In this document: positions 1-64,000 of the stretch, in pieces
Position numbering within the stretch: position 1 is the stretch's first letter
Layout of the letters: every line of letters starts with the position of its first letter
Source: an uncultured Rickettsiales bacterium
Lineage (GTDB): Bacteria; Pseudomonadota; Alphaproteobacteria; Rs-D84
NCBI GenBank assembly: GCA_900546225.1
Contig: URBZ01000001.1
Span: forward strand, 85,124 to 149,123
Length of the DNA: 64,000 nucleotides
Reading direction: 5' to 3'
Notes under the pieces: model-generated
The model's database searches: none
Told to the model about the DNA's origin: nothing
What the model saw: the letters and a program-made list of their open reading frames with translations, nothing else
Program-made: the position numbers and the translations under genes

Positions 1-95
1 TTAGCGCGCGACAAGAATGACTATATTTCTAGGAACTTGTTGCCTACGAACTTTTTGTTCTTGTTATATCTATTTGCCTTGCACTGCTAGCACCC

Positions 96-127
96 TTGTC
101 ATTGCGAGCGTAGCGCGGCAATCCAGT
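96..127. repeat. palindromic repeat element copy (tgtcattgcgag-N-gcaatccagt family)
   Basis: ttgtcattgcgagcgtagcgcggcaatccagt. The same ends recur at 17444, 20041, 35860 and 61201. Confidence 0.7.
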
Positions 128-187
128 AATATGAAAGTGCGCCATTCGGCGCACACCTATTATCTATTATCTATTATCTATGCTCTA

Positions 188-222
188 AAAAAAAAACACA
201 GGGGGCAAAAGCCCCCTGTGCA
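188..222 (-). terminator. intrinsic terminator (minus strand)
   Basis: aaaaaaaaaacacagggggcaaaagccccctgtg. The minus strand reads hairpin then U-run. Confidence 0.55.
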
Positions 223-498
223 AATAGCGATTTAATCGGCACAGAAATTATTTTTCACTCTGGTTGCCGCCGTGTAAATTCACACCACGCGCCATAAATT
301 CGGCCGCCAAATTCACCGCAGCAATACCTTTCTTGTACCCTGCCCCAGCAGCATTCTTGTTTGCCAATGTGCTGGACGCGGTATTAAACTTGCTCACATT
401 ATCAGTCATATTCAATGCCTCTTGTCAAAACATCTCTCTGACAGTGGTCAGATTAAACTAATAAAACTTTTTTGTCAAGTATTATTGTCAACCATGCC

Positions 499-2015
499 TT
501 ATTCATCGCAACCATACATTCCGCATGGTTCAGTTGCTGAATATTCTTCGACAACAATCGGTGCGGCCTTGGCTTCTTCGGTATAGTGCGTTTCTTTGAC
601 GACACGCACACGACGGTTTGCCGCATTTGCAACGCCATCGGCGGTTGGCACAGCCAAATCTTCTTCGCCGGACGAAACCGCAACAATCTGGCTGGCTGGG
701 ATGCCGTATTTAATCAGCATTTTCTGAACCGCCTCTGCACGACGGCCGCCCAACGCATAGTTATAATCCTTGCTGCCCATTGTGTCGGTATGTCCAACCA
801 CAGATACCTTGATATTCTTGTTATTCTGGGTTGCATCCGCCAATTTACGGATTAAATCCTGATATTCCGGCTTGATTGTCGCCTTGTTAAAATCAAAGCG
901 GATTTCAAACACCTCTTCCATTACGTGTTGTTTGGGTTCCAGCGGAATCTGCTGAACCTTGATGATTGTCTTTTCATTTGTTGCTGCCTGAATTTGATCC
1001 AAGCGCGCATTGATTGCCGCCAATTCTGCGCGCATAGCCATCATCATGTTGATAAATTCTTGGCGCGACACCAATTCATCACCAATTTGTGGAATTTCTT
1101 GGGCCGCCGGCTGCTGAACACAATCAGCATTATTCACGTTATTGCCACAATCCGCCGCCAAAACCGCGGTGTTGTTGCTGTTAGACATGCTCTTGTCGCC
1201 ACCGTAAATATTCTGGTTAAACACCACTGGTTGAACCGGCACTGGGTTTATCAAGTGTTGTGGAACATTTACGTTGTTCACGATAATAACCCCTTCGCGG
1301 GCACGACCCGCACCATTTACCGCGCGCAGTGAACGTGTATCTGGGTAATAATCGGTTGGAACATTGCTGGCGTTTGTGATGCGTGATTTAACCGCAACTG
1401 TTTCAGACGCCGTTGTTGTCGCAATGGCAGAATTCTGTTGTTTCGTGTTTACAATTTTGCCACCCTGACAATCGCGCAATGCGGTCAGTGTACGCTGGAA
1501 ACGATCGCGACATTCACGTGCCGTGCCATCTTGGCCACTGGCCGCCGCCGACAACCAGCAATCAAATTTTGCCTGTGCCTCGGCCGCCAACTGTGGATTG
1601 GTTGTGGTCGCATCGTTTTTGAATTGTTCAATCAAATCGTTATACGCCGCCGACAATTCGAACGCGGTCTGCTGATCTTCGACCGGCCAATTATCCAATG
1701 TTTCTGGGAATGGCACTTCGCCACTGAATGCCGCCACGGCCTTTTGCGCGAACAGTTCGCCCATTTCGGAATACCCGCTGGTGCGTGCATTATAAATAGC
1801 ATAAGAACGATAATTCATCGCCAACTGATTCAAAAAGGAATCCTGATGTGGTGCAGAATAAACGTCCAACTGTTCCACATAGTCAACCGTCGGTGTGTCA
1901 ATGGGTGCATAATCGTCATTTTTTTGACCCGCGCACGCCGCCAGTGCAACGACAGACGCCGCCATCATTATGCGTGATATAATCCATGTTGATACACAAG
2001 ATTTATTTTTCATGA
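499..2015 (-). CDS. OmpA/Pal-family peptidoglycan-binding lipoprotein with a long coiled-coil middle region
   Basis: C-terminal OmpA-like domain (VVGHTDTMGSKDYNYALGGRRAEAV...RRVRV). Lipobox signal MMAASVVALAAC. Start chosen at MKNKS. Confidence 0.75.
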
Positions 2016-2101
2016 AAAATTCCTTTCTATAATCCAGCATATTATACGATTTTTCACCATATGAGTAAAGCAAAAAAACAGTCCCACGCGGGGACTGTTT
2101 T

Positions 2102-2893
2102 TTATTTATCTGCAAATTGTGACACGATTGCGCCCAACGACGACATTCCGCCACCACTGCTGAGTCCGCTGACCGTTTCCATAATTGAACTGGTGTTTGT
2201 TTTCTGACCCAATCCACCAACCGTGCTGGTTAAAAATTCACCCCACATCGCACGCTTCTTCGCCGACAGACGCGCGTTGCTGCAATTTTCAATTTTCGAC
2301 ATCAACTTTATCGCCATTGTCGCTTCTGGCTTGGTATAATCACTCTCGGAAAAATCAATCAAATTAAATATATCATAAATATCAGAAACCGTCTTTTTAT
2401 TCTTGCACGCCTGTGACCCGTCGTCGCAATACGATGCAACCGATGCCTTTGGAAACTGATACCAGACCATATTTTTATCATTGGCCGAACCGAAATTATC
2501 ATAGCAAACCAAATCGCCATCATCACCATTCAGTGTTGTACGCACCGCCATTTGATAACCCGTCCCCCCTGGGCACGGCATACGCCCCAGTGCGCGTTTG
2601 GCATCATCAGATGTCATTTCGCCAACCTTGGCCCACTCTTTCATAGTGTTGTTCACGAACGTGATTTCTCGGGACTCGGGGATGCATTCTTGGGTTAATT
2701 CACGTTGTTTTTCATTCAGTCGTTGAACCCCTCTGACCAAACCCAACACGGTTGGCACTAAACTGGCCCCTGTGTCCTGAACAGATGCGGCCTGTGTTGC
2801 AACGGGCGCGGCCTTTTTAATAGTAACCGCAGCCGGCGCGGACGACACCGCACAGGAAATCATACACATAAAAATCAGCAGTTTTTTATTCAT
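2102..2893 (-). CDS. hypothetical secreted protein
   Basis: N-terminal signal peptide MNKKLLIFMCMISCAVSSAPAA. No recognisable domain. Confidence 0.55.
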   Translation of the reverse strand: MNKKLLIFMCMISCAVSSAPAAVTIKKAAPVATQAASVQDTGASLVPTVLGLVRGVQRLNEKQRELTQECIPESREITFVNNTMKEWAKVGEMTSDDAKRALGRMPCPGGTGYQMAVRTTLNGDDGDLVCYDNFGSANDKNMVWYQFPKASVASYCDDGSQACKNKKTVSDIYDIFNLIDFSESDYTKPEATMAIKLMSKIENCSNARLSAKKRAMWGEFLTSTVGGLGQKTNTSSIMETVSGLSSGGGMSSLGAIVSQFADK

Positions 2894-2943
2894 CTCTCGT
2901 GCCTGTATTATAACATAAAAAAATTATTGAATAAATATAAAAA

Positions 2944-3459
2944 TTGCTTTTTGTGTTCGGGCGCGCTAAACTGGACACCGTGCAAGGCGATAGACGTAGT
3001 TTTATTATATTTACTAAACACAGACGATTACAGCGTCTGTGGCAGTTTTTCTTTACCGGTTGGGGTCTGGTAATGGTGGCGGCGTTGGTCGCGGGTTCAC
3101 TGTTTACCAAGCAATTATTGTGGACGCCCATCACCGCAATCAATATGACCGACATCGTCAGCAATCAATTCAAAATGTCAAACGCGGTATTCGCCGGCAC
3201 GGACACAAATGGCGAACCGTTCAAGATTCGCGCCGCATCCGGCCGCCAAGAATACGGTAAACCCGACATTATATTCTTGGAATCCGTATCCGGCACGGTC
3301 GTCCGCAAGAGTGGCGACACCAAAATAACCGATAATATTCGCGCCCAAACGGGAAAATACAATCGACGCAACAAGACCGTTACACTGATGGGCAATGTCC
3401 GCATTGATTCCAGCAACGGCGACAAAATTTTAACAGACGAATTGGTGGTAAAATTATGA
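2944..3459 (+). CDS. lptC: LptC/LptA-like (OstA fold) LPS export protein
   Basis: Small protein with an N-terminal TM segment. Overlaps downstream lptB by 4 nt (ATGA) in the typical lptC/A-lptB arrangement. Confidence 0.55.
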   Translation: MLFVFGRAKLDTVQGDRRSFIIFTKHRRLQRLWQFFFTGWGLVMVAALVAGSLFTKQLLWTPITAINMTDIVSNQFKMSNAVFAGTDTNGEPFKIRAASGRQEYGKPDIIFLESVSGTVVRKSGDTKITDNIRAQTGKYNRRNKTVTLMGNVRIDSSNGDKILTDELVVKL

Positions 3460-4184
3460 AACAATCCGTATTACGCATTGAACACTTGTCTAAATCATAC
3501 GGCAAACGTATGGTTATTCGCGATATTTCCATGATTGCACGTCAGGGCGAATCGGTTGGGTTACTGGGCCCAAATGGCGCGGGCAAAACCACGGCATTTT
3601 ACTGCATCACGGGCCAGTTGGCGGCAACCGGTGGCCAGATTTTCCTGAACTCTCAGGACATAACACACCTGCCGTTTTATCAACGGGCACGCCTGCACAT
3701 CGGTTACCTGCCCCAGGAAAACAGCGTATTTCGCGGGCTGACCGTCGAACAAAATATTCTGTCTATTTTAGAGGTGGTCGAACCAGACCGTAAAAAACGT
3801 CGCCAGAAATTGGACGCACTGTTGGACGAATTTTCCATATCGTCCCTGCGTCACAGTCCGGCAACAGCCCTGTCGGGTGGTGAACGTCGCCGCGTTGAAA
3901 TCGCGCGTGCATTGGCAAATGACCCTAAATTTATTCTGCTGGACGAACCATTCGCCGGCATTGACCCAATCGCGGTGAATGAAATCCGTACATTGGTATC
4001 CCAACTGAAAAACCGCGGTCTGGGCGTGATTATTACCGACCACAACGTGCGCGAAACACTGGGCATTACCGACCGCAGTTATGTGTTGCACGACGGAAAA
4101 ATCCTGAAACACGGTACAACCGACGAAATTATTCAGGACGAAATGGTTAAAAAGGTATATCTGGGCGAAGATTTTACTATGTAA
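3456..4184 (+). CDS. lptB: LPS export ABC transporter ATP-binding protein LptB
   Basis: Walker A GPNGAGKTT, ABC signature LSGGERRRVEIARAL, Walker B ILLDEP. Confidence 0.9.
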   Translation: MKQSVLRIEHLSKSYGKRMVIRDISMIARQGESVGLLGPNGAGKTTAFYCITGQLAATGGQIFLNSQDITHLPFYQRARLHIGYLPQENSVFRGLTVEQNILSILEVVEPDRKKRRQKLDALLDEFSISSLRHSPATALSGGERRRVEIARALANDPKFILLDEPFAGIDPIAVNEIRTLVSQLKNRGLGVIITDHNVRETLGITDRSYVLHDGKILKHGTTDEIIQDEMVKKVYLGEDFTM

Positions 4185-4195
4185 GATTTCCCAAA

Positions 4196-4228
4196 ACAAA
4201 AAACACCGCCGAACGGCGGTGTTTTTTT
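4196..4228. terminator. bidirectional intrinsic terminator between lptB(+) and carD(-)
   Basis: aaaacaccgccgaacggcggtgtttttttt. Confidence 0.7.
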
Positions 4229-4247
4229 TACCCAAAACTTATGTTGC

Positions 4248-4814
4248 TTATTCGGATTCCTCGTCCATATCTTCGTCATCGTCGTCGTTTTCAACGGCAT
4301 TCAGGTCAATTTCCTTTGGCACGCCCAGAATGTCTTCTATCTTGTCGGATGCGGCATCCAAATCAATCTTGTGCAAGACGGCAAATTCCTGTGCCATACG
4401 TTCCAACGCACGCAAATACAACTGGCGTGCAGAAAACGTCATCGTATCCGCCGCCGTACGACGTTGCAGGTCACGTACAACCTCTGCCAATTTCATTGGG
4501 TCGCCAGAATTGATGTTTTCTTCGTACTGTGCGGCACGACGCGCCCAAATCATACGCTTTGCACCGGCCTTGCCCTTGGCTGACGCGATTGCCTCGTCCA
4601 TCTTTTTGGCGGTGGTCAACGGGCGCAACCCAGAAATTTCCGCACGTTCAATCGGCACGCGCAATGTCATATGATTGCGTTCAAATTCGATGACCAACAT
4701 CTTTATTTTCTGGTCGCCAATCGTTTGTTCTTCGGTACGAACCAACTTGCCCACGCCCTGCGTTGGGTACACAACATATTGACCGGCCTTAAAATCTAAT
4801 TTCTTACTTGGCAT
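4248..4814 (-). CDS. carD: CarD/CdnL-family transcriptional regulator
   Basis: N-terminal CarD_CdnL_TRCF-like region (FKAGQYVVYPTQGVGKL...). Acidic C-terminal tail. Confidence 0.8.
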   Translation of the reverse strand: MPSKKLDFKAGQYVVYPTQGVGKLVRTEEQTIGDQKIKMLVIEFERNHMTLRVPIERAEISGLRPLTTAKKMDEAIASAKGKAGAKRMIWARRAAQYEENINSGDPMKLAEVVRDLQRRTAADTMTFSARQLYLRALERMAQEFAVLHKIDLDAASDKIEDILGVPKEIDLNAVENDDDDEDMDEESE

Positions 4815-4926
4815 AATAGACCCTTTGCGGTTGCCATTCTCTCTGTCCCACGCATTATATCACAAAAAAACCAGAAAAACAAATAATTGACTAAAAAAAT
4901 AAACGCCCCACGCGGGGGCGTTATTC

Positions 4927-5475
4927 TTATCGCAGTACACCGCGACGCATTGTTGGCCCGCGTCGTACCGCCGAACCGCGTGTTCCTGTTGTTGCATCAA
5001 CAGACATTGTACACACCCATTCGTCGTTCTGCAAAATTGCGGTCTGACCATCTGGGCAATCTGGCTTTTCCAAACGCCATGCAAAGCAACTGCCCTTTTG
5101 ATATGATTGATATGTCGCATTGTCCGCACCATCACGGGTATACGCACCATATTCAGGATTCCAAATGCCCGCCGCTTCGCCGCCACACCATTTGCGTGCA
5201 CCAAAGCAATCAATGCAATTTCCATCTTTGTCACAAATCTGATCCGGCGCAGCGGTCGAAACATATCCACTGTTTGCCGATTTCCCATCGCCCATCATTT
5301 TGCCGGTTTCCAAATCGCGACACCACAGCTTTTCACATTCCTGCGTCTTGACGCCATCGGTTGTGGTTGTGCGCGACGATAAAACATACCCCGCACCACA
5401 CGACGTGAACTTTGCCGCATCAGCCGCGCAAATCACGCCAACCAGCATTAAAAACGAGCAAATAATTTTTTTCAT
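4927..5475 (-). CDS. secreted cysteine-rich hypothetical protein
   Basis: Signal peptide. At least 12 Cys. Terminator hairpin directly downstream (4886-4925). Confidence 0.55.
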   Translation of the reverse strand: MKKIICSFLMLVGVICAADAAKFTSCGAGYVLSSRTTTTDGVKTQECEKLWCRDLETGKMMGDGKSANSGYVSTAAPDQICDKDGNCIDCFGARKWCGGEAAGIWNPEYGAYTRDGADNATYQSYQKGSCFAWRLEKPDCPDGQTAILQNDEWVCTMSVDATTGTRGSAVRRGPTMRRGVLR

Positions 5476-5536
5476 ATCTGTTTCTCTCTTGTCCCAGACA
5501 TTTTACACGATTTTATAGCAAAATCCAAATTGTTTT

Positions 5537-5965
5537 TTACTGGCCCAATCCCGCTGGGGTAAAGCGGCCAATATTGTTAAACAATTCTTGCAATGCGTTC
5601 AGTTCAATCGCCGCTGGAATTTCTGTTTCACCATCGGCAATCACAACATCTGGCAAATCGGCATCGTGCAAGACCTGTGTTTTAACCACACGGTCACCAC
5701 GCACCCACGCCAGCAAGACGGTCTTGTTATCATACGTTTTTGGCAATGGCCCGCGATAGTTTTCGTCCGCGCCATAATACACCCACACGTCATCGCCATA
5801 GATTGTTTTAACCTGTGGCGCACCAATTTTGTCCTGTAACTGGGCGGTGGTTTTAATTTCAGACGCCACCGTGTCCAAATCAGACGGAAAAACATACCCA
5901 CGATGTTTGGTCTGGAACGTGCACCCCGCCAGTGCGATTAAACAAATTGCGATTATTTTTTTCAT
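5537..5965 (-). CDS. small outer-membrane lipoprotein, BamE/SmpA-OmlA-like
   Basis: Lipobox LALAGC. Size and composition consistent with BamE. Not certain. Confidence 0.45.
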   Translation of the reverse strand: MKKIIAICLIALAGCTFQTKHRGYVFPSDLDTVASEIKTTAQLQDKIGAPQVKTIYGDDVWVYYGADENYRGPLPKTYDNKTVLLAWVRGDRVVKTQVLHDADLPDVVIADGETEIPAAIELNALQELFNNIGRFTPAGLGQ

Positions 5966-5970
5966 ATGGA

Positions 5971-8900
5971 TTACCCCTCGCCGTTTTCTTTGGTTTGATT
6001 TGCCGCGTTCATCATTGCGAAATGCGCGATGTACTTTTTCAGTTCACTCTTGTACCGATTGTTTTCCTTGGCAAATTCAACCAATCTGTCAAAGTTCGGA
6101 TTTGCCGCGCGCGCCGCGCCGAAACGACTCTCGGTCTTCAAGAAATCTTCCAATGGCGTTGGATTATCAATATTTGAATCCAGCGTCAATGGATTGCGTC
6201 CCGCATCAATCAAGCGTGGGTCAAAACGATACAGTGGCCATGCACCGGTCTGAACCAGTTGCGTTTGGTGCTGAACCCCATTTTGCAATGCAAATCCATG
6301 CGCAATACATGGTGCATACGCCAGAATCACCGATGGGCCGGGGAAACTTTCGGCCTCGCGGAATGCGCGAATCGCCTGAACAGGATTCGCACCCAACGCG
6401 ATTTGCGCAACGTACGCGCCCGACATCATCGCCATCATACCCAAATCTTTCTTGGCATGTTCCTTGCCACCAATGGCAAATTTCATACTGGCGGCAAATG
6501 GGGTGGATTTAGATTGCTGGCCACCGGTATTCGAATACCCTTCGGTGTCCAGAACCAAAACATTCACATTTTCACCACTGTGCAAAATATGATCCAACCC
6601 ACCATATCCGATATCATATGCCCAACCATCACCGCCGACAATCCATACAGATTTGGTCACCATTTCGCCCAACAAACTTTCCGCCAATCGTGCACGCGGG
6701 CCATCTGTTTTCGCCAATTTTTTACGCAACATTTCTGCGTTTGCACGTTGACGCACAGGGTCTGTTTCTGCAAACATTGCGTCAACATTTGGAATATTCA
6801 ATTCAAACAGCAGGCCACGCAACGTGTCACGCTTTTGATTCAGTGCCAAACGCATACCCAAACCGTATTCCGCATTGTCTTCGAACAATGAATTAGACCA
6901 CGCCGGCCCGCGACCATTCGCATCACGTGTCCATGGCGTAGTTGGCAAATTCGCACCATAAATCGACGAACAACCCGTTGCATTCGCAACAACCATACGG
7001 TCACCAAACAGGTGCGCCATCATTTTCACATACGGCGTTTCGCCACAGCCCGCACATGCCCCTGGAAATTCAAAATAATGCGGCAACAGTTCGACATGCT
7101 TTGGAATATTCAAATTCAATTTTTCACGCGGGACATCTGGCAATTTCACAACCGCATCAAACGCGCGTTGGTTTTCCGCCGCAACATCGCGTGCCGGTTT
7201 CATCGCCAATGCCGCCACAGGACAGTTTTTAACGCACACACCACACCCTGTGCAGTCCGCCGCCGAAATCGCCAACGTGTAATACATGTCCGGCCCCAGT
7301 TCTGGCGTCTTCATCGGCACAACAATAACGCCCGCCGCACGCGCCGCGTCAACCTGTGCGGCACTCAGTGCCTTGATACGAATCGCCGCATGTGGGCACA
7401 GCATTGAACATTTGCCACACTGAATACATTTTTCCAAATCGCACGTTGCAACCCGATCAGACACCGCGCGTTTTTCATACTTTGACGTTCCAACCGGATA
7501 TTGACCCGCGCCAAATTCACCGCCCACGCGGAAACGCGATACAGGAATCGCATCACCACGCTGCGCCGCCATTTCACCCAACGTGCCCGCGATTTCCGCC
7601 GGCGCGTCCGCCGTCATTGCCGGCACAAAATCAGGTGCGAAATTCGACACAGACGACGGCAATACGTACTGGTGCAAATACTCGGCTGCCTTGTCCACCG
7701 CGGCCCAGTTTGCCTGAACAATTTCCATACCTTTTTTCTTGTACGTTTTTTCAATCGCAACCTTGGCCGATTTTGCCGCAACCGCCGGATCAATAATCTG
7801 GGTCAGGTTAAAGAAGTTCAACATGATAAACGTATTGATACGATTACCCAATCCCAATTCCGCCGCCGCGCCATTCGCGTCCAAGAAATACACATTCGCA
7901 CGCAGACGCAACAAATGTTCCTGTGTTTCACGTGGCAGATTTGCGAACGCAACATCGGGCGACATCGACGTATTTATCATAACCGTACCGCCCGCACGCA
8001 ACCCACGGAACACATCAAAGCGTTGCGCAATCATAAAGTTTGAAACACTGATAAAATCGGCAACCTCTATCAAATACTGACTTTTAATTGGCGCATCAGA
8101 AAAACGAACATGCGACGCGGTCAGCCCGCCCGATTTTTTCGAATCATATACCGCATACGACTGTGGATACAGGTCTGAATTTTCACCAACAATTTTTACA
8201 ATATTTTTAACCGCACCAACCGTACCATCAGAACCAATACCGTACAGAATCGCGGTCTTGAAATTTTCCGCCTGAACCGCGAACGCGGGGTCTGTTTTCA
8301 GGGACAATCCCGACAAATCATCATCAATACCAACCGTGAAATTGTGATGCAATGTGTCGCGCATCAGATTTTCATACACGGCCTTGACATCACGGGGCTT
8401 AAATTCTTTTGACCCCAAACCATACCGGCCACCAAATACCGCCGCCGCATCGCCAACAACGGTTTTAACGTCTTGGTACAACGGTTCACCAATCGCCCCA
8501 GGTTCTTTTGTTCTGTCCAGAACTGCAATACGTTTAACAGATTTCGGCAACGCCGCACGGAACGCATCGGTCGGGAACGGACGATACAAATGCACCTTGA
8601 TCAATCCCAAACCACGTGGCAAGAATGGCAAAGTTTCCTCTATCGTTTCGCACGCACTGCCCATTGCGACAATGACATTTTCGGCATTTGGGTCACCAAC
8701 ATAGTCCACCAAATGATACGCGCGCCCCGTCAGTTTTGCGAACTTGTCCATGCATTCCTGAACAATTTCTGGCGTCGCCGCGTACAGTGGATTGGCGGCC
8801 TCGCGTCCCTGAAAGTACACATCAGGATTTTGCGCCGTACCGCGAATCGTTGGTGCATCGGGTGTCATACCACGTGCACGATTTTCCAAAACCAAATCGT

Positions 8901-9483
8901 CCGGAATCATTTCACGCAACACATCATCGCTGATTCTGTCCAAACGGGATTCTTCGTGACTGGTGCGGAAACCATCAAAGAAATGCAAGAACGGCACACG
9001 TGCGCGCAACGTTGCCGCATGCGCGATTGCCGCCATATCAGACGCCTGTTGCACATTATGACTGGACAACAATGCGAACCCAGTACTGCGCACAGACATA
9101 ACATCACTGTGGTCGCCAAAGATTGACAACGCATGTGTTGCCAATGCGCGCGCCGCCACATGCATAACAAACGGTGTCTGTTCGCCGGCGATTTTGTACA
9201 TATTTGGAATCATCAGCAACAATCCCTGTGACGCGGTAAATGTTGTTGCCAGCGCGCCCATCTGCAACGCACCATGCATTGCGCCGGCCGCCCCGCCCTC
9301 GGACTGCATTTCAATAATCTGTGGAATTGCACCCCATATGTTTTTCTTGTGCTGGAACGACCATTCGTCCGCCAATTCACCCATAGTGCTGCTGGGGGTG
9401 ATGGGATAAATTGCGGCAAAGTCCACACATCTGTATGCGACGTCGGCCGCGGCCCAGTTTCCATCAACAATTAAATTCGCCAT
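5971..9483 (-). CDS. nifJ: pyruvate:ferredoxin (flavodoxin) oxidoreductase (PFOR/NifJ), single-polypeptide type
   Basis: 1170 aa. Two 4Fe-4S ferredoxin motifs (CIQCGKCSMLCP, CTGCGVCVKNCP). TPP-binding C-terminal region (GGDGWAYDIG). Confidence 0.95.
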   Translation of the reverse strand: MANLIVDGNWAAADVAYRCVDFAAIYPITPSSTMGELADEWSFQHKKNIWGAIPQIIEMQSEGGAAGAMHGALQMGALATTFTASQGLLLMIPNMYKIAGEQTPFVMHVAARALATHALSIFGDHSDVMSVRSTGFALLSSHNVQQASDMAAIAHAATLRARVPFLHFFDGFRTSHEESRLDRISDDVLREMIPDDLVLENRARGMTPDAPTIRGTAQNPDVYFQGREAANPLYAATPEIVQECMDKFAKLTGRAYHLVDYVGDPNAENVIVAMGSACETIEETLPFLPRGLGLIKVHLYRPFPTDAFRAALPKSVKRIAVLDRTKEPGAIGEPLYQDVKTVVGDAAAVFGGRYGLGSKEFKPRDVKAVYENLMRDTLHHNFTVGIDDDLSGLSLKTDPAFAVQAENFKTAILYGIGSDGTVGAVKNIVKIVGENSDLYPQSYAVYDSKKSGGLTASHVRFSDAPIKSQYLIEVADFISVSNFMIAQRFDVFRGLRAGGTVMINTSMSPDVAFANLPRETQEHLLRLRANVYFLDANGAAAELGLGNRINTFIMLNFFNLTQIIDPAVAAKSAKVAIEKTYKKKGMEIVQANWAAVDKAAEYLHQYVLPSSVSNFAPDFVPAMTADAPAEIAGTLGEMAAQRGDAIPVSRFRVGGEFGAGQYPVGTSKYEKRAVSDRVATCDLEKCIQCGKCSMLCPHAAIRIKALSAAQVDAARAAGVIVVPMKTPELGPDMYYTLAISAADCTGCGVCVKNCPVAALAMKPARDVAAENQRAFDAVVKLPDVPREKLNLNIPKHVELLPHYFEFPGACAGCGETPYVKMMAHLFGDRMVVANATGCSSIYGANLPTTPWTRDANGRGPAWSNSLFEDNAEYGLGMRLALNQKRDTLRGLLFELNIPNVDAMFAETDPVRQRANAEMLRKKLAKTDGPRARLAESLLGEMVTKSVWIVGGDGWAYDIGYGGLDHILHSGENVNVLVLDTEGYSNTGGQQSKSTPFAASMKFAIGGKEHAKKDLGMMAMMSGAYVAQIALGANPVQAIRAFREAESFPGPSVILAYAPCIAHGFALQNGVQHQTQLVQTGAWPLYRFDPRLIDAGRNPLTLDSNIDNPTPLEDFLKTESRFGAARAANPNFDRLVEFAKENNRYKSELKKYIAHFAMMNAANQTKENGEG

Positions 9484-9641
9484 GATACCTTTCCCTTGTG
9501 TACGTTTTTTGTTTTATTTCTGGCGAAATCATACCGCGATTTTTAATCCAAGGCAAGATTATACTTACATTTAACATTGACAAAATTCATATTTTGTATT
9601 ACACTACGTCCCCCAATATGAAGTTCAGAGAGGTATCGATT

Positions 9642-10142
9642 ATGAAAAACGGAAATATTATAGAGATTTGCCCAGGGTCGTTTCTGGACACAGCATTTGC
9701 CGGCGTTACGCCCGCAAAAACGGCAAACCCACTTGCACGCCATGACAACTTTGTCCGTGGCACTGACATTTATATTTTGGATTCATTTGCCAGCAAAACA
9801 AAAATGAAAAATGCCGCATTTGTACGCCGTATCAAGGACGCCATCGCCGATGCACGCGACGTTTTAAGTGGCGGCTTTATGGACGTAATTCCAACAAATT
9901 GGAAAATTGCACGCGATTGGAATCGCCCACATATTGACGTCTATGTAAATTGCCCAGACGCCACACTGACCGACAATGCGCGCGCCGCATTGGCCGAATT
10001 GGCACGCGCGGCCGCCGCGGGCGTAAAAATCACAGTACACGTCACCGGCAATCAAGCCAGCGCGATTGCACGTGCATTATTGGCAATGGAAAGATTCAGT
10101 GCCAACCGCACATTTCACAACACAACAACAAAACAGCGGTAA
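9642..10142 (+). CDS. hypothetical protein
   Basis: ORF with GAGG RBS before the ATG at 9642. Terminator at 10152-10185. Confidence 0.45.
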   Translation: MKNGNIIEICPGSFLDTAFAGVTPAKTANPLARHDNFVRGTDIYILDSFASKTKMKNAAFVRRIKDAIADARDVLSGGFMDVIPTNWKIARDWNRPHIDVYVNCPDATLTDNARAALAELARAAAAGVKITVHVTGNQASAIARALLAMERFSANRTFHNTTTKQR

Positions 10143-10151
10143 TAACCAGTG

Positions 10152-10185
10152 GCAATAAAAAAAACGGGGCAACGCCCCGTTTTTT
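10152..10185. terminator. bidirectional intrinsic terminator
   Basis: aaaaaaacggggcaacgccccgttttttatttc. Related to the terminators at 59321 and 61300. Confidence 0.7.
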
Positions 10186-11593
10186 ATTTCTTTTTATTTT
10201 CTAATTTTTTCAGTGTATCTGTCGCATCCGTGGGCTTTTCGTCCGATATACCGTCACACGTTGCCGCACGTGTTTTTAACTTTGACATCGCACGCACCAT
10301 GTCCATACCACGTTGCAACTGGTAATCTTGGGCATCTTTTTCTTCGTCAGACAATTCGACTTCTTCGTCATCATCGGACTTCTTGTCCGCTTTCTTTTTT
10401 GCGTTTTCATTCTTTAATGCGTTTTTGAAAGAGGCCTCTGAATATAAACTTTCGCGACGTTCAATGGTTTCAATCTTGCTCTGCAAAACCTCTACGTCTG
10501 GGGTAATCCCCTCGTTCTGAATAGACCGCCCACTGGGGGTATAATAACGTGCAATAGTAATATGAATCGCCGTGCCATCACCCAACGGTTTTTGCTGTTG
10601 CACACTGCCCTTGCCAAAACTTTGCGACCCCATAACCAACGCACGGCCATTGTCCTGTAATGCGCCCGCAACAATTTCAGACGCCGATGCCGAACCATGA
10701 TTTATCAGCACAACAATTGGTTTGCCGCCCGTCATATCGCCCGCTTTGGCCATGGCACGTTCAATATCCGCAGCATCTTTACCACGCGTTGACACAATTT
10801 CGCCACCATCCAGAACCGCATCTGCAATATCAATCGCCGCCGTCAGATACCCCCCAGGGTTATTGCGCACATCAATTACATAACCAATAACATTCTTTTT
10901 CTCCAACTTTTTAATCGCATTGCGAAACTCCTTGGCCGTGGTTGCGCCGAAATCAGAAATACGCACATAACCAATTTTTTCCTTTGAATTTTCGTCCATA
11001 TCCGCAATCGTCTTGTCGTCAAACTTGACGGACTTTACCTTGATAATTGCGCGTTTCAATGTAACATCGCGTGCGTCTTTGCCATCGGACAAGATGGTCA
11101 ACTTAACCTTTGTCCCCGGGCGACCTTTCATCTTTTTTACCGCCTGATTCAATGTCATATCAAAGACCATTTCGCCATCAATACTGGTAATATAGTCGCC
11201 GGCCTTGATACCTGCCTTGGCCGCAGGCGTATCGTCAATCGGCGAAATCACGCGAATTGCGCCACGGTCGCTGGTGACCTGAATGCCCAAACCACCAAAT
11301 TCACCATAAGATTTATCGTTAAATTCTTTCAAATCGTCCGCCGACAGATACGACGAATGTGGGTCAAGTGCGCCCAACATACCGTTCATTGCCGCTTCCA
11401 GCATTTTCTTTTCATCGGCCTCTTCGACAAAACTGTCGCGCGCGACATCAAACACCAGCGCAAATTTTTGCAACTGTTCATAAATCTGTTCATCGGTCAG
11501 GTGCACAACCGGTTCTTCTTTCTTTGCCTTGCCGGCGGCGATGGCCGTCATTGGCACAAATAACGCAACCAAGACCAAAAATTTCTTTAACAT
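10184..11593 (-). CDS. ctpA: C-terminal processing peptidase (S41, tail-specific protease) with PDZ domain
   Basis: PDZ region (GIKAGDYITSIDGE) and S41 catalytic region (VVLINHGSASASEIVAGALQD). Signal peptide from MLKKFLVLV. Confidence 0.9.
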   Translation of the reverse strand: MLKKFLVLVALFVPMTAIAAGKAKKEEPVVHLTDEQIYEQLQKFALVFDVARDSFVEEADEKKMLEAAMNGMLGALDPHSSYLSADDLKEFNDKSYGEFGGLGIQVTSDRGAIRVISPIDDTPAAKAGIKAGDYITSIDGEMVFDMTLNQAVKKMKGRPGTKVKLTILSDGKDARDVTLKRAIIKVKSVKFDDKTIADMDENSKEKIGYVRISDFGATTAKEFRNAIKKLEKKNVIGYVIDVRNNPGGYLTAAIDIADAVLDGGEIVSTRGKDAADIERAMAKAGDMTGGKPIVVLINHGSASASEIVAGALQDNGRALVMGSQSFGKGSVQQQKPLGDGTAIHITIARYYTPSGRSIQNEGITPDVEVLQSKIETIERRESLYSEASFKNALKNENAKKKADKKSDDDEEVELSDEEKDAQDYQLQRGMDMVRAMSKLKTRAATCDGISDEKPTDATDTLKKLENKKK

Positions 11594-11715
11594 TTTCGCT
11601 TTTCCCCTTGCCTTGTGATACAACAAAAACACCATATACCAAAAAAACCGCACTCGCAACACGATTTTTTGACTTTTTATACAGATTTTACCAATTTCAT
11701 CAACGCTACAATCAC

Positions 11716-11749
11716 TTGACAAAATAATTTTCTGTGCTATATTACCCGT
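11716..11749 (+). promoter_or_regulatory. sigma70-like promoter (TTGACA-16nt-TATATT) upstream of the Fic-like gene
   Basis: Near-consensus -35 and -10 hexamers read directly: ttgacaaaataattttctgtgctatatt. Confidence 0.5.
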
Positions 11750-11763
11750 ACATGGGTGACCAC

Positions 11764-12489
11764 ATGACAAAGACGCAAAATTATAAAATTCGTATCGAAG
11801 AAAACCGACAACAGATAACCAACATGTTATCTGGGGCGGACACGCACAAGCGGTTGAATAACATCAACTGGCTGCGTCACGAATTGTCATACACCGAACC
11901 GCGCACATTGTTTTACGTGCCGTCACGGGAACAGTTGCCCTATCTGGATTACAACAGTATGAAAAATCTGGGGACGGCATATGATTACATCATTGACAAC
12001 CCCGACACAATTATTGACATTCCTGAAATTTGCAAGTTGCACAGTATGTTATGCGCCGGCACACCGATTCAGGGCGGTCTGTTTCGCAACACGTCCAAGG
12101 TTTTGGAACTGTATGTCAACGGCAATCGCATTCATGCGCCCGAATCCACCGAGATTCCATCAAAACTGAACGAAATCGTGTACAAGTTCAATAATCAAAA
12201 CGAATGTACATTGATGCGCGCATTTAGCGCACACTATGACCTGATTATGTTACAGCCATTTGATGATTTTAACAAACGCACTGCGCGCCTGATTATGAAT
12301 TGGCTGCTGATTCAAGGCGGCTATCGCCCAATCGTGTTTAACCAGCGTACCGACAAACAGAAATACAAAGACGCCATCACCGCCAAGGCCGCCGGTGACA
12401 CGAAAAAATATACTCAATATATGTATTCATGCCTGTTGCGTACACAGAATGAAATAATCAACTTGTTAAAGAAATCGCGGGTGCTGTGA
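11764..12489 (+). CDS. Fic/Doc (Fido) family protein with degenerate catalytic motif
   Basis: Fic-fold region (GGLFRN...ESTEIPSKLNEIV). The motif position reads QPFDDFNKRTAR instead of HPFx(D/E)GNGRxxR. Confidence 0.7.
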   Translation: MTKTQNYKIRIEENRQQITNMLSGADTHKRLNNINWLRHELSYTEPRTLFYVPSREQLPYLDYNSMKNLGTAYDYIIDNPDTIIDIPEICKLHSMLCAGTPIQGGLFRNTSKVLELYVNGNRIHAPESTEIPSKLNEIVYKFNNQNECTLMRAFSAHYDLIMLQPFDDFNKRTARLIMNWLLIQGGYRPIVFNQRTDKQKYKDAITAKAAGDTKKYTQYMYSCLLRTQNEIINLLKKSRVL

Positions 12490-13409
12490 TGGTAAAAATA
12501 AAAACACTGAATCATGGTCGCGAAACATATGCCGTATATTACGGCGCAGATTTTGTGCTGAAACGCCCACTGCCGAACATGGGGCAAGTGGCCAAAGACG
12601 CATGGTTGGCCAAACAACACAAAACACAAATCGCCATTGATCGCATTCGCGCCGCAGACAACCCACTGTACAACGTGCCTGAAATGCGCTTTATCAATGA
12701 CGAAGAATATCAAATTCTGGAAGAGCGCGCCCCAGGTTACCCATTAAATCGTGATTTGTATCGCAAACTGTCACGTCGTCAGCGTTACGAAATAATAAAC
12801 AGTTTAGGCAGTTTTCTGGTCGACATGAACGAATCGATGCCTATTGGTGATGTTGAAAATCACAAAATCGCCAGCGAATTAAAATTCAGCCGTCTGGATA
12901 ACTTTATTGAAACCAAGATGTCAAATTGGTTCACAAAAAACGAGACAATCCAAATGGCGCGCATTCGTGACCAAATCGGCACATTTGAATACCCAACACG
13001 CATGGCGTGGTCACATTGCGACCTGAACCCAGGCAACGTTTTGTACGACCCCGAAACCAGTAAATTATCATTCATTGATTTCGCAGAGGCCGGATATCGC
13101 TTTATCTATCGCGACATATTTGCATCATTACAGATTGAATTGAATATATTCAAACAGGTCTATGAAGTATATTGCAAAATGCACGCGAAAAACCTGTGGT
13201 CTATGCCCAGCGCGAAAAATGACGCACTGCGCGACATTATGAAATACCGCATAATGGTTGTATGGTTGAAACGCTTTATCAAGGCAGCCGACGATTTGCG
13301 CCTTAACCCCAAAAACACCAAGAGCGAGAATAACAACCTAGAAAAGATTGCGTTTATGCGCGAACAACTGGTCAATTTTCAGAATCTGGAACGCCAGTTC
13401 CAAAAGTAA
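12489..13409 (+). CDS. aminoglycoside/choline-kinase-like phosphotransferase (protein-kinase-like fold)
   Basis: Catalytic loop HCDLNPGNVLYD, DFG-equivalent IDFAEAG, beta3 Lys in FVLKRP. Start overlaps the Fic-like stop (TGATG). Confidence 0.7.
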   Translation: MVKIKTLNHGRETYAVYYGADFVLKRPLPNMGQVAKDAWLAKQHKTQIAIDRIRAADNPLYNVPEMRFINDEEYQILEERAPGYPLNRDLYRKLSRRQRYEIINSLGSFLVDMNESMPIGDVENHKIASELKFSRLDNFIETKMSNWFTKNETIQMARIRDQIGTFEYPTRMAWSHCDLNPGNVLYDPETSKLSFIDFAEAGYRFIYRDIFASLQIELNIFKQVYEVYCKMHAKNLWSMPSAKNDALRDIMKYRIMVVWLKRFIKAADDLRLNPKNTKSENNNLEKIAFMREQLVNFQNLERQFQK

Positions 13410-13473
13410 AAGTTTCCCCCATCGCCCCCCCGCAAAATCTGACGATTTTGCAGGGTGGCACGGTGTGTTGGGA

Positions 13474-14991
13474 TTATTTCCAGTCATCGGGGATGTCGTT
13501 ATAATCTGACAGTTCTGTGGCATCGGTGTACATACCCCCAACATTGTCGGACGTTGCTGATGGGAACACATTATACAGGTATGTCCCATCTGGATTCCGT
13601 GCCGACGGCCCTGTCAGCCCACTGCAACCGCTAAATGTGTCAACGAACATGTAATCGGCTGGCTTGCCGGACAAGTCACCAAAGAAACCAAGTGGAATTT
13701 CGCCAGTCAGGTTTTCGCACCCTGCAAATGTCCCTTGAAACATACCGTCGGTTGGTGCCCCCTTTATTCCCGTAAACAGTCCTTCTGGTAAACTGGTCAG
13801 CTTTGTGTGGTTATAAAACGTCTGGTCAAAGTTTGGTTGGCTGCCATCTGCTAGGGTTGGGAATATTGCGCCCAAACTGCCTGATATTTTTTCCGTATGT
13901 TCGGCATAATCAAAACGAATTGCAGCATAACCATCAGAGTACGCGGTTGCTTTACCGCTGATTTTAATGGTGTATGTATCCTGATTGTAATAACCGTAAT
14001 CGTGCGTTATGTATTTTTCATCTGTATCGGTTTTGGTTATCGTTTCTATAATACCTCCATCGCCCCAGTCCACATAGAATTTTCCAGCGGCAGAGATGAT
14101 AATAGCAAACGAAGAGGTGTCACTTGTGGTAGTTATGGTAAATGTGGAATCTGTCACCTCTCCGTCCGGTGGGATGGGGCCAGTGTACGTACATGCCTTG
14201 CCGCCCCACGTTGATGGGATTGACGCGTTATCTTCCAAACACGTGCCGGTGTACATATCACCGACCTGTAATGATGTTGCCGACGAGAATGCATTATACA
14301 AATACGTGCCATCTGGGCTCCGTGCTGATTTACCGGTCAGACCACTGCACCCATTAAATGTATGGGTAAACATATTGTTTTGTAACGTACCAGATAAATT
14401 ACCAAATAACCCCAACGGTATCTCGCCCGTCAGACCGGAACAGCCCCTGAATGTGCCGCCAAACATACTGTATGCAGGCGCGCCAGACAGTTCGCCAAAC
14501 AATCCCGATGGAATTTCGCCTGTCAGACCACTGCATCCATTAAATGTGGCGTCAAACATATATGTAGCGGGTGCGCCAGTTATATTTCCAAACAGTCCAG
14601 ACGGTATTGAACCCGTCAAGCCGGAACAGCCCCTGAAAGTACCGCCAAACATGCTGGGCGCTGGTGCGCCAGACAGTTCGCCAAACAATCCCGATGGAAT
14701 TTCGCCCGTCAGACCAGTGCACCCATTAAACGTCCCGTCAAACATATATGCAGCAGGTGCGCCAGATATATTTCCAAACAGTCCTGACGGTATTGACCCC
14801 GTCAGACCGGAACTGCCCCTGAATGTGCTGGCAAACATATAGACCGCCGGCGCGCCAGAAATTCCTGAAAATAGTTTTTCTGGGATGCTGCCCGTCAGAT
14901 TGGTGCAGCCATAAAACGTACTACGAAAAATCGGACGACGTCCATTTACCGTTGGGAATATTTCACCCAAGCTGCCACTGATTTTTGCCAA
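13474..14991 (-). pseudogene. C-terminal fragment of a frameshifted PKD-like/LRR-like modular surface protein (continues 15032..16867)
   Basis: No signal peptide. Begins mid-repeat. The -1 frame upstream reads IGGRATGYASSYNESGAAISFKNNKNLAKISGSLGE, continuous with the upstream ORF. Confidence 0.6.
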
Positions 14992-15031
14992 GTTTTTATT
15001 ATTCTTAAAACTGATTGCGGCACCTGACTCA

Positions 15032-16867
15032 TTATAAGACGATGCGTACCCCGTTGCACGCCCACCAATGCCGCACGGCGTACGCGCCCGCCGTGGTGTA
15101 TGTATGACTGATGGTTTGATTAGTTGTATCGGTCTTTTCTATTTTCTGAAATGCACTGCCGTCGCCCCAGTTGACATAAAATTTCCCTGCCGCAGAAATA
15201 TTGAAACTGAAACTGCTGGTGTCACTGGTGGTGGTCAACTCAAACGGGTATTCCGGTTCTGGTTCAACATATGTGCATGTCGCCCCGCCCCACGTTGATG
15301 GTATCGATGCATTATCTTCCAAACACGTGCCAGTGTACATATGCCCCGTGTATGAGTTTGTGGTTGATGGGTACACTTCATACAAATATGTACCATCTGG
15401 GTTACGTGCGGACTTTCCATACAAGCCCTTGCACCCATAAAATGTATGATAAAACATTGTGGTGGCACGTTCACCCGACAAATTACCAAACAGCCCCAGT
15501 GGAATTTCCCCTGTCAGACCACTGCACCCCTCAAACGCCCATGCGTACATACTGCTGGCGGCTTCGCCCGAAATATTACCGAACAAGTTTGATGGGATTT
15601 CACCCGTCAAACCACTGCACCCATAGAACACATAGCGGAACATACTGCCCGCGGGCTCACCACGCAGATTGCCAAATAATCCAGATGGAATACTGCCCGT
15701 CAGACCACTGCAACCATAAAATACGCTGTTAAACATGCTGTTAGCCGGCGCACCCGACAGATTGCCAAACAGTCCAGATGGGATACCTGTCAGACCTTTG
15801 CAGTTGTAAAATGTGCTGTCGAACATGTCTTTGGCCGGCGCACCATACAGATTACCAAATAACCCAGATGGAATACTGCCCGTCAGACCACTGCAATCAT
15901 AAAATAAGCTTTTGAACATACCGATGGCTGGGGCACCAGATATACCAGCGAACAGATTTTCTGGGATGCTGCCCGTCAACCCAGTGCAACCGTTAAAGGT
16001 GTTGCTGAACATATAGCTCGCTGGCGTACCTTTTATTCCCGCAAACAAATTCTCTGGAATAGAGCCGGTTAATCTGCTGCACCCCAAAAACGTGCTGCTG
16101 AACATATTACTGACCGGTGCACCAGATATACCAGCGAACAGATTTTCTGGAATACTGCCCGTCAAAGTAGATCTGCCATAAAACGCCCTGTAAAACCTCG
16201 GTTGACTGCCATTCGCCAATGTTGGGAATATTGCACCCAAACTGCCCGAAATTCCGGTTAAATGTGAAGTTGATTCGAAACTGATTGCCGCGGTTGTGGC
16301 ACTGGTTGAATATTTCGTTGTCAGACCGCCGATTTTAATATCGTACGCGCCCGCTGTGGTGTATGTATGACTAATGTTTCGAGTGTTTGTATCGGTCTTG
16401 GTTATTGTTTCTACCGCGGTGCCATCGCCCCAGTCAACCCAAAATTCGCCCGCAGCAGAAATCTTGAAACTGAAACTGGTTGTATCACTGCTGGTGGTAG
16501 CAGTGAACGGGAATGTGCGCGGCTTTTTAATCAGGTTTTTAATTGCGTTGTCCACCGTTCGTTTGTTCACGGCGTATGACGTGGCATACGATGTGCCCGA
16601 ATATACCTTGGACGAACCGCCAATCTTTTTATTGGCAATATCAATCGCCGCCATCAGGTATTTCATATTCGCCGCAACCGATTTGTTCGTCAATGCCGAA
16701 TTATACCCCACAGAAACATTCCACTTTGCCAAAATCGCATCATGAATATATTTGACATTCACAACCGGCGACATTGTTGTGGGTTCTGCCACAGCAGCAG
16801 GCGCAACCGTCACATTCAATGCGACGATCATACACAGTAAAATTTTGAATACGCGGTGCAAACCCAT
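15032..16867 (-). CDS. secreted modular protein: PKD-like beta-sandwich domains plus roughly 33-aa LRR-like repeats (N-terminal part of a frameshifted gene)
   Basis: Signal peptide. WGDG..HTY..AG.Y motif occurs twice. Repeats of the form GxIPxxLFGxxSGAPAxxMFxxTFxGCSGLTG. Confidence 0.65.
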   Translation of the reverse strand: MGLHRVFKILLCMIVALNVTVAPAAVAEPTTMSPVVNVKYIHDAILAKWNVSVGYNSALTNKSVAANMKYLMAAIDIANKKIGGSSKVYSGTSYATSYAVNKRTVDNAIKNLIKKPRTFPFTATTSSDTTSFSFKISAAGEFWVDWGDGTAVETITKTDTNTRNISHTYTTAGAYDIKIGGLTTKYSTSATTAAISFESTSHLTGISGSLGAIFPTLANGSQPRFYRAFYGRSTLTGSIPENLFAGISGAPVSNMFSSTFLGCSRLTGSIPENLFAGIKGTPASYMFSNTFNGCTGLTGSIPENLFAGISGAPAIGMFKSLFYDCSGLTGSIPSGLFGNLYGAPAKDMFDSTFYNCKGLTGIPSGLFGNLSGAPANSMFNSVFYGCSGLTGSIPSGLFGNLRGEPAGSMFRYVFYGCSGLTGEIPSNLFGNISGEAASSMYAWAFEGCSGLTGEIPLGLFGNLSGERATTMFYHTFYGCKGLYGKSARNPDGTYLYEVYPSTTNSYTGHMYTGTCLEDNASIPSTWGGATCTYVEPEPEYPFELTTTSDTSSFSFNISAAGKFYVNWGDGSAFQKIEKTDTTNQTISHTYTTAGAYAVRHWWACNGVRIVL

Positions 16868-16875
16868 TGCCCCCT

Positions 16876-17268
16876 TTATTCCGTCGGCAACGGTTGGTCG
16901 GGCACAATCAGCGACCCAGAAACAGTATACTTGCCCGCCATAGTTTGCACCGCCGATGATGCTGTATCAACACGATTTGATACCGCCGAATAAACCGCAT
17001 GCGCCGATGGATACTGGGTATCGGTTGAACTGGATGAAATAGTGGTTGTTTTATTGGACGCGTTTTCCTTGGCATCAATGGACGCCGTCAACGTGGTCTT
17101 TAACGCATTTGTGATTGTGTTTACATAACTGACCGCAGCCAGTCCACCGGTTGTTGTGCTGGTGCCGCCGCCGGGCTCTGATACGGCGGCATTCACATTA
17201 CCAACAACGCCCCATATCATGAAAACAGCCAGTAAAAACAACAAGCGATGTTTCATAGTTTTTTGCAA
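16876..17268 (-). CDS. small secreted protein, paralog of 48580..49011
   Basis: Signal peptide. Conserved C-terminal block TQYPSAHAVYSAVSNRVDT...AGKYTVSGSLIVPDQPLP shared with the paralog. Confidence 0.5.
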   Translation of the reverse strand: MQKTMKHRLLFLLAVFMIWGVVGNVNAAVSEPGGGTSTTTGGLAAVSYVNTITNALKTTLTASIDAKENASNKTTTISSSSTDTQYPSAHAVYSAVSNRVDTASSAVQTMAGKYTVSGSLIVPDQPLPTE

Positions 17269-17381
17269 ATCCTACAATCTTCCGATGTCCATAATAATAC
17301 TTTATTTACACGTATCTCGTCAACAAGATTTATATTTTTTCGCCACATAAAAAGGCCCGTGCCATTCGGCGCGGCTCTACT

Positions 17382-17484
17382 CACTGGATTGCTTCGTCAT
17401 TTCATTCCTCGCAATGACAATGTTTCTAGGAAATTAGTATTTTTTGTCATTGCGAGCAAGCGCAGCGACGCGTGGCAATCCAGT
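17382..17484. repeat. nested palindromic element: inverted copy, ttctag centre, forward copy
   Basis: cactggattgcttcgtcatttcattcctcgcaatgaca ... tttctagg ... ttgtcattgcgagcaagcgcagcgacgcgtggcaatccagtg. The inverted half is the exact reverse complement of 61201-61237. Confidence 0.7.
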
Positions 17485-17559
17485 GAATAAAAATTGTCCG
17501 CCAACGGCGGACAATTTACTCTATCACTTTATCACTGAATCACTTTATCACTAATAGTA

Positions 17560-18630
17560 TTATTCTTCTTTGAACAATCGGGCGGGGTCAACCGCGGCGT
17601 CACCACGGCGAACCTCCAAATACATTTCTGGCCTGTCGGGGTTCATGCGTCCAATCGGTTCACCCGCCAAAACGTCCTGACCAACCATAACGTCAATATC
17701 CCCCAGATTGGTCATAACAGTATTATACCCATTTTTATGCGACATAATTACAACACGCCCAAACCCGCGGAAACTGTCGGCAAATTTAACCGTGCCGTCC
17801 GCCGGCGCAAGCACCAGCGCATCGCCACGCGTGCGAATGCGCCAACCATCTGATTTCAAACCCAGTGCGGTTTTTTCGCCAAAGTGCACCACCACGCGAC
17901 CACGCACCGGCTGATTCAATTTGCGATATGAAAAACGTGCATCACCTGACATTTGCGAACTCCCCACGCCGGCGGACAATTCAGAAATACTTTTTGCGCG
18001 CGCCGACAGTTCGCGCAATTTTTTTTGCAGGGCGGCCTGCTCGCTCTTTAACTGTTCGTTTTGCGCGGCACGCGTGCGCAGCAATTTATCTAGCTGGTTC
18101 TTTTCCGCCGCATATTTTTTCGCGGTGCGGTCTAATTTTTCCTTTTCAATCGCACGCGCATCGCGAATTTTCGCCAGTTCTTGGATTTGTTTGGTTGCAG
18201 TTTGAATCTGGTCATCAAATCGCGCCGCCGCCCCCGACAGCACCGCCGACGTCAAGACATACTCGCGCATATTGTCGGTATCAAAACTGGGGTGCGACGC
18301 CACAAATAAAATACTGGCCGCGGCATCAGAAATACGCGTCTGGTTTGCATCCAACGATTTTTGCAGTTTGTCACGCTGGGCATCCAGTTCTGCAATTTTG
18401 CGCGCAACCGCACCACGTTGTTCTTCCAAATTGCTGACCTGTTCGCCGGCGCGCACCAGTTTCTTTTTTGTGGACGCGACCTCGCGTTCAGAGGTCTGAA
18501 CCCGCTGGGTCAATTTTTTGTTTTGCTGTTTTGTTTGTTCGATTTGTGCATTGATACGCGACAGTTCACTGGTGGCGAACACAGGGCCCGTCGCCAATGC
18601 AATCATCAAAAACAGTACCAGTTTTTTCAT
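17560..18630 (-). CDS. M23/LytM-family peptidase with N-terminal coiled coil (EnvC-like)
   Basis: Signal peptide, long coiled coil, C-terminal M23 region (GRVVIMSHKNGYNTVMTNL). Confidence 0.85.
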   Translation of the reverse strand: MKKLVLFLMIALATGPVFATSELSRINAQIEQTKQQNKKLTQRVQTSEREVASTKKKLVRAGEQVSNLEEQRGAVARKIAELDAQRDKLQKSLDANQTRISDAAASILFVASHPSFDTDNMREYVLTSAVLSGAAARFDDQIQTATKQIQELAKIRDARAIEKEKLDRTAKKYAAEKNQLDKLLRTRAAQNEQLKSEQAALQKKLRELSARAKSISELSAGVGSSQMSGDARFSYRKLNQPVRGRVVVHFGEKTALGLKSDGWRIRTRGDALVLAPADGTVKFADSFRGFGRVVIMSHKNGYNTVMTNLGDIDVMVGQDVLAGEPIGRMNPDRPEMYLEVRRGDAAVDPARLFKEE

Positions 18631-19844
18631 TATTTTTTCACAACGCGCAGAAATGTTTTTTTACCCTTTTGCACGATGATTTCGTCCGCCGGTGCAACGA
18701 CATGTTTTGGGTCTGTGATTTTTTCGCCATCCAACTGAATGCCACCCTGTTCCACGTTACGACGGGCCTCGGACTTGGACGCGAACAATCCCGCCGTGCA
18801 CAAGAAATCCAAGATACCCATTGCCGCACCAAATTCGATTTGCACCTGTGGCATATTTTCAGATTTTGCGCCGCCACCAAACAATGCGTCCGCCGCATCT
18901 TGGGCCGCAACCGCCGCATCATGACCGTGCGCGATTTCCGTTGCGGCATATGCCAACACGCGCTTTACCGCGTTCAATTCCGCCCCTTGGGCCGCGGCCA
19001 AACGTGCAATTTCGTCCAACGGAATTTCAGTGAAAATTTTCAAGAATTTTTCAACCAAATCGTCCGGCGTATTGCGGAAATACTGATAGTATTCATATGG
19101 CGACGTTTTATCTTCGTTCACCCACACGGCGTTGCCGGCGGATTTGCCAATCTTGTTGCCATTGGCGTCCGTAATCAACTGGGTCGACAGGACAAAAACC
19201 TCTTTGCCCAATTTTTTACGCACCAATTCGACACCCATAATACTGTTGCCCCATTGGTCTGCACCACATAACTGCACTGTGCAACCATATTTTTTATACA
19301 AGGTCAGGAAATCAACCGCCTGGAATGTCATATAGTTAAATTCCAAGAACGTCATACCATTTTCCAATCTGCGACGAACGCTTTCCATACCCAACATACG
19401 TGGCACGGTAAAATCCGTTCCAAATTCGCGCAGGAAATCCATATGGCTGTACCCCGACATCCATTCGTTATTATCAACCATCACCGCGCCCGTTGGCGTG
19501 CCATCAAAATGAATAAATTTTTCGATTGAATGACGCAACCCCGCACAGTTATGTTCAATTTGTTCGTCGGTCAGCATCGGACGCCCCTTGTCACGACCAG
19601 ACGGGTCACCAATGCGCCCCGTTGCACCGCCAACCAGCGCGATTGGGCGATGACCGTATTTCTGAAACCAACGCATCAGCATCAGCGACGCCAAATGCCC
19701 AACATGCAATGAATCACCCGTTGGGTCTGTCCCCCAATATGCCGTCACATGTCCCGCATTTAACGCATCATTCAGCGCGTCCATATTAGACGCCTGATTG
19801 ATAAAACCGCGCGCCTCTAATTCCTGTAATAATTCGTTTTTCAT
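18630..19844 (-). CDS. tyrS: tyrosyl-tRNA synthetase
   Basis: HIGH motif as HVGH, KMSKS-like KIGKS, C-terminal S4 domain. Confidence 0.9.
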   Translation of the reverse strand: MKNELLQELEARGFINQASNMDALNDALNAGHVTAYWGTDPTGDSLHVGHLASLMLMRWFQKYGHRPIALVGGATGRIGDPSGRDKGRPMLTDEQIEHNCAGLRHSIEKFIHFDGTPTGAVMVDNNEWMSGYSHMDFLREFGTDFTVPRMLGMESVRRRLENGMTFLEFNYMTFQAVDFLTLYKKYGCTVQLCGADQWGNSIMGVELVRKKLGKEVFVLSTQLITDANGNKIGKSAGNAVWVNEDKTSPYEYYQYFRNTPDDLVEKFLKIFTEIPLDEIARLAAAQGAELNAVKRVLAYAATEIAHGHDAAVAAQDAADALFGGGAKSENMPQVQIEFGAAMGILDFLCTAGLFASKSEARRNVEQGGIQLDGEKITDPKHVVAPADEIIVQKGKKTFLRVVKK

Positions 19845-19947
19845 TTGCAAATTCCTTATGTCCACAATGCTAGCAGAGTTTCGCCCCCCGCGCAAATGTT
19901 TTATATCACGACGGCGCGTAAACAACAGTGCTACGCAACACTATTTA

Positions 19948-20080
19948 CTGGATTGCTTTGTTACACTCGCAATGAATCCAAGCGAAGCGCAGGATGCGGC
20001 AAGGGCGTTAGCCCGCAGGCGACACACGTTCTAGAATCTCTGTCATTGCGAGCGAGCGTAGCGACGCGTGGCAATCCAGT
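19948..20080. repeat. nested palindromic element with internal insert
   Basis: actggattgctttgttacactcgcaatga ... ttctagaa ... tgtcattgcgagcgagcgtagcgacgcgtggcaatccagt. Confidence 0.7.
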
Positions 20081-20102
20081 TGATAAAAGCGCAAATTGCC
20101 TT

Positions 20103-20135
20103 CATAAAAAATACCGCCGAACGGCGGTATTTTTT
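20103..20135. terminator. bidirectional intrinsic terminator downstream of tsf
   Basis: aaaaaataccgccgaacggcggtattttttg. Confidence 0.7.
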
Positions 20136-20152
20136 GTTTCTCAAATGTTGTA

Positions 20153-21022
20153 TTATGCCAACATTTTTGCGACTTCGTCCGCCAAGTTATCTTCGCGTTT
20201 CTGGATACCTTCGCCCAGTACGTAATATGCATAACCGGCCAGTTTGCCACCGTGTTCGGCGACAACTTCTTTGACTGTCTTGGACGGATCCATAACGAAT
20301 GGCTGTTCTTCCAGAACAGTTTCCGCATAGTATTTGTGGATACGACCCTGAACCATCTTTTCAACAACGGCCTCTGGTTTGCCAGCGGTTGCGCCAGATT
20401 CAATGAACACTTTCTTTTCGCGTTCAACGGCGGCTGGGTCAACATCAGCGATTGTCATAAATTCTGGTTTGTTTGCAGCAATGTGCATTGCAATCTTGTT
20501 ACCGATTTCGTCGATTTTTTCAGAATCACCATCGATTGCAACCGCAACACCAATCTGGCCCATACCTGGAACCAAGGCATTGTGAATGTATGTGTAAATG
20601 TGCTGACCTGAAACCTTGGCAATACGGCGCAGGTTCATATTTTCACCGATTGTGGAAATAGTTGCTGCGATATCATCTTTGACTGCTGCCAATGTGGCGT
20701 CAAAATCGCCGCCCAGTTCCAATGCCTTGGCTGCAACGTCGGCAACCAATTTCTGGAACTTGTCATTTTTCGCGACAAAGTCAGTTTCAGCGTTCAATTC
20801 AACAACACAACCCATGTTATCGCATTTTACAACGGTAACCAAGCCCGATGCCGCAACACGGCCGGCTTTGGATGCTGCTTTGACAATACCTTTTTGACGC
20901 AGCCAATCAGCCGCCGCTTCGATATCACCGTTTGATTCAACCAAGGCCTTTTTGCAGTCCATCATACCTGCGGCTGTTTTTTCGCGCAGTTCCTGAATCA
21001 TTTTTGCTGTTATTTCTGCCAT
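20153..21022 (-). CDS. tsf: elongation factor Ts
   Basis: N-terminal UBA-like MAEITAKMIQELREKTAAGMMDCKKAL. Confidence 0.9.
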   Translation of the reverse strand: MAEITAKMIQELREKTAAGMMDCKKALVESNGDIEAAADWLRQKGIVKAASKAGRVAASGLVTVVKCDNMGCVVELNAETDFVAKNDKFQKLVADVAAKALELGGDFDATLAAVKDDIAATISTIGENMNLRRIAKVSGQHIYTYIHNALVPGMGQIGVAVAIDGDSEKIDEIGNKIAMHIAANKPEFMTIADVDPAAVEREKKVFIESGATAGKPEAVVEKMVQGRIHKYYAETVLEEQPFVMDPSKTVKEVVAEHGGKLAGYAYYVLGEGIQKREDNLADEVAKMLA

Positions 21023-21336
21023 AGTTTTCCCCCTAGGATATAGTTTTTGATTTTAAGTAATTTTTGGTACTTGGCCGCGTGCGCGACACAACGCGCACGC
21101 TGAATTGCATTACCGACGTCACATGCCAACGGGCCAAATACCCCGCGCACACGCGCCACATATCCCATGCATTGACCAGTGATTTTGTCGATGCACATAT
21201 ATGCAGCGGCATCACCCTGATAAAACATGTGTTTGGCAAAATAGCGGACGCCCGCCGACGATGTTACATACTCGCCACATTCGTCCAATACTTTTCTGAT
21301 TGAATCCAGTGATGGGGCGTCGCTATATTTGCTCAT
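21010..21336 (-). CDS. hypothetical protein inserted between rpsB and tsf
   Basis: 108-aa ORF exactly filling the rpsB-tsf gap. Weak RBS. Not verified. Confidence 0.35.
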   Translation of the reverse strand: MSKYSDAPSLDSIRKVLDECGEYVTSSAGVRYFAKHMFYQGDAAAYMCIDKITGQCMGYVARVRGVFGPLACDVGNAIQRARCVAHAAKYQKLLKIKNYILGGKLWQK

Positions 21337-21348
21337 TCTGTAATGACC

Positions 21349-22194
21349 TTATTTGTCAGATTTATCGGCCAATTTGCCACGGCGTTCTGCGCGTGCTTCT
21401 GATGTCTTGGATTTCTGACGTGCTTCTTTGTCTTTTACGCCCGCTTCGAAATCATCGGCCGCAGACATGTCTGCTTCGACCTTTTTACCAGCCGCACCGC
21501 CCAGACGTTTTTCAATACCGGACAGGATTGCATCAACGAACAGGTCACAGTACAACTGTGTTGCGCGTGCCGCGTCGTCGTTACCTGGTACTGGGTAATC
21601 AACCAATTCTGGATTCGCGTTTGTATCGCAAATTGCGATTGTTGGAATGTCCAGATTGCGCGCTTCGCGGACTGCATTGATTTCACGTGGAACATCAATG
21701 ACAATCATCGCCTGTGGTGTGCCATGCATTTCCAAAATACCACCAAAGATTTCACGCAGTTTTTCAACTTCTTTGGTCATAACGCCGACTTCTTTCTTGG
21801 TCAAGCCTAATTTGTCAGCATTTTCGATATCGGATTCCATCTTTTTCAGACGGCGAATTGACTGCGAAACCGTTGTCCAGTTTGTCAACATACCACCCAA
21901 CCAGCGGTTATTGACATAGTATTGACCGCAACGTTCGGCCGCATCTTTGACGATGTCTTTGGCCTGATGCTTGGTCGCAACAAACAGAACCTTGCCGCCG
22001 GCGGCTGTGATTGCTTCCAATGCAACCAACGCGCGATACAGCAACGGTGCAGTTTTGTTCAAATTGATGATATGAATTTTATCTTTGACCCCATAAACAT
22101 ACGGTGTCATCAACGGATTCCAGCGACGTGTGTGGTGACCAAAATGGACGCCCGCTTCCATCAACTGTTTCATAGTAAATGTAGGCAATGCCAT
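21349..22194 (-). CDS. rpsB: 30S ribosomal protein S2
   Basis: MKQLMEAGVHFGHHTRRWNP signature. Confidence 0.95.
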   Translation of the reverse strand: MALPTFTMKQLMEAGVHFGHHTRRWNPLMTPYVYGVKDKIHIINLNKTAPLLYRALVALEAITAAGGKVLFVATKHQAKDIVKDAAERCGQYYVNNRWLGGMLTNWTTVSQSIRRLKKMESDIENADKLGLTKKEVGVMTKEVEKLREIFGGILEMHGTPQAMIVIDVPREINAVREARNLDIPTIAICDTNANPELVDYPVPGNDDAARATQLYCDLFVDAILSGIEKRLGGAAGKKVEADMSAADDFEAGVKDKEARQKSKTSEARAERRGKLADKSDK

Positions 22195-22419
22195 GATTTT
22201 TTCCTTTTTCTGTTGTTATCCTCGTCGTGGACGCCATACCAGATTTTATTGCAAACCCAGACAGAAAATAGCCCAACGACTGTGTTCTTCACGCTTGCAC
22301 GTGTACCCCGATACTAAACCAAACACCCATAAAAATCAAGCACAAATTGACAAAAATGAATAAATTCAAATATAAAATCACAGGTTGACAAAAATATTTT
22401 ACGTGTCTACAATTCACAT

Positions 22420-24255
22420 ATGAATTTATGGCGACGCATTTTGACCGCAATCGCAATAATTGGAATATCAACAGGAAATTCCATGGCGGCACGCGATTGC
22501 ACAAACCCAACATATCGCCACAACAATCCCGATGAATGCAGTATGTTTTTTGGTGGCGGCGTCGCGCTGGTTGGCACATCCACTATCGCGGCCAGTGCCA
22601 TTGCATTGGTTGGCCTGTCGCTGGGCGGCAGTGATGGCAGCACGTCTGCAACACACAACACGCCAAACGCAACATACATTCAACCCACACGCAGCGTATA
22701 CAATTATGTCGGGGGCGACGTTGACGCGGCGCATCTGGCCGGCATTCGTCAAGAATCCATATACCAGCGCAATTTTGACCAATATGATACCATTCGTCTG
22801 GCATGGTCGCTGGCACGCGGTTTTACCGGCCGCGGCACAGAAATCGCCGTACTGGACGCCGGCCCAGATACGTGGCACGGAAAAACGGTCGCATCATTTG
22901 CATCAGGCGCGGTTGCACCAAACGCCACCGTCCGTGAATATAAAATCGCCGACGCAAATATGGACTTTATACCATTTTCCGAAATTGGCGACGTTATCGC
23001 CCGTGCCCACACCGCAGACGTATATAATGCCAGTTGGGCTGTTGACATGCGCGCGACCCAGATATATTCGCGTCACCAACTGATGCAACTGACTGATTCT
23101 AATTTTATAAATCAAATATCAAATGCCGCAACCCAACGCGACGCAATTTTCGTATGGGCGGCGGGCAACGACAGCAGCAGTCAATCCAGTGCCCTGTCCG
23201 CCCTGCCCGCCGTTATGCCTGAACTGGACGGACACTTTATAAATGTCGTTGCATATGACGATGTGACCGGCACATTGGCCGATTACAGCAACGCATGCGG
23301 CATTACAATGAATTGGTGTATCACTGCCCCTGGAACACTGGATACAGGGAAAACTATCGCCGCAGGGACAAGTTTTGCCACCCCAATCGTATCGGCGGCA
23401 ATCGCCGTATTGCGCGAAGCATTCCCATACATGACCGCACCACAAATTACATCACTGTTATTTGAAACCGCACGTGATTTAGGCGCAGATGGCATTGACC
23501 CAATCTATGGTCATGGCATGTTGGATTTGGAACGTGCAACCCGCCCTGTGGGCGCGGAATTGATTCCATTGGACAATGGCGCAACACAACCACTGTCTGC
23601 CGCACGCGCATCGGGTCAAATTGCCCACAAAATCAAAAGTGCAAACCCGAAATTCGCATTCGTTGATGCATACGGACGTGCATTCAACGCAGATTTAGGC
23701 AAAAATATATCTGTCCAGAACGCATCAATCGGTTGGCGACACCTGCGCAGCAATAATATCGCGGCATTTCGTACCGGCAATATCGAATTTGGACTGCGTG
23801 AAATGGACATTTTGCCCACAGATGGCGCACTGGGCACAACCAATCGTAATTTAATCAGTTTTATCGGCACAACCAACACGTGGGATTGGCATAATATCGA
23901 ACTGTTCCAGACATCCACAATCGGATTTGCCCGCGCCCAGACGAATGAAAACTCGCTGATAACAGGCACATCCGACATCACGACCGCATCGGTTACATTT
24001 GGCGCAAATATTGGTGATTTTACATTTGCCGCCGCAATCCCAGACACCGTGATTGGCGGAAACATGACATTACGCCTGCCAACGGGGCGCGCGACGGGTG
24101 GTGAAATAATCTTTAACGATTACACCATTGACTTGGTGGCACGACCATCGGTTGAATTTACGGGGAAATATCGGTTTCTGACGGTTGGATTTGTTGATAA
24201 TCCATATGGCACAGACGAACTGTTTATCGTGGGTAAATGGAAATTGGAATTTTAA
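22420..24255 (+). CDS. subtilisin-like (S8) serine peptidase with C-terminal beta-barrel/autotransporter-like domain
   Basis: Signal peptide. S8 blocks (AVLDAG, GTSFATPIVSAAIAVL). About 300-aa C-terminal region ending WKLEF. Confidence 0.75.
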   Translation: MNLWRRILTAIAIIGISTGNSMAARDCTNPTYRHNNPDECSMFFGGGVALVGTSTIAASAIALVGLSLGGSDGSTSATHNTPNATYIQPTRSVYNYVGGDVDAAHLAGIRQESIYQRNFDQYDTIRLAWSLARGFTGRGTEIAVLDAGPDTWHGKTVASFASGAVAPNATVREYKIADANMDFIPFSEIGDVIARAHTADVYNASWAVDMRATQIYSRHQLMQLTDSNFINQISNAATQRDAIFVWAAGNDSSSQSSALSALPAVMPELDGHFINVVAYDDVTGTLADYSNACGITMNWCITAPGTLDTGKTIAAGTSFATPIVSAAIAVLREAFPYMTAPQITSLLFETARDLGADGIDPIYGHGMLDLERATRPVGAELIPLDNGATQPLSAARASGQIAHKIKSANPKFAFVDAYGRAFNADLGKNISVQNASIGWRHLRSNNIAAFRTGNIEFGLREMDILPTDGALGTTNRNLISFIGTTNTWDWHNIELFQTSTIGFARAQTNENSLITGTSDITTASVTFGANIGDFTFAAAIPDTVIGGNMTLRLPTGRATGGEIIFNDYTIDLVARPSVEFTGKYRFLTVGFVDNPYGTDELFIVGKWKLEF

Positions 24256-24352
24256 CCCACTGCACCCCAAGAAAAATTTAACATATTTACTTGTCTTTTC
24301 ACTATTTGCCATCTAAAATACACCTGCAATACAGGAAGGGGATTTTTATACC

Positions 24353-27300
24353 ATGGCAACAAAACAGTACCGCAAAAATACCAAGAATCCAAAGCGTAAA
24401 TTGTTTTCCATACGCAAAATTGCGCTGGTCGCGTGCGCGATTGCAATTATCGCGGGCGCATTTGCATTTATCGCATTGCGTCGCGGTGACAATGCGGCAA
24501 CAAAAATGCACACGACATTTAACACCCCAACCGCGGCAACATTTACCGATACAAACAATGTAATGTTCACGTCTGACAATATTCCCGATGTGAACAATGC
24601 CCGCACGTTGGGCCGCATTCAGCCATTGGTTATTTCTTATAATTGGACGTCCGGCCCATATAATCAGGCCGTGCGCCCCGACGCAACAAACAATGACATC
24701 ACAGCCGGCACAAAAATCAGTCCATTTGTTCGTGGCACATGGACACTGCGCGGTGGTGGCGATGAATTGGCGTTCACACCCGACACCGATTGGCCCGCCG
24801 ACACGCGTTTCACTGTACGCGTTGCGGACAATCTGGTAAATTCAGACGTTGCGATTGACGATAAAACGATTTCTTTCACAACCCCGCGCATCACCGCCAC
24901 GGTGGACAGTTTCAACCTGTACCCTGCACCAAGTGCAAAGAAATCCGTAATTGGCGTTGCCGTTATATCATTTAATTACCCGATTATTACAACGGAATTT
25001 AACGATAAATTGACCGTCAAACTGGACGGGGCTAAATTGGACTTTACGGTAAAGTTTGATAAATTCCGTCGCACGGCCATAATCACAACCGCGCCGGTAC
25101 AAATCACCAATACCGACCAAATTATTCGCCTGAAATTAAACCGCGTTTCGCCCGCCGCTGGCAATGGCGCAACCCAGAAATTGACCGCGCACACAACCGT
25201 TGCCGCCGCTGATAACATATTCAAAGTATCTGAAATCACAACCACCGCGGCCGACGACAAAAACGGCAATGCGCAACAGTTGGTTCTGGTGAATATGACC
25301 GCCACCGCCGCGTCAAACACCGATTGGGGTAAATATGTTGAAATTTACCTGTTGCCTGAATACAAAACCGATGATGAAAAGTCAGACGAAACCCCACACC
25401 AATGGGCGGACGACGAAATCACCCCTGATGTGATTGCGCGCGCAAAAAAAATCCAAACAAAACTTGTCCCATTTGTAAATCCGACGGGCGTGTATCAATA
25501 CGCATTTTCATATGACGTGTCCGCTGCGAACAGATTTATTTTCGTGCGCGTTGCGTCCGGCTTTGAATCTGCGTCTGGCTTTTTTGTTAAAAATGGCGCG
25601 TCACGCGTTTTGTCCGTCGCATACCCTGTGCGCACGGTAAAAATCGCTGGCAGTGGCGCATTATTATCACTGGCGGGCGATAAAAAATTGGGCATTATGG
25701 CACGTGGTGGCGCAACCGCCGCATACGTGAATTTATCAAAGGTTAAATCATCTGAAATCAATCACTTGATTTCCCAGACATATAATATCTTTGCCGAAAA
25801 CATAGAATTTAAGGGCTGGTCATTTGGCGTTGACGATATGGCGGTTGTGTTCCGCAAAACAATTCCTTTTTCTGACCCGTCTATGACCAAAACCAATTAT
25901 GCGTCGATTGATTTGGGCGCATATCTGGACAGAACAGGTGTCGACAAAACCGGTATATTTGTAATTCAGGTCGCCCCCGACGCCACCGCCGCGCAGTACA
26001 GTGACCGTCGTCTGATTTTACTGACCAATTTAGGAATTATACGCAAGGAAAATCAAAACAATTCGTCCACTTTGTTTGTGGTAAATCTGTCTGATGGCAC
26101 GCCCGCCGCCGACACGGAAATAAACGTACTGGGACGCAATGGCAACGCCGTATGGGCGGGACGTACCGATGATGACGGCCACGCCGATATTCCTGAACTG
26201 TCATGGAACGAATATCGCGATGCGCGCGAACCCGTTGCGATTGTTGCGCGCCGTGGTGACGATGTTTCATTTATTCCATACAACGCAACCGCACCAATGG
26301 TTGATTATTCTAAATTTGATGTCGATGGCGAACATTATTATGGCGCAACACCACTGAACGCATTTGTCTTTACAGATCGCGGCATTTACCGCGCGGGCGA
26401 AGATATGGTTGCCGCCGGCATCGTAAAGAATAAATCGTTCAAGGCACTGGCTGGGATTCCTGTACGTGCCGAAATCACCGACCCACGCGGGCGCGACGCA
26501 TTGACAAAAACATTCACACTGGCGGGCGACGGAATGTTCGACATTAAATATACAATTCCCGCAACCGCCGCAACTGGCGAATGGCAGGTTCGCCTGTATT
26601 CATTGGACAATCGCGGGCGCATTGACACGTCACTGGGGGTGGCAACATTCCGCGTTGCGGACTTTGTCCCAGACAATATGAAAATCACCACCATCATCGC
26701 CGGTGGCGACACAGACGGTTGGATTGGGATTGATGGTATACGCGCGAATGTGTCCCTGCGTAATTTATTCGGCACCGCGGCAACGGACAAGCGTATTACA
26801 GCGTCTGCAACACTGACACCAACGAATTTTACATTTGATGCATTTCCTGATTACATATTCACACCAAACTTTATTTCGGGCACAGGTCTGGCCGATGGGA
26901 CGGCGCGCGCGTCCCAGACATTCACGGCAAATATGCCCGACGCGCACACCGATGAAAACGGCGCAGCAACAATTTCTATCAATTTTGACGATGTAATCCC
27001 AGATGGCACATATATGCTGAAACTGACAACCGCAGGATTTGAATCAGCATCGGGGCGCAGTGTTCGCACAACCACAACCGCACGCGTATCAAATGCAAAA
27101 TATCTGGTCGGATATCACGCCGATGGTGATTTGAAATACATCGCACGCGGGGCGTCGCGCAATGTCAAATTGGTTGCGGTTGACCACACGGGCGCGGTTG
27201 CGACGGCGGACAACCTGACCATTCGGACGGTACACCGCGAAAACCTGACCAGTTTGGTCAAGGATTACAGTGGATACTATAAATATCAAACCGTCACCCG

Positions 27301-30082
27301 CGACAAAGTCATCAGTCAGGGCGCATTGGACATCGCGCCAGACGGCAAAACAATCAAACTGGACACCGCAAACGCTGGCACATATTTTGTCCAGATTCTG
27401 GATTCAGCGGAACGCATTTTGGCAAACATAGAATACTTTGTTGCCGGCAATGAAAACAGCGAACTGAAATCAGACACCAACGCCGAACTGAAAATCAAAT
27501 TGTCGTCAAACGCGTTTGCCGCGGGCGACAAAATCGATGTCAGCATTACCGCACCATACACCGGTGCGGGCCTGATTACGATTGAACGCGACCGCGTGTA
27601 TGCTTACAAATGGTTCAACGCCAACACCACAACATCGGTTCAGCAAATCACCCTGCCCGATGGATTCGAAGGAACGGGTTACATCAACGTGTCATTTGTG
27701 CGCAATATCACCAGCCGTGATATATTCACAACACCATACGCGTACGCCGTTGCACCATTTGCGGTTAAAAACGATACCCGCAAAATTGGCGTTAAACTGA
27801 CCACGCCGGACGTCGTGCATGACCATAAATTACCCATTAAATATGAATCAGATCGTGATGCGCGCCTGATGATATTCGCCATAAATACCGGCATTTTACA
27901 GGTTGCAAAATACGACCTGCCCCGTCCACTGGCGTACTTCTTCAAAAAGGCCGCCTTACAGGTTTCCACGTACCAAACACTGTCGCTGTTGTTGCCAGAA
28001 TACAAAATTCTGCGTGAATTTGCAAAAACCGGCGGTGGTGATTTCGAACCAGATATCGACGCCGGCATGACACTCAGCAACCCGTTTGGCCGTCGCACAT
28101 TGCCACCGGTTGCGTTCTATTCGGGGATTATTGATACCAAGGCCGGCAAATCGGGCGAAATCACATTTGATTTGCCAGAATATTTTAACGGCGCGGTGCG
28201 CGTATTTGCGGTTGCCGCAAACAACACCGCCGTGGGCAGTGCGGACGCCAGCGTTCGCGTCCAATCACCGGTTATGATTACACTGTCTGCCCCACTGATG
28301 GCGGCCCCAAACGACACGTTCGACATTGGTGCGGTTATATCAAATCAGGTCACGCACAGTGGCGCAAACGCGACCGCCGACATTTCGCTGTCGACATCGG
28401 ACGGATTGACACCAGCGGCAACAACTGGGAAAATCGCCGTTCCTGAAAATAACGAAAATGTTTTCACGACATCTGTTCGTGTTGGCGACGTGTTGGGCAA
28501 TGCCGACATTAAATTAAAAGCAACAATCAACGGTGCGGACGATGCATCTGGGGTTGCAAATGCAACGGCGGCCCTGTCCGTGCGTCCAATAACAACGTTT
28601 GGAACACGCGTGCACAGTGGCACAATAAATGCCCACACCGCAAAAATCCGTGGATTCCACATTGATATGTATCCGGAATTTTCCGCACGCACACTGTACG
28701 TGTCACCACGCGCAACCGTGCTGGCACGCCCATTGGTTCAGTATCTGGCGCACTATGAATTTCCATGCACAGAACAACTGGTATCGCGCGCATTGCCATA
28801 TGTCGTTGCACCAAACGATGACACGTTGGGAACGAATTTTGATGAATCCAGCGCGAAAATTGCCGATACAATCCGCCAGTTGCAATCGCGTCAGAATATA
28901 AACGGTGCATTTGAATTGTGGGCAACAACCGATAGTTTCCCAATACCTGCGACCGCCACAAACGTCCAGACAACCGCATATGTCGCCCAGTTCTTGACAC
29001 TGGCGCGCGACGCGGGGTTCAATGTACCACAGGATATGTTGGGTCGCGCGATTGGATTCTTGCGTGATTTTGCCGGTGCGCCGATTGAAAGCGACGATGA
29101 TGCTGCGGCGGTTGCGCACGCAATCTTTGTCATAACGCAAAATGATTACATCACAACAAATTACATCAATTTGTTCCAAGAATATACGGACAAAAACATC
29201 AAGAATTGGCAGCGCACGATTTCTGGCGCATACGTCGCCGCCGCATATAAAATGATGAAGCAAGATGATGCGGCGGGCAAACTGATTGCGCAATACCGCA
29301 CCACATCGCCAAAGTTCGAATACGTATCGATGTATGACAATAATGTTGCAAATGACGCAATGTATAGCTTTATCAACCGTCGGTATTTTGATGCCGCGGC
29401 GGACATGCCCGACAGTGTCATAAAATACGTTGCGGGTGGCGATTATTCGTCATACACATCGGCAATGGCAACATTGGCATTGATTGGCGATGCCGCCACA
29501 GCCGCGCCCGCGGTCACAATTTCGGCAAATGATGTGACCATCACGGGCACGACATCGGGCGACACACAGGTTTTTGACATTCCGGCGGACGCCACCACGA
29601 TTGATATCAAGTGCGAAAAATGTGACCGCACGAACGGCCTGTATTACGCATTGGTTCAGACCGGTTATCCACGCGTGGTCACCGAATCCAGCAACGGTAT
29701 TTCCGTATCGCGTGAATATTACAATGAAAACGGTGAACGCATCACGTCCGCAAACATCGGTGACAGAATCACGGTTCGCATCTTTGCCCGCGCACGTGGT
29801 GGCGACGTAATCCCAAGCGTTGCAATCACCGATTTACTGCCGGCGGGATTTTCTGTTGAGGCCGCGGTCACGGGCGACCAGAACTTTGCCCAGATTCGCG
29901 AAGATCGTGTTGTGATATTCACCGACCTGACGCGTGCATCGGCAACATTTGAATATACCGCCGACGTCACCGCCGCGGGCACATTCAGTGTTCCACCAAT
30001 TCACGCCGAATCCATGTATAATCCATCGGTAAATGCAACCGGTGTGATCGGCACATTCACGGTTTCAAATGGTGAAAAATAA
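24353..30082 (+). CDS. yfhM: bacterial alpha-2-macroglobulin (YfhM/ECAM-like) with intact thioester
   Basis: 1909 aa. N-terminal membrane anchor. Thioester motif CTEQ at 28766-28777. Followed by overlapping pbpC. Confidence 0.85.
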   Translation: MATKQYRKNTKNPKRKLFSIRKIALVACAIAIIAGAFAFIALRRGDNAATKMHTTFNTPTAATFTDTNNVMFTSDNIPDVNNARTLGRIQPLVISYNWTSGPYNQAVRPDATNNDITAGTKISPFVRGTWTLRGGGDELAFTPDTDWPADTRFTVRVADNLVNSDVAIDDKTISFTTPRITATVDSFNLYPAPSAKKSVIGVAVISFNYPIITTEFNDKLTVKLDGAKLDFTVKFDKFRRTAIITTAPVQITNTDQIIRLKLNRVSPAAGNGATQKLTAHTTVAAADNIFKVSEITTTAADDKNGNAQQLVLVNMTATAASNTDWGKYVEIYLLPEYKTDDEKSDETPHQWADDEITPDVIARAKKIQTKLVPFVNPTGVYQYAFSYDVSAANRFIFVRVASGFESASGFFVKNGASRVLSVAYPVRTVKIAGSGALLSLAGDKKLGIMARGGATAAYVNLSKVKSSEINHLISQTYNIFAENIEFKGWSFGVDDMAVVFRKTIPFSDPSMTKTNYASIDLGAYLDRTGVDKTGIFVIQVAPDATAAQYSDRRLILLTNLGIIRKENQNNSSTLFVVNLSDGTPAADTEINVLGRNGNAVWAGRTDDDGHADIPELSWNEYRDAREPVAIVARRGDDVSFIPYNATAPMVDYSKFDVDGEHYYGATPLNAFVFTDRGIYRAGEDMVAAGIVKNKSFKALAGIPVRAEITDPRGRDALTKTFTLAGDGMFDIKYTIPATAATGEWQVRLYSLDNRGRIDTSLGVATFRVADFVPDNMKITTIIAGGDTDGWIGIDGIRANVSLRNLFGTAATDKRITASATLTPTNFTFDAFPDYIFTPNFISGTGLADGTARASQTFTANMPDAHTDENGAATISINFDDVIPDGTYMLKLTTAGFESASGRSVRTTTTARVSNAKYLVGYHADGDLKYIARGASRNVKLVAVDHTGAVATADNLTIRTVHRENLTSLVKDYSGYYKYQTVTRDKVISQGALDIAPDGKTIKLDTANAGTYFVQILDSAERILANIEYFVAGNENSELKSDTNAELKIKLSSNAFAAGDKIDVSITAPYTGAGLITIERDRVYAYKWFNANTTTSVQQITLPDGFEGTGYINVSFVRNITSRDIFTTPYAYAVAPFAVKNDTRKIGVKLTTPDVVHDHKLPIKYESDRDARLMIFAINTGILQVAKYDLPRPLAYFFKKAALQVSTYQTLSLLLPEYKILREFAKTGGGDFEPDIDAGMTLSNPFGRRTLPPVAFYSGIIDTKAGKSGEITFDLPEYFNGAVRVFAVAANNTAVGSADASVRVQSPVMITLSAPLMAAPNDTFDIGAVISNQVTHSGANATADISLSTSDGLTPAATTGKIAVPENNENVFTTSVRVGDVLGNADIKLKATINGADDASGVANATAALSVRPITTFGTRVHSGTINAHTAKIRGFHIDMYPEFSARTLYVSPRATVLARPLVQYLAHYEFPCTEQLVSRALPYVVAPNDDTLGTNFDESSAKIADTIRQLQSRQNINGAFELWATTDSFPIPATATNVQTTAYVAQFLTLARDAGFNVPQDMLGRAIGFLRDFAGAPIESDDDAAAVAHAIFVITQNDYITTNYINLFQEYTDKNIKNWQRTISGAYVAAAYKMMKQDDAAGKLIAQYRTTSPKFEYVSMYDNNVANDAMYSFINRRYFDAAADMPDSVIKYVAGGDYSSYTSAMATLALIGDAATAAPAVTISANDVTITGTTSGDTQVFDIPADATTIDIKCEKCDRTNGLYYALVQTGYPRVVTESSNGISVSREYYNENGERITSANIGDRITVRIFARARGGDVIPSVAITDLLPAGFSVEAAVTGDQNFAQIREDRVVIFTDLTRASATFEYTADVTAAGTFSVPPIHAESMYNPSVNATGVIGTFTVSNGEK

Positions 30083-32465
30083 CAAATGGTTTAACCGCAT
30101 TACGCAACATATACGTCGTCACAAAACGACGTATATTTGCATATTCGGGCTGGTTGTGGTGTATTGGGCCGTCCGCCTGTTTTTTATTCCACCCCTGTTA
30201 TCAGACACACATTTTTCCCGCGCGTATTATGACCGTAATGGCACGCTGATGCGCATGACACTGACGGCGGACGACAAATACCGTCTGTTCACACCGTTGG
30301 ACGAAATCAGTCCGGACGTCGTCCGCGCCACCGTATTATACGAAGATAAATATTTCTGGTATCACCCAGGGGTAAATCCCATATCACTGGCGACCGCCAC
30401 ACTAAATTGGGCACGTGGCGTACCCCACCCCGCGGGCGCATCCACCATCACGATGCAGGTTGCACGAATGCTGTACGGCTTGGACACACGGCGTGCGGGC
30501 GGAAAACTGGCACAGATTGCCGCAGCAATTTATATCGACGCATTTCATTCAAAACGCGAAATCTTGCAAGCATATTTGAATTTAGCACCATATGGCGGCA
30601 ACATAGAGGGCATTGGTGCCGCATCAATAATTTACTTTCAACGCCACGCGCATGACATCAGCACGATTGAGGCAATCACCCTGTCCACCATTCCCCAAAA
30701 TCCTGTAAAGCGCGGTTTGAATACCGAAACCGGTATGCGCAACATTATGACAATGCGCGCTGATTTGGTTCGGCGTTGGATTGCGGCATACGGCGATGAT
30801 GGCGACCTGATGACATTGGCGGCAATGCCACTGAACGTGCACGGTACGCGCGATTTGCCATTCCATGCCCCACATTTTACCCAGCGCGAAATCACACGCC
30901 ACAGTAATTACTGGGCGGACATTGGCCCACACAATTCATACGTTACAACAACACTGGACATCAATTTACAGAAACAACTGGAACGGACACTGACCGCCCA
31001 GATTGATGCGCAACGCAGTCGTGGCGTAACAAACGCCGCCGCAATATTGGTCAATTATAAAACGATGGAAATTTTGTCCTATATCGGTTCGGCTGATTAT
31101 TTTGATAAATCAATTTATGGCGAAAACGATGGCGTACTGGCACGACGCAGTCCGGGGTCAACACTGAAACCACTGATATATGCCGCCGCCGCCGACCGCG
31201 GTCTGATTCACGGTATGACACTGCTGCGCGATGCAAAAATCAACTTTGGCGTGTACGCACCAGAAAATTCAGACAGCGAATTTTACGGCCCAGTATTGGC
31301 GCACACGGCACTGACGCATTCGCGCAACATTCCCGCAATAAATCTGGTGCGGGGAATTGGCGTACGAAACTTCTATGATTTGCTGGCCAAATACGGCATC
31401 GATAACCTGAAATCCCCAGATCATTATGGTATTTCCATCGCACTGGGCGGTGCCGAGGTGTCAATGTTTGAACTGGCACAAATATATACAGGTCTTGCCA
31501 ATCTGGGGGGCAAATACGACATTCGTTCGGAATTGTCCGCCCCAATGCGACATGACGCACAAATCCTGTCGCCAGAGGCAAACTTTCTGGTTCTGGACAT
31601 GTTGGCACGCGGGGCCGCGCCAACAACGCACATTCCATTTACCAAGCGCACCACGTCCCCCATACGACACTATTGGAAAACAGGCACATCATCATCATTT
31701 CGTGATGCATGGACGGCGGGAATATTTGGCGACTATGTTTTAATCGTGTGGGTTGGGAATTTTGACGGCACACCAAACAACGCTTTCTCGGGCGCACGCG
31801 TTGCCGCGCCAATCTATTTCGCATTAGCGGACACCGTCATAAAATACGATGCCGCACGCGGGCGACCGGTTCAGAATAATAATTTCCTGCGAGATGACAT
31901 GAACATTGCCCAAATTGATATGTGCGATGGCGTGGGCGGTATTGCCGGCCCATATTGCCCGCATGTCGTGAAATCGTACTTTATCCCCGGCGTGTCACCC
32001 ATTGACACGTCCAGTGTATATCGCGCAGTTCCGATTGATAACCGCACAGGTCTGCGCGCGTGCAATGCAAATCCAAACACAACACACATGGCGGTGTATG
32101 AATTTTGGGATTCTGAATTTCTGGACATGTTTGTGCGCGCTGGCATTCACCGCAACACCCCGCCCCCATACATGCCGAATTGCAATCTGGACGATATTAC
32201 GGACGACGCGACACCAACCATCGTCAGCCCCGCCGATGCGACGAACATAGTTATTACCGATGGGGGCACAGCGGCCCAAATCACATTTCAGGCAATCGCA
32301 CCAACGCGCGATGCAAAAATATTCTGGTTCTTGGACGATGAAATTATCGGCACAACCACGTCCGGCGCACCAATGACGCACACCGTTCCAATGGGTGAAC
32401 ACATTGTGCGCATTGCCACCAGCGATGGCGGCGGCAGTTCCGCGAAATTCACGGTTATTCAGTAA
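30069..32465 (+). CDS. pbpC: penicillin-binding protein 1C (transglycosylase/transpeptidase)
   Basis: GT51 N-terminal region (YEDKYFWYHPGV). Transpeptidase motifs. 14-nt overlap with the alpha-2-macroglobulin gene. Confidence 0.85.
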   Translation: MVKNNKWFNRITQHIRRHKTTYICIFGLVVVYWAVRLFFIPPLLSDTHFSRAYYDRNGTLMRMTLTADDKYRLFTPLDEISPDVVRATVLYEDKYFWYHPGVNPISLATATLNWARGVPHPAGASTITMQVARMLYGLDTRRAGGKLAQIAAAIYIDAFHSKREILQAYLNLAPYGGNIEGIGAASIIYFQRHAHDISTIEAITLSTIPQNPVKRGLNTETGMRNIMTMRADLVRRWIAAYGDDGDLMTLAAMPLNVHGTRDLPFHAPHFTQREITRHSNYWADIGPHNSYVTTTLDINLQKQLERTLTAQIDAQRSRGVTNAAAILVNYKTMEILSYIGSADYFDKSIYGENDGVLARRSPGSTLKPLIYAAAADRGLIHGMTLLRDAKINFGVYAPENSDSEFYGPVLAHTALTHSRNIPAINLVRGIGVRNFYDLLAKYGIDNLKSPDHYGISIALGGAEVSMFELAQIYTGLANLGGKYDIRSELSAPMRHDAQILSPEANFLVLDMLARGAAPTTHIPFTKRTTSPIRHYWKTGTSSSFRDAWTAGIFGDYVLIVWVGNFDGTPNNAFSGARVAAPIYFALADTVIKYDAARGRPVQNNNFLRDDMNIAQIDMCDGVGGIAGPYCPHVVKSYFIPGVSPIDTSSVYRAVPIDNRTGLRACNANPNTTHMAVYEFWDSEFLDMFVRAGIHRNTPPPYMPNCNLDDITDDATPTIVSPADATNIVITDGGTAAQITFQAIAPTRDAKIFWFLDDEIIGTTTSGAPMTHTVPMGEHIVRIATSDGGGSSAKFTVIQ

Positions 32466-32499
32466 TTACGCTGTTACACATTGCCGCGGCCGCAGCATA

Positions 32500-33363
32500 T
32501 TACATCAGATTAAATTTGTTGATATAGTTAAATGAAACGCCCATCATAAAATTGCTGCCATAGACGTCCGCACCGCGTGCCTTGGCCAGACGATATTTCA
32601 CATATGGGCCCATGGTCAGATTTCCCCACAGGTTTGTATCCAACCGCACAACCGCCGACAAATCGCGACGCAAATCGGTTGGCACATAATCAGAATATTC
32701 AAAGTATTCACGATAATACCCGTTGGTGGTGAACTTTACCCCATCGCGAATTTCATATTCAGCGCGCCAGCCGGCCTCCATACCGTCCTTGCTGGTCTGC
32801 GCGCCCGCGTATGTAAAGTCGTATTCGTACAGACCTGTGACATACAGCGTCTTCAAAATCTTGTGATCAAACAATGAAATACCGGCACTGGTACGAATAA
32901 TATTCTGGCGCGGGGCGTCCGAATTATCGCGGAATTGCGTATCATATGCACCACGAACCGTTGGGCCCAGTTTCAGCCCCACAAAATCCCAACATGCGTA
33001 TGACAAATCACTGGACAGCGTGATTTTATCGGCATTTTGGTCGGTTGTGGTTGGCCCATTATACGGGCGCAATGTCGTACGGCCGTATTCGGCAAACAAG
33101 CCATTGTCCCATTTGAATTTGTTTTTGTTATATTCCAAAACCGTGTCCAATACGCCCTTGATATAATCCTGACTGGACGCATTCAAGGCCGACACCGGTG
33201 AATCTGCATATTCGCGCGCATTAGAAACCGTTGTTTTTGACAATTCCAACCCGATACGACGCACATCCAGCTTTAACGTCTGGTTCGACGCCGGTGCATC
33301 ATCGGCAAATGCCGCGCACGGCATGATAAACAGCCCCAATAAAACCGCAGATAATTTTTTCAA
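32500..33363 (-). CDS. putative outer-membrane beta-barrel protein
   Basis: Signal peptide. Alternating aromatic/hydrophilic pattern. No named domain. Confidence 0.5.
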   Translation of the reverse strand: MKKLSAVLLGLFIMPCAAFADDAPASNQTLKLDVRRIGLELSKTTVSNAREYADSPVSALNASSQDYIKGVLDTVLEYNKNKFKWDNGLFAEYGRTTLRPYNGPTTTDQNADKITLSSDLSYACWDFVGLKLGPTVRGAYDTQFRDNSDAPRQNIIRTSAGISLFDHKILKTLYVTGLYEYDFTYAGAQTSKDGMEAGWRAEYEIRDGVKFTTNGYYREYFEYSDYVPTDLRRDLSAVVRLDTNLWGNLTMGPYVKYRLAKARGADVYGSNFMMGVSFNYINKFNLM

Positions 33364-33388
33364 CCCATCACCTTTTGATATTTAATAA

Positions 33389-34003
33389 TTATTTCCAAAT
33401 GCGCAAAACGCCATCACTATCAGAATAACGCCAGCCCGCCCCGCGCACCGCCGCCGTAAATTCACCACGACGTGCCACAGGCAGTTCAATCGTAACCTGA
33501 CCGTTATTCATATACTTGGTCGACAAATCCAATTTTTCATTGCGGGCAATTTCCTGTAATCCAATCCAATCCGCAATCGGGTCAGACACATATGCCACAA
33601 CGACAAATTTGTCCCCAGACGTATCGTCCGGCAACCAATTCTGAACCCCCGCCGCATTCAGCCACGTGCGCGCCAAACCGCGGTCAATCGTCATTGTGAT
33701 ATTTGCCGAATACGTTGTGTCCGATTGCCGTTCCCCCGAAATTTCAGACGACGCAATCAGATTAGTCAATTCGCTGTTCTTGGCGTCTGCCACCGCGGCG
33801 CGCAACTGATCTGGCATGGAATAGTGTGACAAACTGTCGACAATGATTTGACGACGGGCCTCGTCCATGGCGATGTTTTTCGCCGACGCGGACGTATCAC
33901 TGGTAATACTGACCGATGCCGTTCCCGACAATTCGGCGGCATGTGCCGAAATTCCCGACAACGCCAACACAGCCCCAGCAAAAATAATCCCCAGTTTTTT
34001 CAT
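33389..34003 (-). CDS. hypothetical periplasmic protein
   Basis: Signal peptide MKKLGIIFAGAVLALSGISAHA. Confidence 0.5.
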   Translation of the reverse strand: MKKLGIIFAGAVLALSGISAHAAELSGTASVSITSDTSASAKNIAMDEARRQIIVDSLSHYSMPDQLRAAVADAKNSELTNLIASSEISGERQSDTTYSANITMTIDRGLARTWLNAAGVQNWLPDDTSGDKFVVVAYVSDPIADWIGLQEIARNEKLDLSTKYMNNGQVTIELPVARRGEFTAAVRGAGWRYSDSDGVLRIWK

Positions 34004-34022
34004 ATCACACTACCATTTCCAA

Positions 34023-35552
34023 TCAGAACTTTGCATTGACACCAACGCGAATACCCATTGATTTATAGAACGATTTAACCTCGCTCTTGACACTGCATGT
34101 CCAACCTGGGCAACTTTCTTTTAATGCCATAATCGAACGTGCGGCGGCACTGCCGGCCAGCATTTCTTCGTCCGACGAGAAACCTGTACCATAATTTACC
34201 TCGTACCCATTGACGGTATACGTACCACCGTTTTTGATACGTGACAATTCGGTTTCGTAATAATTGGCATTCAGATACGTTTTCGCGTCCGCATCACTGA
34301 CACTGTAATAATCATATGTCAGCCCCAGTGTCAAGAATACAGTATCCGTCAATGCTGTCAACCAATTTGCGCCCAATCCCAAATGATACGCACTGCCCAT
34401 GCTGGCCTTGTCTTCGACACTCTTTGGGTGTGCCCAGTCATAACGGTACGGCTGGTCACCGGTTGATGTGTACCCCGGCAACCCCAGTTCAAAACGACCA
34501 TTGACGGCATTTTTATTGTTGATTTGGTAATCCATATCCATCGCCAAATATGGGCCTGACCATTCAACCTCGTACGAATGGCTGACCGATGGTTGTGAAT
34601 AATAGAATGTCCCCGCGGTATTCACCAACGTTGCCCCCGCAGGCACTTGGATATAGTTATATGGATTATCACGTGTTGGCACAGAACTGATATTGCCGAT
34701 TGGGAAAATCAGAACCGGATCACATTGCGTTTCGCCATTGATATTGAAACAAGTATAAGAATCCACCGCCAAACCGTGGTTATTCTTGGTTTCCAATTTA
34801 TATTTCAAATAGCGATACCCAATCGATGGTGTGAATTTCACCGACCCCAGTTGAAAGAAATCAGTCAACCCAAATCCGGCGTTAAACCCGTACATATTGC
34901 CGCCATCGCTTTTACCCACAGACAGCGCATGTCCGTCCTGAGTTCCCGTGATTTCTTCGCCATCATCGTATTGACCGTTGCCGTTTGCATCGACAAAGAA
35001 GATATCGGAAATATACCCGCCATTGGTGATATCGTCGTCGACCATGGTGTTTTCACCGGACTGCATTCCATACTTGAATCCGGCATCAATTTGCATCTTG
35101 GTCTTGCCGGCATTAAATGCATAACCACCACGAACGTCCAGAACATTCCAGCCAACATTGTCATAGTGCAAAATCGATTTGGATTCTTTCATTTCGAATT
35201 GCCATTGGGCAACCTCGTGCGAGATACCGGCATCCAGCCAAAATCCCTGCTTTTTTGTGCTGCTGGTGGCAACCTGTGATGCGTTTTGCGACTGACCGCG
35301 TGCCACGGTTGTTTGTGTTGTACGCGTACCAACCGTTGGACGCGACGTAGAATACGACGCATACGACGAACCCGCAGTATTGTAATTTCTGGTCTGGGTC
35401 GTATTGTTATAACGTGACGCATACGATTGCGTGGAATAGCGCGTCTGGGGCGACTGATAGTTGCCGGTGTAATAAGTTCCGGCGGCATTTGCCGCAACAG
35501 GCACAGCGGCCACAATCGCCGCGCGCAACAAAAACGATGGAAACTTTGCCAT
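34023..35552 (-). CDS. outer-membrane beta-barrel protein/porin candidate with N-terminal Y/S/T/Q/N-rich low-complexity region
   Basis: Signal peptide (start at MAKFPSF). C-terminal ...GVNAKF. About 80-aa low-complexity region after the signal. Confidence 0.55.
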   Translation of the reverse strand: MAKFPSFLLRAAIVAAVPVAANAAGTYYTGNYQSPQTRYSTQSYASRYNNTTQTRNYNTAGSSYASYSTSRPTVGTRTTQTTVARGQSQNASQVATSSTKKQGFWLDAGISHEVAQWQFEMKESKSILHYDNVGWNVLDVRGGYAFNAGKTKMQIDAGFKYGMQSGENTMVDDDITNGGYISDIFFVDANGNGQYDDGEEITGTQDGHALSVGKSDGGNMYGFNAGFGLTDFFQLGSVKFTPSIGYRYLKYKLETKNNHGLAVDSYTCFNINGETQCDPVLIFPIGNISSVPTRDNPYNYIQVPAGATLVNTAGTFYYSQPSVSHSYEVEWSGPYLAMDMDYQINNKNAVNGRFELGLPGYTSTGDQPYRYDWAHPKSVEDKASMGSAYHLGLGANWLTALTDTVFLTLGLTYDYYSVSDADAKTYLNANYYETELSRIKNGGTYTVNGYEVNYGTGFSSDEEMLAGSAAARSIMALKESCPGWTCSVKSEVKSFYKSMGIRVGVNAKF

Positions 35553-35647
35553 ATAAAAATCCTTACCTTTATTACTTTTACGCATATAATATCACAAAAA
35601 CGGTTGAAAAACAAACCACTTGTTGATAAGAATATGGTTGTTTTTCG

Positions 35648-35732
35648 GCGGGCATGGCGGAATTGGTATACGCGCAGCACTAAGGATGCTGTGGTGCAAA
35701 CCTTGGGGGTTCAAGTCCCCCTGCCCGCACCA
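35648..35732 (+). tRNA. tRNA-Leu, type II (long variable arm), anticodon loop CUAAGGA (anticodon reads AAG)
   Basis: Folded by eye: 7-bp acceptor stem, 3-bp D stem, anticodon stem CAGCA/UGCUG, 13-nt variable arm, T arm GGGGG/CCCCC, discriminator A, encoded CCA. Confidence 0.75.
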
Positions 35733-35742
35733 GAAAAACTTC

Positions 35743-35941
35743 AAAGTTCAGAGTGCAGAGTTCAAAGTTCAAATAATGTGCGCGCTTCGCGCAACACCTA
35801 CTCACTGGATTGCCACGCGTCGCTACGCTTGCTCGCAATGACAGAGATTCTAGAACGACTGTCATTGCGAGTGTAACGAAGCAATCCAGTAAATAAAACA
35901 GTGCGCCATTTGGCGCACACATTATTTGCACTCTGAACTTT
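35743..35941. mobile_element. MITE-like composite palindromic element flanked by perfect 14-bp inverted repeats, immediately 3' of tRNA-Leu
   Basis: aaagttcagagtgc (35743-35756) and gcactctgaacttt (35928-35941) flank copy A (35804-35843), the ttctagaa centre, copy B (35860-35890) and the gtgcgccatttggcgcac hairpin. Confidence 0.5.
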
Positions 35942-36003
35942 AATAAAAACCTGTTTTTTCACTTGCCCGCAATTTCATTATTTTGCTAAGATTATTGACA
36001 AGA

Positions 36004-38919
36004 ATGAAAGGGATTAAACTGTTTTTCGCTGTGTGTCTGGGCATTGGCGCGGCTTTTGGCGCAAATGCCACGGATTCTGACGCCACCGCGCGCGCGGCGA
36101 CGCGTCGCACATCGGGCACTGTTTCGACCCGTGGCGCACAATCTGCGGCAACCGCACGTGGCACGGCGCCTAGCACGCAAACGTCACAAAAGGCGTCCCA
36201 AAATCCACGTAATCGCGCATCAACAAATTCCCGCGACACCGCCACCAACGCGTCGGCAATCACATCGGGACGCAGTGCGATTACTGCGATATCACCACGC
36301 ACAACATCAACCGTTCAATCACGCGCAACCGCCCCCGCCACCACGGCCAAGGGGGTAATTACCCGCACCGCAACCACGCCCACGCGAACCACATCGCGCA
36401 CCACAACCACGGCAACAACAAATGCACGCACGACCCGCACCGCGGGCGTTCGCACAACTGCTGCGCGTGCCGCCACTGATACAGAAACAACAAAACTGAC
36501 CGCATCAGACATCATAAATCGCGATTATAAAAAGTGTCGCGAGGTGTACTATAACTGCATGGACGAATTTTGCGCGAACAAGGACAGCCAACTGAAACGC
36601 TGTGCATGTTCGTCACGCGTCAACGAATTTGACAGTGCCAAGAAAAACCTGAGCACGGTCGAAGAAAAAATGTTGGATTTCAACCAACGCTTGCTGACCG
36701 TCAACATGGACAAAGAAGATGCCGCCGCATTGAACAAGGCGACCGAGGGCGAAACCGCATTTCAGAAAAAAGATACGTCAAAATCCAAACAGATGCTGGA
36801 CGAAATTGCCAAGAAATTAAATACCAGTTTCAACGACAACAATTTCAACCAATCGCTGGGCGCGATATCATTGTCATTAAACGCCGACGCGGCATTTGAT
36901 ACGGTGGATTCTTTGTCGGGCGCATCCACCACGGCCAAGACCGGCACAGCCCTGTATTCTGCGGCATTGCCAATTTGTCGCGAAATGGCAGCAGAGGTTT
37001 GCACCGACGACGAATTACCCATTGTCGAAAGCGGCTATCAAATGACAATCGAACAGGATTGCAACACGGTCGCAAAATCATACGAAACCCAGAATGATCA
37101 AGCCCGCGAAAAATTACGCGAGGGCAGCGCGCTGCTGGACATGTCACGTTTGGACATTTACCAGAAACGCAATTCCGATGACATTTTGACATGCAAGCAA
37201 AAGATGCTGACCATGCTGACGGATTCGACCGTATGTGGCACAAATCTGGACAAATGTTTGGACACCACGGGCCGTTACATCGACCCATCAACGGGCGAAG
37301 CGTTCTTGACATCTGAATTGTCAAACCTCAGCAATTTAATCAGCCGCCCCGACACCGACCAATCGTGGACAAGCGTCCCTGGGAATCAGGCATTTGTTTC
37401 CTACTTAAATTCAAAAAAGAAATTCCTAGAACCCGCAATGGAAAATTGCCAAGACATCGCCGACAGCGTATGGGACGCATTTGTCGAAGATGCGTTGGCA
37501 CAAATCAAGTTGGCCCAAGACAGCAAACTGGAAGAAGTCCGCCAGAGTTGTACAACCCTGACCGCACAGTGTTTAACCGACACCGCAAAAACATTACAGG
37601 ACTTTGATGCGCGCGCCCTGTCCACATTTGGCGTGGCGGCCGACCGCACCGTAAACGCAATGTGCGCCGATGTCCGCAATGCGTGCAGCGCACTGTTAAA
37701 GACAACGGGCGGCGACGTTGATTGGAACACCGGCGTCAGCGACATTACCACGGACAAGACATACGACACAGTAATGCAGACGTGCCGCGAAATTGGGCGT
37801 GCATGCATTATTCAGTCGTGCAAGTCAATTTCTGGTAACTTTGGTCTGTGCGAAAACATTCAAACATCGGTCAACCGCAAGTCCATCATCAACCGTACGG
37901 CCTGTTGGGACGAGGTCAAAGAATGTGTGGCCAGCGCAGGCAGCGAATCGGTTGAAAACATTTGGGCACGTTTGCTGGCCGCCGAAACAATCCAGAACGG
38001 CACATTCTATAACATGATGTACGGTTATGAACCCAGCGATGATGCACCAATTTATGACATTTGCGCGGCCGATAAAGAATGCGAAATTACAGACAGCACA
38101 GAATGCAAGGTTTGCCGTATCTCTGAACGTCTGTGGGGTAATTGCGAATACAGCCCTGTCACCCTGTTGCAAGACGACGATTCGCACAACAAGATTATTA
38201 TGGACGGCGATACGGAAACATTGCTGAAATGGTTTGCGAAAAATACCGGCACATCACAAAAGGCCGACAGTTGCCGCGACACATCATGTGCAATCGGATT
38301 TATTCCACTGGAAGATAACGGGACAATTTCATGTCTGCCCAGCAGCAGTATGTCTTCTGATGGCAAGGCGTGTGCCGATAAAACATTTGTTGTCGGAACA
38401 AACAATGATGGTACAAAATTCACCAACTGTTGCCAGACGAATAAAAAAGATGCATTTGGCAACTGCTGCGCCAGCGACACGGTAACCATAAATGACCGAG
38501 AACTATGCTTGCCAGCCAGTTCTGCTAATGGTGTATCAACCGAATCATTTATCTTTAATAACAATGACGCATATTACCCAAATGCCAGTTATAAATTAGT
38601 CTGCACCAGCGGGGACATAATCGCCGGCGGAACTCCAGATCCAGCCAACGGATTTCCAAGCGGAAACACGGTAACATGCAAAGGGGGGCGTTTTGTACTG
38701 ATTACCACACAATTCCCATATTATGTGACGCCGCAATACACCGGTAAAGGTACGTATTCGCCATACCCTGCCGCATCATATAATGCCGACAATGATACAA
38801 AGTGCACCATGAGCTGCACCACGGCGGATGGTTGCAAGTTTGAAGAAGGCGTTGCCACAAAAGCAGACCCAACAAAATGCCTGCCTGCCCAACCAACCCA
38901 CTGGTTGGTGACACCGTGA
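36004..38919 (+). CDS. large secreted protein: Thr/Ala/Arg-rich low-complexity region followed by a long Cys-rich region
   Basis: Signal peptide MKGIKLFFAVCLGIGAAFGANA. About 140 aa of T/A/R repeats. More than 50 Cys. Confidence 0.6.
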   Translation: MKGIKLFFAVCLGIGAAFGANATDSDATARAATRRTSGTVSTRGAQSAATARGTAPSTQTSQKASQNPRNRASTNSRDTATNASAITSGRSAITAISPRTTSTVQSRATAPATTAKGVITRTATTPTRTTSRTTTTATTNARTTRTAGVRTTAARAATDTETTKLTASDIINRDYKKCREVYYNCMDEFCANKDSQLKRCACSSRVNEFDSAKKNLSTVEEKMLDFNQRLLTVNMDKEDAAALNKATEGETAFQKKDTSKSKQMLDEIAKKLNTSFNDNNFNQSLGAISLSLNADAAFDTVDSLSGASTTAKTGTALYSAALPICREMAAEVCTDDELPIVESGYQMTIEQDCNTVAKSYETQNDQAREKLREGSALLDMSRLDIYQKRNSDDILTCKQKMLTMLTDSTVCGTNLDKCLDTTGRYIDPSTGEAFLTSELSNLSNLISRPDTDQSWTSVPGNQAFVSYLNSKKKFLEPAMENCQDIADSVWDAFVEDALAQIKLAQDSKLEEVRQSCTTLTAQCLTDTAKTLQDFDARALSTFGVAADRTVNAMCADVRNACSALLKTTGGDVDWNTGVSDITTDKTYDTVMQTCREIGRACIIQSCKSISGNFGLCENIQTSVNRKSIINRTACWDEVKECVASAGSESVENIWARLLAAETIQNGTFYNMMYGYEPSDDAPIYDICAADKECEITDSTECKVCRISERLWGNCEYSPVTLLQDDDSHNKIIMDGDTETLLKWFAKNTGTSQKADSCRDTSCAIGFIPLEDNGTISCLPSSSMSSDGKACADKTFVVGTNNDGTKFTNCCQTNKKDAFGNCCASDTVTINDRELCLPASSANGVSTESFIFNNNDAYYPNASYKLVCTSGDIIAGGTPDPANGFPSGNTVTCKGGRFVLITTQFPYYVTPQYTGKGTYSPYPAASYNADNDTKCTMSCTTADGCKFEEGVATKADPTKCLPAQPTHWLVTP

Positions 38920-39250
38920 TATGATTTTTATCCTAGTGTTTTGTTTTTGCACAATTATTACTTGACAAACGAACGCTTTTTGGCTACATTTTGTTATGAC
39001 TAAGAGCAGAAAACACATACAACCAAACGAGTTGCCAGATGTTCTATTCATGTCGCATTACCGAATTTTGCCCCATTGGGGTGGGTGGCGGTGCGCCCTG
39101 CGTGGCATTTGCGACAAGTGGGGGCGTCGTGTGTTTTTACCATAAATAATTGCGAGAGAGTCCGTAAGTTTTTACGGACTCTTTTGCTTTATAGGCCATA
39201 TTGGGAATAAATCCCCAGTGGCCCAAGACCAAAAAAAGGGGGTTCTTGAA

Positions 39251-39688
39251 ATGATGACAGTCAAAAAAACAATTCCATATAAATTACGTGCCGGCATACC
39301 TGCACTGATGCTGGCGGGCGCAACGCTGTTTGGCGGATGTGGCAAAGAAGACATTGAAAAACACGATGTCGACCTCCCTTGGTATTATGGTTATTATGAC
39401 AACATTCGGGCAGATAACGTCCAACGCTATCTGGACGATCCATCGGTGGGTAATGTTTATTTGCACGTGCACCAAGAAATAATCAACGCATATAGCGTAT
39501 GGTATAGCTTGACAGCCGAAGATATTCATCACAAATTGTATGGCAGAACACTGGCACCATTGGTTGGTAAAGACCCCAATCGTGTATTTGGACGCGGCAA
39601 CTTTGAATTTACCCCCGGCGCATGCTCACGCGCCGACAGTTTATGGTTCACCCAGCATGGCTGGACAGTAAACCAGAACCAACGATAA
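39251..39688 (+). CDS. lipoprotein, tandem paralog 1
   Basis: Lipobox LFGGC. Shares the C-terminal IFGRGNFEF..C.R.DSLWF.Q.GWT.N block with the next gene. Confidence 0.55.
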   Translation: MMTVKKTIPYKLRAGIPALMLAGATLFGGCGKEDIEKHDVDLPWYYGYYDNIRADNVQRYLDDPSVGNVYLHVHQEIINAYSVWYSLTAEDIHHKLYGRTLAPLVGKDPNRVFGRGNFEFTPGACSRADSLWFTQHGWTVNQNQR

Positions 39689-39716
39689 CCCAACACAAAA
39701 CCGCAGGAGTTTTATT

Positions 39717-40157
39717 ATGAAATTCACAAAGAAAATCCCATATGCATTAAAATGCGCCATTCCAACCGCGATGATGGCGGCCGCGACAATGTTTGGCGGA
39801 TGCCAGAAAGAAGAAAATCCAAAGCATGATGTGGAATTAAAATTCGGTGGTTATTACGGCGCAGAAGTCACCGCAGAAAATATTAAAAGTAAACTGGCAG
39901 ACCCAACCGTCAACAATATCTATCTGCGTGCAATGGATGACGGCTCTTTATGGTATAAACAAGATGACGGTTGGATATATCCCGAAGACCTGCGCTGGGA
40001 TATAGAACCAATTATAAATATAGCCCCTGATCGTATATTTGGACGCGGTAATTTGGTATTTGAGGTTGGCATGTGTTCCCGCAAAGACAGTTTGTGGTTT
40101 GTTCAGCGCGGGTGGACAATCAATCGACAAAATCAAATTCCGCAAAAACAGCGTTAA
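39717..40157 (+). CDS. lipoprotein, tandem paralog 2
   Basis: Lipobox MFGGC. Paralogous to the preceding gene. Terminator at 40150-40185. Confidence 0.55.
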   Translation: MKFTKKIPYALKCAIPTAMMAAATMFGGCQKEENPKHDVELKFGGYYGAEVTAENIKSKLADPTVNNIYLRAMDDGSLWYKQDDGWIYPEDLRWDIEPIINIAPDRIFGRGNLVFEVGMCSRKDSLWFVQRGWTINRQNQIPQKQR

Positions 40158-40223
40158 AAAACGCGCCATTTTGGCGCGTTTTTTATTGATTTACCCGCGA
40201 TAATTTTCTAGTATTACCCTGAG

Positions 40224-41552
40224 ATGAGAAAACTGATATCGCTTTTTTTATCATTGTTTATATCTGTACCCACGTTTGCAGTGGTTACAGACGAGGAATG
40301 CCGCAGCAAGAGCAAAAGTGAATGCGGCGCAACGGCTGGTTGTGGCTGGGAAAAGTCATCTGGTGTTCTTGGGGGGTCTCGTTCATGCAAGGCATGCCAG
40401 AAAGACGAGTACAGTGAAAAGGTTACCAGTACAGATAACAATGCACTGGAGTGCAAACAATGTTCCGGCATCACCCAATACACAAACCCTGATACCGGCG
40501 AAGTTGTCACATACGGTTCTAATTATTACAAATACACTTTGGGCGCAGGTCGAACTATAACCGACTGCTATGCAAATTGTGAATTGATGGTAAACAATTT
40601 ACCAGAAAGCACCGGAAAATGGGTATTAGCAGGTCCTGCTACAGCATATTATCCAAACAAATGCCAATTTGCATGTTATGCATCCAGCGACTATTACAAC
40701 ACGTGCGTATCATATTACCACCCATGGAAAGACAAAGCACAAGAACGGGACACAACTGTATGCGAACCCAGTTGGATTTTTATGAACAGCCCCGCAGAAA
40801 TTGCGTCCAAATTGCCCAATGATGCAACCAGTGATGACACATATTTTTGCAAAAATGCGCAAACGGGTATTTATATGTTGCTGCAACCATCGGGAATAAC
40901 AATAATGTGTTCTGCACAGTCGTGCCAAACTGGTTACCATTTGGTAAGTGTTAAAAGTTTGATAAATGATTCGTTGCCCGGCAGTGACGCCAATGAATAT
41001 TACTGTAAATCAGACACGCTAAATATTCCAAACGCAACATTATTCCAAACATGTGTATCTGATACACACCCATGTTCCGATGATTTCGGCACAGAGTGCA
41101 AAATCACAATTAATAATGTACAAAAAACCGGTACGGTTGGTGGTAACGCGGTATGGAATGGTATCAACGCATACAAAACCGACCAATGCACATGCACGGT
41201 TTCCGACGACGTTGCGACCACGGGCACATATAAACATGTATGCAAACGTTCAACCACATCTAATACTTGGGACGGGGCCAGTTGTGAAACAACCATAAAA
41301 ACATGCAATTCGGGCTATTGCATCGTTGGTTATGATGCCAATAACAAACACCAAACATGCGACACCGCACCAAAGGGATATTACAGCGATGGTCGTGGTG
41401 TTCTGGAATGCGACAAATGTCCCGCCGGAAAAACCACTGCAAGCACGGGCCGCACATCCGTCGGCGAATGCACGTACAGCACAGAAACACAATTCTGTGA
41501 CGGTGACGGTGTCGATTGTTTCAAACTGAATTACAGCAGTTTAGGCAGCTAA
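40224..41552 (+). CDS. secreted Cys-rich protein with ephrin-receptor/TNFR-like (GCC2_GCC3-type) Cys motifs
   Basis: Signal peptide. Motifs such as CDTAPKGYYSDGRGVLECDKCPAGKTT. Confidence 0.55.
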   Translation: MRKLISLFLSLFISVPTFAVVTDEECRSKSKSECGATAGCGWEKSSGVLGGSRSCKACQKDEYSEKVTSTDNNALECKQCSGITQYTNPDTGEVVTYGSNYYKYTLGAGRTITDCYANCELMVNNLPESTGKWVLAGPATAYYPNKCQFACYASSDYYNTCVSYYHPWKDKAQERDTTVCEPSWIFMNSPAEIASKLPNDATSDDTYFCKNAQTGIYMLLQPSGITIMCSAQSCQTGYHLVSVKSLINDSLPGSDANEYYCKSDTLNIPNATLFQTCVSDTHPCSDDFGTECKITINNVQKTGTVGGNAVWNGINAYKTDQCTCTVSDDVATTGTYKHVCKRSTTSNTWDGASCETTIKTCNSGYCIVGYDANNKHQTCDTAPKGYYSDGRGVLECDKCPAGKTTASTGRTSVGECTYSTETQFCDGDGVDCFKLNYSSLGS

Positions 41553-42077
41553 TAAATCGTCCAATTTTAATTCTGAAATCACGGCGGAAATTTTCTGCAT
41601 CTGGTCATCAGGGATTTTCCCCAGCACCCAATCCGCCGGCGACATTTGCAATGAAAAATCACGCGGGTGGGCGATGCCAATTCTGATGCGGCGATAATCA
41701 CGACCAACCGCGGCATCTATGGATTTTATGCCATTGTGCCCTGCACTGCCGCCACCAATTTTGGTGCGCGTTGCGCCAACTGGCAAATCCATATCGTCAT
41801 GAATCACGACCAGATTTTCCAGTGGCACATCATAGAATTTCATCAGTGGCCCTACCGCATCCCCCGACAGGTTCATAAACGTTTGCGGCATTGCGAATAT
41901 AACCCGACGGCCGCCAACATTCTGCGTTGAAACCAGCGCATTTTTCTGATTCTTCCACGCGGCGTCCCCGCCCGCCAAATGCGACACCGCCATGAATCCA
42001 ACATTGTGGCGCGTGCGCGCGTATTCGGCCCCTGGGTTGCCCAATCCAACAATCAAAACAGGTTTATTTTCTTGCAT
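41541..42077 (-). CDS. pth: peptidyl-tRNA hydrolase
   Basis: LIVGLGNPGAEYARTRHNVGF signature. Confidence 0.9.
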   Translation of the reverse strand: MQENKPVLIVGLGNPGAEYARTRHNVGFMAVSHLAGGDAAWKNQKNALVSTQNVGGRRVIFAMPQTFMNLSGDAVGPLMKFYDVPLENLVVIHDDMDLPVGATRTKIGGGSAGHNGIKSIDAAVGRDYRRIRIGIAHPRDFSLQMSPADWVLGKIPDDQMQKISAVISELKLDDLLAA

Positions 42078-42124
42078 ATTGACATCTCTTTTTTCTATTA
42101 TGATATCATACAAAGGAGAAAAAT

Positions 42125-42664
42125 ATGAATATAAAAACAATCGGCGCATTTGGTCTGGCGTCTGTTTTGTTTACTGGCGCGGCAAATGCGGGCAACATGT
42201 TGTTTGACTTTTATGCTGGCGCAACGGTTGGTGCGGGTGCGGCATCATTTTTGGCCGACGATTCCGAAACCAAAAACTCCCAGTCGTATGGGCTGGTTGC
42301 GGGCTTGGATATTCCTGCCCTGCGATTTGAAGTGGAATATAATTACATCAACAACGACATTGCAAAAACCAACATCGGTATGGTCAATGCATATTTCAAA
42401 ATGCCATCAACGGTCGTTCACCCATACTTGGGCGTCGGCGTTGGCGCGGTATTCGGCGGCAGTGTTGACATTTATGACGTTGATATTGACACAGGCGCGG
42501 CATATCAGGGTATGTTGGGGCTGACATTTGACATTCCGGTATTGCCAATCAAGATTGACACCGAAGGTCGCGTTCTGTACGCGCCCGACGTATTTCAGGT
42601 TGGCAACCAGAAACCAGACCTGTTGCAATACGACGCGCGTATTAAATTACGCTATATATTCTAA
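42125..42664 (+). CDS. small outer-membrane beta-barrel protein (OmpA-like/Omp25-type porin family)
   Basis: Signal peptide. Ends ...LRYIF. Confidence 0.6.
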   Translation: MNIKTIGAFGLASVLFTGAANAGNMLFDFYAGATVGAGAASFLADDSETKNSQSYGLVAGLDIPALRFEVEYNYINNDIAKTNIGMVNAYFKMPSTVVHPYLGVGVGAVFGGSVDIYDVDIDTGAAYQGMLGLTFDIPVLPIKIDTEGRVLYAPDVFQVGNQKPDLLQYDARIKLRYIF

Positions 42665-42718
42665 TCACAAACGGGGGCGCGTTGCGCCCCCGCAATGGCT
42701 GATGGGGAATGGGAAAAA

Positions 42719-45499
42719 ATGCTGACACTGATTGATGGAAATTCATTATTATTTCGCGCATATTATGGCGTGCACAGCCGCCTGACACGCAGCGATGGCA
42801 CACCCACGGGTGCGGTATATGGATTCCTGAATATGGTGTTGCCTATATTGGCGGCGGCAAAACCTGATGATGCATTTGTATGCGTGTTTGATGCGTCCCG
42901 CACCACATTCCGCCAAGATATTTACCCCGCATACAAGGCGAATCGCACCGAAACCCCAGCCGACCTGATCACACAATCATATATGGTACGCGAAGCGGTG
43001 GCGGCAATGGGCATGCCTGTTTTGTGCATACCAATGGTCGAAGCCGATGATGTCATCGCAACACTGGCACGTCTGAACTGCAATGCGCCACGCGCCACCC
43101 GCATTATCACCAGCGACAAAGATTTAATGCAACTGGTGTCTGAATGTGTATTTTTGTACGACGGCATGAAACAGCGCGAAATTCACGCCGACGGCGTGAT
43201 GGAAAAGTTTGGCGTTACGCCCGACCGCGTGGTTGATGTACAATCACTGATGGGCGATTCGTCTGATAATGTCCCCGGCGTTGCTGGCATTGGGCCAAAG
43301 CGTGCGGCAGAACTGATAAACCGATTCGGAACACTGGACGGATTATACGAACATCTGGACGAAGTGGAAAACGCGCGCATTCGCGAACTGTTGCGTGCGA
43401 ATCGCGACATGGCATATATCTCGCGCAAATTGGTCACGTTAAAAGATGACGTGGATTTGTCCGATTTGGTTATCACACCATTTGTATTTAACACGCCCGC
43501 AGCATTGGAATACGTACGTACCAAGTTAGAGAGTAATTCATTAGCGGCCAAGATTGAAAAACTGTTTCCAATGGACAAATTCAATCCCGACGCGGTGCAT
43601 GATTTTTCGTATGCCGCATCCGCATGTCCAACCGAAATTGTGCCCACCCCCGTTGCGACAAACACCCCCGCCCCCGCGCCCCAGATGACGTATGAAACAA
43701 TTACAACCGTGGCGGCACTGGATGAATTTTTGGGCCGCATAAAAAATATTGTCGCCATTGATACAGAAACAACAGGGTTAAATCCTATGTCTGCGCAAAT
43801 GGTTGGATTGTCGCTGGCGGCGGACGCATTGCACGGGGCATACATTCCGCTGCAACACATGACAACAGGCGGCGATTTATTTGCCACGGCACACATCGCA
43901 CCGAATCAGTTACCGATTGATACGGTCTATGCGCACCTGCGCCCTGTATTGGGAAATCCCAATATTACCAAGGTTGGGCATAATCTGAAATTTGACCTGC
44001 ATATTATGGCAAACGCTGGTTGGGACGTCGCAAAAATAGCCCCGATTGATGATACAATGTTGCTGTCTTATGCGCTGTTTGGGTCACTGCACGGGCATGG
44101 CTTGGACGAATTGGCACTGAAATATCTGGGGCACGAAAACATTCATTTTGCCGCCCTGTTCCCCGCCGGCACGCGCGACGCCGACATGCACTTTGACGCA
44201 TTGCCGATTGATACCGCGACCCCATATGCGGCCGAAGATGCCACGGTATGTATGGCACTGTACGAATACATGCGCCCGAAATTAGATGCAAATGCAAAAC
44301 TGCGCGAACTGTACGAAACATGTGATTTGCCATTGATGCCGGTACTGCTGAAAATGGAACGCGCGGGGGTACTGGTCAATCGGGACGGACTGCGCCAACT
44401 GTCGGGTGCATTTCACGACACACTGGAAAAAACAGAACAAGAAATTTATGCATTGGCCGGTCACGAATTTAACATCGCCAGTCCAAAGCAACTGGGTGCG
44501 GTGCTGTTCGATGAACTGAAACTGCCGGCGAATAAAAAGCGTTCGACCGATGCCGAAACATTGAATGAAATGGCGGACGCCCATCCGATTATTGACAAGA
44601 TTCTGGCATGGCGTTCTGTGGCCAAGTTGGCGGGCACATACGCGGACGCATTGCCGCGGCAAATTGCACCCGATGGTCGCATTCATACCACTTATTTGCA
44701 GACCAGTACGAACACCGGCCGCCTGTCCAGTCGCGATCCAAATCTGCAAAATATTCCTATTAAAACAGAACTGGGCGAACAGATACGTAAATGCTTTGTC
44801 GCGCCCGCGGGCCGCACACTGATTTCGGTCGATTATTCCCAGATTCAACTGCGCCTGTTGGCGGACGTGGCAAATGTCAAGACATTCAAAGAAACTTTTC
44901 TGGCGGGCACGGACATTCACGAACAAACCGCCCGAAAAATATTCGGACTTGCGTCTGACGCGCCTGTGCCACGCGAAATGCGCCGTGCGGCAAAAACCGT
45001 GAACTTTTCAATCATATATGGCATATCGTCATTTGGGCTGTCGGGTCAACTGGGTATATCGCGCGCCGCCGCCGCTGAATTGATAAACACATATATGGCG
45101 GGCCTGCCAGAAATTGGCGAATACATTCAAAGCACCAAAGATTTCGCAATGGAAAACGCATGCGTCTATACCCCATGGGGTCGCCGCATCGAATTGCCAG
45201 AGGTTCGCAATCCCCGCCTGCGCGCGTATGCGATGCGCGCCGCGGTCAACGCCCCAATCCAAGGGTTCGAGGCCGACCTGATGCGTCGTGCAATGGTTGA
45301 AATTGATAAAACATTGATGCAACCAAACGCCGATAAAATCAAAATGATTATGCAGGTTCACGACGAAATGGTGTTTGAATGCGACGCGGCGGTGGCCGAA
45401 CAGTTCGCCAAACAAATTGAATCCGCGATGGAAAACGTTGCGAAAATATCTGTTCCATTGGCCGCCGAATACACAATCAGCCAACAATGGGGGAAATAA
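42719..45499 (+). CDS. polA: DNA polymerase I
   Basis: 5'-3' exonuclease N-terminus (LIDGNSLLFRAYYG). 3'-5' exonuclease region. Polymerase motifs (RRAAKTVNFSIIYG, QVHDEMVFE). Confidence 0.9.
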   Translation: MLTLIDGNSLLFRAYYGVHSRLTRSDGTPTGAVYGFLNMVLPILAAAKPDDAFVCVFDASRTTFRQDIYPAYKANRTETPADLITQSYMVREAVAAMGMPVLCIPMVEADDVIATLARLNCNAPRATRIITSDKDLMQLVSECVFLYDGMKQREIHADGVMEKFGVTPDRVVDVQSLMGDSSDNVPGVAGIGPKRAAELINRFGTLDGLYEHLDEVENARIRELLRANRDMAYISRKLVTLKDDVDLSDLVITPFVFNTPAALEYVRTKLESNSLAAKIEKLFPMDKFNPDAVHDFSYAASACPTEIVPTPVATNTPAPAPQMTYETITTVAALDEFLGRIKNIVAIDTETTGLNPMSAQMVGLSLAADALHGAYIPLQHMTTGGDLFATAHIAPNQLPIDTVYAHLRPVLGNPNITKVGHNLKFDLHIMANAGWDVAKIAPIDDTMLLSYALFGSLHGHGLDELALKYLGHENIHFAALFPAGTRDADMHFDALPIDTATPYAAEDATVCMALYEYMRPKLDANAKLRELYETCDLPLMPVLLKMERAGVLVNRDGLRQLSGAFHDTLEKTEQEIYALAGHEFNIASPKQLGAVLFDELKLPANKKRSTDAETLNEMADAHPIIDKILAWRSVAKLAGTYADALPRQIAPDGRIHTTYLQTSTNTGRLSSRDPNLQNIPIKTELGEQIRKCFVAPAGRTLISVDYSQIQLRLLADVANVKTFKETFLAGTDIHEQTARKIFGLASDAPVPREMRRAAKTVNFSIIYGISSFGLSGQLGISRAAAAELINTYMAGLPEIGEYIQSTKDFAMENACVYTPWGRRIELPEVRNPRLRAYAMRAAVNAPIQGFEADLMRRAMVEIDKTLMQPNADKIKMIMQVHDEMVFECDAAVAEQFAKQIESAMENVAKISVPLAAEYTISQQWGK

Positions 45500-45569
45500 A
45501 CGCCCGCGCACGACATTTTGCACTTGATTTCAGGTGCGACATTCTGTACAATCGCCCATGCAACCACGC

Positions 45570-45658
45570 GGAGCGTTGCCAGAGTGGTAATGGAGCGGAT
45601 TGCTAATCCGTCATGGGGTTAAACTCATGCATAGGTTCGAGTCCTATACGCTCCGCCA
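45570..45658 (+). tRNA. tRNA-Ser (anticodon GCU), type II
   Basis: Acceptor GGAGCGT/ACGCTCC, anticodon loop UUGCUAA, long variable arm, discriminator G, CCA. Confidence 0.8.
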
Positions 45659-45806
45659 GAATTGCATTATTCTGATATGACAATTAAATTTATGACTTTT
45701 TGTTGTTGTCGCTAAGATTCGCCGTGCAGACAGGCATTATTTCGTTTGCAAAAAATCCAACTATTTACTAACATTTTTTTAATATGAACAGCAAAGGAAG
45801 CGCACT

Positions 45807-47240
45807 ATGACACTGAAAATTTATAACGTTATGACACGCCAGAAACAAGAATTTATCCCGTTGACCCCAGGGGCGGTGAAAATGTACGCGTGCGGTATTA
45901 CTGTGTCGGCTGATGCACATATCGGGCACGCATATCAATCCGTGGTATTCGACGTCATTACGCGCTATTTCGCATATTTGGGTTATAATGTAAAATACGT
46001 TCGCAACTATACCGATGTGGACGACAAGATTATTGCCAACGCGAACAAAATTGGCGAAAATCCAATCAGTTTTGCTGAACGCTATATGGCCAAAACAGAC
46101 GCCGAAATGGACGCGCTGGGCAACAACCGCCCAACCGTGATGGCACGTGCGACCCAGTGCATAGATGACATTATTGCATTTGTGCAAAAACTGATTGATT
46201 CTGGACACGCATACGTTTCGGAATTTGGCGACGTGTATTTCAAACTGTCGTCTTTCCCAGATTACGGAAAATTATCGCACATTCAAACCAACAAGAATGA
46301 AATTGGCGTACGCAAAGACATTGAACCCGGAAAATTGGACGAAGCGGACTTTGCCCTGTGGAAATCTGCAAAACCAGATGAAATTTATTGGGATTCCCCA
46401 TGGGGACGCGGTCGCCCCGGCTGGCACATTGAATGCAGTGCGATGAATATGAAATATCTGGGCGAACAAATTGATATTCACGGTGGTGGGCGCGATTTGG
46501 TGTTCCCACACCACGAAAATGAAATTGCCCAAACAGAATCTGTCACCGGCAAAACATTCGCAAATTATTGGGTGCACTGCGGCTTGGTCAAGGTGAATGG
46601 CCAAAAAATGAGCAAATCGTTAAACAACGGCATATTGTTACAAGATGTTTTGGCACAATATGATTCCGATGTTATTCGTTTTGCGTTGTTGAACAATATG
46701 TACTCTAATGACATTGATATCACAGACACGTTTTTCCCGAACGCCATGCGTCACGTATATAAAATGTATTCGGTTATAAACGCGGCGCGCGCACGCGAAT
46801 ATTCGGATGCGAACGCGGACAAAACGGCTGAAAAAACGCAACAGATTACAGATGAATTTCGTACGGCAATGGACGACAACTTTAACACATATGGTGTAAT
46901 TGTTGCCGCATTCCAATGGTTTGATTTCGTTTCCGCAGAACTGGCAAAGAAACATACTGAATACGATTTGAAAACAATTACAGAAAAAATTATTGAACTG
47001 TTCGGTGTGTTTAATATCTTGCAACGCGATGCAGCCCAATACATTGCCGACGCGCGCCAACGCGTTTTAACACAAAACAACATCAGCGCGGACGAAATTC
47101 AGGCAAAAATTGACGCACGTGCCGCCGCCAAGACCGCGCGTGATTACGCCACCGCCGATGCAATTCGTGGCGAATTGCTGACGCGCGGGGTTACATTGAT
47201 GGATTCCCCATCTGGGACAACGTGGGATATTGCAATATAA
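45807..47240 (+). CDS. cysS: cysteinyl-tRNA synthetase
   Basis: HIGH motif as HIGH, KMSKS motif present, zinc-ligand region. Confidence 0.9.
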
Positions 47241-47242
47241 AA

Positions 47243-47282
47243 CAAAACGCGCCCAACAAAATTATTTGTTGGGCGCGTTTTT
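47243..47282. terminator. bidirectional intrinsic terminator between cysS(+) and 47283(-)
   Basis: acgcgcccaacaaaattatttgttgggcgcgt flanked by A-run and T-run. Confidence 0.7.
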
Positions 47283-48578
47283 TTACCGCCATGCCTCTGG
47301 AATATCTGCATAGTCAGACAACTTTTCAGCCCCAGAATACATCAAACTAACTTGGGTTGCTGTTGCATTCGGGAATTGCTGATACAGCGGAACACCATCA
47401 GGATTGCGCGCCGATGGCCCCGTTAAATTACGGCAACGATAAAACGTTGTATCAAACATATGCGATGCCATCGGCCCAGATATATTACCAAACAGCCCGA
47501 CAGGAATTTCGCCCTTCAAACTATAATTATTATAAAAAGTCCCCAAATACATATCAGCCGCAGGCGCACCCGAAATTCCCGAAAACAGCCCTGTTCCTAT
47601 TTTTGTAAATTTACCACTGCTGGCAAAGGTATAGCGAAACATATACGGTGCGGGCGCGCCAACAATTCCGGAAAACAACGTTCCTGGAATAGTGCCACGC
47701 AAATTCAGGCAATTCGCAAACGTAGATCGAAACATACTCTCGGCGGGCGCGCCACGAATCCCTGCAAACAAATCTGGCGGAATTTCCCCAGTTAAATTGA
47801 TACAATGATTAAACGCGTCCTGAAACATACCTTTTACAGGCGCACCATTAATCCCAACAAACAATTCCTTGGGGATGCTTCCTTGGAAATTAGAACATTT
47901 GTGAAACAATCTGTAAAAAACGGGCATATCCGTACCGATGTTTGGGAACACCTGCCCTATGCTGCCAGAAACACCCGCCAACTTCTCATTAGATTCAAAC
48001 GAAATTGAATTATTGCGCCCATTTGATGCAGCATATGCGGTTGCCACCCCACCAATACGAATTTCATATACCCCTGGGGCAGCATACGTGTGCGCTATTG
48101 TTTTTGCAGTACCGGTATCATATTTGGTCACATTTTCAATCTGGCCATCACCCCAATCAACAAAAAATTTACCCGCCGCCGTTATTCTAAAATTAAAATC
48201 CGCGGTATCACTGGTTGTCGTCACAGTAAAATAATGCCGCGACAAAACCACCAAATTACGCACCGCATCAACAGAAACATTTACACTGGCGGCACGATTT
48301 GTCGCGTATTCACTCTCGCCGTATTGGCTTTTTGTGCCTAAATAACTATTTGCAGAATCAACCGCGGTCAACAAGTATTTCATATTTGCCGCCACCAGCG
48401 GATTTTTTAATTCAGGGTTATATGGGATTTTGACTGCCCATTCTTGTTCTATTAAATCGTGAATATATTTTATATTTACAATCGGTGATTTACTGGTGGC
48501 AACATCGTTTGCAAATCCAGACGAATTTATGAATATCAAACACAACGCACATAAAAATCCCTTGATTATGCGGTGCAT
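47283..48578 (-). CDS. secreted PKD-like plus LRR-like modular protein (single-module paralog of 13474..16867)
   Basis: Signal peptide. WGDG..HTY..PG.YEI. Roughly 33-aa repeats. C-terminal ...SDYADIPEAWR. Terminator shared with cysS. Confidence 0.65.
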   Translation of the reverse strand: MHRIIKGFLCALCLIFINSSGFANDVATSKSPIVNIKYIHDLIEQEWAVKIPYNPELKNPLVAANMKYLLTAVDSANSYLGTKSQYGESEYATNRAASVNVSVDAVRNLVVLSRHYFTVTTTSDTADFNFRITAAGKFFVDWGDGQIENVTKYDTGTAKTIAHTYAAPGVYEIRIGGVATAYAASNGRNNSISFESNEKLAGVSGSIGQVFPNIGTDMPVFYRLFHKCSNFQGSIPKELFVGINGAPVKGMFQDAFNHCINLTGEIPPDLFAGIRGAPAESMFRSTFANCLNLRGTIPGTLFSGIVGAPAPYMFRYTFASSGKFTKIGTGLFSGISGAPAADMYLGTFYNNYSLKGEIPVGLFGNISGPMASHMFDTTFYRCRNLTGPSARNPDGVPLYQQFPNATATQVSLMYSGAEKLSDYADIPEAWR

Positions 48579-48579
48579 G

Positions 48580-49011
48580 TTATTCTGTCTCCGGTATTGC
48601 TTTCAGTGCCGGCAACGGTTGATCTGGTACAACAAATTCCCCAGAAACCGTGTATTTCCCCGCCAACGTTTGTTCTGTGCCATTACGGGTATCAACACGA
48701 TAAGATAAACCGTCATACACACTCTTTGCACTGGGGTATTGTGCGGTCGTAGATGTTTCATCTATGGTATCTGTTTTATTACTCAATGATTCCTTGGTTT
48801 CAGAAACCTGTTCAACATAATCACGCGACGCAATTGCCGCATGCGCGTTGTCTGTGTACCCAACAATAATCGCACACAAAACAATCGCCCCCAGCAGGAC
48901 AAGTTTTCTTATTGAAAATACTGTGTTTTTGTTGGCCAATCCACAAAATACAGGCACGCAAATGCATGCCAAACAGCCAACCCCCACTGTGATTCTTGCT
49001 AACCAAGACAT
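48580..49011 (-). CDS. small secreted/membrane-anchored protein, paralog of 16876..17268
   Basis: Conserved C-terminal block AQYPSAKSVYDGLSYRVDT...AGKYTVSGEFVVPDQPLP. Hydrophobic N-terminus. Confidence 0.45.
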   Translation of the reverse strand: MSWLARITVGVGCLACICVPVFCGLANKNTVFSIRKLVLLGAIVLCAIIVGYTDNAHAAIASRDYVEQVSETKESLSNKTDTIDETSTTAQYPSAKSVYDGLSYRVDTRNGTEQTLAGKYTVSGEFVVPDQPLPALKAIPETE

Positions 49012-49363
49012 GTAAGTAACTTACACCTCTCCATTTTTAATGGAATATTACCATAAACGTCAAACTTTGTGTACTGTTTTCTGCCCGACACAATATACAA
49101 AAACAGACAAAAACACGGGGCGTTTTACCGCGACTTGGAATATTTCCGACAGCCCCACCAAACAGTAAAATATGATATAGTTTTTACATAATCATAAAAA
49201 AACAACATAACATGTTTTTTATACTTGTTTTTATTAACGCTGTCACGTAAAATACTTATTGTCAATGGGTGTTCCATTGATGAGGTGTGAGAACCTGTTC
49301 ATAAGCGTCACGGAAAAAATGGGGCGGAATATGTCTCTTTTAACATCGTGATGAAAAAATAAA

Positions 49364-49465
49364 CTCCTGATATTTGTGTCAGGAGGGCACGCGAAATATC
49401 CAATACGCGGCACAATTCTTATGATTGTTCTCAACCTCCTGACCACCAAAAGTTGGTGGTTTTTC
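49364..49465 (+). promoter_or_regulatory. 5' leader with alternative hairpins and an intrinsic terminator immediately upstream of the RBS (attenuator/riboswitch-like)
   Basis: ctcctga..tcaggag hairpin (49364-49385). Second cctcctga copy (49436-49443). accacc..ggtggt+T5 (49443-49465). Then RBS/ATG at 49500. Confidence 0.35.
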
Positions 49466-49499
49466 GTTTGAAAAACGCAAAAGACAGGAGAAAGAACAA

Positions 49500-50462
49500 A
49501 TGAAACACAGTTTTACCATCGCCGTATTAGCGATGCTGGTGTTGCATATAAACAACAATGCCACCGCCACCCCAATTCCAGGGGTCGAATACCCTATCAG
49601 TGCCAGCGGTTGCTATATTACCGAGTATTCATCATCACTGCTGATCAGTGCCGCCAACTATTCCCAAATAGTTAAAACAAACTGCGCTTCATTTAAAACA
49701 TATAAGGTTCATGATGCGCTCAATGGCAGTTCATTATATATTGCAGAATGCGCCACATGTAAAAGTGGTTTTTACGAAAACGGCTATGGAGTATCAACGA
49801 CAGACGGCATGAAAAACGGCCGCGCCGTTGTGACTGGCCCTGATTGGAAAACATACACATACAGCCCATGCGGCAGCATCGCATTTCAGGCCAGTTGCTC
49901 CGCCCGAACAACGTGTTCCCCCAAACAAATAACCATGGAAACAACAACCATATCATATTGCAACGCGGAAAAGACCGTCGTGTTTGGAAACAGCGCATGG
50001 CGTTCCTGTTCAGATTGCCAAGGTGGTAATGCTGGTACACAGGGGCAATCTGTATATGCACCATCTGGCGGACCATGCAGTAACTATTATTACACGGTCG
50101 GCATAAATACATGCAAAGCCCCCTGTTCCGATTCAAACTGTGACAACAAAACAACCGATTGGACATGCGGCGAATATGCAAACGGCACAGCCAGCGACGC
50201 CGCATGCTGGCGCACAAAATATTATTGTCTGAGTGATGGATACACTTGCACCAGCAGCAAGGAAAACAAATGCGTATCTGGATACTATATGTCGGGCAAC
50301 ACATGCGCCACATGTCCCGCCGGTTCTGATGGGAACGCCGCCCAGAGCCCAGATGCTGCAACCAGCATCAATGACTGCTATGTCACCAGTGGTCGCGACC
50401 CCAGTGGCACATATTTATTTGTTAATGGCGCATCACCATACATGTGCAACTATAGTGAATAA
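49500..50462 (+). CDS. secreted Cys-rich protein (CxxCPAG motif family)
   Basis: Signal peptide. 30 or more Cys. Motif [10 protein letters not shown]. Confidence 0.55.
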
Positions 50463-50502
50463 GCATAAAAAACGTCCCAAATGGGACGTTTTTATTATCT
50501 GA

Positions 50503-51780
50503 TTATGCGGCCTTTTTGGCATCGCGCAAGATTTGCACCGGTTGTTTTTTACCCAGCACAACATTTTTATCAATCACGATTTCCGCCAATTCCGGATTAT
50601 CGGGCGCATCAAACATCGGTGTCAACAATATGCGTTCCAGAATACTGCGCAGACCACGTGCCCCCGTCTTGCGCGCAACCGCCAATTTCGCAATTTCACG
50701 TAATCCGTCGTCGGTAATGTTCAATTTCACATTATCCATTTCCAACATTGCGCTGTATTGTTTGACAATCGCATTCTTTGGTTCGGTCAGGATTTTTACC
50801 AACGCACTTTCGTCCAAATCCTGCAATGTGGTAATCACCGGCAAACGACCAACCAATTCCGGAATAATACCGAATTTGACCAAATCTTCGGGTTGAACAT
50901 CGTCCAAGTAATTTTTGGATTCACGTTCCTTTTTCGATTGAACATTCGCGCCAAAACCGATACCCGCGCGTTCTGATTTACGCCCACCAATAATCTTGTT
51001 CAGGCCATCAAACGCACCGCCGCAAATAAACAAGATTTTTGATGTGTCCAGTTGGACTGTGGCCTCGCCCGGATGCTTGCGTCCCGCGCCACCGGCCGGA
51101 ACATTTGCAACCGTACCTTCGACCAGTTTCAACAAGGCCTGTTGTACCCCTTCGCCGGAAACATCACGTGTCAGCGATGGATTTTCAGATTTGCGTGCAA
51201 TCTTATCGATTTCGTCGATATAGATAATACCACGTCCCGCACGTTCCACGTCAAAATTCGCATTCTGTAACAGACGCGTCAGAACACTTTCCACGTCGTC
51301 GCCGACATAACCGGCCTCGGTCAATGTTGTGGCATCTGCGATTGCAAATGGCACGTCCAAAATACGCGCCAGCGTTTGCGCAAACAGCGTTTTACCCGTA
51401 CCCGTTGGCCCAATCAGCAAAACATTGGACTTTTGAATTTCAACATTTGACGACATCGCCACACTGTGACGCTTATAGTGGTTATACACCGCCACCGCCA
51501 GCGTGCGTTTCGCCATATCTTGCCCGATGATATATTCGTTCAAGAAATTATAAATCTGGGACGGCGTTGGCAATTTGGCCGCTTCTTTATTGACTTCGCC
51601 CCGCAGGTCGTCCGCCATAATATCGTTGCACAGGTTGATACATTCGTCACAGATGCAAACGTTACGTCCACGAACCAGTTTTTTAACCTCGTACACAGAT
51701 TTACCACAGAAACTGCAAAACTGCTGCGCGCCCTGCGCTGCGTCAGTTGGTGGTGTGGTGGTGTTTTTATCGTCACTCAT
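50503..51780 (-). CDS. clpX: ATP-dependent Clp protease ATP-binding subunit ClpX
   Basis: C4 zinc finger CSFCGK...CICDEC. Walker A GPTGTGKT. Confidence 0.95.
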
Positions 51781-51807
51781 TACAAACAATCCCTTGGATG
51801 TGAAAAA

Positions 51808-52389
51808 TTATTTACGTTCCAAAATGCCGTCAATCAGGCCAAAATCTTTGGCCTCGGTCGGATTCATCCAGTTATCACGTTCCATCGCATCAAACAATTC
51901 TTGTTCACTGCGACCGGTAAACGACGCCATTTGTTTAATCAACGTCTGTTTGTTCTTTTGATACTGGGTCATACGGATTTCCATATCGGTAATCTGGCCT
52001 TCGGCCCCGGCCAATGGCTGGTGAATCATAATCTGGGTATTTGGCAAAACAAAACGTTTCCCCTTTGCCCCCGCCGCCAGCAAGACCGAACCCATCGACG
52101 CGACCAATCCCATACCGATGGTCGACACCGGCGATTTAATATACTGCATCGTGTCCATAATCGCCCAACCCGCAGAAACATCACCGCCAGGGCTGTTGAT
52201 ATAGACAGAAATTTCCGCATTTGGATTTTCAGATTCCAAGAACAACAACTGCGCCACAATACTGTTCGCCATTGCCGGTTCAATCTGGCCGTTTATCATA
52301 ACAATACGGTCGCGCAACAGGCGCGAATAAATATCAAACGAACGTTCACCACGTGGTGATTCTTCGATAACCATTGGTATCAATGCCAT
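51808..52389 (-). CDS. clpP: ATP-dependent Clp protease proteolytic subunit ClpP
   Basis: Ser-His-Asp-containing blocks ([21 protein letters not shown]). Confidence 0.95.
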
Positions 52390-52552
52390 AAAAATATCCT
52401 TTTAATTTCTCTGAATTATACCACAAAAAATCCGATTCGCGAATTTATACATCTGATATATAGGTAAATATGTCCAAAATACAACTAAACAGCAATTTAT
52501 TGACAAAAATGGTTTTGTGTACTATGTTATAAAAAAAATAAAGGCACATATT

Positions 52553-52894
52553 ATGCACACAAATGGATTTTATTTAATTGAACGCGCCCGTCACGAATAC
52601 AAAATCGCGACACTGAATGACATTATGAAACACATAACCGACGATTTGGTTCAAACCCAGAAAATCAAGAAATTGATAGAAGAACGCAGTCGTATCGTCA
52701 AAACAGAAAATCTGGAACAGCGTATGCAAATGCGTCGCGCACAATTACAGGAACTGATTGCCGCACGTCGTGCACATTACGATGAACGTTATGACGCGAT
52801 GGAGGCCGCGACCACAGCCGCAATGTTTGACATTGACTGGGCCGAAGAATTGGCATACAAAGCATTGGAATACGAACGCACACATTCACGTTAA
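52553..52894 (+). CDS. hypothetical coiled-coil protein
   Basis: ORF followed by a terminator (52895-52925). No domain recognised. Confidence 0.35.
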   Translation: MHTNGFYLIERARHEYKIATLNDIMKHITDDLVQTQKIKKLIEERSRIVKTENLEQRMQMRRAQLQELIAARRAHYDERYDAMEAATTAAMFDIDWAEELAYKALEYERTHSR

Positions 52895-52914
52895 AAATCA
52901 AGGCCGCCAAAATA

Positions 52915-54015
52915 TCAGGCGGCTTTTTTCATATCACGTTTTACATCGCGCACATATTTGCGCAATTCATCAATAGGAACAAGTGACCCATCACGTTTTT
53001 CCGCCGACCAGTAATCCCAACCATTGAAACTGACACTGTGTTGCAGACGCGCCGCCATAACATGAATTGATGCCTTGCCATACAGGGTATGCACCAACTG
53101 GGCATCACGCGTAATCATCACGCGTTCGCCACGCGGGCTGACCAACGTCTGGCCAACATACAGCAATCCCGCATCCAGCAATTCTTTGAACGCAACGCGA
53201 ACCTCTGCACGTTTGGGGGCAGCGACCTCTATATCCGTCAAATCAATCGGTTTAACCGCGGCAACACGTTCCCGTGCAGCGGCCACATACGCCTCCTCAC
53301 GGTCGATTCCAATAAAATTACGTCCCAATTCCTTGGCCGCGGCGGCGGTTGTACCACTGCCCACAAATGGATCAAGGATTACATCACCCTGCTTGGTTGA
53401 TGCCAATATTACACGACGTAACAAATCCATTGGTTTTTGTGTGTTATGCAAACTCTTGCCATCTGCGCCCTTGACACGTTCTTCGCCCAGACAAATATTG
53501 ATATTCCAATCCGAACGCATCTGTTTGCCACCGTTCAGTTTCTTCATTGTTTCGTAATTGAATGTATATTTGCCGGTCTTGCGCGGGGTTGCCCAAATCA
53601 GTGTTTCGTGCGCATTTGTAAAGCGCGTACCGCGGAAATTCGGCATAGGATTGGTTTTCACCCAAACAATATCATTCAAAATCCAGAAACCCAAATCCTG
53701 TAAAATTGCACCGACGCGGAAAATATTATGATAACTGCCGATAACCCACATTGCGCCATCTGGTTTCAGAATGCGTTTGCATTCCGTCATCCATGCGCGC
53801 GTAAATTCATCATACGCCGCCGGACTGTCAAAAGCGTCCCACGCATCACGTACCGCACGCGCGGCTGTCTGGTCTTCGGGACGATACAATGTTTTTGCGC
53901 CCAGTTGCAGATTATACGGACAATCGGCAAAGATGGCATCGACCGACGCATCAGGCATGCGGCGCATGACCTCTATGCAATCACCAGACAAAATCTGATT
54001 CAGGTATTTTTCCAT
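52915..54015 (-). CDS. ccrM: CcrM-like N6-adenine DNA methyltransferase (motif IV reads DCPY)
   Basis: LNQILSGDCIEVM..SVDAIFADCPYNLQL. SAM-binding C-terminal block. GGAGAG RBS before the ATG at 54015. Confidence 0.85.
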   Translation of the reverse strand: MEKYLNQILSGDCIEVMRRMPDASVDAIFADCPYNLQLGAKTLYRPEDQTAARAVRDAWDAFDSPAAYDEFTRAWMTECKRILKPDGAMWVIGSYHNIFRVGAILQDLGFWILNDIVWVKTNPMPNFRGTRFTNAHETLIWATPRKTGKYTFNYETMKKLNGGKQMRSDWNINICLGEERVKGADGKSLHNTQKPMDLLRRVILASTKQGDVILDPFVGSGTTAAAAKELGRNFIGIDREEAYVAAARERVAAVKPIDLTDIEVAAPKRAEVRVAFKELLDAGLLYVGQTLVSPRGERVMITRDAQLVHTLYGKASIHVMAARLQHSVSFNGWDYWSAEKRDGSLVPIDELRKYVRDVKRDMKKAA

Positions 54016-54178
54016 CTCTCCGTCTCTCGGCATCTATTTTATCACAAATCGCCCCCTAATTTTTCGCCCGCAAGCATTGTTTTCTAAAAAAACGTCTTGA
54101 TTTTTCCGAAAAGACGATTTTTTGCCCGACGCAAATATTACTTGCGGGCATCAAAATAGATTGCTATTCTTTACCAGT

Positions 54179-54679
54179 ATGAGATGTCCATATTGTAATT
54201 CAACCGACAGCCGCGTGACTGATTCACGTCCCGACACCGAAGATGCAATTATTCGGCGTCGTCGCGTATGCAATCAGTGCGGTGCAAAATTTACAACCGT
54301 TGAACGCGTCCAGATGCGCGACCTGATGGTGCGCAAGAACAGTGGCAAGTTAGAGGCATTTGATCGTGAAAAATTGCGTCGCAGTATTAAACTGGCATGC
54401 CGCAATCGTGATGTCGGTGACGAACAGATTGAAAAATTGGTAACATCTATTCACCGCCGTTTGGAAACAGAAACCGCCGACGATACAGTGCCCAGCACGA
54501 TGGTCGGACAAATGGTGGCGGATTCGTTGCTGAACCTTGACCCAATCGCATTTGTGCGATTTGTTTCCGTTTATCGCAAGTTTTCACGTATATCTGATTT
54601 CAAAAAAATTATCGACCAGATACCAGAGGCCGCCGATGACGCAGTGGTTTGCCACCTGCCAAAGACATCGCTGTTCTGA
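54179..54679 (+). CDS. nrdR: transcriptional repressor NrdR
   Basis: Zinc ribbon MRCPYCNS...CNQCGAKF plus ATP-cone. Confidence 0.9.
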   Translation: MRCPYCNSTDSRVTDSRPDTEDAIIRRRRVCNQCGAKFTTVERVQMRDLMVRKNSGKLEAFDREKLRRSIKLACRNRDVGDEQIEKLVTSIHRRLETETADDTVPSTMVGQMVADSLLNLDPIAFVRFVSVYRKFSRISDFKKIIDQIPEAADDAVVCHLPKTSLF

Positions 54680-54688
54680 CATAATAAT

Positions 54689-56413
54689 ATGAAAAAAATC
54701 CTTGTATTTTTAACAGCGTTTTTACTGTCAGTGCCCGTGCGCGCCGCAGATTTGCCAAACATACTGACCGATGCCGACGCCAGTTTGTACGAACAGATTT
54801 TCATGCTGCAATCCAAAGAGAAAATTACCACCGCACAAAAATTGGAAAAGCAACTGACCGATCCCCTGTTGATGAACGAGGTTTTGTATCAACGTTATAC
54901 ATCAAAAACATATCGCACGCGTGGGGCGGAATTGAACGCGTGGATGAAAAAGTATTATGATATGCCAGGGGCGGTTCGCATTTCAAAAATCGCAAAAATC
55001 AAACAGGCCACCGTCCGCAAACCCGTTGTCCCAAATATGATTAGTGGTGGCGCATCAATCGAAACGGCCCAGTCCGAAACATGGACGGCAAAAAAGTATT
55101 CTGGTTGGGCCAACACACAAATCACCAAATTCAAACGCGCAATCCGCAGCGGCAGCAGCAAAACCGCACGTCAAATTCTGTCCGACCCACTGTTCAAACG
55201 CAAACTGACCGAATCTGATTATGGTCGTTTGGCGGGACGTTTGTCATACCTGTATTATACAAATGGCGAATTTGAATTGGCGAAAAAGTGGGGATTCGTT
55301 GCATCTGACGCAAATTCTGAATACGGCCTGTGGGCAATGGGATTACTGTATTTCAAAGAAGAAAAATTCAAAGAAAGCGCAAAATATTTCAGCCAGATTT
55401 TGAAACTGGAACAAATCAATAACGCCCGAAAGACCGAGGCCGCATTCTGGGCGGGGCGCGCAGCGGACGCAAATGGCGATCGCACCACGGCGCGCAATTT
55501 CTGGCGCGTGGCGGCGGCACACCCGATGGCATTCTATGGTGCACTGTCGGCGGTTATGCTGGGCGATACACCTGAATACGAATTTTTCGAACAGGACTTT
55601 ACCGACGACGATATTGATGCATTGACCGAAACAAAATACGGTCGTATGGCATTGGCATTATTACAGGTGGGACAAAAAGACCGCGCCGAAGAATACCTGA
55701 AATACCTGATTACGGCGCGCGCGTCCGATCGCACATTGCACGCGGTAAATTCGATTGCGACGGCGTATGGTCTGCCCCGTGTATCAATTCAATCGGCGGG
55801 CGTGGTGCGTGACCGCGGTATTCTGGAAATTGATGACGACATTATTTATTCGGCGCAGTATCCCCTGCCCGATTGGGAACCAATGGGTGGTTGGTCAATC
55901 GACCGCGCATTACTGTTGGCCATCACAAAACAAGAAAGTGGATTCAAAACAAACGCAAAATCAAACGCGGGCGCAAATGGTCTGATGCAGATTATGCCCA
56001 GCACCGCACGTCGCGTCGCCCGCCAGAACAACGTCGCCATGTCTGATATTGATATGAGCAACCCTGAACACAACATGTTCTTGGGCCAGCAATATATTGT
56101 TGACCTGTTGGCGCACCCAAATATCAATAACAACATTATAAAAATGCTGGCGGCATATAACGCTGGCATGGGCATGGTTGTAAAGTTCGAAAAGAGTTTT
56201 TCGACATACGACCCACTGCTGTATATTGAAAGTTTTCCAGCATACGAAACACGCAGTTATATCAAGCGCGTAATGTCCAACATGTGGTTGTATCGCGCCC
56301 GATTGGGCCAACCACTGACATCTATGGAAGAATTGGCAAACGGCATTTGGCCACTGTACAACAGCGAAGATGAATACGTCCAACGCCAAATTGCCGACCG
56401 CTTGTCTATCTGA
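54689..56413 (+). CDS. soluble lytic murein transglycosylase (Slt family)
   Basis: Signal peptide. Superhelical N-terminal domain. Catalytic block ITKQESGFKTNAKSNAGANGLMQIMPSTA. Confidence 0.85.
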   Translation: MKKILVFLTAFLLSVPVRAADLPNILTDADASLYEQIFMLQSKEKITTAQKLEKQLTDPLLMNEVLYQRYTSKTYRTRGAELNAWMKKYYDMPGAVRISKIAKIKQATVRKPVVPNMISGGASIETAQSETWTAKKYSGWANTQITKFKRAIRSGSSKTARQILSDPLFKRKLTESDYGRLAGRLSYLYYTNGEFELAKKWGFVASDANSEYGLWAMGLLYFKEEKFKESAKYFSQILKLEQINNARKTEAAFWAGRAADANGDRTTARNFWRVAAAHPMAFYGALSAVMLGDTPEYEFFEQDFTDDDIDALTETKYGRMALALLQVGQKDRAEEYLKYLITARASDRTLHAVNSIATAYGLPRVSIQSAGVVRDRGILEIDDDIIYSAQYPLPDWEPMGGWSIDRALLLAITKQESGFKTNAKSNAGANGLMQIMPSTARRVARQNNVAMSDIDMSNPEHNMFLGQQYIVDLLAHPNINNNIIKMLAAYNAGMGMVVKFEKSFSTYDPLLYIESFPAYETRSYIKRVMSNMWLYRARLGQPLTSMEELANGIWPLYNSEDEYVQRQIADRLSI

Positions 56414-57054
56414 TGGGGGAAATAATCACTATGCGCACGACACCTGATTTTACATTTGAACGCGAATCGGGATTTGACCTTGTTGCCGGCGTGGACGAGG
56501 CCGGCCGTGGCCCACTGTGCGGGCCGGTGGTGGCCGCAGCGGTAATTTTTCCCAACCGCGAAATTGAAATTCCTGTTCTTATTCGGGACTCTAAACAAAT
56601 GACGGCACACGCCCGCGCCACCGCATATGATTGGATTACCCGCAACACAATTTGGGCGGTGGGGCAATGCAGTCCCGCCGAAATCGACGAACTGAACATT
56701 TTATGGGCGTCCATGCGCGCAATGTCGCGCGCGGTTGAAAATCTGGCGGAAATGCCGCAGTTTTGCCTGATTGACGGGAACAGATTGCCGCAGGATTTGC
56801 GTGGCACGCCAATTGTCAAGGGCGACGCCAAGTCATTATCAATCGCCGCCGCATCCATTATCGCCAAGGAAACACGTGATAAAATCATGCACGATTTGGC
56901 GGTGCAATACCCGCAATACGCATGGGATAAAAATGCGGGTTACCCCACGCCCGAACATTTGCAAGCGATTGAAAAATATGGTATAAACGAACATTATCGT
57001 AAAAGTTTCAAACCAGTAAAGGAAAGGATTGAACATGAAATTACGCACGATTGA
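56413..57054 (+). CDS. rnhB: ribonuclease HII
   Basis: DLVAGVDEAGRGPLCGPVVAAAV. The true start may be the internal ATG at 56431. Confidence 0.9.
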   Translation: MGEIITMRTTPDFTFERESGFDLVAGVDEAGRGPLCGPVVAAAVIFPNREIEIPVLIRDSKQMTAHARATAYDWITRNTIWAVGQCSPAEIDELNILWASMRAMSRAVENLAEMPQFCLIDGNRLPQDLRGTPIVKGDAKSLSIAAASIIAKETRDKIMHDLAVQYPQYAWDKNAGYPTPEHLQAIEKYGINEHYRKSFKPVKERIEHEITHD

Positions 57055-58204
57055 AAATCTGGACGTCCGTGGCAAATTTATATTGCTGCGCGATGACTTT
57101 AACGTTCAAATTGTCGATGGCAAAATCACCGACCCATTTCGCATTGAACAGAGTATGCCAACCATCAATGCCCTGCGCGCGGGTGGTGCAAAAATCGCGA
57201 TTTGCGCCCATTTGGGCCGCCCAAAGGGTACGCGCAACATGGAATTTTCAATGCGCCCTGTTGCCGAGTATATGGGTGTGCCATTGATTGCCGATTGCTT
57301 GGACAAAGAATTTATGACAACTATGCATGATGGCGATGTGGTCTTGTTGGAAAACGTGCGTTTTTACGCCGGCGAAGAAAAAAACGACCCAGAATTTGCC
57401 CGCGAATTGGCACGCGGATTTGATATTTTTGTGAATGATGCATTTGCTGTATCGCACCGTGCACACGCCAGTACGGTTGGCGTAGCGGAAATTTTACCAT
57501 CATATGCGGGAAAACTGCTGGCATCAGAAATAGACAATCTGAATGCCGTAATGGAACACCCCGCACGTCCACTGACCGCGATAGTCGCCGGCAGCAAGGT
57601 TTCCACAAAAATCGGTGTGTTAAAGGCACTGGCCAAACTGGCGGACAACCTGATTATCGGGGGCGCACTGGGCACAACATTCAACTATGCGTGCGGCGCA
57701 CACGTCGGCAATTCATTGTACGAACCAGACCAGCGTGACACTGCATTGGAAATACTGGCATTTGCGCGCGATAATAATTGCAACGTGCTGTTACCATTGG
57801 ACAAGGGGGTTGCCCCAGAATTTGCGCCAAACGCACCACGCACCGACAAAACATTTGACGAAATCACAGACGCTGACATTATTTTGGACGATGGGGCACA
57901 GACCAGCGCAAACGATATTGAAACAATCAAAAAATCCGCAACCGTCATCTGGAACGGCAGCGTCGGCATGGCCGAATGGCAGCCCACATGGTCGGTTGGC
58001 ACATTCGCATTGGCACGCGCCATCGCGGAACAGACCCGTGCGGGAAAACTGACCAGCGTGATTGGTGGCGGCGACACGGTCGCGGCATTGGACGCATGCG
58101 GGGTCAAGGGCGACATGACATACGTTTCCACCGGCGGCGGCGCATTTCTGGAATTTGTAGAGGGGCGCACCCTGCCTGGGATTGCAATCTTGGAACAGAA
58201 ATAA
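57035..58204 (+). CDS. pgk: phosphoglycerate kinase
   Basis: KFILLRDDFNV N-terminus. AAGGAAAGGA RBS 5 nt upstream of the ATG at 57035. Terminator at 58205-58235. Confidence 0.9.
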   Translation: MKLRTIENLDVRGKFILLRDDFNVQIVDGKITDPFRIEQSMPTINALRAGGAKIAICAHLGRPKGTRNMEFSMRPVAEYMGVPLIADCLDKEFMTTMHDGDVVLLENVRFYAGEEKNDPEFARELARGFDIFVNDAFAVSHRAHASTVGVAEILPSYAGKLLASEIDNLNAVMEHPARPLTAIVAGSKVSTKIGVLKALAKLADNLIIGGALGTTFNYACGAHVGNSLYEPDQRDTALEILAFARDNNCNVLLPLDKGVAPEFAPNAPRTDKTFDEITDADIILDDGAQTSANDIETIKKSATVIWNGSVGMAEWQPTWSVGTFALARAIAEQTRAGKLTSVIGGGDTVAALDACGVKGDMTYVSTGGGAFLEFVEGRTLPGIAILEQK

Positions 58205-58227
58205 AAAATGCGCCACCGGCGCATTTT

Positions 58228-58524
58228 TTAACTCTGCATTGTGAATGGGCACGACTGGGTGTATTCATAAGAACCCGTTGTATCCGTAAATGTCTGTCCC
58301 ATTGGCGCATACATCAGACAATCCCCATTTGTGGACGCAACCAAACAACTGTTGGCATTTCCTGCGGCAACATAGCCCGTTGGGCACGACGTACCATCAG
58401 TAATTATAACAGATTCTTTGTCTGCCTGCATCACATAGCCGGTTGGACACTGGGTTCTGGGCGCAACCGCCACAGCGGGCATAAATACCCAGCCAACGAA
58501 AAACGCAAAAACAAATTTGTTCAT
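58228..58524 (-). CDS. small secreted Cys-rich protein with repeated CPTGY motif
   Basis: Signal peptide. TQCPTGYV / TSCPTGYV repeats. Confidence 0.45.
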   Translation of the reverse strand: MNKFVFAFFVGWVFMPAVAVAPRTQCPTGYVMQADKESVIITDGTSCPTGYVAAGNANSCLVASTNGDCLMYAPMGQTFTDTTGSYEYTQSCPFTMQS

Positions 58525-58535
58525 ATCTGCGCCCC

Positions 58536-58985
58536 CTAATCTATTAAATTATTAAACATCGCCGTACGAAATGCCGAATTTCCCAGTCCATTTTTCGCGG
58601 CACATAATGTACCACAAACAGCATTGCAATCAGAAACCGTGCTGTATTGTACAGACCCCGCCCGCACCCACTTTGATACCGCCGGACTAATCATTTTACA
58701 GAAACAATAATAATAATCCCCCGTGTGCGTTTTGCTTTCATAGTATATAACGTCCACTGCCTCGTTGGCATCCGCCGTGGTAATAGAACATGCATCGACA
58801 ATTTGAACCGCCGTCGTACCACATGTTGCCTGAAAATCAGGCCGCGACACAAAGGAAGCCCCACTACTCGAACAAGTATCATTTGGGTTTAACGCGACAC
58901 ATTTTATCGTTGCATCCGCTGTTTCCACATTCGCCAGCACGAGAAATACCGCCATACTTGAAATAAAAAAATTGCGTTTTGTCAT
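58536..58985 (-). CDS. small secreted Cys-rich protein
   Basis: Signal peptide MTKRNFFISSMAVFLVLANVETADA. 10 Cys. Confidence 0.45.
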   Translation of the reverse strand: MTKRNFFISSMAVFLVLANVETADATIKCVALNPNDTCSSSGASFVSRPDFQATCGTTAVQIVDACSITTADANEAVDVIYYESKTHTGDYYYCFCKMISPAVSKWVRAGSVQYSTVSDCNAVCGTLCAAKNGLGNSAFRTAMFNNLID

Positions 58986-59270
58986 AAAATCTTTCCTCCC
59001 TAAAACAAAAACTAACCACCAGAATTTCAGGTGGTTGGAGGTTCAAGACTATAAAAGTAGATATAGCGTGCTTATTCAATATATTCGCAACCCTCCAACC
59101 AACAAAAGTACTTCTCTTGGTGGAGTTTTTTTTATCGTCCATGGACGCTACTTTTAAGAGGTCTTGAATCCTCGGCACAGGAACACCCTGTACCGCTGTC
59201 AATTATATACGTGCACAGTTTTTATGGCAAGAATAAAAAATACCCAAATGGCTTTTGTGAAAAAAACAAG

Positions 59271-59310
59271 TGCGCCGATGGCGCACTTCATTGCTCTCTG
59301 CTCTCTGCTC
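59271..59310. repeat. GTGCGCC-N-GGCGCAC hairpin followed by tandem tgctctc heptamer repeats
   Basis: gtgcgccgatggcgcac, then ttgctctctgctctctgctctttgctctct, then terminator aaaaaacggggcgatgccccgtttt. Confidence 0.6.
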
Positions 59311-59349
59311 TTTGCTCTCTAATAAAAAACGGGGCGATGCCCCGTTTTA

Positions 59350-60231
59350 TTATTTATCCAATGCCTTGATAATCTGGTCATATGGAATTGCACCAGGGAA
59401 CGCCTGTTCTTCGATAATCAAGAATGGTGTACCGCTGATTTCAAACTGTTGTGCCAAATCACGAACATTGGCCAATTCACGTGCGACAACTTCGCCGCCC
59501 ATGTCTTGTTTCAACTGTTTTGTATCCAGACCTGCTTCATCGGCCATTTTCAAAACGTTGGCTTCTACTTTTTCGCCCAATTTGGACTGATCTTTCAAAT
59601 CGTCTTGGGAATAGAAGTTACGTGTCATCATCATGTCAACCAACTTTGCGGCCTTTTCAGGATTCTGCAATTTCGCAGCAATTGCGGCCTTGGCTGGGGC
59701 ATCTGACAATGCGCCGTGGATCGAGAAGTTTTTAACAACAACGCGAACGTCATTGCGGTTTTTCAACACACGATCCAATTCACCGTGAACACGGCGGCAG
59801 TATGGGCAGCTGAAATCTGTCCAAACATAGATTGTTTTCTTTGCGTCTTGTGCGCCCAAGATTGGGGCATCTGCAACCATCGTGTCGGCGTGATTACGAA
59901 CGAATGCACGAACGGCCTTGTTCTTTGCTTCGTTCATCTGTTCCTGTGCGCCATTTGCCATTTCCTGAATAATCAACGGATTGACCGATGTCAGGTAATA
60001 AGGCACATACAGACGGCAAACACCGCCCGCGACCAAGATGATAGCAACTAATTTAATTGCTTTCTTTGCCAAAATGGATTTTGCGCTGGGTTTCTTGCCA
60101 TCTTGTGCAATCAGCATACCGCCGAACATGTACAAGGCAATCGCCACGACCAAAACCAAGATTGTCCAAGTCATAGTTTTCTCCTTTCTGTTGAACAGAG
60201 ATACCATAGAAAAAAATTCGCAAATTCGCAA
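59350..60231 (-). CDS. DsbA-family thiol:disulfide oxidoreductase with N-terminal TM anchor
   Basis: Thioredoxin CxxC as FSCPYCRRVH. Terminator at 59321-59350. Confidence 0.8.
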   Translation of the reverse strand: MRICEFFSMVSLFNRKEKTMTWTILVLVVAIALYMFGGMLIAQDGKKPSAKSILAKKAIKLVAIILVAGGVCRLYVPYYLTSVNPLIIQEMANGAQEQMNEAKNKAVRAFVRNHADTMVADAPILGAQDAKKTIYVWTDFSCPYCRRVHGELDRVLKNRNDVRVVVKNFSIHGALSDAPAKAAIAAKLQNPEKAAKLVDMMMTRNFYSQDDLKDQSKLGEKVEANVLKMADEAGLDTKQLKQDMGGEVVARELANVRDLAQQFEISGTPFLIIEEQAFPGAIPYDQIIKALDK

Positions 60232-60240
60232 GGAATAATT

Positions 60241-60912
60241 CTAGATTTTTTTATGCGCTGCCGCCGCCATAATACGCATACGTGACGACGGCACGGTTGC
60301 GCCCAATGACGTGCAAATATTTTCAACAAAACGCAATGTCGTATCCAACGTCAACGGCAATTTGTACAGTCGCCCGATATACGGCGCGGCACAATTATCA
60401 CACACCGCGCGCCCCGTTCGTGGCGACAACCAGTTCAGGTTATCGTGCGCACCACACCCCGAACAATGCGATAAATCCAACGCATAGCCCAGTTCACGCA
60501 ACAGCGCAATTTCCCAATTCAAATATACTGTTTCCGAATCGCCAGTCGCCATTTGCACCAGCATTTCCAACGTTTCGTCATACAGACGGGAATATGCCTC
60601 GCGCTCTGGCAACAGCACCCGAATCAAATCAAACGCACAATTCATACACGATAATTTTTCGCCCGACATCATAATTGGTGCCGCCAAATTTCGCGCACTT
60701 TCCCAATGGAAAGTCCCCAGTTGTGATTCTAATCGCGCATTCCACGCCACCGCGCCAATTTGTCCCACCAATGGCCGGTTAGTACGCGCCACCTGTGCCC
60801 CGCGCAAGACGCCACACATAATACCAAAATCACGCGTAAAAATGCGCGCAACCGAATCGCGTTCGCCCATCGGGCGCATACCAATTAAAATCCCCACAGA
60901 TTCCAATTTCAT
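60241..60912 (-). CDS. recO: DNA repair protein RecO
   Basis: N-terminal OB fold (GILIGMRPMGERDSVARIFTRDFG). C-terminal C4 zinc motif CSGCG...CDNC. Confidence 0.8.
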   Translation of the reverse strand: MKLESVGILIGMRPMGERDSVARIFTRDFGIMCGVLRGAQVARTNRPLVGQIGAVAWNARLESQLGTFHWESARNLAAPIMMSGEKLSCMNCAFDLIRVLLPEREAYSRLYDETLEMLVQMATGDSETVYLNWEIALLRELGYALDLSHCSGCGAHDNLNWLSPRTGRAVCDNCAAPYIGRLYKLPLTLDTTLRFVENICTSLGATVPSSRMRIMAAAAHKKI

Positions 60913-60996
60913 GGCACGAATTATACCCCGCCCCGCCCCAGATAACAAATACTTTGTTGCAATAAAAAAAGTGCGCCATCCGGCGCAACATTACCC

Positions 60997-61298
60997 ACTG
61001 GATTGCCACGCTACGCTCGCAATGACAATGTTTCTAGAACATACTAAATTCCCCTCCTTTGGAGGGGTGGCGCGAATGCGACGGGGTGGTCAAGAGAGTA
61101 CATAATTATAGATTGATGCTTTCAGACAAAAGACCACCTCCCCGCTGCGCGGTACTCCTCCACAGGAGGAGAACTTAGTCCGCGCCAAGAATAAAAAACA
61201 TTGTCATTGCGAGGAATGAAATGACGAAGCAATCCAGTAAATTAAAAGTGCGCCGAACGGCGCACATCAAACTATATCACTCTATCACTTTATCACTA
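60997..61298. repeat. nested palindromic element carrying a ~160-bp structured GC-rich insert, then hairpin, tandem TATCACT repeats and terminator
   Basis: Copy A 60997-61027, centre tttctagaa, insert 61041-61200 (cccctcctttggagggg, ctcctccacaggaggag hairpins), copy B 61201-61237, gtgcgccgaacggcgcac 61248-61265, tatcact repeats 61274-61298. Confidence 0.65.
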
Positions 61299-61299
61299 A

Positions 61300-61328
61300 T
61301 AAAAAACGGGGCGATGCCCCGTTTTTTT
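61300..61328 (-). terminator. intrinsic terminator downstream of rplI
   Basis: aaaaaacggggcgatgccccgttttttt. Confidence 0.7.
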
Positions 61329-61917
61329 ATTCAGCGTCTGCCGCTTTTTCTTCTGCCACAGGTTGTTCGGCTGGTTTTTCTTCCGCTGCAGGTTTTTCTT
61401 CGGCAACTTCTTCAACCTTTTTCGTACCGAATGTCAGAACCTTGCCCGCAACCAACGCGTCAATTTCGTCCTGTGTCTGGGCAACATATACCTTGACTGG
61501 GACAATAACGTCTGGGTGCAATGCAATCTTGGTGTCAAACGCACCGATGGATTTGATTGGGCTGCCCAACAAAACCTGAGATGATTCAACATTGACGTTT
61601 GCGATTTCTTTCAACATACGCGCAATATCACGTGTTGATACAGAACCATACAGTTGACCTGTATCACCCGCCTGACGAATCATGTGCAGTTTTGCATTCT
61701 TTACTGCGTCAACGTGCGCTTCGGCGGCTGCCTTGGCGGCTTCCTGACGTGCGGTCAATTCGGCCTTTTTCGCTTCGAACAACGCAACGTTTTCACGTGT
61801 CCAGCGCATCGCCTTGCCGTTTGGCAACAAATAGTTGCGCGCAAAACCTGTTTTCACTTCGACTGTATCGCCGATATTGCCCAAGTGAGTAATTTTTTCT
61901 GTCAAAATAATTTTCAT
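61327..61917 (-). CDS. rplI: 50S ribosomal protein L9 with Glu/Lys/Pro/Ala-rich C-terminal extension
   Basis: MKIILTEKITHLGNIGDTVEVKTGFARNYLLP. Confidence 0.9.
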   Translation of the reverse strand: MKIILTEKITHLGNIGDTVEVKTGFARNYLLPNGKAMRWTRENVALFEAKKAELTARQEAAKAAAEAHVDAVKNAKLHMIRQAGDTGQLYGSVSTRDIARMLKEIANVNVESSQVLLGSPIKSIGAFDTKIALHPDVIVPVKVYVAQTQDEIDALVAGKVLTFGTKKVEEVAEEKPAAEEKPAEQPVAEEKAADAE

Positions 61918-62201
61918 TTTATCTGTCCTTTTTCTATTCTGCCCCTGCGGGGGGAAGTGCCCAACGCCCGTTGGGCGAAGGGGGTTAAAGTTAGAGTTCA
62001 AACGAACCCAAATATCTGCTGACATTGGTGGGAAACCCTCCCTGTCAGCAAGCTGACACCCCTCCGCGGGAGGGGAATTTTAATCTCATCACAAATCAAA
62101 TTAAATTATGTGAGACGAATGGCAGCGTTCATTTCAGTTCCGACGTGTATTAGACATACACGAGGAACTGTGAACGCAACAGGCGTCCACAGAATTTAAT
62201 T

Positions 62202-62429
62202 TTAGCCCAAGTTGTTGCGAACAAATGGCATCAACCCCAAATGACGGGCACGTTTGATGGCGGTTGCCAATTCGCGTTGGTCTTTCTGGGAAACACCACT
62301 GATGCGTGATGGGACGATTTTGCCGCGTTCTGTGATATAGTGCGACAGTGTTTTGATATCTTTGTAATCGATAACCTTGCCCTTTAATGGGTTAGATTTT
62401 TTACGATAAATTGCTGCACGTACTGCCAT
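62202..62429 (-). CDS. rpsR: 30S ribosomal protein S18
   Basis: [25 protein letters not shown]. Confidence 0.9.
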
Positions 62430-62767
62430 TATTCTGCCTCTTCGTTATTCTTTTTCATCATTACTGATGGTTGTTCGGACAATGCTTCGACGCGAACGTT
62501 CAAGAAACGAATGACGTCTTCGTCAATGCGGGCACGACGTTCCAGTTCGGCAACCTGGGCCCCTGGCAATTCGATGTTCAGCATGACATAGTGTGCCTTG
62601 CGATTTTTACGGATAACATAGGCCAGATTCTTCAAACCCCAGAATTCTGTGGATTTAACATCACCGCCCAGTTCCTTGATGATTTCGGTGTATTTTGCCG
62701 CTTTTTCTTTTACCTGCGGTTCGGTCAAGTCCTGGCGGAAAACCAAGACGCTTTCATAGTAAGCCAT
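62429..62767 (-). CDS. rpsF: 30S ribosomal protein S6
   Basis: [14 protein letters not shown]...; acidic C-terminal tail. Confidence 0.9.
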
Positions 62768-62940
62768 TTATATTTTTCCTATGGTTTAATCAGCCGACAC
62801 ACCATTGTGCCAGCAGGACATCGCCAATTATGCCGATTTTTTTAATAAAATCAAGTGATTTTTCCACGCGCATTTTATGAATAATCCCTATTGACTTTAT
62901 TTTGCAAAATTTACTATCATTATGTTATAAGAGAGATAGT

Positions 62941-63645
62941 ATGACGAACCAGTTTCACAGAAATCTTAACCGTATGGCGGCATTGACGGCGTTATTGGCC
63001 GCGGGCCTAATTATGTTTCACGACGAATTTCTGCGCGTTGCGGTGGCAAATATTTATCTGAACGGCATTATTATTGGGACAACGCTGTTCGGGATTGGGC
63101 TGGCGTTCGTGCACATGTTCAAATTATTGCCAGAATACCGCTGGTTGCGCGCGTATTTGATGGGACGTCGCAATGCACCCCTGCCCCCGATGCTGTTGCG
63201 TCCGGTTGCGATGTTGTTGCGTTCGCGTCCAACGCGCATTTCCGCCACATCATTAAATAATATGTTGGATTTAATTCTGTTACGTTTTGATGATGCGCGT
63301 GAATCAATTCGGTATATCACAAACACATTGATATTTTTAGGGCTGCTCGGGACGTTTTGGGGTCTGATTATGACCGTTGGCGGGTTTGCTGACCTGATTG
63401 GTGGGTTGAATTTCGCTGATGATGCGGTACTGACAACAATGCAGGCCGGTCTGTCCAAGCCACTGGCGGGTATGGCAACCGCATTTACCAGTTCGCTGAT
63501 GGGTCTGGCGGGCAGTTTGGTTATCGGATTTCTGGGCTTGCAGGTTCAGTTGGCACAAAACGCCATCTTTAACGAATTAGAAGATTACTTGGCCGCGCAC
63601 ACGCACGTGCCAACCGTCCCAGATTGCACATTGGACGATAAATAA
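62941..63645 (+). CDS. MotA/TolQ/ExbB-family proton-channel protein
   Basis: TM helices with LIFLGLLGTFWGLI and AFTSSLMGLAGSLVIG blocks. Confidence 0.65.
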   Translation: MTNQFHRNLNRMAALTALLAAGLIMFHDEFLRVAVANIYLNGIIIGTTLFGIGLAFVHMFKLLPEYRWLRAYLMGRRNAPLPPMLLRPVAMLLRSRPTRISATSLNNMLDLILLRFDDARESIRYITNTLIFLGLLGTFWGLIMTVGGFADLIGGLNFADDAVLTTMQAGLSKPLAGMATAFTSSLMGLAGSLVIGFLGLQVQLAQNAIFNELEDYLAAHTHVPTVPDCTLDDK

Positions 63646-63677
63646 GGGCAAAAACGCGAGAGAGAGGAAAAATAAAC

Positions 63678-64000
63678 ATGTTAAACATTCGTTTCCGCGA
63701 CAGAACTAATACATGGCCGGCATTTGTGGACTTGTTTTCCAATCTGGTTATCATATTGATTTTTTTGCTGATTGTGTTTGTATTTTTGTGGACAACCACC
63801 AGTGTTTTTAACACCAAGACCGGTGCGAAAACATTGGCGGACTTGAAACAGACAAACGCCGAACAGTCGCAAAAGATTCAACAGATGACCGCCGACGAGG
63901 AAGAGGCAAAACGCCTGTTGATTTTGGCGCGCGCCCAACTGGAAAATCTGGAAAACAATAACGCCCAATTATCAAATGAATTGGTTGCGGTCGATACCAG
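63678..64000 (+). CDS. MotB/TolR/ExbD-like partner protein (partial, runs off the window end)
   Basis: N-terminal WPAFVDLFSNLVIILIFLL TM segment followed by a coiled coil. No stop within the window. Confidence 0.45.
   Translation, partial: MLNIRFRDRTNTWPAFVDLFSNLVIILIFLLIVFVFLWTTTSVFNTKTGAKTLADLKQTNAEQSQKIQQMTADEEEAKRLLILARAQLENLENNNAQLSNELVAVDT

Follow-up and report, generated by a model that had tools for sequence, protein, structure and literature searches.

A Fic-fold gene with an altered active-site loop shares a promoter with an APH-fold kinase gene in Rs-D84 gut Alphaproteobacteria

In the gut alphaproteobacterial order Rs-D84, a conserved kinase operon appears to carry a first gene that can be swapped, and in the 64,000-nucleotide stretch of DNA analysed here (the window) this position holds a variant of the Fic fold that would not AMPylate, the two encoded proteins being separable. 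This explanation is the best one offered for the features listed in Table 1, and slightly less than even confidence is placed in it. The window derives from Ca. Enterousia, a member of Rs-D84, and its best matches are Ca. Enterousia and Rs-D84 metagenome-assembled genomes (MAGs). Genomes of this order are smaller than 1 Mb and lack upper glycolysis as well as many biosynthetic pathways, and the organisms probably depend on a partner (PMC12306168). The two-gene unit is specific to Rs-D84 (Ca. Enterousia).

Table 1 Features of the Fic-kinase locus and its flanks, in window coordinates.
Feature	Position	Strand	Details
ctpA-like S41 C-terminal processing protease	10184..11593	-	ORF; divergent; conserved left anchor of the locus
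Sigma-70-type promoter	11716..11743	+	-35 TTGACA 11716-11721; 16-nt spacer; TG 11735-11736; -10 TATATT 11738-11743
Fic-fold gene	11752..12489	+	245 aa from ATG 11752; 241 aa from ATG 11764
Predicted beta-hairpin flap, residues 117-128	12100..12135	+	AF2 strands E117-122 and E125-128
Non-canonical Fic loop QPFDDFNKRTAR	12253..12288	+	Canonical form HPFx[D/E]GNGRxxR
TGATG stop/start overlap, Fic/kinase	12487..12491	+	Sequence
APH/choline-kinase-fold kinase gene	12489..13409	+	306 aa; Pfam
Lys25 codon (FVLKRP)	12561..12563	+	Invariant in alignment
Catalytic loop HCDLNPGN (HxDxxxxN)	13014..13037	+	H176, D178 and N183 invariant
Metal-binding segment IDFAEAG (DFG equivalent)	13074..13094	+	I196, D197, F198, A199 and E200 invariant
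Stable hairpin	13415..13473	.	Fills the gap between the kinase gene and a convergent surface-protein gene
Variable island, repeat-rich surface proteins	13474..17256	-	ORFs; missing or exchanged in related genomes
M23 (EnvC-like) peptidase	17560..18630	-	Conserved right anchor; then tyrS, tsf, rpsB

Promoter, Fic-fold gene, kinase gene and hairpin are read from the sequence as a single self-contained, constitutively promoted two-gene transcription unit because of the conserved promoter, the TGATG junction and the terminal hairpin. The promoter is of the extended -10 type, with the TG one base 5' of the -10 hexamer, and its score of 11/12 is the highest among 11 promoter-like sites in positions 10000-15000. 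The count of such sites is by itself not significant, as shuffled sequence contained a mean of 8.4; what makes the call convincing is conservation across orthologous loci, since 52 of 59 of them have a site that reaches 11/12 or more at a distance of 18-40 nt before the Fic start, compared with 3 of 400 random 200-nt windows. The first-pass annotation had placed a TTGACA-16-TATATT promoter at 11716-11749, of which the hexamers and the spacer stand, while the end coordinate moves to 11743. The leader is at most ~14 nt long, and Rfam gave no credible riboswitch or leader RNA match in positions 9400-17600. At the junction, the stop codon of the Fic-fold gene (TGA, 12487-12489) overlaps the kinase start just as the first-pass annotation had it (TGATG, 12487-12491). 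Taken alone, this overlap is weak evidence because short or overlapping junctions are ordinary in this compact genome, where 13 of the 33 same-strand gene junctions in the window measure 12 nt or less and 7 overlap; translational coupling was discounted as functional evidence on the same count. Downstream of the kinase gene, the hairpin folds as RNA at -27.9 kcal/mol (z = -3.9), a stability reached by 0 of 200 shuffles, has no clear U-tract and is a probable bidirectional terminator.

The flanks of the unit combine fixed and variable parts. The ctpA-like gene, whose start homologues place presumptively at MLKKFLV, has CtpB_N-like, PDZ and Peptidase_S41 domains (Pfam), as found in the flank of the identical loci L001-L003. 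The island on the other side differs in content among L001, L003 and L004, and its PARCEL-repeat and PamR-like matches both fall under their cut-offs; in L004, the corresponding island includes a reverse transcriptase. The order ctpA, Fic, kinase, island, M23 and tyrS persists even where the Fic proteins are only 52% identical. A second copy of either gene is absent from the window. Relatives of neither gene were found in the viral contigs searched, no relative of the kinase was found among 72,556 plasmids, and the Fic relatives on plasmids were at most 33% identical. The unit is thus not mobile, and a mobile or phage-borne element was rejected given the lack of viral-contig relatives and of a plasmid kinase relative.

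How tightly the two genes belong together can be judged from the best 80 of the 136 genome loci, with partner presence or absence read at the locus on MAG contigs. The Fic-fold gene lies directly upstream of the kinase gene behind the same promoter in 58 of these 80 species-level loci, with -11 to +33 nt between the two, so that the neighbourhood does recur in other genomes; adjacency amounts to 66 of 80 loci. All of this co-occurrence comes from one order-level lineage and therefore largely reflects shared ancestry. Each gene is also found without the other at the same site: Fic without the kinase lies between ctpA and M23 in L105, L106, L107, L120, L123 and L127, and the kinase without Fic occupies the ctpA/M23 locus in L022, L059, L062, L072, L073 and L082. 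In some genomes the kinase belongs to other operons, with M23/ctpA or tyrS, and in L134 it adjoins the C-terminus of a PBP1A-like protein. The kinase keeps its ctpA, M23-peptidase and tyrS neighbourhood in every arrangement seen, and it is mostly inherited vertically.

The first gene behaves differently from the kinase. At locus L113 the kinase is 99% identical to that of the window, while the Fic protein is 58-60% identical; at the nucleotide level the divergence is confined to 11786-12385 (49-71% identity), between flanks of 95-99% on both sides. Phylogenies of Fic and kinase are discordant (Spearman 0.32), and pairwise identities of the two proteins correlate weakly, without a sign of co-evolution. 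Judged from these alignments, Fic alleles recombine independently of the kinase. Furthermore, an unrelated orphan gene encoding 350 aa takes the place of Fic exactly, from the promoter to the kinase start. L055 and L070, which differ by this cassette swap, are 91% identical on both sides of it, and the two states of the slot are interleaved among close relatives of the kinase. Loci with the 350-aa cassette and loci with the kinase only are driven by the same promoter as the Fic loci. The 350-aa protein has no match in Pfam, NCBIfam, PADLOC or the PDB, and each of its 60 homologues is a hypothetical protein from within that lineage. The pairing is thus common in the lineage but optional, and it is a lead rather than a proven two-part system. 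Literature searches turned up no earlier account of such a pair. Still, adjacency in 66/80 loci, together with conserved tight spacing and a common promoter, would ordinarily point to a functional link, and the degree of coupling may be underrated here.

The proposal in the first-pass annotation of a toxin-antitoxin-like pair, like any other obligate pairing, is not supported by these observations, as each gene is found alone, the kinase joins other operons, Fic is swapped for the 350-aa gene and the phylogenies disagree. A toxin-antitoxin pair was rejected also on the absence of a small antitoxin, the loss of the catalytic His and the fixed chromosomal site, which differs from the plasmid, phage or genomic-island location typical of type II systems; the unit is accordingly unlikely to be such a module. 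A broader version of this idea, in which the unit serves in conflict (defence against phages, abortive infection or a toxin-antitoxin pair resembling type VII) with the variable first gene as effector and the kinase as sensor, regulator or neutraliser, is considered quite improbable. It draws on matches of Fic to the PADLOC candidate-defence models PDC-S04 (3.5e-18, profile positions 65-223 of 234) and SoFic (7e-12), though neither has a curated cut-off and any Fic domain may score, and on the precedent of SoFic, a Fic toxin whose neutraliser is encoded downstream (PMC12249575). The shuffling of alleles, the replacement of the cassette and the hypervariable island next door likewise resemble defence hot spots, and a reverse transcriptase lies in the island of L004. 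However, nearly all the Fic members lack the catalytic His, either gene is found in the absence of the other, and the open reading frames of the window include no small antitoxin or DNA-binding gene beside the pair. No relatives turned up in the viral contigs searched and none of the kinase on plasmids, the kinase has no PADLOC match, and the chromosomal position beside housekeeping genes is fixed. PDC-S04 itself was never verified, with one native-host test negative, and a single conserved kinase would hardly neutralise both Fic and the unrelated 350-aa protein.

The product of the first gene is a member of the Fic/Fido superfamily and resembles FICD. The Pfam model Fic (PF02661) matches it at E=5.6e-13 (50 bits against a cut-off of 24), which bears out the Fic-like gene that had been annotated behind the promoter, and a PDB profile search matched FICD at 4e-20. 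The AF2 model (pLDDT 90.2) retrieves FICD in Foldseek with a TM score of 0.76 and a probability of 1.00. Of the two possible starts, ATG 11752 lies only 2 nt past the expected transcription start, and ATG 11764 (MTKT...) fits the N-terminus of most homologues. Like the kinase, the protein has no extra domain and a short, conserved N-terminus. The exact inhibitory motif (S/T)xxxE(G/N) was not found; an invariant Glu49 stands in S-x-x-E (LSYTEP), where the N-terminal helix (31-53) ends. Both genes are under strong purifying selection, with dN/dS of 0.08-0.11 for Fic and 0.065-0.09 for the kinase. The Fic protein as a whole diverges fast, and its flap, between helices 2 and 3, sits in a hypervariable central part where column entropy reaches 1.8-2.3 bits, whereas the active-site loop, at 0.4-0.9 bits the lowest in the protein, is its most conserved part.

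This loop, QPFDDFNKRTAR, aligns with HPFIDGNGRTSR of FICD; in it, the general-base His is Gln, the second Gly is a Doc-like Lys and the first Gly is an aromatic residue, while the Asp, the Asn and both Arg are retained. The motif QPF[DE]D[FY]NKRT[AS]R persists down to 28% identity, being carried by partners at 28-38%, and is found in ~110 of 120 homologues; Gln occupies the position of the general base in ~110 of 120 and His in only 2, and position 6, the site of the first Gly, is F, Y or C. The earlier description of a degenerate Fido protein therefore holds insofar as the catalytic His and both Gly are missing, but decay does not fit the best-conserved segment of the protein, and the loop is better described, from its pattern of conservation, as re-tooled. 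Since QPFDDFNKRTAR replaces HPFxDGNGRxxR and so differs from the AMPylating motif HxFx(D/E)GNGRxxR with its catalytic His, AMPylation chemistry would not be expected. The loop also departs from the Doc motif HxFx(D/N)(A/G)NKR, in that NKR is present together with Gln for His and Phe for Ala/Gly, and with the NCBIfam model for Doc (TIGR01550) the protein reaches 17.9 bits, below the cut-off of 38.65. In Doc, Lys at the second Gly position produces a kinase with inverted ATP binding (PMC8401265). Following this motif logic, the Gln-Lys-Arg loop may have a phosphate-binding role; alternatively, the pocket might simply be closed by the bulky Phe/Tyr that replaces the first Gly.

The second gene encodes a kinase that looks catalytically intact, all catalytic residues being kept. 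Matches above cut-off to Pfam APH (PF01636; 5.6e-10, 39.8 bits against 23.2), running from residue 4 onward, and to Choline_kinase (PF01633; 2.4e-7, 30.8 bits against 29) uphold the APH/choline-kinase fold with HCDLNPGN and IDFAEAG proposed before. Residues K25, H176, D178, N183 and D197 are invariant over 29 sequences, Lys25 being the presumed ATP-binding beta3 lysine, and the HxDxxxxN loop together with IDF is found in 119 of 120 homologues. The family is very narrow, as a search of 1.84 billion cluster representatives yielded 210 matches at E<=1e-3, and it is present in 136 species-level genomes; some sources label its members 'aminoglycoside phosphotransferase family protein'. In NCBIfam, resistance models included, no family matched apart from a spurious hit at 0.13, sugar, choline and homoserine kinases of the PDB showed no similarity even at E<=10, and PADLOC gave no match. 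The TCAD9 kinase model of ternary conflict systems (PF19974) reached 24.9 bits against a cut-off of 40, in region 170-218 only. Foldseek with the AF2 model (pLDDT 88.0) returned APH(2'')-IVa/Ia, AmiN and Cph as best neighbours, at TM ~0.5 and 13-16% identity. Because these nearest folds are small-molecule kinases, the kinase is probably of the small-molecule type, with a small molecule as its probable substrate.

Such neighbours raise the possibility that the kinase confers resistance to an antibiotic or toxin of the aminoglycoside, amicoumacin or capreomycin type and merely neighbours an unrelated Fic gene, a reading to which only the slimmest probability is given. All top fold neighbours are indeed antibiotic kinases, among PDB sequences APH(2'')-Ia matches best, at 2e-5, and homologues sometimes bear the aminoglycoside name. 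Yet identity is just 13-16% at TM ~0.5, NCBIfam with its resistance models gives no match, no relative occurs among the 72,556 plasmids, and the gene is lineage-wide and vertically inherited, residing at a single place on the chromosome in an uncultured lineage of gut symbionts. A standard antibiotic phosphotransferase, which the first-pass annotation had named as an outcome that would undo its proposal, is for these reasons unlikely and was set aside.

Brought together, the evidence suggests a first gene that acts as a slot between a conserved promoter and the kinase, filled in the window by a FICD-like Fic with a re-tooled loop. This protein would no longer AMPylate hydroxyl groups; with its retained phosphate-binding loop and peptide-docking flap it could bind or act on either a phosphate-bearing ligand or a target for which a general base is unnecessary. 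The surface that docks the target would diversify by allele exchange, while the kinase would phosphorylate a substrate, probably a small molecule, and the two proteins would be co-expressed yet separable. As the kinase fold points to a small molecule and the Fic flap to a protein target, separate functions fit better than a shared pathway. Direct coupling, with the kinase priming and Fic acting on the phosphate, is possible, and the data do not require it. The suggestion in the first-pass annotation that the kinase makes up for the chemistry lost from Fic may likewise hold.

The coupled alternative in its full form is a true two-step modification, in which the kinase phosphorylates a substrate and Fic adds a nucleotide or group to the phosphate, reads it or removes it; it is regarded as somewhat unlikely. 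A concrete version would be a salvage pair of kinase and nucleotidyl transferase, like AmgK/MurU, acting on scavenged cell-wall amino sugars. The exchange of His for Gln would be explicable here because a phosphate nucleophile needs no general base, and only the base is lost from a loop that keeps its Asp, Asn, Lys and Arg. Two further points agree with it: both genes are under strong purifying selection, and in 58/80 loci Fic directly precedes the kinase, at -11 to +33 nt, with a single conserved promoter ahead of the pair. The kinase recurs beside peptidoglycan enzymes (M23, CtpA and the PBP1A-like C-terminus in L134), and salvage would be plausible in a lineage without upper glycolysis and many biosynthetic pathways. 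Against this, either gene stands alone at the locus, an unrelated orphan gene takes the place of Fic in close relatives, and the histories of Fic and kinase are discordant. A hypervariable, recombining flap would moreover be unusual in a metabolic enzyme, and the kinase has neither detectable similarity to PDB sugar or choline kinases nor an NCBIfam match. A more speculative scheme, judged rather unlikely, lets the kinase write a phosphate on the target and interchangeable partners, the Gln-Lys-Arg Fic or a Cys-hydrolase-like orphan, act on the phosphorylated target. The whole would be a new kind of modular modification system in reduced-genome symbionts, in which an arms race with a host, a partner cell or phages maintains polymorphism among the partner alleles.

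The diversity of the flap could also be speculated to serve a bacterium that manipulates the cell on which it depends, with the diversifying FICD-like Fic and the eukaryote-like kinase as effectors for a partner or host cell. The lineage appears partner-dependent, the closest solved-structure relatives of Fic are metazoan FICD, the combination of a constant catalytic core and a variable dock for targets has a parallel in the Bep effectors of Bartonella (PMC8401265), and the adjacent island encodes variable surface proteins. Nevertheless, inspection of the locus revealed neither a secretion signal or delivery domain nor any gene for a secretion system, and neither protein has an extra domain, their N-termini being short and conserved. 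This alternative is considered very improbable.

The locus is an unusually clean natural experiment, as a conserved promoter and an orphan kinase bracket a gene exchanged between close relatives for divergent Fic alleles or for an unrelated orphan gene. Fic enzymes are defined by a catalytic histidine. A lineage-wide Fic family with Gln in place of His and a Doc-like Lys, in which the loop is the best-conserved part, thus offers an entry to an undescribed Fic activity. Genes that are retained and polymorphic in probably cell-dependent organisms with less than 1 Mb of DNA are likely to matter for survival or for the interaction with the partner. If the two proteins are independent, what remains is a pair of orphan enzymes behind one promoter in a compact genome; were the modular modification system true, the 'NKR' class of Fic proteins, with its His-to-Gln change, would gain its first function.

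Among known systems, the class II Fic proteins, represented by FICD/HYPE (the AMPylase/deAMPylase of metazoa) and the bacterial SoFic and BT_2513, come closest to the Fic protein, with FICD giving both the best profile (4e-20) and the best fold match (TM 0.76). The order of helices, the N-terminal helix before the core, the flap and the loop between helices 4 and 5 are shared, and so are the conserved GxxR that precedes the flap and the two Arg of the motif. The protein differs in having QPFDDFNKRTAR instead of HPFxDGNGRxxR, in being devoid of TPR or other extra domains, and in that no exact (S/T)xxxE(G/N) was found in its sequence, which has the invariant Glu49 in S-x-x-E. With Doc, the Fic-fold kinase of phage P1, it shares Lys-Arg at the second Gly position; however, Doc is ~126 aa long, has no flap and is paired with the antitoxin Phd, whereas the protein described here has 241-245 aa, a flap and no antitoxin, keeps the final Arg of the Fic motif and shows, at the first Gly, Phe/Tyr/Cys in place of Gly/Val/Ala. 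The Doc clade D2 (Qx[F/Y]x[D/E][G/V]NKR), which Khater and Mohanty (2015) left uncharacterised, likewise combines His-to-Gln with NKR, and Q, F, D and NKR agree when the consensus sequences are compared, but clade D2 is single-domain and Doc-like with G/V at position 6, against F/Y/C and a FICD-like size and fold here. Among the Bartonella Beps, BepC has no known catalysis and acts via target binding (PMC8401265), a parallel in which fold and loop conformation are conserved, the motif is altered and the flap, or target dock, is variable. Beps nevertheless carry a BID delivery domain, derive from FicTA and keep PFxxGN, whereas the protein of the window has neither that domain nor that origin and has changed both Gly. 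The kinase shares HxDxxxxN, the Mg-binding Asp, the beta3 Lys and a C-terminal helical lobe with APH(2'')-IVa/Ia, AmiN and Cph, from which it is set apart by 13-16% identity, the lack of a resistance HMM match and its chromosomal, lineage-wide distribution. Finally, the arrangement of a Fic-fold gene followed by a second gene in one operon recalls SoFic-AS1, FicTA and Phd-Doc; while those systems join an active Fic toxin to a small neutraliser, here a 306-aa enzyme follows a Fic protein without the catalytic His, and either gene may be missing.

The Fic gene and the APH/choline-kinase-fold gene behind it form the bicistron that the first-pass annotation had observed, and the promoter, the TGATG junction and a terminal hairpin together mark them as a bounded unit. 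The promoter sequence lies upstream of the Fic gene as claimed, although the earlier reading had extended it to 11749, six bases too far. Of 59 loci, 52 have a site scoring at least 11/12 at 18-40 nt 5' of the Fic start, whereas just 3 of 400 random 200-nt windows reach this score, and the site is kept even where the Fic proteins are only 28-45% identical. The same promoter precedes the kinase at loci where it stands alone, as well as an orphan gene of ~350 aa that takes the place of the Fic gene elsewhere; here the -10 hexamer ends ~7 nt before the ATG, suggesting a leaderless mRNA. On sequence criteria, the promoter is genuine. Of the two candidate starts of the Fic ORF, the first may give a nearly leaderless transcript, while the N-termini of homologues, mostly MTK(T/S)P..., correspond to the second. 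The overlap of stop and start codons is present as annotated, yet it adds little as a sign of function, since the window has 33 same-strand junctions, of which 13 are at most 12 nt long and 7 overlap, M23/tyrS being one of these. Downstream, the kinase stop is separated from the convergent next gene by 64 nt, which fold stably into a hairpin (-27.9 kcal/mol, z = -3.9). No Rfam family matched in the region of the unit, and the window contains no second copy of either gene.

Features of the Fic-kinase unit, its surroundings and related loci (window positions unless a locus is named)
Feature	Position	Strand	Remark
174-aa ORF	9618-10142	+	Between PFOR and ctpA; no NCBIfam match
Promoter, -35	11716-11721		TTGACA; spacer 16 nt
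Promoter, -10	11738-11743		TATATT; TG one base 5'
Fic gene, candidate start 1	11752	+	ATG; two bases past expected transcription start
Fic gene, candidate start 2	11764	+	ATG; preceded by GGTGA, in frame with start 1
Fic gene, stop	12487-12489	+	TGA; shares one base with kinase ATG
Kinase gene	12489-13409	+	
Variable island	13474-17256	-	Repeat-rich
1909-aa ORF	24353-30082	+	
798-aa ORF			After the 1909-aa ORF; overlap 14 nt
~350-aa gene, upstream of kinase			L040, L048, L049, L053, L055, L065, L071, L078
~350-aa gene, L139	5001-6059		
Tandem APH-fold paralogues, L136-L138	~4069-5900 in L136		308 and 299 aa
Distant kinase homologue, L134/L135	322-1215		36% identity

Of the species-representative genomes scanned, 136 carry the kinase, and the best 80 of the 136 loci were inspected. 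The Fic gene stands directly upstream on the same strand in 58 of these 80 (gaps of -11 to +33 nt, mostly 1-5), downstream and convergent in 7, and downstream on the same strand in 1; no Fic gene is present at 8 loci with the unrelated ~350-aa ORF in the upstream slot and at 6 with the kinase alone. Conversely, scanning from the Fic gene revealed at least 6 metagenome contigs in which it stands by itself between ctpA and M23. The pairing is frequent but optional, and because all of it falls within one order-level lineage, much of it reflects inheritance and does not count as independent evidence; the recurrence in other genomes that the first-pass annotation suggested as a check holds in this restricted sense. 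Its interpretation is supported in part, as to the promoter-driven unit and the recurring pair, but not as to the overlap as functional evidence or a toxin/antitoxin-like pair. The latter is rejected, as either gene can be absent, no small antitoxin is encoded, the Fic protein lacks its catalytic histidine and the position in the chromosome is fixed. A mobile resistance gene is likewise rejected: searches turned up no relatives on viral contigs and none of the kinase on 72,556 plasmids, and plasmid Fic relatives do not exceed 33% identity.

The most similar loci belong to 'uncultured Rickettsiales UMGS1180', Candidatus Enterousia species and other alphaproteobacterial gut MAGs. Enterousia belongs to the order Rs-D84, with genomes of ~0.75-1.0 Mb, and members of this order, which are without upper glycolysis and most biosynthetic pathways, are presumed to be dependent on other cells (PMC12306168). 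Enterousia-type loci with typical synteny also occur in records labelled Bacteroides fragilis, Muribaculaceae or Lachnospiraceae (L008, L072, L073; P0061, P0442), for which MAG binning contamination is the likeliest explanation. The gene order PFOR, small ORF, ctpA (S41 protease, divergent), Fic, kinase, variable island, M23 peptidase, tyrS, tsf, rpsB is the same in strains with an identical Fic protein and in one genome where Fic identity is down to 52%, and no mobile elements flank the pair. The island probably encodes surface proteins built of repeats of ~24 aa, for example GCSGLTGSIPSGLFGNxSGAPA, and matches of the PARCEL-repeat and PamR-like kinds are below cut-off. It is absent from L003, different in L001 and replaced in L004 by other genes, including a reverse transcriptase that is possibly part of a diversity-generating retroelement. 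The counterpart of the 174-aa ORF in L001-L003 has no Pfam match, and L004 and L139 carry a ClpP-family gene at its position. Further downstream, the 1909-aa ORF corresponds to an alpha-2-macroglobulin-like protein of L003 (MG2, A2M and bMG domains).

The two genes of the unit appear to have separate histories. The correlation between Fic and kinase pairwise identities is weak (Spearman 0.32): two loci may share 95% identity in the kinase but 38% in the Fic protein, or 87% in the Fic protein but 67-75% in the kinase. Comparing locus L113 with the window (7736-13638), identity is ~86% in PFOR and 95-99% in ctpA, promoter and kinase, but only 49-71% in the Fic body (11786-12385). This mosaic indicates a recently shared 3-kb tract with a different Fic allele and points to recombination between Enterousia lineages. 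Similarly, L055, carrying the ~350-aa gene, and L070, carrying Fic, show 91% identity up to ~30 nt short of the first-gene start and once more beginning at the kinase start codon, with no alignment in between, and kinases 85-94% identical occur with either slot state in an interleaved pattern. The first gene is thus exchanged as a cassette, within one promoter-to-hairpin unit whose two genes are separable. The main rival reading is a two-step system in which priming by the kinase would supply a phosphate for the Fic protein to act on; such a system accounts for the loss of the Fic base and for the frequent coupling, but fits poorly with cassette replacement and with single-gene loci. Under the preferred reading of a separable unit, co-expression would be the only established link between the two proteins. 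The ~350-aa protein, which matches nothing in Pfam, NCBIfam, PADLOC or PDB, has 60 homologues, every one a hypothetical protein from this lineage; its conserved motifs are ILILGGENT and FTHCHG(T/A)YVL, of which the latter looks like a nucleophile elbow containing cysteine.

The kinase scores above the Pfam thresholds for APH and Choline_kinase, and its alignment displays invariant Lys25, H176, D178, N183 and D197; the protein is conserved and its catalytic site intact. The confident model (pLDDT 88.0) has as fold neighbours only the small-molecule antibiotic kinases APH(2''), AmiN and Cph, all of them remote (TM ~0.5, identity 13-16%), the top PDB sequence match is 2e-5, and neither a meaningful NCBIfam match nor a PADLOC match was found. 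The family is tiny: when 1.84 billion cluster representatives were searched with a profile, 210 proteins reached E<=1e-3 and 24 reached E<=1e-30. A tandem kinase pair also occurs inside the M23-ctpA operon: L136-L138 carry tyrS-M23-APH-APH-ctpA on a single strand without a Fic gene, the two paralogues being ~29% identical to each other. Elsewhere, the kinase lies downstream of tyrS, with the ~350-aa gene opposite ctpA. The distant homologue in L134/L135 is flanked by rpsP and the C-terminal end of a PBP1A-like gene, a second peptidoglycan-related setting besides M23 and ctpA; these neighbours may be a substrate hint or coincidence.

The Fic protein matches Pfam Fic (5.6e-13), and its best relative with a solved structure is metazoan FICD (4e-20, family profile search), on which the AlphaFold model (pLDDT 90.2) superposes at TM 0.76, with class II helix order and a beta-hairpin flap. 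In the HMMER alignment, QPFDDFNKRTAR stands opposite HPFIDGNGRTSR of FICD, the catalytic His being replaced by Gln, the first Gly by Phe and the second Gly by Lys. Residues 165-194, the altered loop and the next helix, are the most conserved (column entropy 0.4-0.9 bits), the flap and central helices the most variable (1.8-2.3 bits), and dN/dS is 0.07-0.11 for both genes among close relatives, indicating strong purifying selection. With such selection and the altered loop most conserved, the protein does not look like a decaying pseudo-enzyme; its active-site loop is re-tooled and conserved. A minority subclade (L099, L101, L109, L124, L141; P0229, P0237) keeps the motif His, HPFDDYNKRTSR, with Doc-like NKR, and may represent the ancestral state. 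Some of these copies converge on a kinase of 50-53% identity, others have kinase-free surroundings, and one His-type variant sits without the kinase in an unrelated context. A defence-type conflict system is suggested by Fic matches to the PADLOC models PDC-S04 and SoFic and by the polymorphism of the first-gene slot, yet PDC-S04 is itself unverified, few defence systems are known in Enterousia, and the effector would be a Fic protein without its catalytic residue. In the mechanism proposed here, the Fic protein would no longer AMPylate hydroxyl groups, but would use its Asp/Asn/Lys/Arg/Arg loop and flap on a phosphate-bearing ligand or a base-independent target, while the kinase would act on a small molecule.

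The locus brings together a Gln-Lys-Arg Fic family and an orphan APH-fold kinase in a cassette-slot operon. In the canonical Fic motif HPFx(D/E)GNGRxxR, the His acts as general base, and in Doc, Lys at the second Gly position leads to inverted ATP binding and kinase activity (PMC8401265). A Doc clade with Qx[F/Y]x[D/E][G/V]NKR was previously noted but never characterised (PMC4454073). Finally, the conservation pattern matches that of the Bartonella Beps, which pair a conserved core with a variable target dock (PMC8401265).

Follow-up and report, generated by a model that had tools for sequence, protein, structure and literature searches.

Outside a variable island between ctpA and envC, the window (the whole 64,000-nucleotide stretch of DNA analyzed here, from an uncultured Rickettsiales bacterium) is ordinary chromosome, with genes for PFOR, ctpA, an envC-like M23 peptidase, tyrS, tsf, and rpsB, and further genes for an alpha-2-macroglobulin with PBP1C, polA, and cysS. 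The island itself contains two repeat-rich surface proteins and a gene for a Fic-fold protein, the stop codon of which is overlapped by the ATG of a gene for an APH(2'')-like phosphotransferase (TGATG; Table 1). The signal-peptide-like MLKKFLVLVALF is the basis for placing the start of ctpA at ATG 11593. For the Fic gene, ATG 11764 is the start common to the homologs, whose N-terminus reads MTKT in their alignment. An alternative GTG start at 11734 is disfavored because of where a promoter-like site sits; this site is the best of the region, by consensus match only, and ends 20 nt 5' of ATG 11764. No antitoxin-like small ORF was found beside the Fic gene, either among the ORFs of the window or in the loci fetched from other genomes.

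Table 1. Genes and features at the Fic locus of the window
Feature	Coordinates	Strand	Basis
ctpA, S41 C-terminal processing protease with PDZ	10184..11593	-	Pfam Peptidase_S41 6e-61 + PDZ
ctpA-Fic divergent intergenic region, 170 bp	11594-11763		
Promoter-like site: TTGACA, 16 nt spacer, TG-extended TATATT	11716..11743	+	11/12 matches
Fic-fold protein, 241 aa, Q-NKR subfamily	11764..12489	+	Pfam, phmmer/profile PDB searches, AF2, Foldseek
Continuous conserved polar helix KRLNNxNWLRHE[IL]SYTEPRxLF, residues 27-49	11842..11910	+	AF2, alignment
Beta-hairpin "flap", target-docking element, residues 113-124	12100..12135	+	AF2, hhalign
Active-site motif QPFDDFNKRTAR, residues 164-175 (Q164, D168, F169, N170, K171, R172, R175)	12253..12288	+	
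APH(2'')-like phosphotransferase, 306 aa	12489..13409	+	Pfam APH 5.7e-10, Choline_kinase 2.4e-7

Both profile and predicted fold place the 241-residue protein in the Fic/Fido superfamily. It matches the Pfam Fic family (PF02661) with an E-value of 5.4e-13 and 50 bits against a gathering cut-off of 24. Sequence and profile searches of the PDB place human FICD at the top, with LQPFDDFNKRTARLIMN aligned with IHPFIDGNGRTSRLLMN, and both phmmer and the profile searches make the FICD segment IHPFIDGNGRTSR the exact counterpart of the motif of the Fic protein; the match of the family profile to FICD reaches an E-value of 4e-19. An AF2 model built on 28 family members (pLDDT 90.8, pTM 0.89) likewise has FICD structures as its top Foldseek matches (TM 0.74-0.80), followed by BT_2513, C. 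elegans FIC-1, Coxiella Fic2, CdFic, SoFic, and IbpA. All of the best 50 Foldseek matches in the PDB are Fic proteins, and no Doc is among them. The Fido-like core proposed in a sequence-only reading of this DNA is thus borne out by the Pfam comparison and the structural model, the checks which that reading had suggested. That reading spoke of a combined Fic/Doc fold; the protein is Fic/FICD-like, with a beta-hairpin, and not Doc-like by TIGR01550, the AF2 model, and Foldseek. Its score against the Doc model TIGR01550 is 18 bits, below the cut-off of 38.65, and membership in Doc was rejected on the HMM cut-off, the hairpin, and the placement in the tree described below.

In Fic enzymes, the His of the motif deprotonates the target hydroxyl, the Asp or Glu binds Mg, and the phosphates are bound by the GNGR loop and the final Arg. 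To our knowledge, the motif His is the catalytic base in every characterized Fic and Doc. The protein in the window departs from the canonical AMPylating motif HxFx(D/E)GNGRxxR with its invariant His. Its QPFDDFNKRTAR aligns column for column with HPFIDGNGRTSR of FICD, the His being changed to Gln, the first Gly to Phe, and the second Gly to Lys, and hhalign places it on "IHPFvDGNGRTaR" of the canonical class II relatives (prob 99.9, E ~1e-36). The alignment with FICD confirms what had been read from the letters alone, namely, the replacement of the His by Gln and of the first Gly by Phe, the Doc-like N-K-R, and the retention of the terminal Arg. The motif also falls outside the Doc pattern HxFx(D/N)(A/G)NKR, with Gln in place of the His and Phe in place of A/G; the terminal Arg is present. 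HMM, phmmer, and hhalign comparisons found no second Fic motif with an intact His elsewhere in the 241-residue protein. H157 was considered as a stand-in catalytic His and rejected as a substitute base, because the canonical relatives carry an invariant equivalent of it too.

Homologs of the window Fic number 217, and relatives are encoded in 182 species-level genomes; 80 species loci were fetched for neighborhood and motif counts. Nearly all of these 80 carry the label of uncultured Alphaproteobacteria or Candidatus Enterousia of the human or animal gut, with one labeled Bacteroides fragilis. One of them (L001, uncultured Rickettsiales bacterium UMGS1180) has a Fic gene 100% identical to that of the window, and one Fic-bearing locus sits on a closed chromosome of 958,618 bp. 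Ca. Enterousia is part of the order Rs-D84, and its genomes are reported as about 0.75-1.0 Mb and metabolically reduced, with typical coding density and no build-up of pseudogenes seen (PMC12306168).

Across the family alignment, F166, N170, K171, R172, T173, and R175 are invariant, and Q164 and D168 are near-invariant (each >90%). Gln occupies the His position in every full-length sequence except one (P0115) among the 120 nearest representatives of 90%-identity clusters (which are 50-100% identical), in 79 of the 80 species loci, the remaining one having His, and in 168 sequences of a family census of 173, in which 1 has His and 4 are without a readable motif. Position 6 of the motif is more variable in the family sequences (F 139, Y 19, C 8, L 2, M 1). 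An HMMER pass over 1.84 billion representatives gives 39 proteins with E-values below 1e-30, and these carry Q..NKR..R wherever the motif region is included, except P0147, a protein of 441 residues with two canonical His motifs. Beyond this point comes a steep drop in score, first to a sister group that has QPFSDANKR and then to canonical HPFxDGNGR proteins. The motif is kept even in sequences that are only about 35% identical to the window protein, and position 164 is only Gln or His in the motif censuses. The Fic ORF is intact in 80/80 loci, and its dN/dS is 0.08-0.11 (Nei-Gojobori, window gene versus nearest orthologs). These comparisons indicate that the gene is functional and under strong purifying selection rather than a decayed enzyme, and that its active site was remodeled once and then held fixed. 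The description of the motif as degenerated, made from the sequence alone, therefore has to be given up: the changed motif is old and monophyletic and hardly varies, in a gene with a dN/dS of about 0.1.

Other parts of the protein differ from its relatives as well. Relative to the nearest His-bearing proteins, both MAFFT and hhalign place a 12-residue deletion in the Q-NKR Fic (the aligned pair being "WLRHELSYT------------EPRTLF" versus "WLKVEFTYSSNAIEGNTLTRIETVEVL"; hhalign prob 99.9, E 1.3e-36). The gap takes out the segment SNAIEGNTLTxx and with it the class II (S/T)xxxE(G/N) alpha-inh element. The deletion lies in the Y43-E45 region, with an exact boundary that is ambiguous because T44 can be aligned to either flanking T. 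E45 ("SYTEP") was considered as a leftover inhibitory Glu and rejected, as it aligns with the conserved Glu that follows alpha-inh in the canonical relatives. In the AF2 model, the helices flanking the deletion merge into a single helix, residues 27-49, in which R30, N32, N35, H39, and E45 are invariant across the family alignment; judged from these alignments, the polar N-terminal segment is a gain of the family that has been strongly conserved. The flap, which the AF2 model builds from strands 113-118 and 121-124, is 4 residues longer than in canonical class II Fic by hhalign.

The way in which these features combine was counted in the best 150 representatives out of 1.84 billion proteins: 87 have His with Gly, 47 have Gln with Lys, 1 has Gln with Gly, and none has His with Lys. 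The alpha-inh motif [ST]xxxE[GN] occurs upstream in 56 of the 69 His/Gly relatives versus 1 of the 38 Gln/Lys proteins. By all indications from these comparisons, the His-to-Gln exchange is part of a coordinated change of the active site that also comprises the Gly-to-Lys exchange, the loss of alpha-inh, and the longer flap. The coupling to alpha-inh loss and flap length had escaped the sequence-only reading, as had the adjacent APH-like kinase gene. The deletion of alpha-inh would leave the site of the second Arg and the gamma-phosphate unobstructed.

By profile searches and hhalign, the closest His-bearing relatives of the family are small class II Fic proteins. The Q-NKR proteins form one monophyletic group in a neighbor-joining tree rooted on the canonical relatives, which is a distance tree that carries no support values. 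Because the family arises from class II Fic relatives in this tree, its Doc-type Lys looks convergent. The His-bearing lineage of P0115 is nested deep in the Q-NKR clade, where it is sister to the Gln-bearing P0117 and P0118, and the sequences of its cluster read HPF[D/E]DYNKRTSR in 15 of the 15 cases. Since this lineage nests inside the Gln clade, parsimony suggests that its His is a reversion from Gln and not ancestral. In the sequences examined, only His ever replaces Gln, and therefore position 164 would still accommodate the Fic-type His. A locus of this type (L059) has the order ctpA-Fic-envC, with neither kinase nor antitoxin. The revertant lineage constitutes a built-in natural control.

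As regards positional context, ctpA lies upstream of Fic, divergent and on the opposite strand, in 76 of the 80 loci. In loci without insertions, the 3' side of Fic is taken up by the envC-like gene and tyrS or by a putative RNase PH-like gene, named from its sequence. The kinase adjoins Fic in 63/80 loci, downstream on the same strand in 51, inverted in 9, and upstream in 3. Its catalytic motifs HxDxxxxN and DF are invariant, its dN/dS is 0.04-0.07, and it is restricted to the clade. A profile search of the PDB leads from it to APH(2'')-Ia (E 1e-5), and a single-sequence search gives only weak matches to OspG; its AF2 model (pLDDT 88.7) matches APH(2'') in Foldseek at TM 0.5-0.62. The 17 loci without an adjacent kinase keep Fic with its motif unchanged, as does locus L047, where just a short fragment of the kinase gene was detected, and no motif difference was found among the 80 loci between those with and those without the kinase. 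The kinase is thus a frequent, dispensable neighbor, the link of which to Fic is probably functional, with the reservation that inherited synteny is inseparable from selection for linkage because all the loci come from one order.

Among proteins of known structure, the best matches in sequence and fold are class II Fic proteins (FICD/HYPE, CdFic 4X2C, SoFic 3EQX, BT_2513 3CUC), with which the Q-NKR Fic has in common the helical core, the beta-hairpin flap, and the PF..D.N.R..R scaffold; CdFic, at 235 residues, is also near it in size. The family differs from them in the His-to-Gln change, in having Phe, Tyr, or Cys and Lys for the Gly residues of the motif, in the deleted alpha-inh helix, and in the 4 additional residues of the flap. 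With Doc of the phage P1 Phd-Doc system, a kinase of EF-Tu, it shares the N-K-R and the lack of a cis alpha-inh. However, Doc is always paired with the Phd antitoxin, whereas the Q-NKR Fic has a predicted hairpin and, as its upstream neighbor, the divergent ctpA, with no Phd-like gene. The Doc motif keeps the catalytic His, has A or G where the Q-NKR motif has F, Y, or C, and is without the final Arg (PMC4454073), and Doc consists of a six-helix core with no beta-hairpin (PMC4454073, PMC4177925). Its Lys at motif position 8 sets an inverted binding of ATP, as a result of which phosphate and not AMP is transferred (PMC4177925).

The Q-NKR Fic is most likely non-AMPylating and non-toxic and a binder of Mg-nucleotide in a Doc-like orientation. 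The predicted fold and flap are intact, and D168, the ligand of the metal, is invariant or nearly so, as are N170, R172, and R175 of the anion hole. Our tentative preference is for a selected Fic-fold enzyme that catalyzes a transfer, be it slow transfer or hydrolysis. Catalysis is preferred because of the constraint on the whole site, the restriction of position 164 to Gln or His, and the gain of a kinase-type Lys. Under such a mechanism, AMPylation would have been given up and a pocket of new design for Mg-nucleotide or phosphate retained. Lys171 would force the nucleotide into an inverted position, as in Doc, and the gamma-phosphate end rather than the alpha-phosphate would then face the target bound at the flap. 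Gln164 might orient the attacking hydroxyl or water by a hydrogen bond and would not serve as a general base. Because Gln cannot deprotonate a hydroxyl, any catalysis should be weak, and the aromatic residue in place of the first Gly of the anion loop may distort that loop. The outcome could be an enzyme of phosphoryl transfer or phospho-hydrolysis that is slow and constitutively open and has a conserved cellular protein as its target, and such a slow enzyme would fit a housekeeping regulator that needs no antitoxin. Complete inactivity would explain equally well how the gene is tolerated without an inhibitor.

It is indeed quite possible that the protein is a pseudoenzyme, in which the Fic fold would serve as an adaptor that senses a nucleotide or phosphate, binds its partner protein through the flap and the N-terminal helix, and transfers nothing. 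The lost catalytic His and the presence of the gene in every genome without cis alpha-inh or antitoxin are as expected for such an adaptor, and the family-specific polar helix (R30, N32, N35, H39, E45) resembles an interaction surface. There are also precedents: the FIC domain of BepC from Bartonella activates GEF-H1 non-catalytically and has a conserved non-canonical motif, and AvrB from Pseudomonas has a Fido fold without a Fic motif (PMC7842960). BepC keeps the His and is a secreted multidomain host effector, whereas the Q-NKR Fic is a single-domain protein at a conserved chromosomal position, and AvrB has lost the whole motif, whereas the Q-NKR Fic keeps all the phosphate ligands. The active site speaks against such an adaptor. 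Its metal-binding Asp and phosphate-binding residues hardly vary, and the Lys of Doc type became fixed after it had been gained; these conserved ligands would fit ligand binding but represent more constraint than a mere scaffold seems to need. Furthermore, position 164 admits Gln and His only, even in sequences that are only about 35% identical to the window protein.

A more far-reaching version of catalysis than the slow enzyme preferred here strikes us as unlikely. In this version, the protein would be a true enzyme with a new Fic-fold chemistry, in which an Mg-NTP that is inverted as in Doc, or re-oriented in some other way, is attacked by a nucleophile that can do without a general base, possibly on the product or substrate of the APH-like kinase. 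Phosphate, carboxylate, or a Gln-positioned water would be the candidates for such a nucleophile. If this were true, the two genes would form a module conserved throughout an entire order of gut symbionts with reduced genomes.

Still more doubtful is a two-enzyme small-molecule pathway, in which the kinase would phosphorylate a compound and the Fic-like protein would use an NTP on that phosphate, yielding, e.g., NDP-X or X-diphosphate. The His would be dispensable here because a phosphate nucleophile needs no general base. The kinase adjoins Fic in 63 of 80 loci, mostly on the same strand and in the window with overlapping start and stop codons, and it is still adjacent when inverted or upstream. 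In addition, it has the predicted fold of a small-molecule kinase (APH(2'')) with intact catalytic motifs, and both genes are under strong purifying selection. Yet the Fic motif is unchanged in the 17 kinase-less loci and in L047, the protein-docking flap has been kept and even lengthened, and, as the loci all belong to one clade, the adjacency may be inherited synteny. Moreover, small-molecule acceptors would be without precedent, as we know of no Fic enzyme that acts on them.

A toxin-antitoxin or phage-defense Fic, related to PDC-S04 or SoFic and held in check by a neighbor such as the kinase, is very unlikely. The protein is a small single-domain Fic, and the PADLOC models PDC-S04 (E 3e-18) and SoFic (E 7e-12) match it, but these matches reflect general Fic homology, and the kinase has no PADLOC match. 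Defense and toxin-antitoxin genes typically show a patchy, mobile distribution, whereas this gene occurs in 182 species genomes between the housekeeping flanks ctpA, envC, and tyrS, with ctpA synteny in 76/80 loci of a single order; further, a small antitoxin ORF is absent beside Fic and the catalytic His is missing. A relic decaying toward loss from a reduced genome, an idea invited by the loss of the catalytic His and two motif glycines in hosts with reduced genomes, is improbable in the extreme and was rejected on the conservation and selection data (ORFs intact in 80/80, dN/dS about 0.1, motif invariant to about 35% identity), and the host lineages reportedly have typical coding density without pseudogene accumulation (PMC12306168).

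The choice between pseudo-enzyme and altered chemistry that the sequence-only reading had left thus remains the right one. The motif histidine is essential to all Fic/Doc mechanisms elucidated to date, and here is a natural family, in at least 182 species genomes, in which its change to Gln goes together with the gain of a Lys of Doc type and the loss of the autoinhibitory helix. If catalytic, the Q-NKR Fic would extend the chemistry of the Fic fold; if non-catalytic, it would be a clean bacterial case of a conserved, chromosomal Fic pseudoenzyme that is not an effector. The hosts are poorly understood gut bacteria that depend on partners, and their genomes, at about 1 Mb, would be expected to retain few dispensable genes.

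The literature searched, the coverage of which was incomplete, yielded no characterization of or experimental work on any Q-NKR Fic. The motif class as such was already flagged in silico in 2015, and the family is a variant within the Fic fold and not a new kind. Khater and Mohanty (Sci Rep 5:10804) described a "clade D2" of 45 uncharacterized bacterial single-domain Fic/Doc proteins with the consensus Qx[F/Y]x[D/E][G/V]NKR and took its conservation as an argument that these may not be dead (PMC4454073). Compared by this published consensus, the Q-NKR family is like clade D2 in the His-to-Gln change with NKR and in being bacterial and single-domain, and the F and D of the window motif agree with the consensus too; it differs in having F, Y, C, L, or M at position 6 instead of G or V. 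In the published work D2 was placed with Doc, whereas the Q-NKR family nests among class II Fic relatives. Not reported for D2 are the loss of alpha-inh by deletion, the insertion in the flap, the fixed synteny, the neighboring kinase, and the Gln-to-His revertant. One representative (P0255, QPFRDGNKR) fits the D2 consensus exactly and still has the alpha-inh motif.

The Fic and kinase genes can be uncoupled. At the Ca. Enterousia locus L047, the Fic gene is intact and encodes the usual Q-NKR motif, and the kinase gene beside it is detected only as a short fragment of about 75 aa. Neither an antitoxin nor an adjoining kinase is found at L059, a locus of the rumen lineage, where the Fic motif reads HPFDDYNKRTSR, with a histidine in the catalytic position. 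In this lineage (protein cluster P0115; 15 of 16 members read), the histidine appears to be a secondary Gln-to-His reversion, by which the motif becomes Doc-like again. The L059 protein lacks the autoinhibitory (S/T)xxxE(G/N) motif of class II Fic proteins. No kinase adjoins the sister-group protein P0196 (motif QPFSDANKRTAR) at L081, a locus from another gut alphaproteobacterial MAG, in which two ankyrin-repeat genes lie about 2 kb upstream and a 264-aa gene without a Pfam match overlaps the end of the Fic gene.

Two Fic-kinase loci, L035 and L067, both come from MAG63 (CAJGDN01), and their Fic proteins share 59% and 45% identity, respectively, with the window protein. These represent either two paralogous/orthologous groups within one genome or a mixed bin.

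Features at the related loci and in the window
Sequence	Feature	Position	Strand	Remarks
L047	Kinase fragment	6930-7154		
L059	Fic with His motif	6001-6690		RUG11949, P0115
L081	Sister-group Q-NKR Fic	6001-6798		P0196
L081	Two ankyrin-repeat genes	2624-3963		
Window	214-aa ORF	9498-10142	+	Between PFOR and ctpA; no Pfam match
Window	Repeat protein 1	13474-14991	-	93-bp (31-aa) tandem units; no Pfam match
Window	Repeat protein 2	15032-16867	-	93-bp (31-aa) tandem units; only weak PKD matches (Pfam)
Window	Bacterial alpha-2-macroglobulin	24353-30082	+	1909 aa
Window	PBP1C-type transglycosylase/transpeptidase	30069-32465	+	
Window	Protochlamydia outer-membrane protein (Pom) family member	34023-35585	-	
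Window	Protein with eukaryote-type Ephrin_rec_like domain	40224-41552	+	

Two neighboring paralogous repeat proteins, both built of units of the type GLFGNxSGAPxxxMFxxTFxGCSGLTGxIPS, are encoded in the variable island, where their genes stand between the kinase gene and envC. Among 80 related loci, homologues were detected at just 8. Clear conservation of the 214-aa ORF is confined to the closest relatives (L001-L005); L061 and L062 give weak short matches. Elsewhere in the window, the Pom-family and Ephrin_rec_like proteins both suggest that the bacterium may live in association with a host or partner. The PBP1C-type gene directly follows and overlaps the alpha-2-macroglobulin gene, a pair that is noteworthy given a genome of about 1 Mb.

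What the first reader, a model, noticed from the sequence alone, without database searches (positions are those of the whole stretch)
13474..17268. Duplicated two-gene cassette: small secreted protein followed by a giant PKD-like/LRR-like modular surface protein (second copy at 47283-49011)
The same gene pair occurs at two loci on the minus strand. In each, a 130-143-aa secreted protein with a conserved C-terminal block (QYPSAxxVY...RVDT...AGKYTVSG..VPDQPLP) sits directly upstream of a large secreted protein, separated by 2-9 nt. The large proteins are built from one repeated module. Each module has a beta-sandwich with a PKD-like WGDG...HTY..AG.Y signature, then 5-7 copies of a roughly 33-aa repeat GxIPxxLFGxxSGAPAxxMFxxTFxGCxGLTG, then a tail GKSARNPDG.YLY...MY.G....D..IP..W. 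The repeat resembles BspA-type/plant-type LRRs. The tail of the last module in each protein ends in the DY.DIP..W(R/K) variant. The 47283 copy has one module. The 13474-16867 copy has three. I do not recognise this pairing or module as a described family. Duplication, internal triplication and one frameshifted copy point to a fast-evolving surface or host-interaction locus, possibly phase-variable.
Basis: seen in the sequence. Interest (0 to 1): 0.7.

Follow-up and report, generated by a model that had tools for sequence, protein, structure and literature searches.

The report
Secreted phage-fibre stub plus LRR protein
An uncultured human-gut alphaproteobacterium carries two copies of an undescribed two-gene operon, a small exported protein built from phage tail-fibre parts followed by an exported leucine-rich-repeat binding protein related to a phage tail protein, which probably form a surface or secreted binding device.

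Summary
Both loci hold a small exported protein gene 1 or 8 nt upstream of a large exported modular protein, and the three-module copy carries one frameshift.

- The repeat period is 31 aa (93 nt), not 33.
- Repeats per module number 5, 8, 6 and 2-3.
- The frameshift is one extra G outside any repeat tract, so phase variation is not supported.

New findings:
- The small protein's conserved C-terminal block matches the trimeric neck of lactococcal phage receptor-binding proteins (E = 7e-5).
- Relatives of the small protein range from 45-aa stubs to 750-aa fibres, one of them collagen-like.
- The motif ORF sits upstream of 44 of 63 large genes that have the N-terminal domain, and of 0 of 13 that lack it.
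- Module number varies from 1 to 4 between relatives.

All homologues are unnamed and come from uncultured Alphaproteobacteria.

Best reading: a trimeric stub docks the N-terminal domain of a monomeric LRR adhesin. The docking is inferred, not shown. This is a new variant of a known kind.

The parts
16876..17268 (-). Small gene 1 (130 aa). It has a signal peptide, two strand-helix units (AAVSYVNTI, QYPSAHAVYSAV), the neck-like block RVDT..QTMAGKYTVSGSLIVP and the tail DQPLPTE.
   Evidence: A near-identical partner lies in syntenic locus L009.
17294..17323 (-). Sigma-70-like promoter match (TTGACG, 18 nt spacer, TATTAT; 10 of 12) just upstream of small gene 1.
   Evidence: This is a consensus match only. 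The number of matches in the region is no higher than in shuffled sequence.
13474..16867 (-). Large gene 1. It is a three-module LRR protein of 1130 aa once one extra G is removed. As it stands it splits into ORFs 15032..16867 (611 aa) and 13474..14991 (505 aa).
15224..16867 (-). Module 1 of large gene 1: signal peptide, N-terminal three-unit domain, PKD-like sandwich (WGDG at 16432), 8 LRRs of 31 aa, and the internal cap ending CLEDNASIPSTWGG.
   Evidence: Boundaries are approximate.
14128..15223 (-). Module 2: sandwich (WGDG at 15169), 6 LRRs and the internal cap. It contains the frameshift.
   Evidence: Boundaries are approximate.
15071..15072 (-). Frameshift site. The window reads GG where related assemblies L019 and L020 have a single G (GTGCGGCATT versus GTGC-GCATT).
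13474..14127 (-). Module 3: sandwich (WGDG at 14067), 2-3 LRRs and the terminal cap ending LSDYNDIPDDWK.
   Evidence: Boundaries are approximate.
48580..49011 (-). Small gene 2 (143 aa as the longest ORF; the true start is uncertain). Its mature part is AAIASRDYVEQV...QYPSAKSVYDGLSYRVDT..QTLAGKYTVSGEFVVPDQPLPALKAIPETE.
   Evidence: The AF2 monomer model is poorly defined (pTM 0.28) with a C-terminal coil.
47283..48578 (-). Large gene 2 (431 aa, one module): signal peptide, N-terminal domain (residues about 30-112), sandwich (117-181), about 5 LRRs (about 200-385) and a cap ending LSDYADIPEAWR.
47244..47281 (-). Intrinsic-terminator-like hairpin (17-bp stem followed by a T run) directly after large gene 2.

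Best explanation
Each locus is a small operon of an uncultured gut alphaproteobacterium. It encodes two Sec-exported proteins assembled from phage receptor-binding parts.

Upstream protein. It is a short member of a family of exported fibres. After the signal peptide it has one or more tail-fibre-type strand-helix units (IASxxYVxxV, QYPSAKxVYxxL). It then has a block homologous to the interlaced trimeric neck of siphophage receptor-binding proteins, and it ends in a proline-rich VP(T/D)(P/Q)PLP tail. It most likely forms a parallel trimer.

Downstream protein. It has one N-terminal domain of three strand-helix units. This is followed by one to four head modules, each made of a PKD-like sandwich, a solenoid of 31-residue LRRs and a C-terminal cap.

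Proposed mechanism (inferred):
- The trimeric stub or fibre docks the single N-terminal domain of the LRR protein. This resembles a trimeric phage fibre carrying a monomeric tip adhesin.
- The LRR heads bind a ligand on host, food-particle or microbial surfaces.
- Binding capacity is diversified by gain, loss and recombination of whole modules and of LRR units.

Shown here: the gene pair, export signals, folds, phage homologies, conservation of the pairing, its link to the N-terminal domain, and module-number variation.

Inferred only: trimerisation of the small protein, physical docking, location on the cell surface, and the adhesive function.
For: Pairing:
- 12 of 12 first loci have a small exported ORF with the motif ending 1-31 nt before the large gene or slightly overlapping it.
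- Across the window plus 91 loci, 44 of 63 large genes with the N-terminal domain have it. None of 13 relatives that keep sandwich plus LRR but lack that domain do (Fisher p = 2e-6; the loci are not independent).
- 45 of 47 motif ORFs lie directly upstream of such a gene.
- Shine-Dalgarno-like motifs and gaps of 1 and 8 nt fit one transcription unit. A strong terminator follows large gene 2.

Small protein as a phage-fibre part:
- A profile of its C-terminus hits the neck segment of Tuc2009 BppL (E = 7e-5) and TP901-1 BppL (E about 1.5e-3) in the PDB.
- Upstream partners in divergent loci are long fibres with the same C-terminus. One has Pfam Collagen at 93 bits. Others carry repeated STDTQYPSAKAVY units.
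- The same unit is repeated in a 657-aa protein that has no signal peptide and carries Pfam Phage_tail_C.

Large protein:
- AF2 gives pLDDT 90.7, with three strand-helix units, a sandwich and a solenoid.
- BLASTP to Klebsiella phage ST16-OXA48phi5.4 'tail protein I' gives E = 6e-12. The alignment covers the sandwich (VDYGDG), the LRRs and the very C-terminal cap (GLDDYDDLPGNW).
- Foldseek finds phage LRR, BspA-like and collagen-LRR proteins.
- The N-terminal domain occurs once per protein whatever the module number.

Variation:
- Syntenic locus-1 genes have 1, 2, 3 or 4 modules.
- Against a relative about 95.5% identical in the flanks, locus 1 is mosaic while locus 2 is collinear.

The family is real and narrow:
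- At least 684 large-protein homologues.
- 256 small-protein homologues, and 146 representative clusters among 1.84 billion proteins.
- Every homologue that carries a source name is called a hypothetical protein, from Alphaproteobacteria MAGs or unclassified bacteria.
Against: - No direct evidence of a complex.
- The small protein alone gives a poor monomer model (pTM 0.28).
- The by-eye similarity between the large protein's N-terminal units and the small protein's unit is not significant by hhalign (probability 0.5%).
- 19 of 63 large genes with the N-terminal domain have no detectable partner upstream.
- The commonest small proteins are only about 45 aa when mature and have no obvious anchor. 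How anything would stay on, or cross, the outer membrane of a diderm cell is unexplained.
- The N-terminal domain is not more conserved than the other domains.
- The match to the BppL neck covers only about 21-25 residues.
Confidence: 0.5

Rival explanations
1. The large protein is an ordinary BspA/PARCEL-type LRR surface protein. The small protein is an unrelated co-transcribed exported protein, such as a periplasmic helper or a separate surface peptide, and there is no stable complex.
For: - The fold is an LRR solenoid like the BspA-type Bacteroides proteins.
- There is a weak TIGR02167 signal.
- 19 of 63 large genes have no partner upstream.
- The hhalign link between the two proteins is not significant.
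Against: - The small gene is tightly coupled to the large gene.
- It tracks the N-terminal domain rather than the LRR module: 44 of 63 versus 0 of 13.
- Its only universally conserved part is the C-terminal neck-like block, whether the protein is 45 or 750 aa long. That pattern fits a docking end.
Confidence: 0.22
2. The two proteins form a peptide-receptor pair. The proline-rich C-terminal tail of the small protein lies in the concave groove of the LRR solenoid, as plant peptide hormones do in LRR receptor ectodomains. It would act as a lid, adaptor or cognate ligand.
For: - The repeats carry the plant-like LTGxIPxxLF motif.
- The small protein's C-terminus is predicted as extended coil with moderate confidence.
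Against: - There is one small gene per operon whether the large protein has 1 or 4 modules and 2 or 16 LRRs.
- Relatives with LRR modules but no N-terminal domain never have the small gene upstream.
- The neck-like block is homologous to a trimeric phage element, not to a free peptide.
Confidence: 0.1
3. The genes are structural tail-fibre or receptor-binding genes of a prophage, gene-transfer agent or tailocin, and are assembled onto a particle in the cytoplasm.
For: Both proteins show sequence- or fold-level similarity to phage tail components.
Against: - Both proteins carry typical Sec signal peptides, read from the sequence. Cytoplasmic virion assembly would not use these.
- The neighbours are housekeeping genes: tyrS, an M23 peptidase, cysS, clpX, and an APH-like kinase with Fic.
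- The locus-1 position is syntenic across relatives whose large proteins are only about 40-48% identical to the query.
- No other phage genes lie near either locus.
Confidence: 0.06
4. Locus 1 is a phase-variable contingency gene that is switched by the frameshift.
For: One frameshift in a surface-type gene.
Against: - The change is a single G to GG, with no homopolymer or short-repeat tract.
- The two related assemblies are in frame.
- A sequencing or assembly error, or a plain mutation, explains it equally well.
Confidence: 0.04

Closest known systems
Phage fibre with a separately encoded monomeric tip adhesin (gp37 fibre plus gp38 adhesin of T2/S16-type Straboviridae)
   Same: - The gene for the fibre part is followed directly by the gene for a modular adhesin that sits at the fibre's distal end. 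Gp38 is described as a monomeric, modular receptor-binding protein at the distal tail fibre (PMC12032242, PMC3157838).
- Here a fibre-type gene is likewise followed directly by a gene for a modular binding protein with a dedicated N-terminal domain.
   Different: - There is no sequence relationship to gp37 or gp38.
- Both proteins here have Sec signal peptides and are chromosomal bacterial genes.
- The head is an LRR solenoid, not a polyglycine sandwich.
- The assembly here is inferred, not shown.
Lactococcal siphophage receptor-binding proteins (BppL of TP901-1 and Tuc2009)
   Same: The small protein's conserved block aligns with the neck segment GDETIAGKKTF(T/S)G.V.V that links the shoulder and head of the trimer. 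Pfam BppL_N matches weakly in relatives.
   Different: - The small protein stops after the neck, so it has no head domain.
- It has a signal peptide.
- The match covers only about 21-25 residues and Pfam BppL_N stays below its cut-off.
Klebsiella P2-like phage ST16-OXA48phi5.4 'tail protein I' (gp35, 1008 aa)
   Same: It shares a homologous distal part: a sandwich with the VDYGDG motif, tandem F..C..L..IP..LF LRRs, and the same C-terminal cap ending DDYDDLPGNW (E = 6e-12).
   Different: - The phage protein is fused to a baseplate gpI-type N-terminus and has no signal peptide.
- Its repeats are about 27 residues long, not 31.
- It has no N-terminal three-unit domain and no small partner gene of this type.
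BspA-type (TpLRR, Pfam LRR_5) and PARCEL/DUF285 repeat surface proteins
   Same: - Exported repeat proteins with an LRR-type solenoid and an F..C..L core.
- Variable repeat number.
- Unknown ligands (PMC2996958).
   Different: - The period is 31 residues against 23-26.
- There are no matches above threshold.
- The DNA has no dyad symmetry.
- Here there is also a fixed sandwich-LRR-cap module, an N-terminal domain and a partner gene.
Bdellovibrio mosaic adhesive trimer (MAT) fibres
   Same: They are chromosomally encoded, signal-peptide-bearing, phage-fibre-like proteins with variable binding tips, present as several paralogues per genome (PMC10769870).
   Different: - MATs are single chains with a conserved N-terminal domain of about 130 aa and trimeric tips.
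- Here the fibre part and the head are separate polypeptides.
- The fibre part can be as short as about 45 aa.
- The head is predicted to be a monomeric LRR.

Membership tests
PKD domain (Pfam PF00801 / PF18911) | Score above the Pfam gathering threshold, and a beta-sandwich fold | tested here: met
   - The 611-aa ORF passes: PKD_4 29.5 bits against 27, and PKD 26.1 against 23.5.
- The 431-aa protein is below threshold at 18 bits.
- 22 of 50 relatives match at E <= 0.01.
- AF2 gives a strand-only domain at residues 117-181.
- Membership is marginal.
BspA-type LRR (Pfam LRR_5, PF13306) | Match to the LRR_5 profile | tested here: not met
   No match at E <= 1 for any window protein. None of 50 relatives match at E <= 0.01. 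One distant relative (P0076) has a precomputed PF13306 hit.
BspA-type LRR (Pfam LRR_5, PF13306) | LRR solenoid fold similar to solved BspA-type proteins | tested here: met
PARCEL / DUF285 / TIGR02167 | Tandem 25-26-residue repeat recognised by the family HMM | tested here: not met
   TIGR02167 scores 17.6 and 25.0 bits against a cut-off of 30. There is no Pfam DUF285 hit. The period here is 31 aa, or 93 nt. The family definition comes from PMC2996958.
PARCEL / DUF285 / TIGR02167 | Dyad symmetry (palindromic character) of the coding DNA | tested here: not met
   No inverted repeats of at least 30 nt in 13474..16867.
Lactococcal phage receptor-binding protein BppL | N-terminal shoulder and neck recognised by Pfam BppL_N | tested here: inconclusive
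   The profile of the small-protein C-terminus hits the BppL neck in the PDB at E = 7e-5 to 2e-3. Pfam BppL_N reaches only 20.6 and 14.6 bits against a cut-off of 25.8, and only in two relatives.
Lactococcal phage receptor-binding protein BppL | C-terminal receptor-binding head domain on the same chain | tested here: not met
   The small proteins end 3-12 residues after the neck-like block.
CPR pilus protein PamR (NCBIfam NF058578) | Full-length match above the cut-off of 300 bits | tested here: not met
   Scores of 44.5 and 23.4 bits, covering only the 37-residue WGDG region.
Bdellovibrio MAT fibres | Conserved beta-rich domain of about 130 aa directly after the signal peptide, on a single-chain trimeric fibre (PMC10769870) | not tested
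   No MAT sequence was compared. Most small proteins here are only about 45 aa when mature, so they cannot contain such a domain.
Phage tail-fibre repeat proteins | Tandem ASxxYVDxxVxGKxDTSA-type units in a virion tail protein | tested here: met
   The small-protein profile hits such units 5 times in P0347 (which carries Pfam Phage_tail_C, E = 1.3e-10) and 9 times in P0349. This shows a shared unit. It does not show that the window proteins are virion components.

The most novel reading that the evidence does not exclude
Gut-associated Alphaproteobacteria have turned phage receptor-binding hardware into a split, Sec-exported adhesin. In this reading:
- A trimeric stub or fibre of freely variable length (45 to more than 700 aa, sometimes collagen-like) ends in a conserved neck plus a proline-rich tip.
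- That tip captures the pseudo-threefold N-terminal domain of a monomeric LRR protein.
- The LRR protein carries 1-4 swappable head modules built from an unusually long 31-residue LRR.

This would be a symmetry-mismatched two-chain surface fibre of a kind not described for cellular organisms.
Probability: 0.3. Interest if true: 0.72.

Novelty: new variant of a known kind. Interest (0 to 1): 0.55.

Why it matters
These bacteria are common but uncultured members of human and animal gut communities. Nothing is known about how they attach to or sense their surroundings.

This family has hundreds of members and several copies per genome. It sits among housekeeping genes and is structurally variable between near-identical strains. 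That makes it a strong candidate for their main surface-recognition device.

It would also be a second example, after the Bdellovibrio MAT fibres, of bacteria re-using phage receptor-binding parts as their own exported adhesins. Here the system is split into two genes. The 31-residue LRR lies beyond the usual range of LRR unit lengths (about 20-30 residues, from general knowledge).

Tried and rejected
- The Foldseek afdb50 library was not available.
- AF2 of the small protein alone was poorly defined (pTM 0.28).
- hhalign between the large N-terminal domain and the small family aligned the expected motifs, but the probability was only 0.5%.
- A PDB sequence search with the N-terminal domain profile found nothing. 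The same was true for a 203-aa small-protein relative.
- PHROGs gave no usable hit for the small proteins.
- Membership in PARCEL, LRR_5 and PamR was tested and not met.
- The idea that the N-terminal domain is the most conserved part was checked and is not true.
- The genome-contig scan was run with a single protein and returned only 5 loci. The metagenome scan with an alignment was far more useful.
- One long hit of the small-protein profile (P0325) is a SprB-repeat protein and is taken as spurious.
Full report
**1. What is in the window**

On the minus strand there are two gene pairs.

- Locus 1: a 130-aa ORF (16876..17268), then 8 nt, then a large gene that is split into 15032..16867 (611 aa) and 13474..14991 (505 aa).
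- Locus 2: a 143-aa ORF (48580..49011), then 1 nt, then a 431-aa ORF (47283..48578).

Shine-Dalgarno-like motifs precede each large-gene ATG: AAGGGGG at locus 1 and GGAGA at locus 2. A 17-bp-stem terminator follows large gene 2. A 10-of-12 promoter-like match precedes small gene 1. That match is weak evidence, because the count in the region is no higher than in shuffled sequence.

A six-frame motif scan finds the family's signatures only at these two loci.

The frameshift is one extra G (GTGCGGCATT, window 15071-15072). Two related assemblies read GTGC-GCATT. Deleting the G restores an intact 1130-aa ORF. There is no repeat tract at the site.

The DNA repeat period is 93 nt, so the LRR unit is 31 aa. 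Repeat counts are about 5 at locus 2 and 8, 6 and 2-3 in the three modules of locus 1.

**2. Organism and context**

- The closest genome record is 'uncultured Rickettsiales bacterium UMGS1180' at 98% protein identity. Other relatives are labelled uncultured or MAG Alphaproteobacteria, including one from water-buffalo colon.
- The neighbours are housekeeping genes: tyrS, an M23 peptidase, cysS, clpX, polA, pyruvate:ferredoxin oxidoreductase, an alpha-2-macroglobulin with PBP1C, and a Pom-like porin.
- No phage genes are nearby.
- The locus-1 position (tyrS, M23 peptidase, pair, APH-like kinase, Fic) is conserved in relatives whose large proteins are only 40-48% identical to the query.

**3. 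The large protein**

Curated libraries give only marginal matches:
- PKD hits.
- Partial matches far below cut-off to PamR and TIGR02167.
- No LRR_5 or DUF285 match in any of 50 relatives.

AF2 with a 50-sequence alignment gives a confident model (pLDDT 90.7). It contains:
- a signal peptide;
- three strand-helix units (33-47, 63-79, 96-109);
- a beta-sandwich (117-181);
- a solenoid with one short strand per 31 residues;
- a C-terminal cap.

Similarity to phage proteins:
- Foldseek against viral models finds phage LRR proteins, BspA-family proteins, '26-residue repeat' proteins, PKD proteins, and a collagen-plus-LRR protein.
- tblastn against phage genomes hits 'tail protein I' of Klebsiella P2-like phages.
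- In BLASTP the alignment covers the sandwich (VDYGDG), many LRRs, and the extreme C-terminus (GLDDYDDLPGNW against LSDYADIPEAW), with E = 6e-12.

So the sandwich-LRR-cap module is a phage receptor-binding-type module. Here it is preceded by a signal peptide and a family-specific N-terminal domain.

**4. The small protein**

- Word-index searches found 15 and then 256 relatives.
- An exhaustive profile search of 1.84 billion representatives found only 146.
- Most are pre-proteins of about 65 aa with this consensus: signal peptide, then IASxxYVxxxVxxKVDTSAxANQTMAGxYTVSGTLxVPTPPLPxAE.
- The window's two proteins are longer versions with an extra unit.
- A profile of the C-terminal part hits the PDB only at the neck of the lactococcal phage receptor-binding proteins Tuc2009 BppL (E = 7e-5) and TP901-1 BppL (E about 1.5e-3).

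In more divergent loci the upstream gene is much longer but ends in the same block:
- a 540-aa ORF (scanned from its first start codon as 522 aa) with Pfam Collagen at 93 bits in L064;
- a 755-aa protein with repeated STDTQYPSAKAVY units in L078;
- others in L022, L031, L053 and L080;
- further 259-453-aa examples with signal peptides.

The strand-helix unit is the repeat of proteins that look like phage tail fibres. P0347 has Pfam Phage_tail_C, and P0349 is a second example.

Collagen and the BppL neck are trimeric elements (established knowledge). The small-protein family is therefore best read as exported trimeric stubs or fibres with a common distal end.

**5. The link between the two genes**

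- In the first 12 loci every large gene had such an ORF just upstream.
- Over the window plus 91 loci, 44 of 63 large genes with the N-terminal domain have it.
- 45 of 47 motif ORFs lie directly upstream of such a gene.
- None of 13 relatives that keep sandwich plus LRR but have another N-terminus has it. Fisher p = 2e-6, with the caveat that the loci are related.
- Those alternative N-termini are Cys-rich, are a different small domain, or are absent.
- The N-terminal domain occurs once per protein regardless of module number.
- No fusion of the two genes was seen.

These facts point to the N-terminal domain as the partner of the small protein's conserved end. Separate polypeptides fit a stoichiometry other than 1:1.

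This is inference:
- The by-eye similarity of the units is not significant.
- The small protein alone does not fold confidently.

**6. Variation**

- Syntenic locus-1 genes carry one module in L006 and L007, two in L009 and L021, three in the window and four in L019.
- Against contigs about 95.5% identical in the flanks, locus 2 is collinear. Locus 1 is mosaic: window module 2 matches L019 module 1 at 94%.
- The 72% orthologue of the locus-2 pair sits elsewhere, between the S11 gene and rpoA. The pair therefore moves as a cassette.

**7. Verdict**

The finding is real. The family is undescribed in the libraries and papers searched.

It is not categorically new. It combines known kinds: an LRR surface-type protein, phage fibre parts, and bacterial re-use of phage fibres as in the MAT family (PMC10769870).

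The new aspects are:
- the split two-gene form;
- the neck-ended stub;
- the dedicated N-terminal domain;
- the 31-residue LRR.

Phase variation is not supported.

The main open points are whether the two proteins bind each other, where they end up in a diderm cell, and what the LRR heads bind.

Noticed in passing
window 49500..50462 (+); also L006 5787..7274, L022 2409..3149, L087 804..3413, L057, L075: - A Cys-rich exported protein (CxxGYY...CxxCPxG repeats, no Pfam hit) lies divergently next to locus 2.
- Similar proteins follow the pair in L006, L007 and L022.
- In L087 such a Cys-rich region is fused in front of the large protein's N-terminal domain.
- In L057 and L075 a Cys-rich region replaces that domain.
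- It is possibly a third, optional part of the system.
   Followed up: partly
window 40224..41552 (+): Another Cys-rich exported protein (442 aa) with a Pfam Ephrin_rec_like match (E = 3e-7). This family seems expanded in the genome.
   Followed up: no
window 35983..38919 (+): A 978-aa protein with a signal peptide, a long Thr/Arg/Ser-rich low-complexity region and a Cys-rich remainder. It has no Pfam match.
   Followed up: no
L002 5673..7296 (also L003, L004, L017, L018): The 72% orthologue of the locus-2 pair is inserted between the ribosomal protein S11 gene and rpoA. In the window's species the pair lies next to cysS. The cassette has therefore moved, and in those genomes it sits inside a highly expressed conserved gene cluster.
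   Followed up: partly
L092 3236..6262 (Klebsiella phage ST16-OXA48phi5.4 gp35): A P2-like phage 'tail protein I' of 1008 aa carries, after its baseplate part, a sandwich plus about 27-residue LRRs and the same C-terminal cap as the window proteins. An LRR receptor-binding extension on gpI seems unusual and is unannotated as such.
   Followed up: partly
window 14096..14842 (+), 15271..15732 (+): Long antisense ORFs run across the LRR-coding repeats and translate to PNNPDGISPVRP... repeats. They are most likely a by-product of the periodic codon pattern, not genes.
   Followed up: partly
window 48890..49011 (-): The first 40 or so codons of the 143-aa small ORF, which include a first hydrophobic segment, are not conserved in orthologues. 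Those orthologues start near the second hydrophobic segment. The ATG at 49011 does have a GGAGAGG motif 14 nt upstream, so the true start is unresolved.
   Followed up: partly
window 11734..13409 (+): A Fic-domain protein gene overlaps the start of an APH/choline-kinase-like gene. This pair is conserved next to locus 1 in L006, L007 and L009.
   Followed up: no
window 24353..32465 (+): A bacterial alpha-2-macroglobulin gene (1909 aa) is followed by an overlapping PBP1C-type penicillin-binding protein gene. This is the known pairing of the two.
   Followed up: no
L064 1364..2986; L078 62..2329: The upstream partners here are long. One is a collagen-like protein with two inserted globular segments. 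The other is a 755-aa protein with at least 8 tail-fibre-type units. Both keep the same C-terminal ...STPPLP or ...TPTLPTP end. They would be the best targets for seeing fibres by EM.
   Followed up: partly
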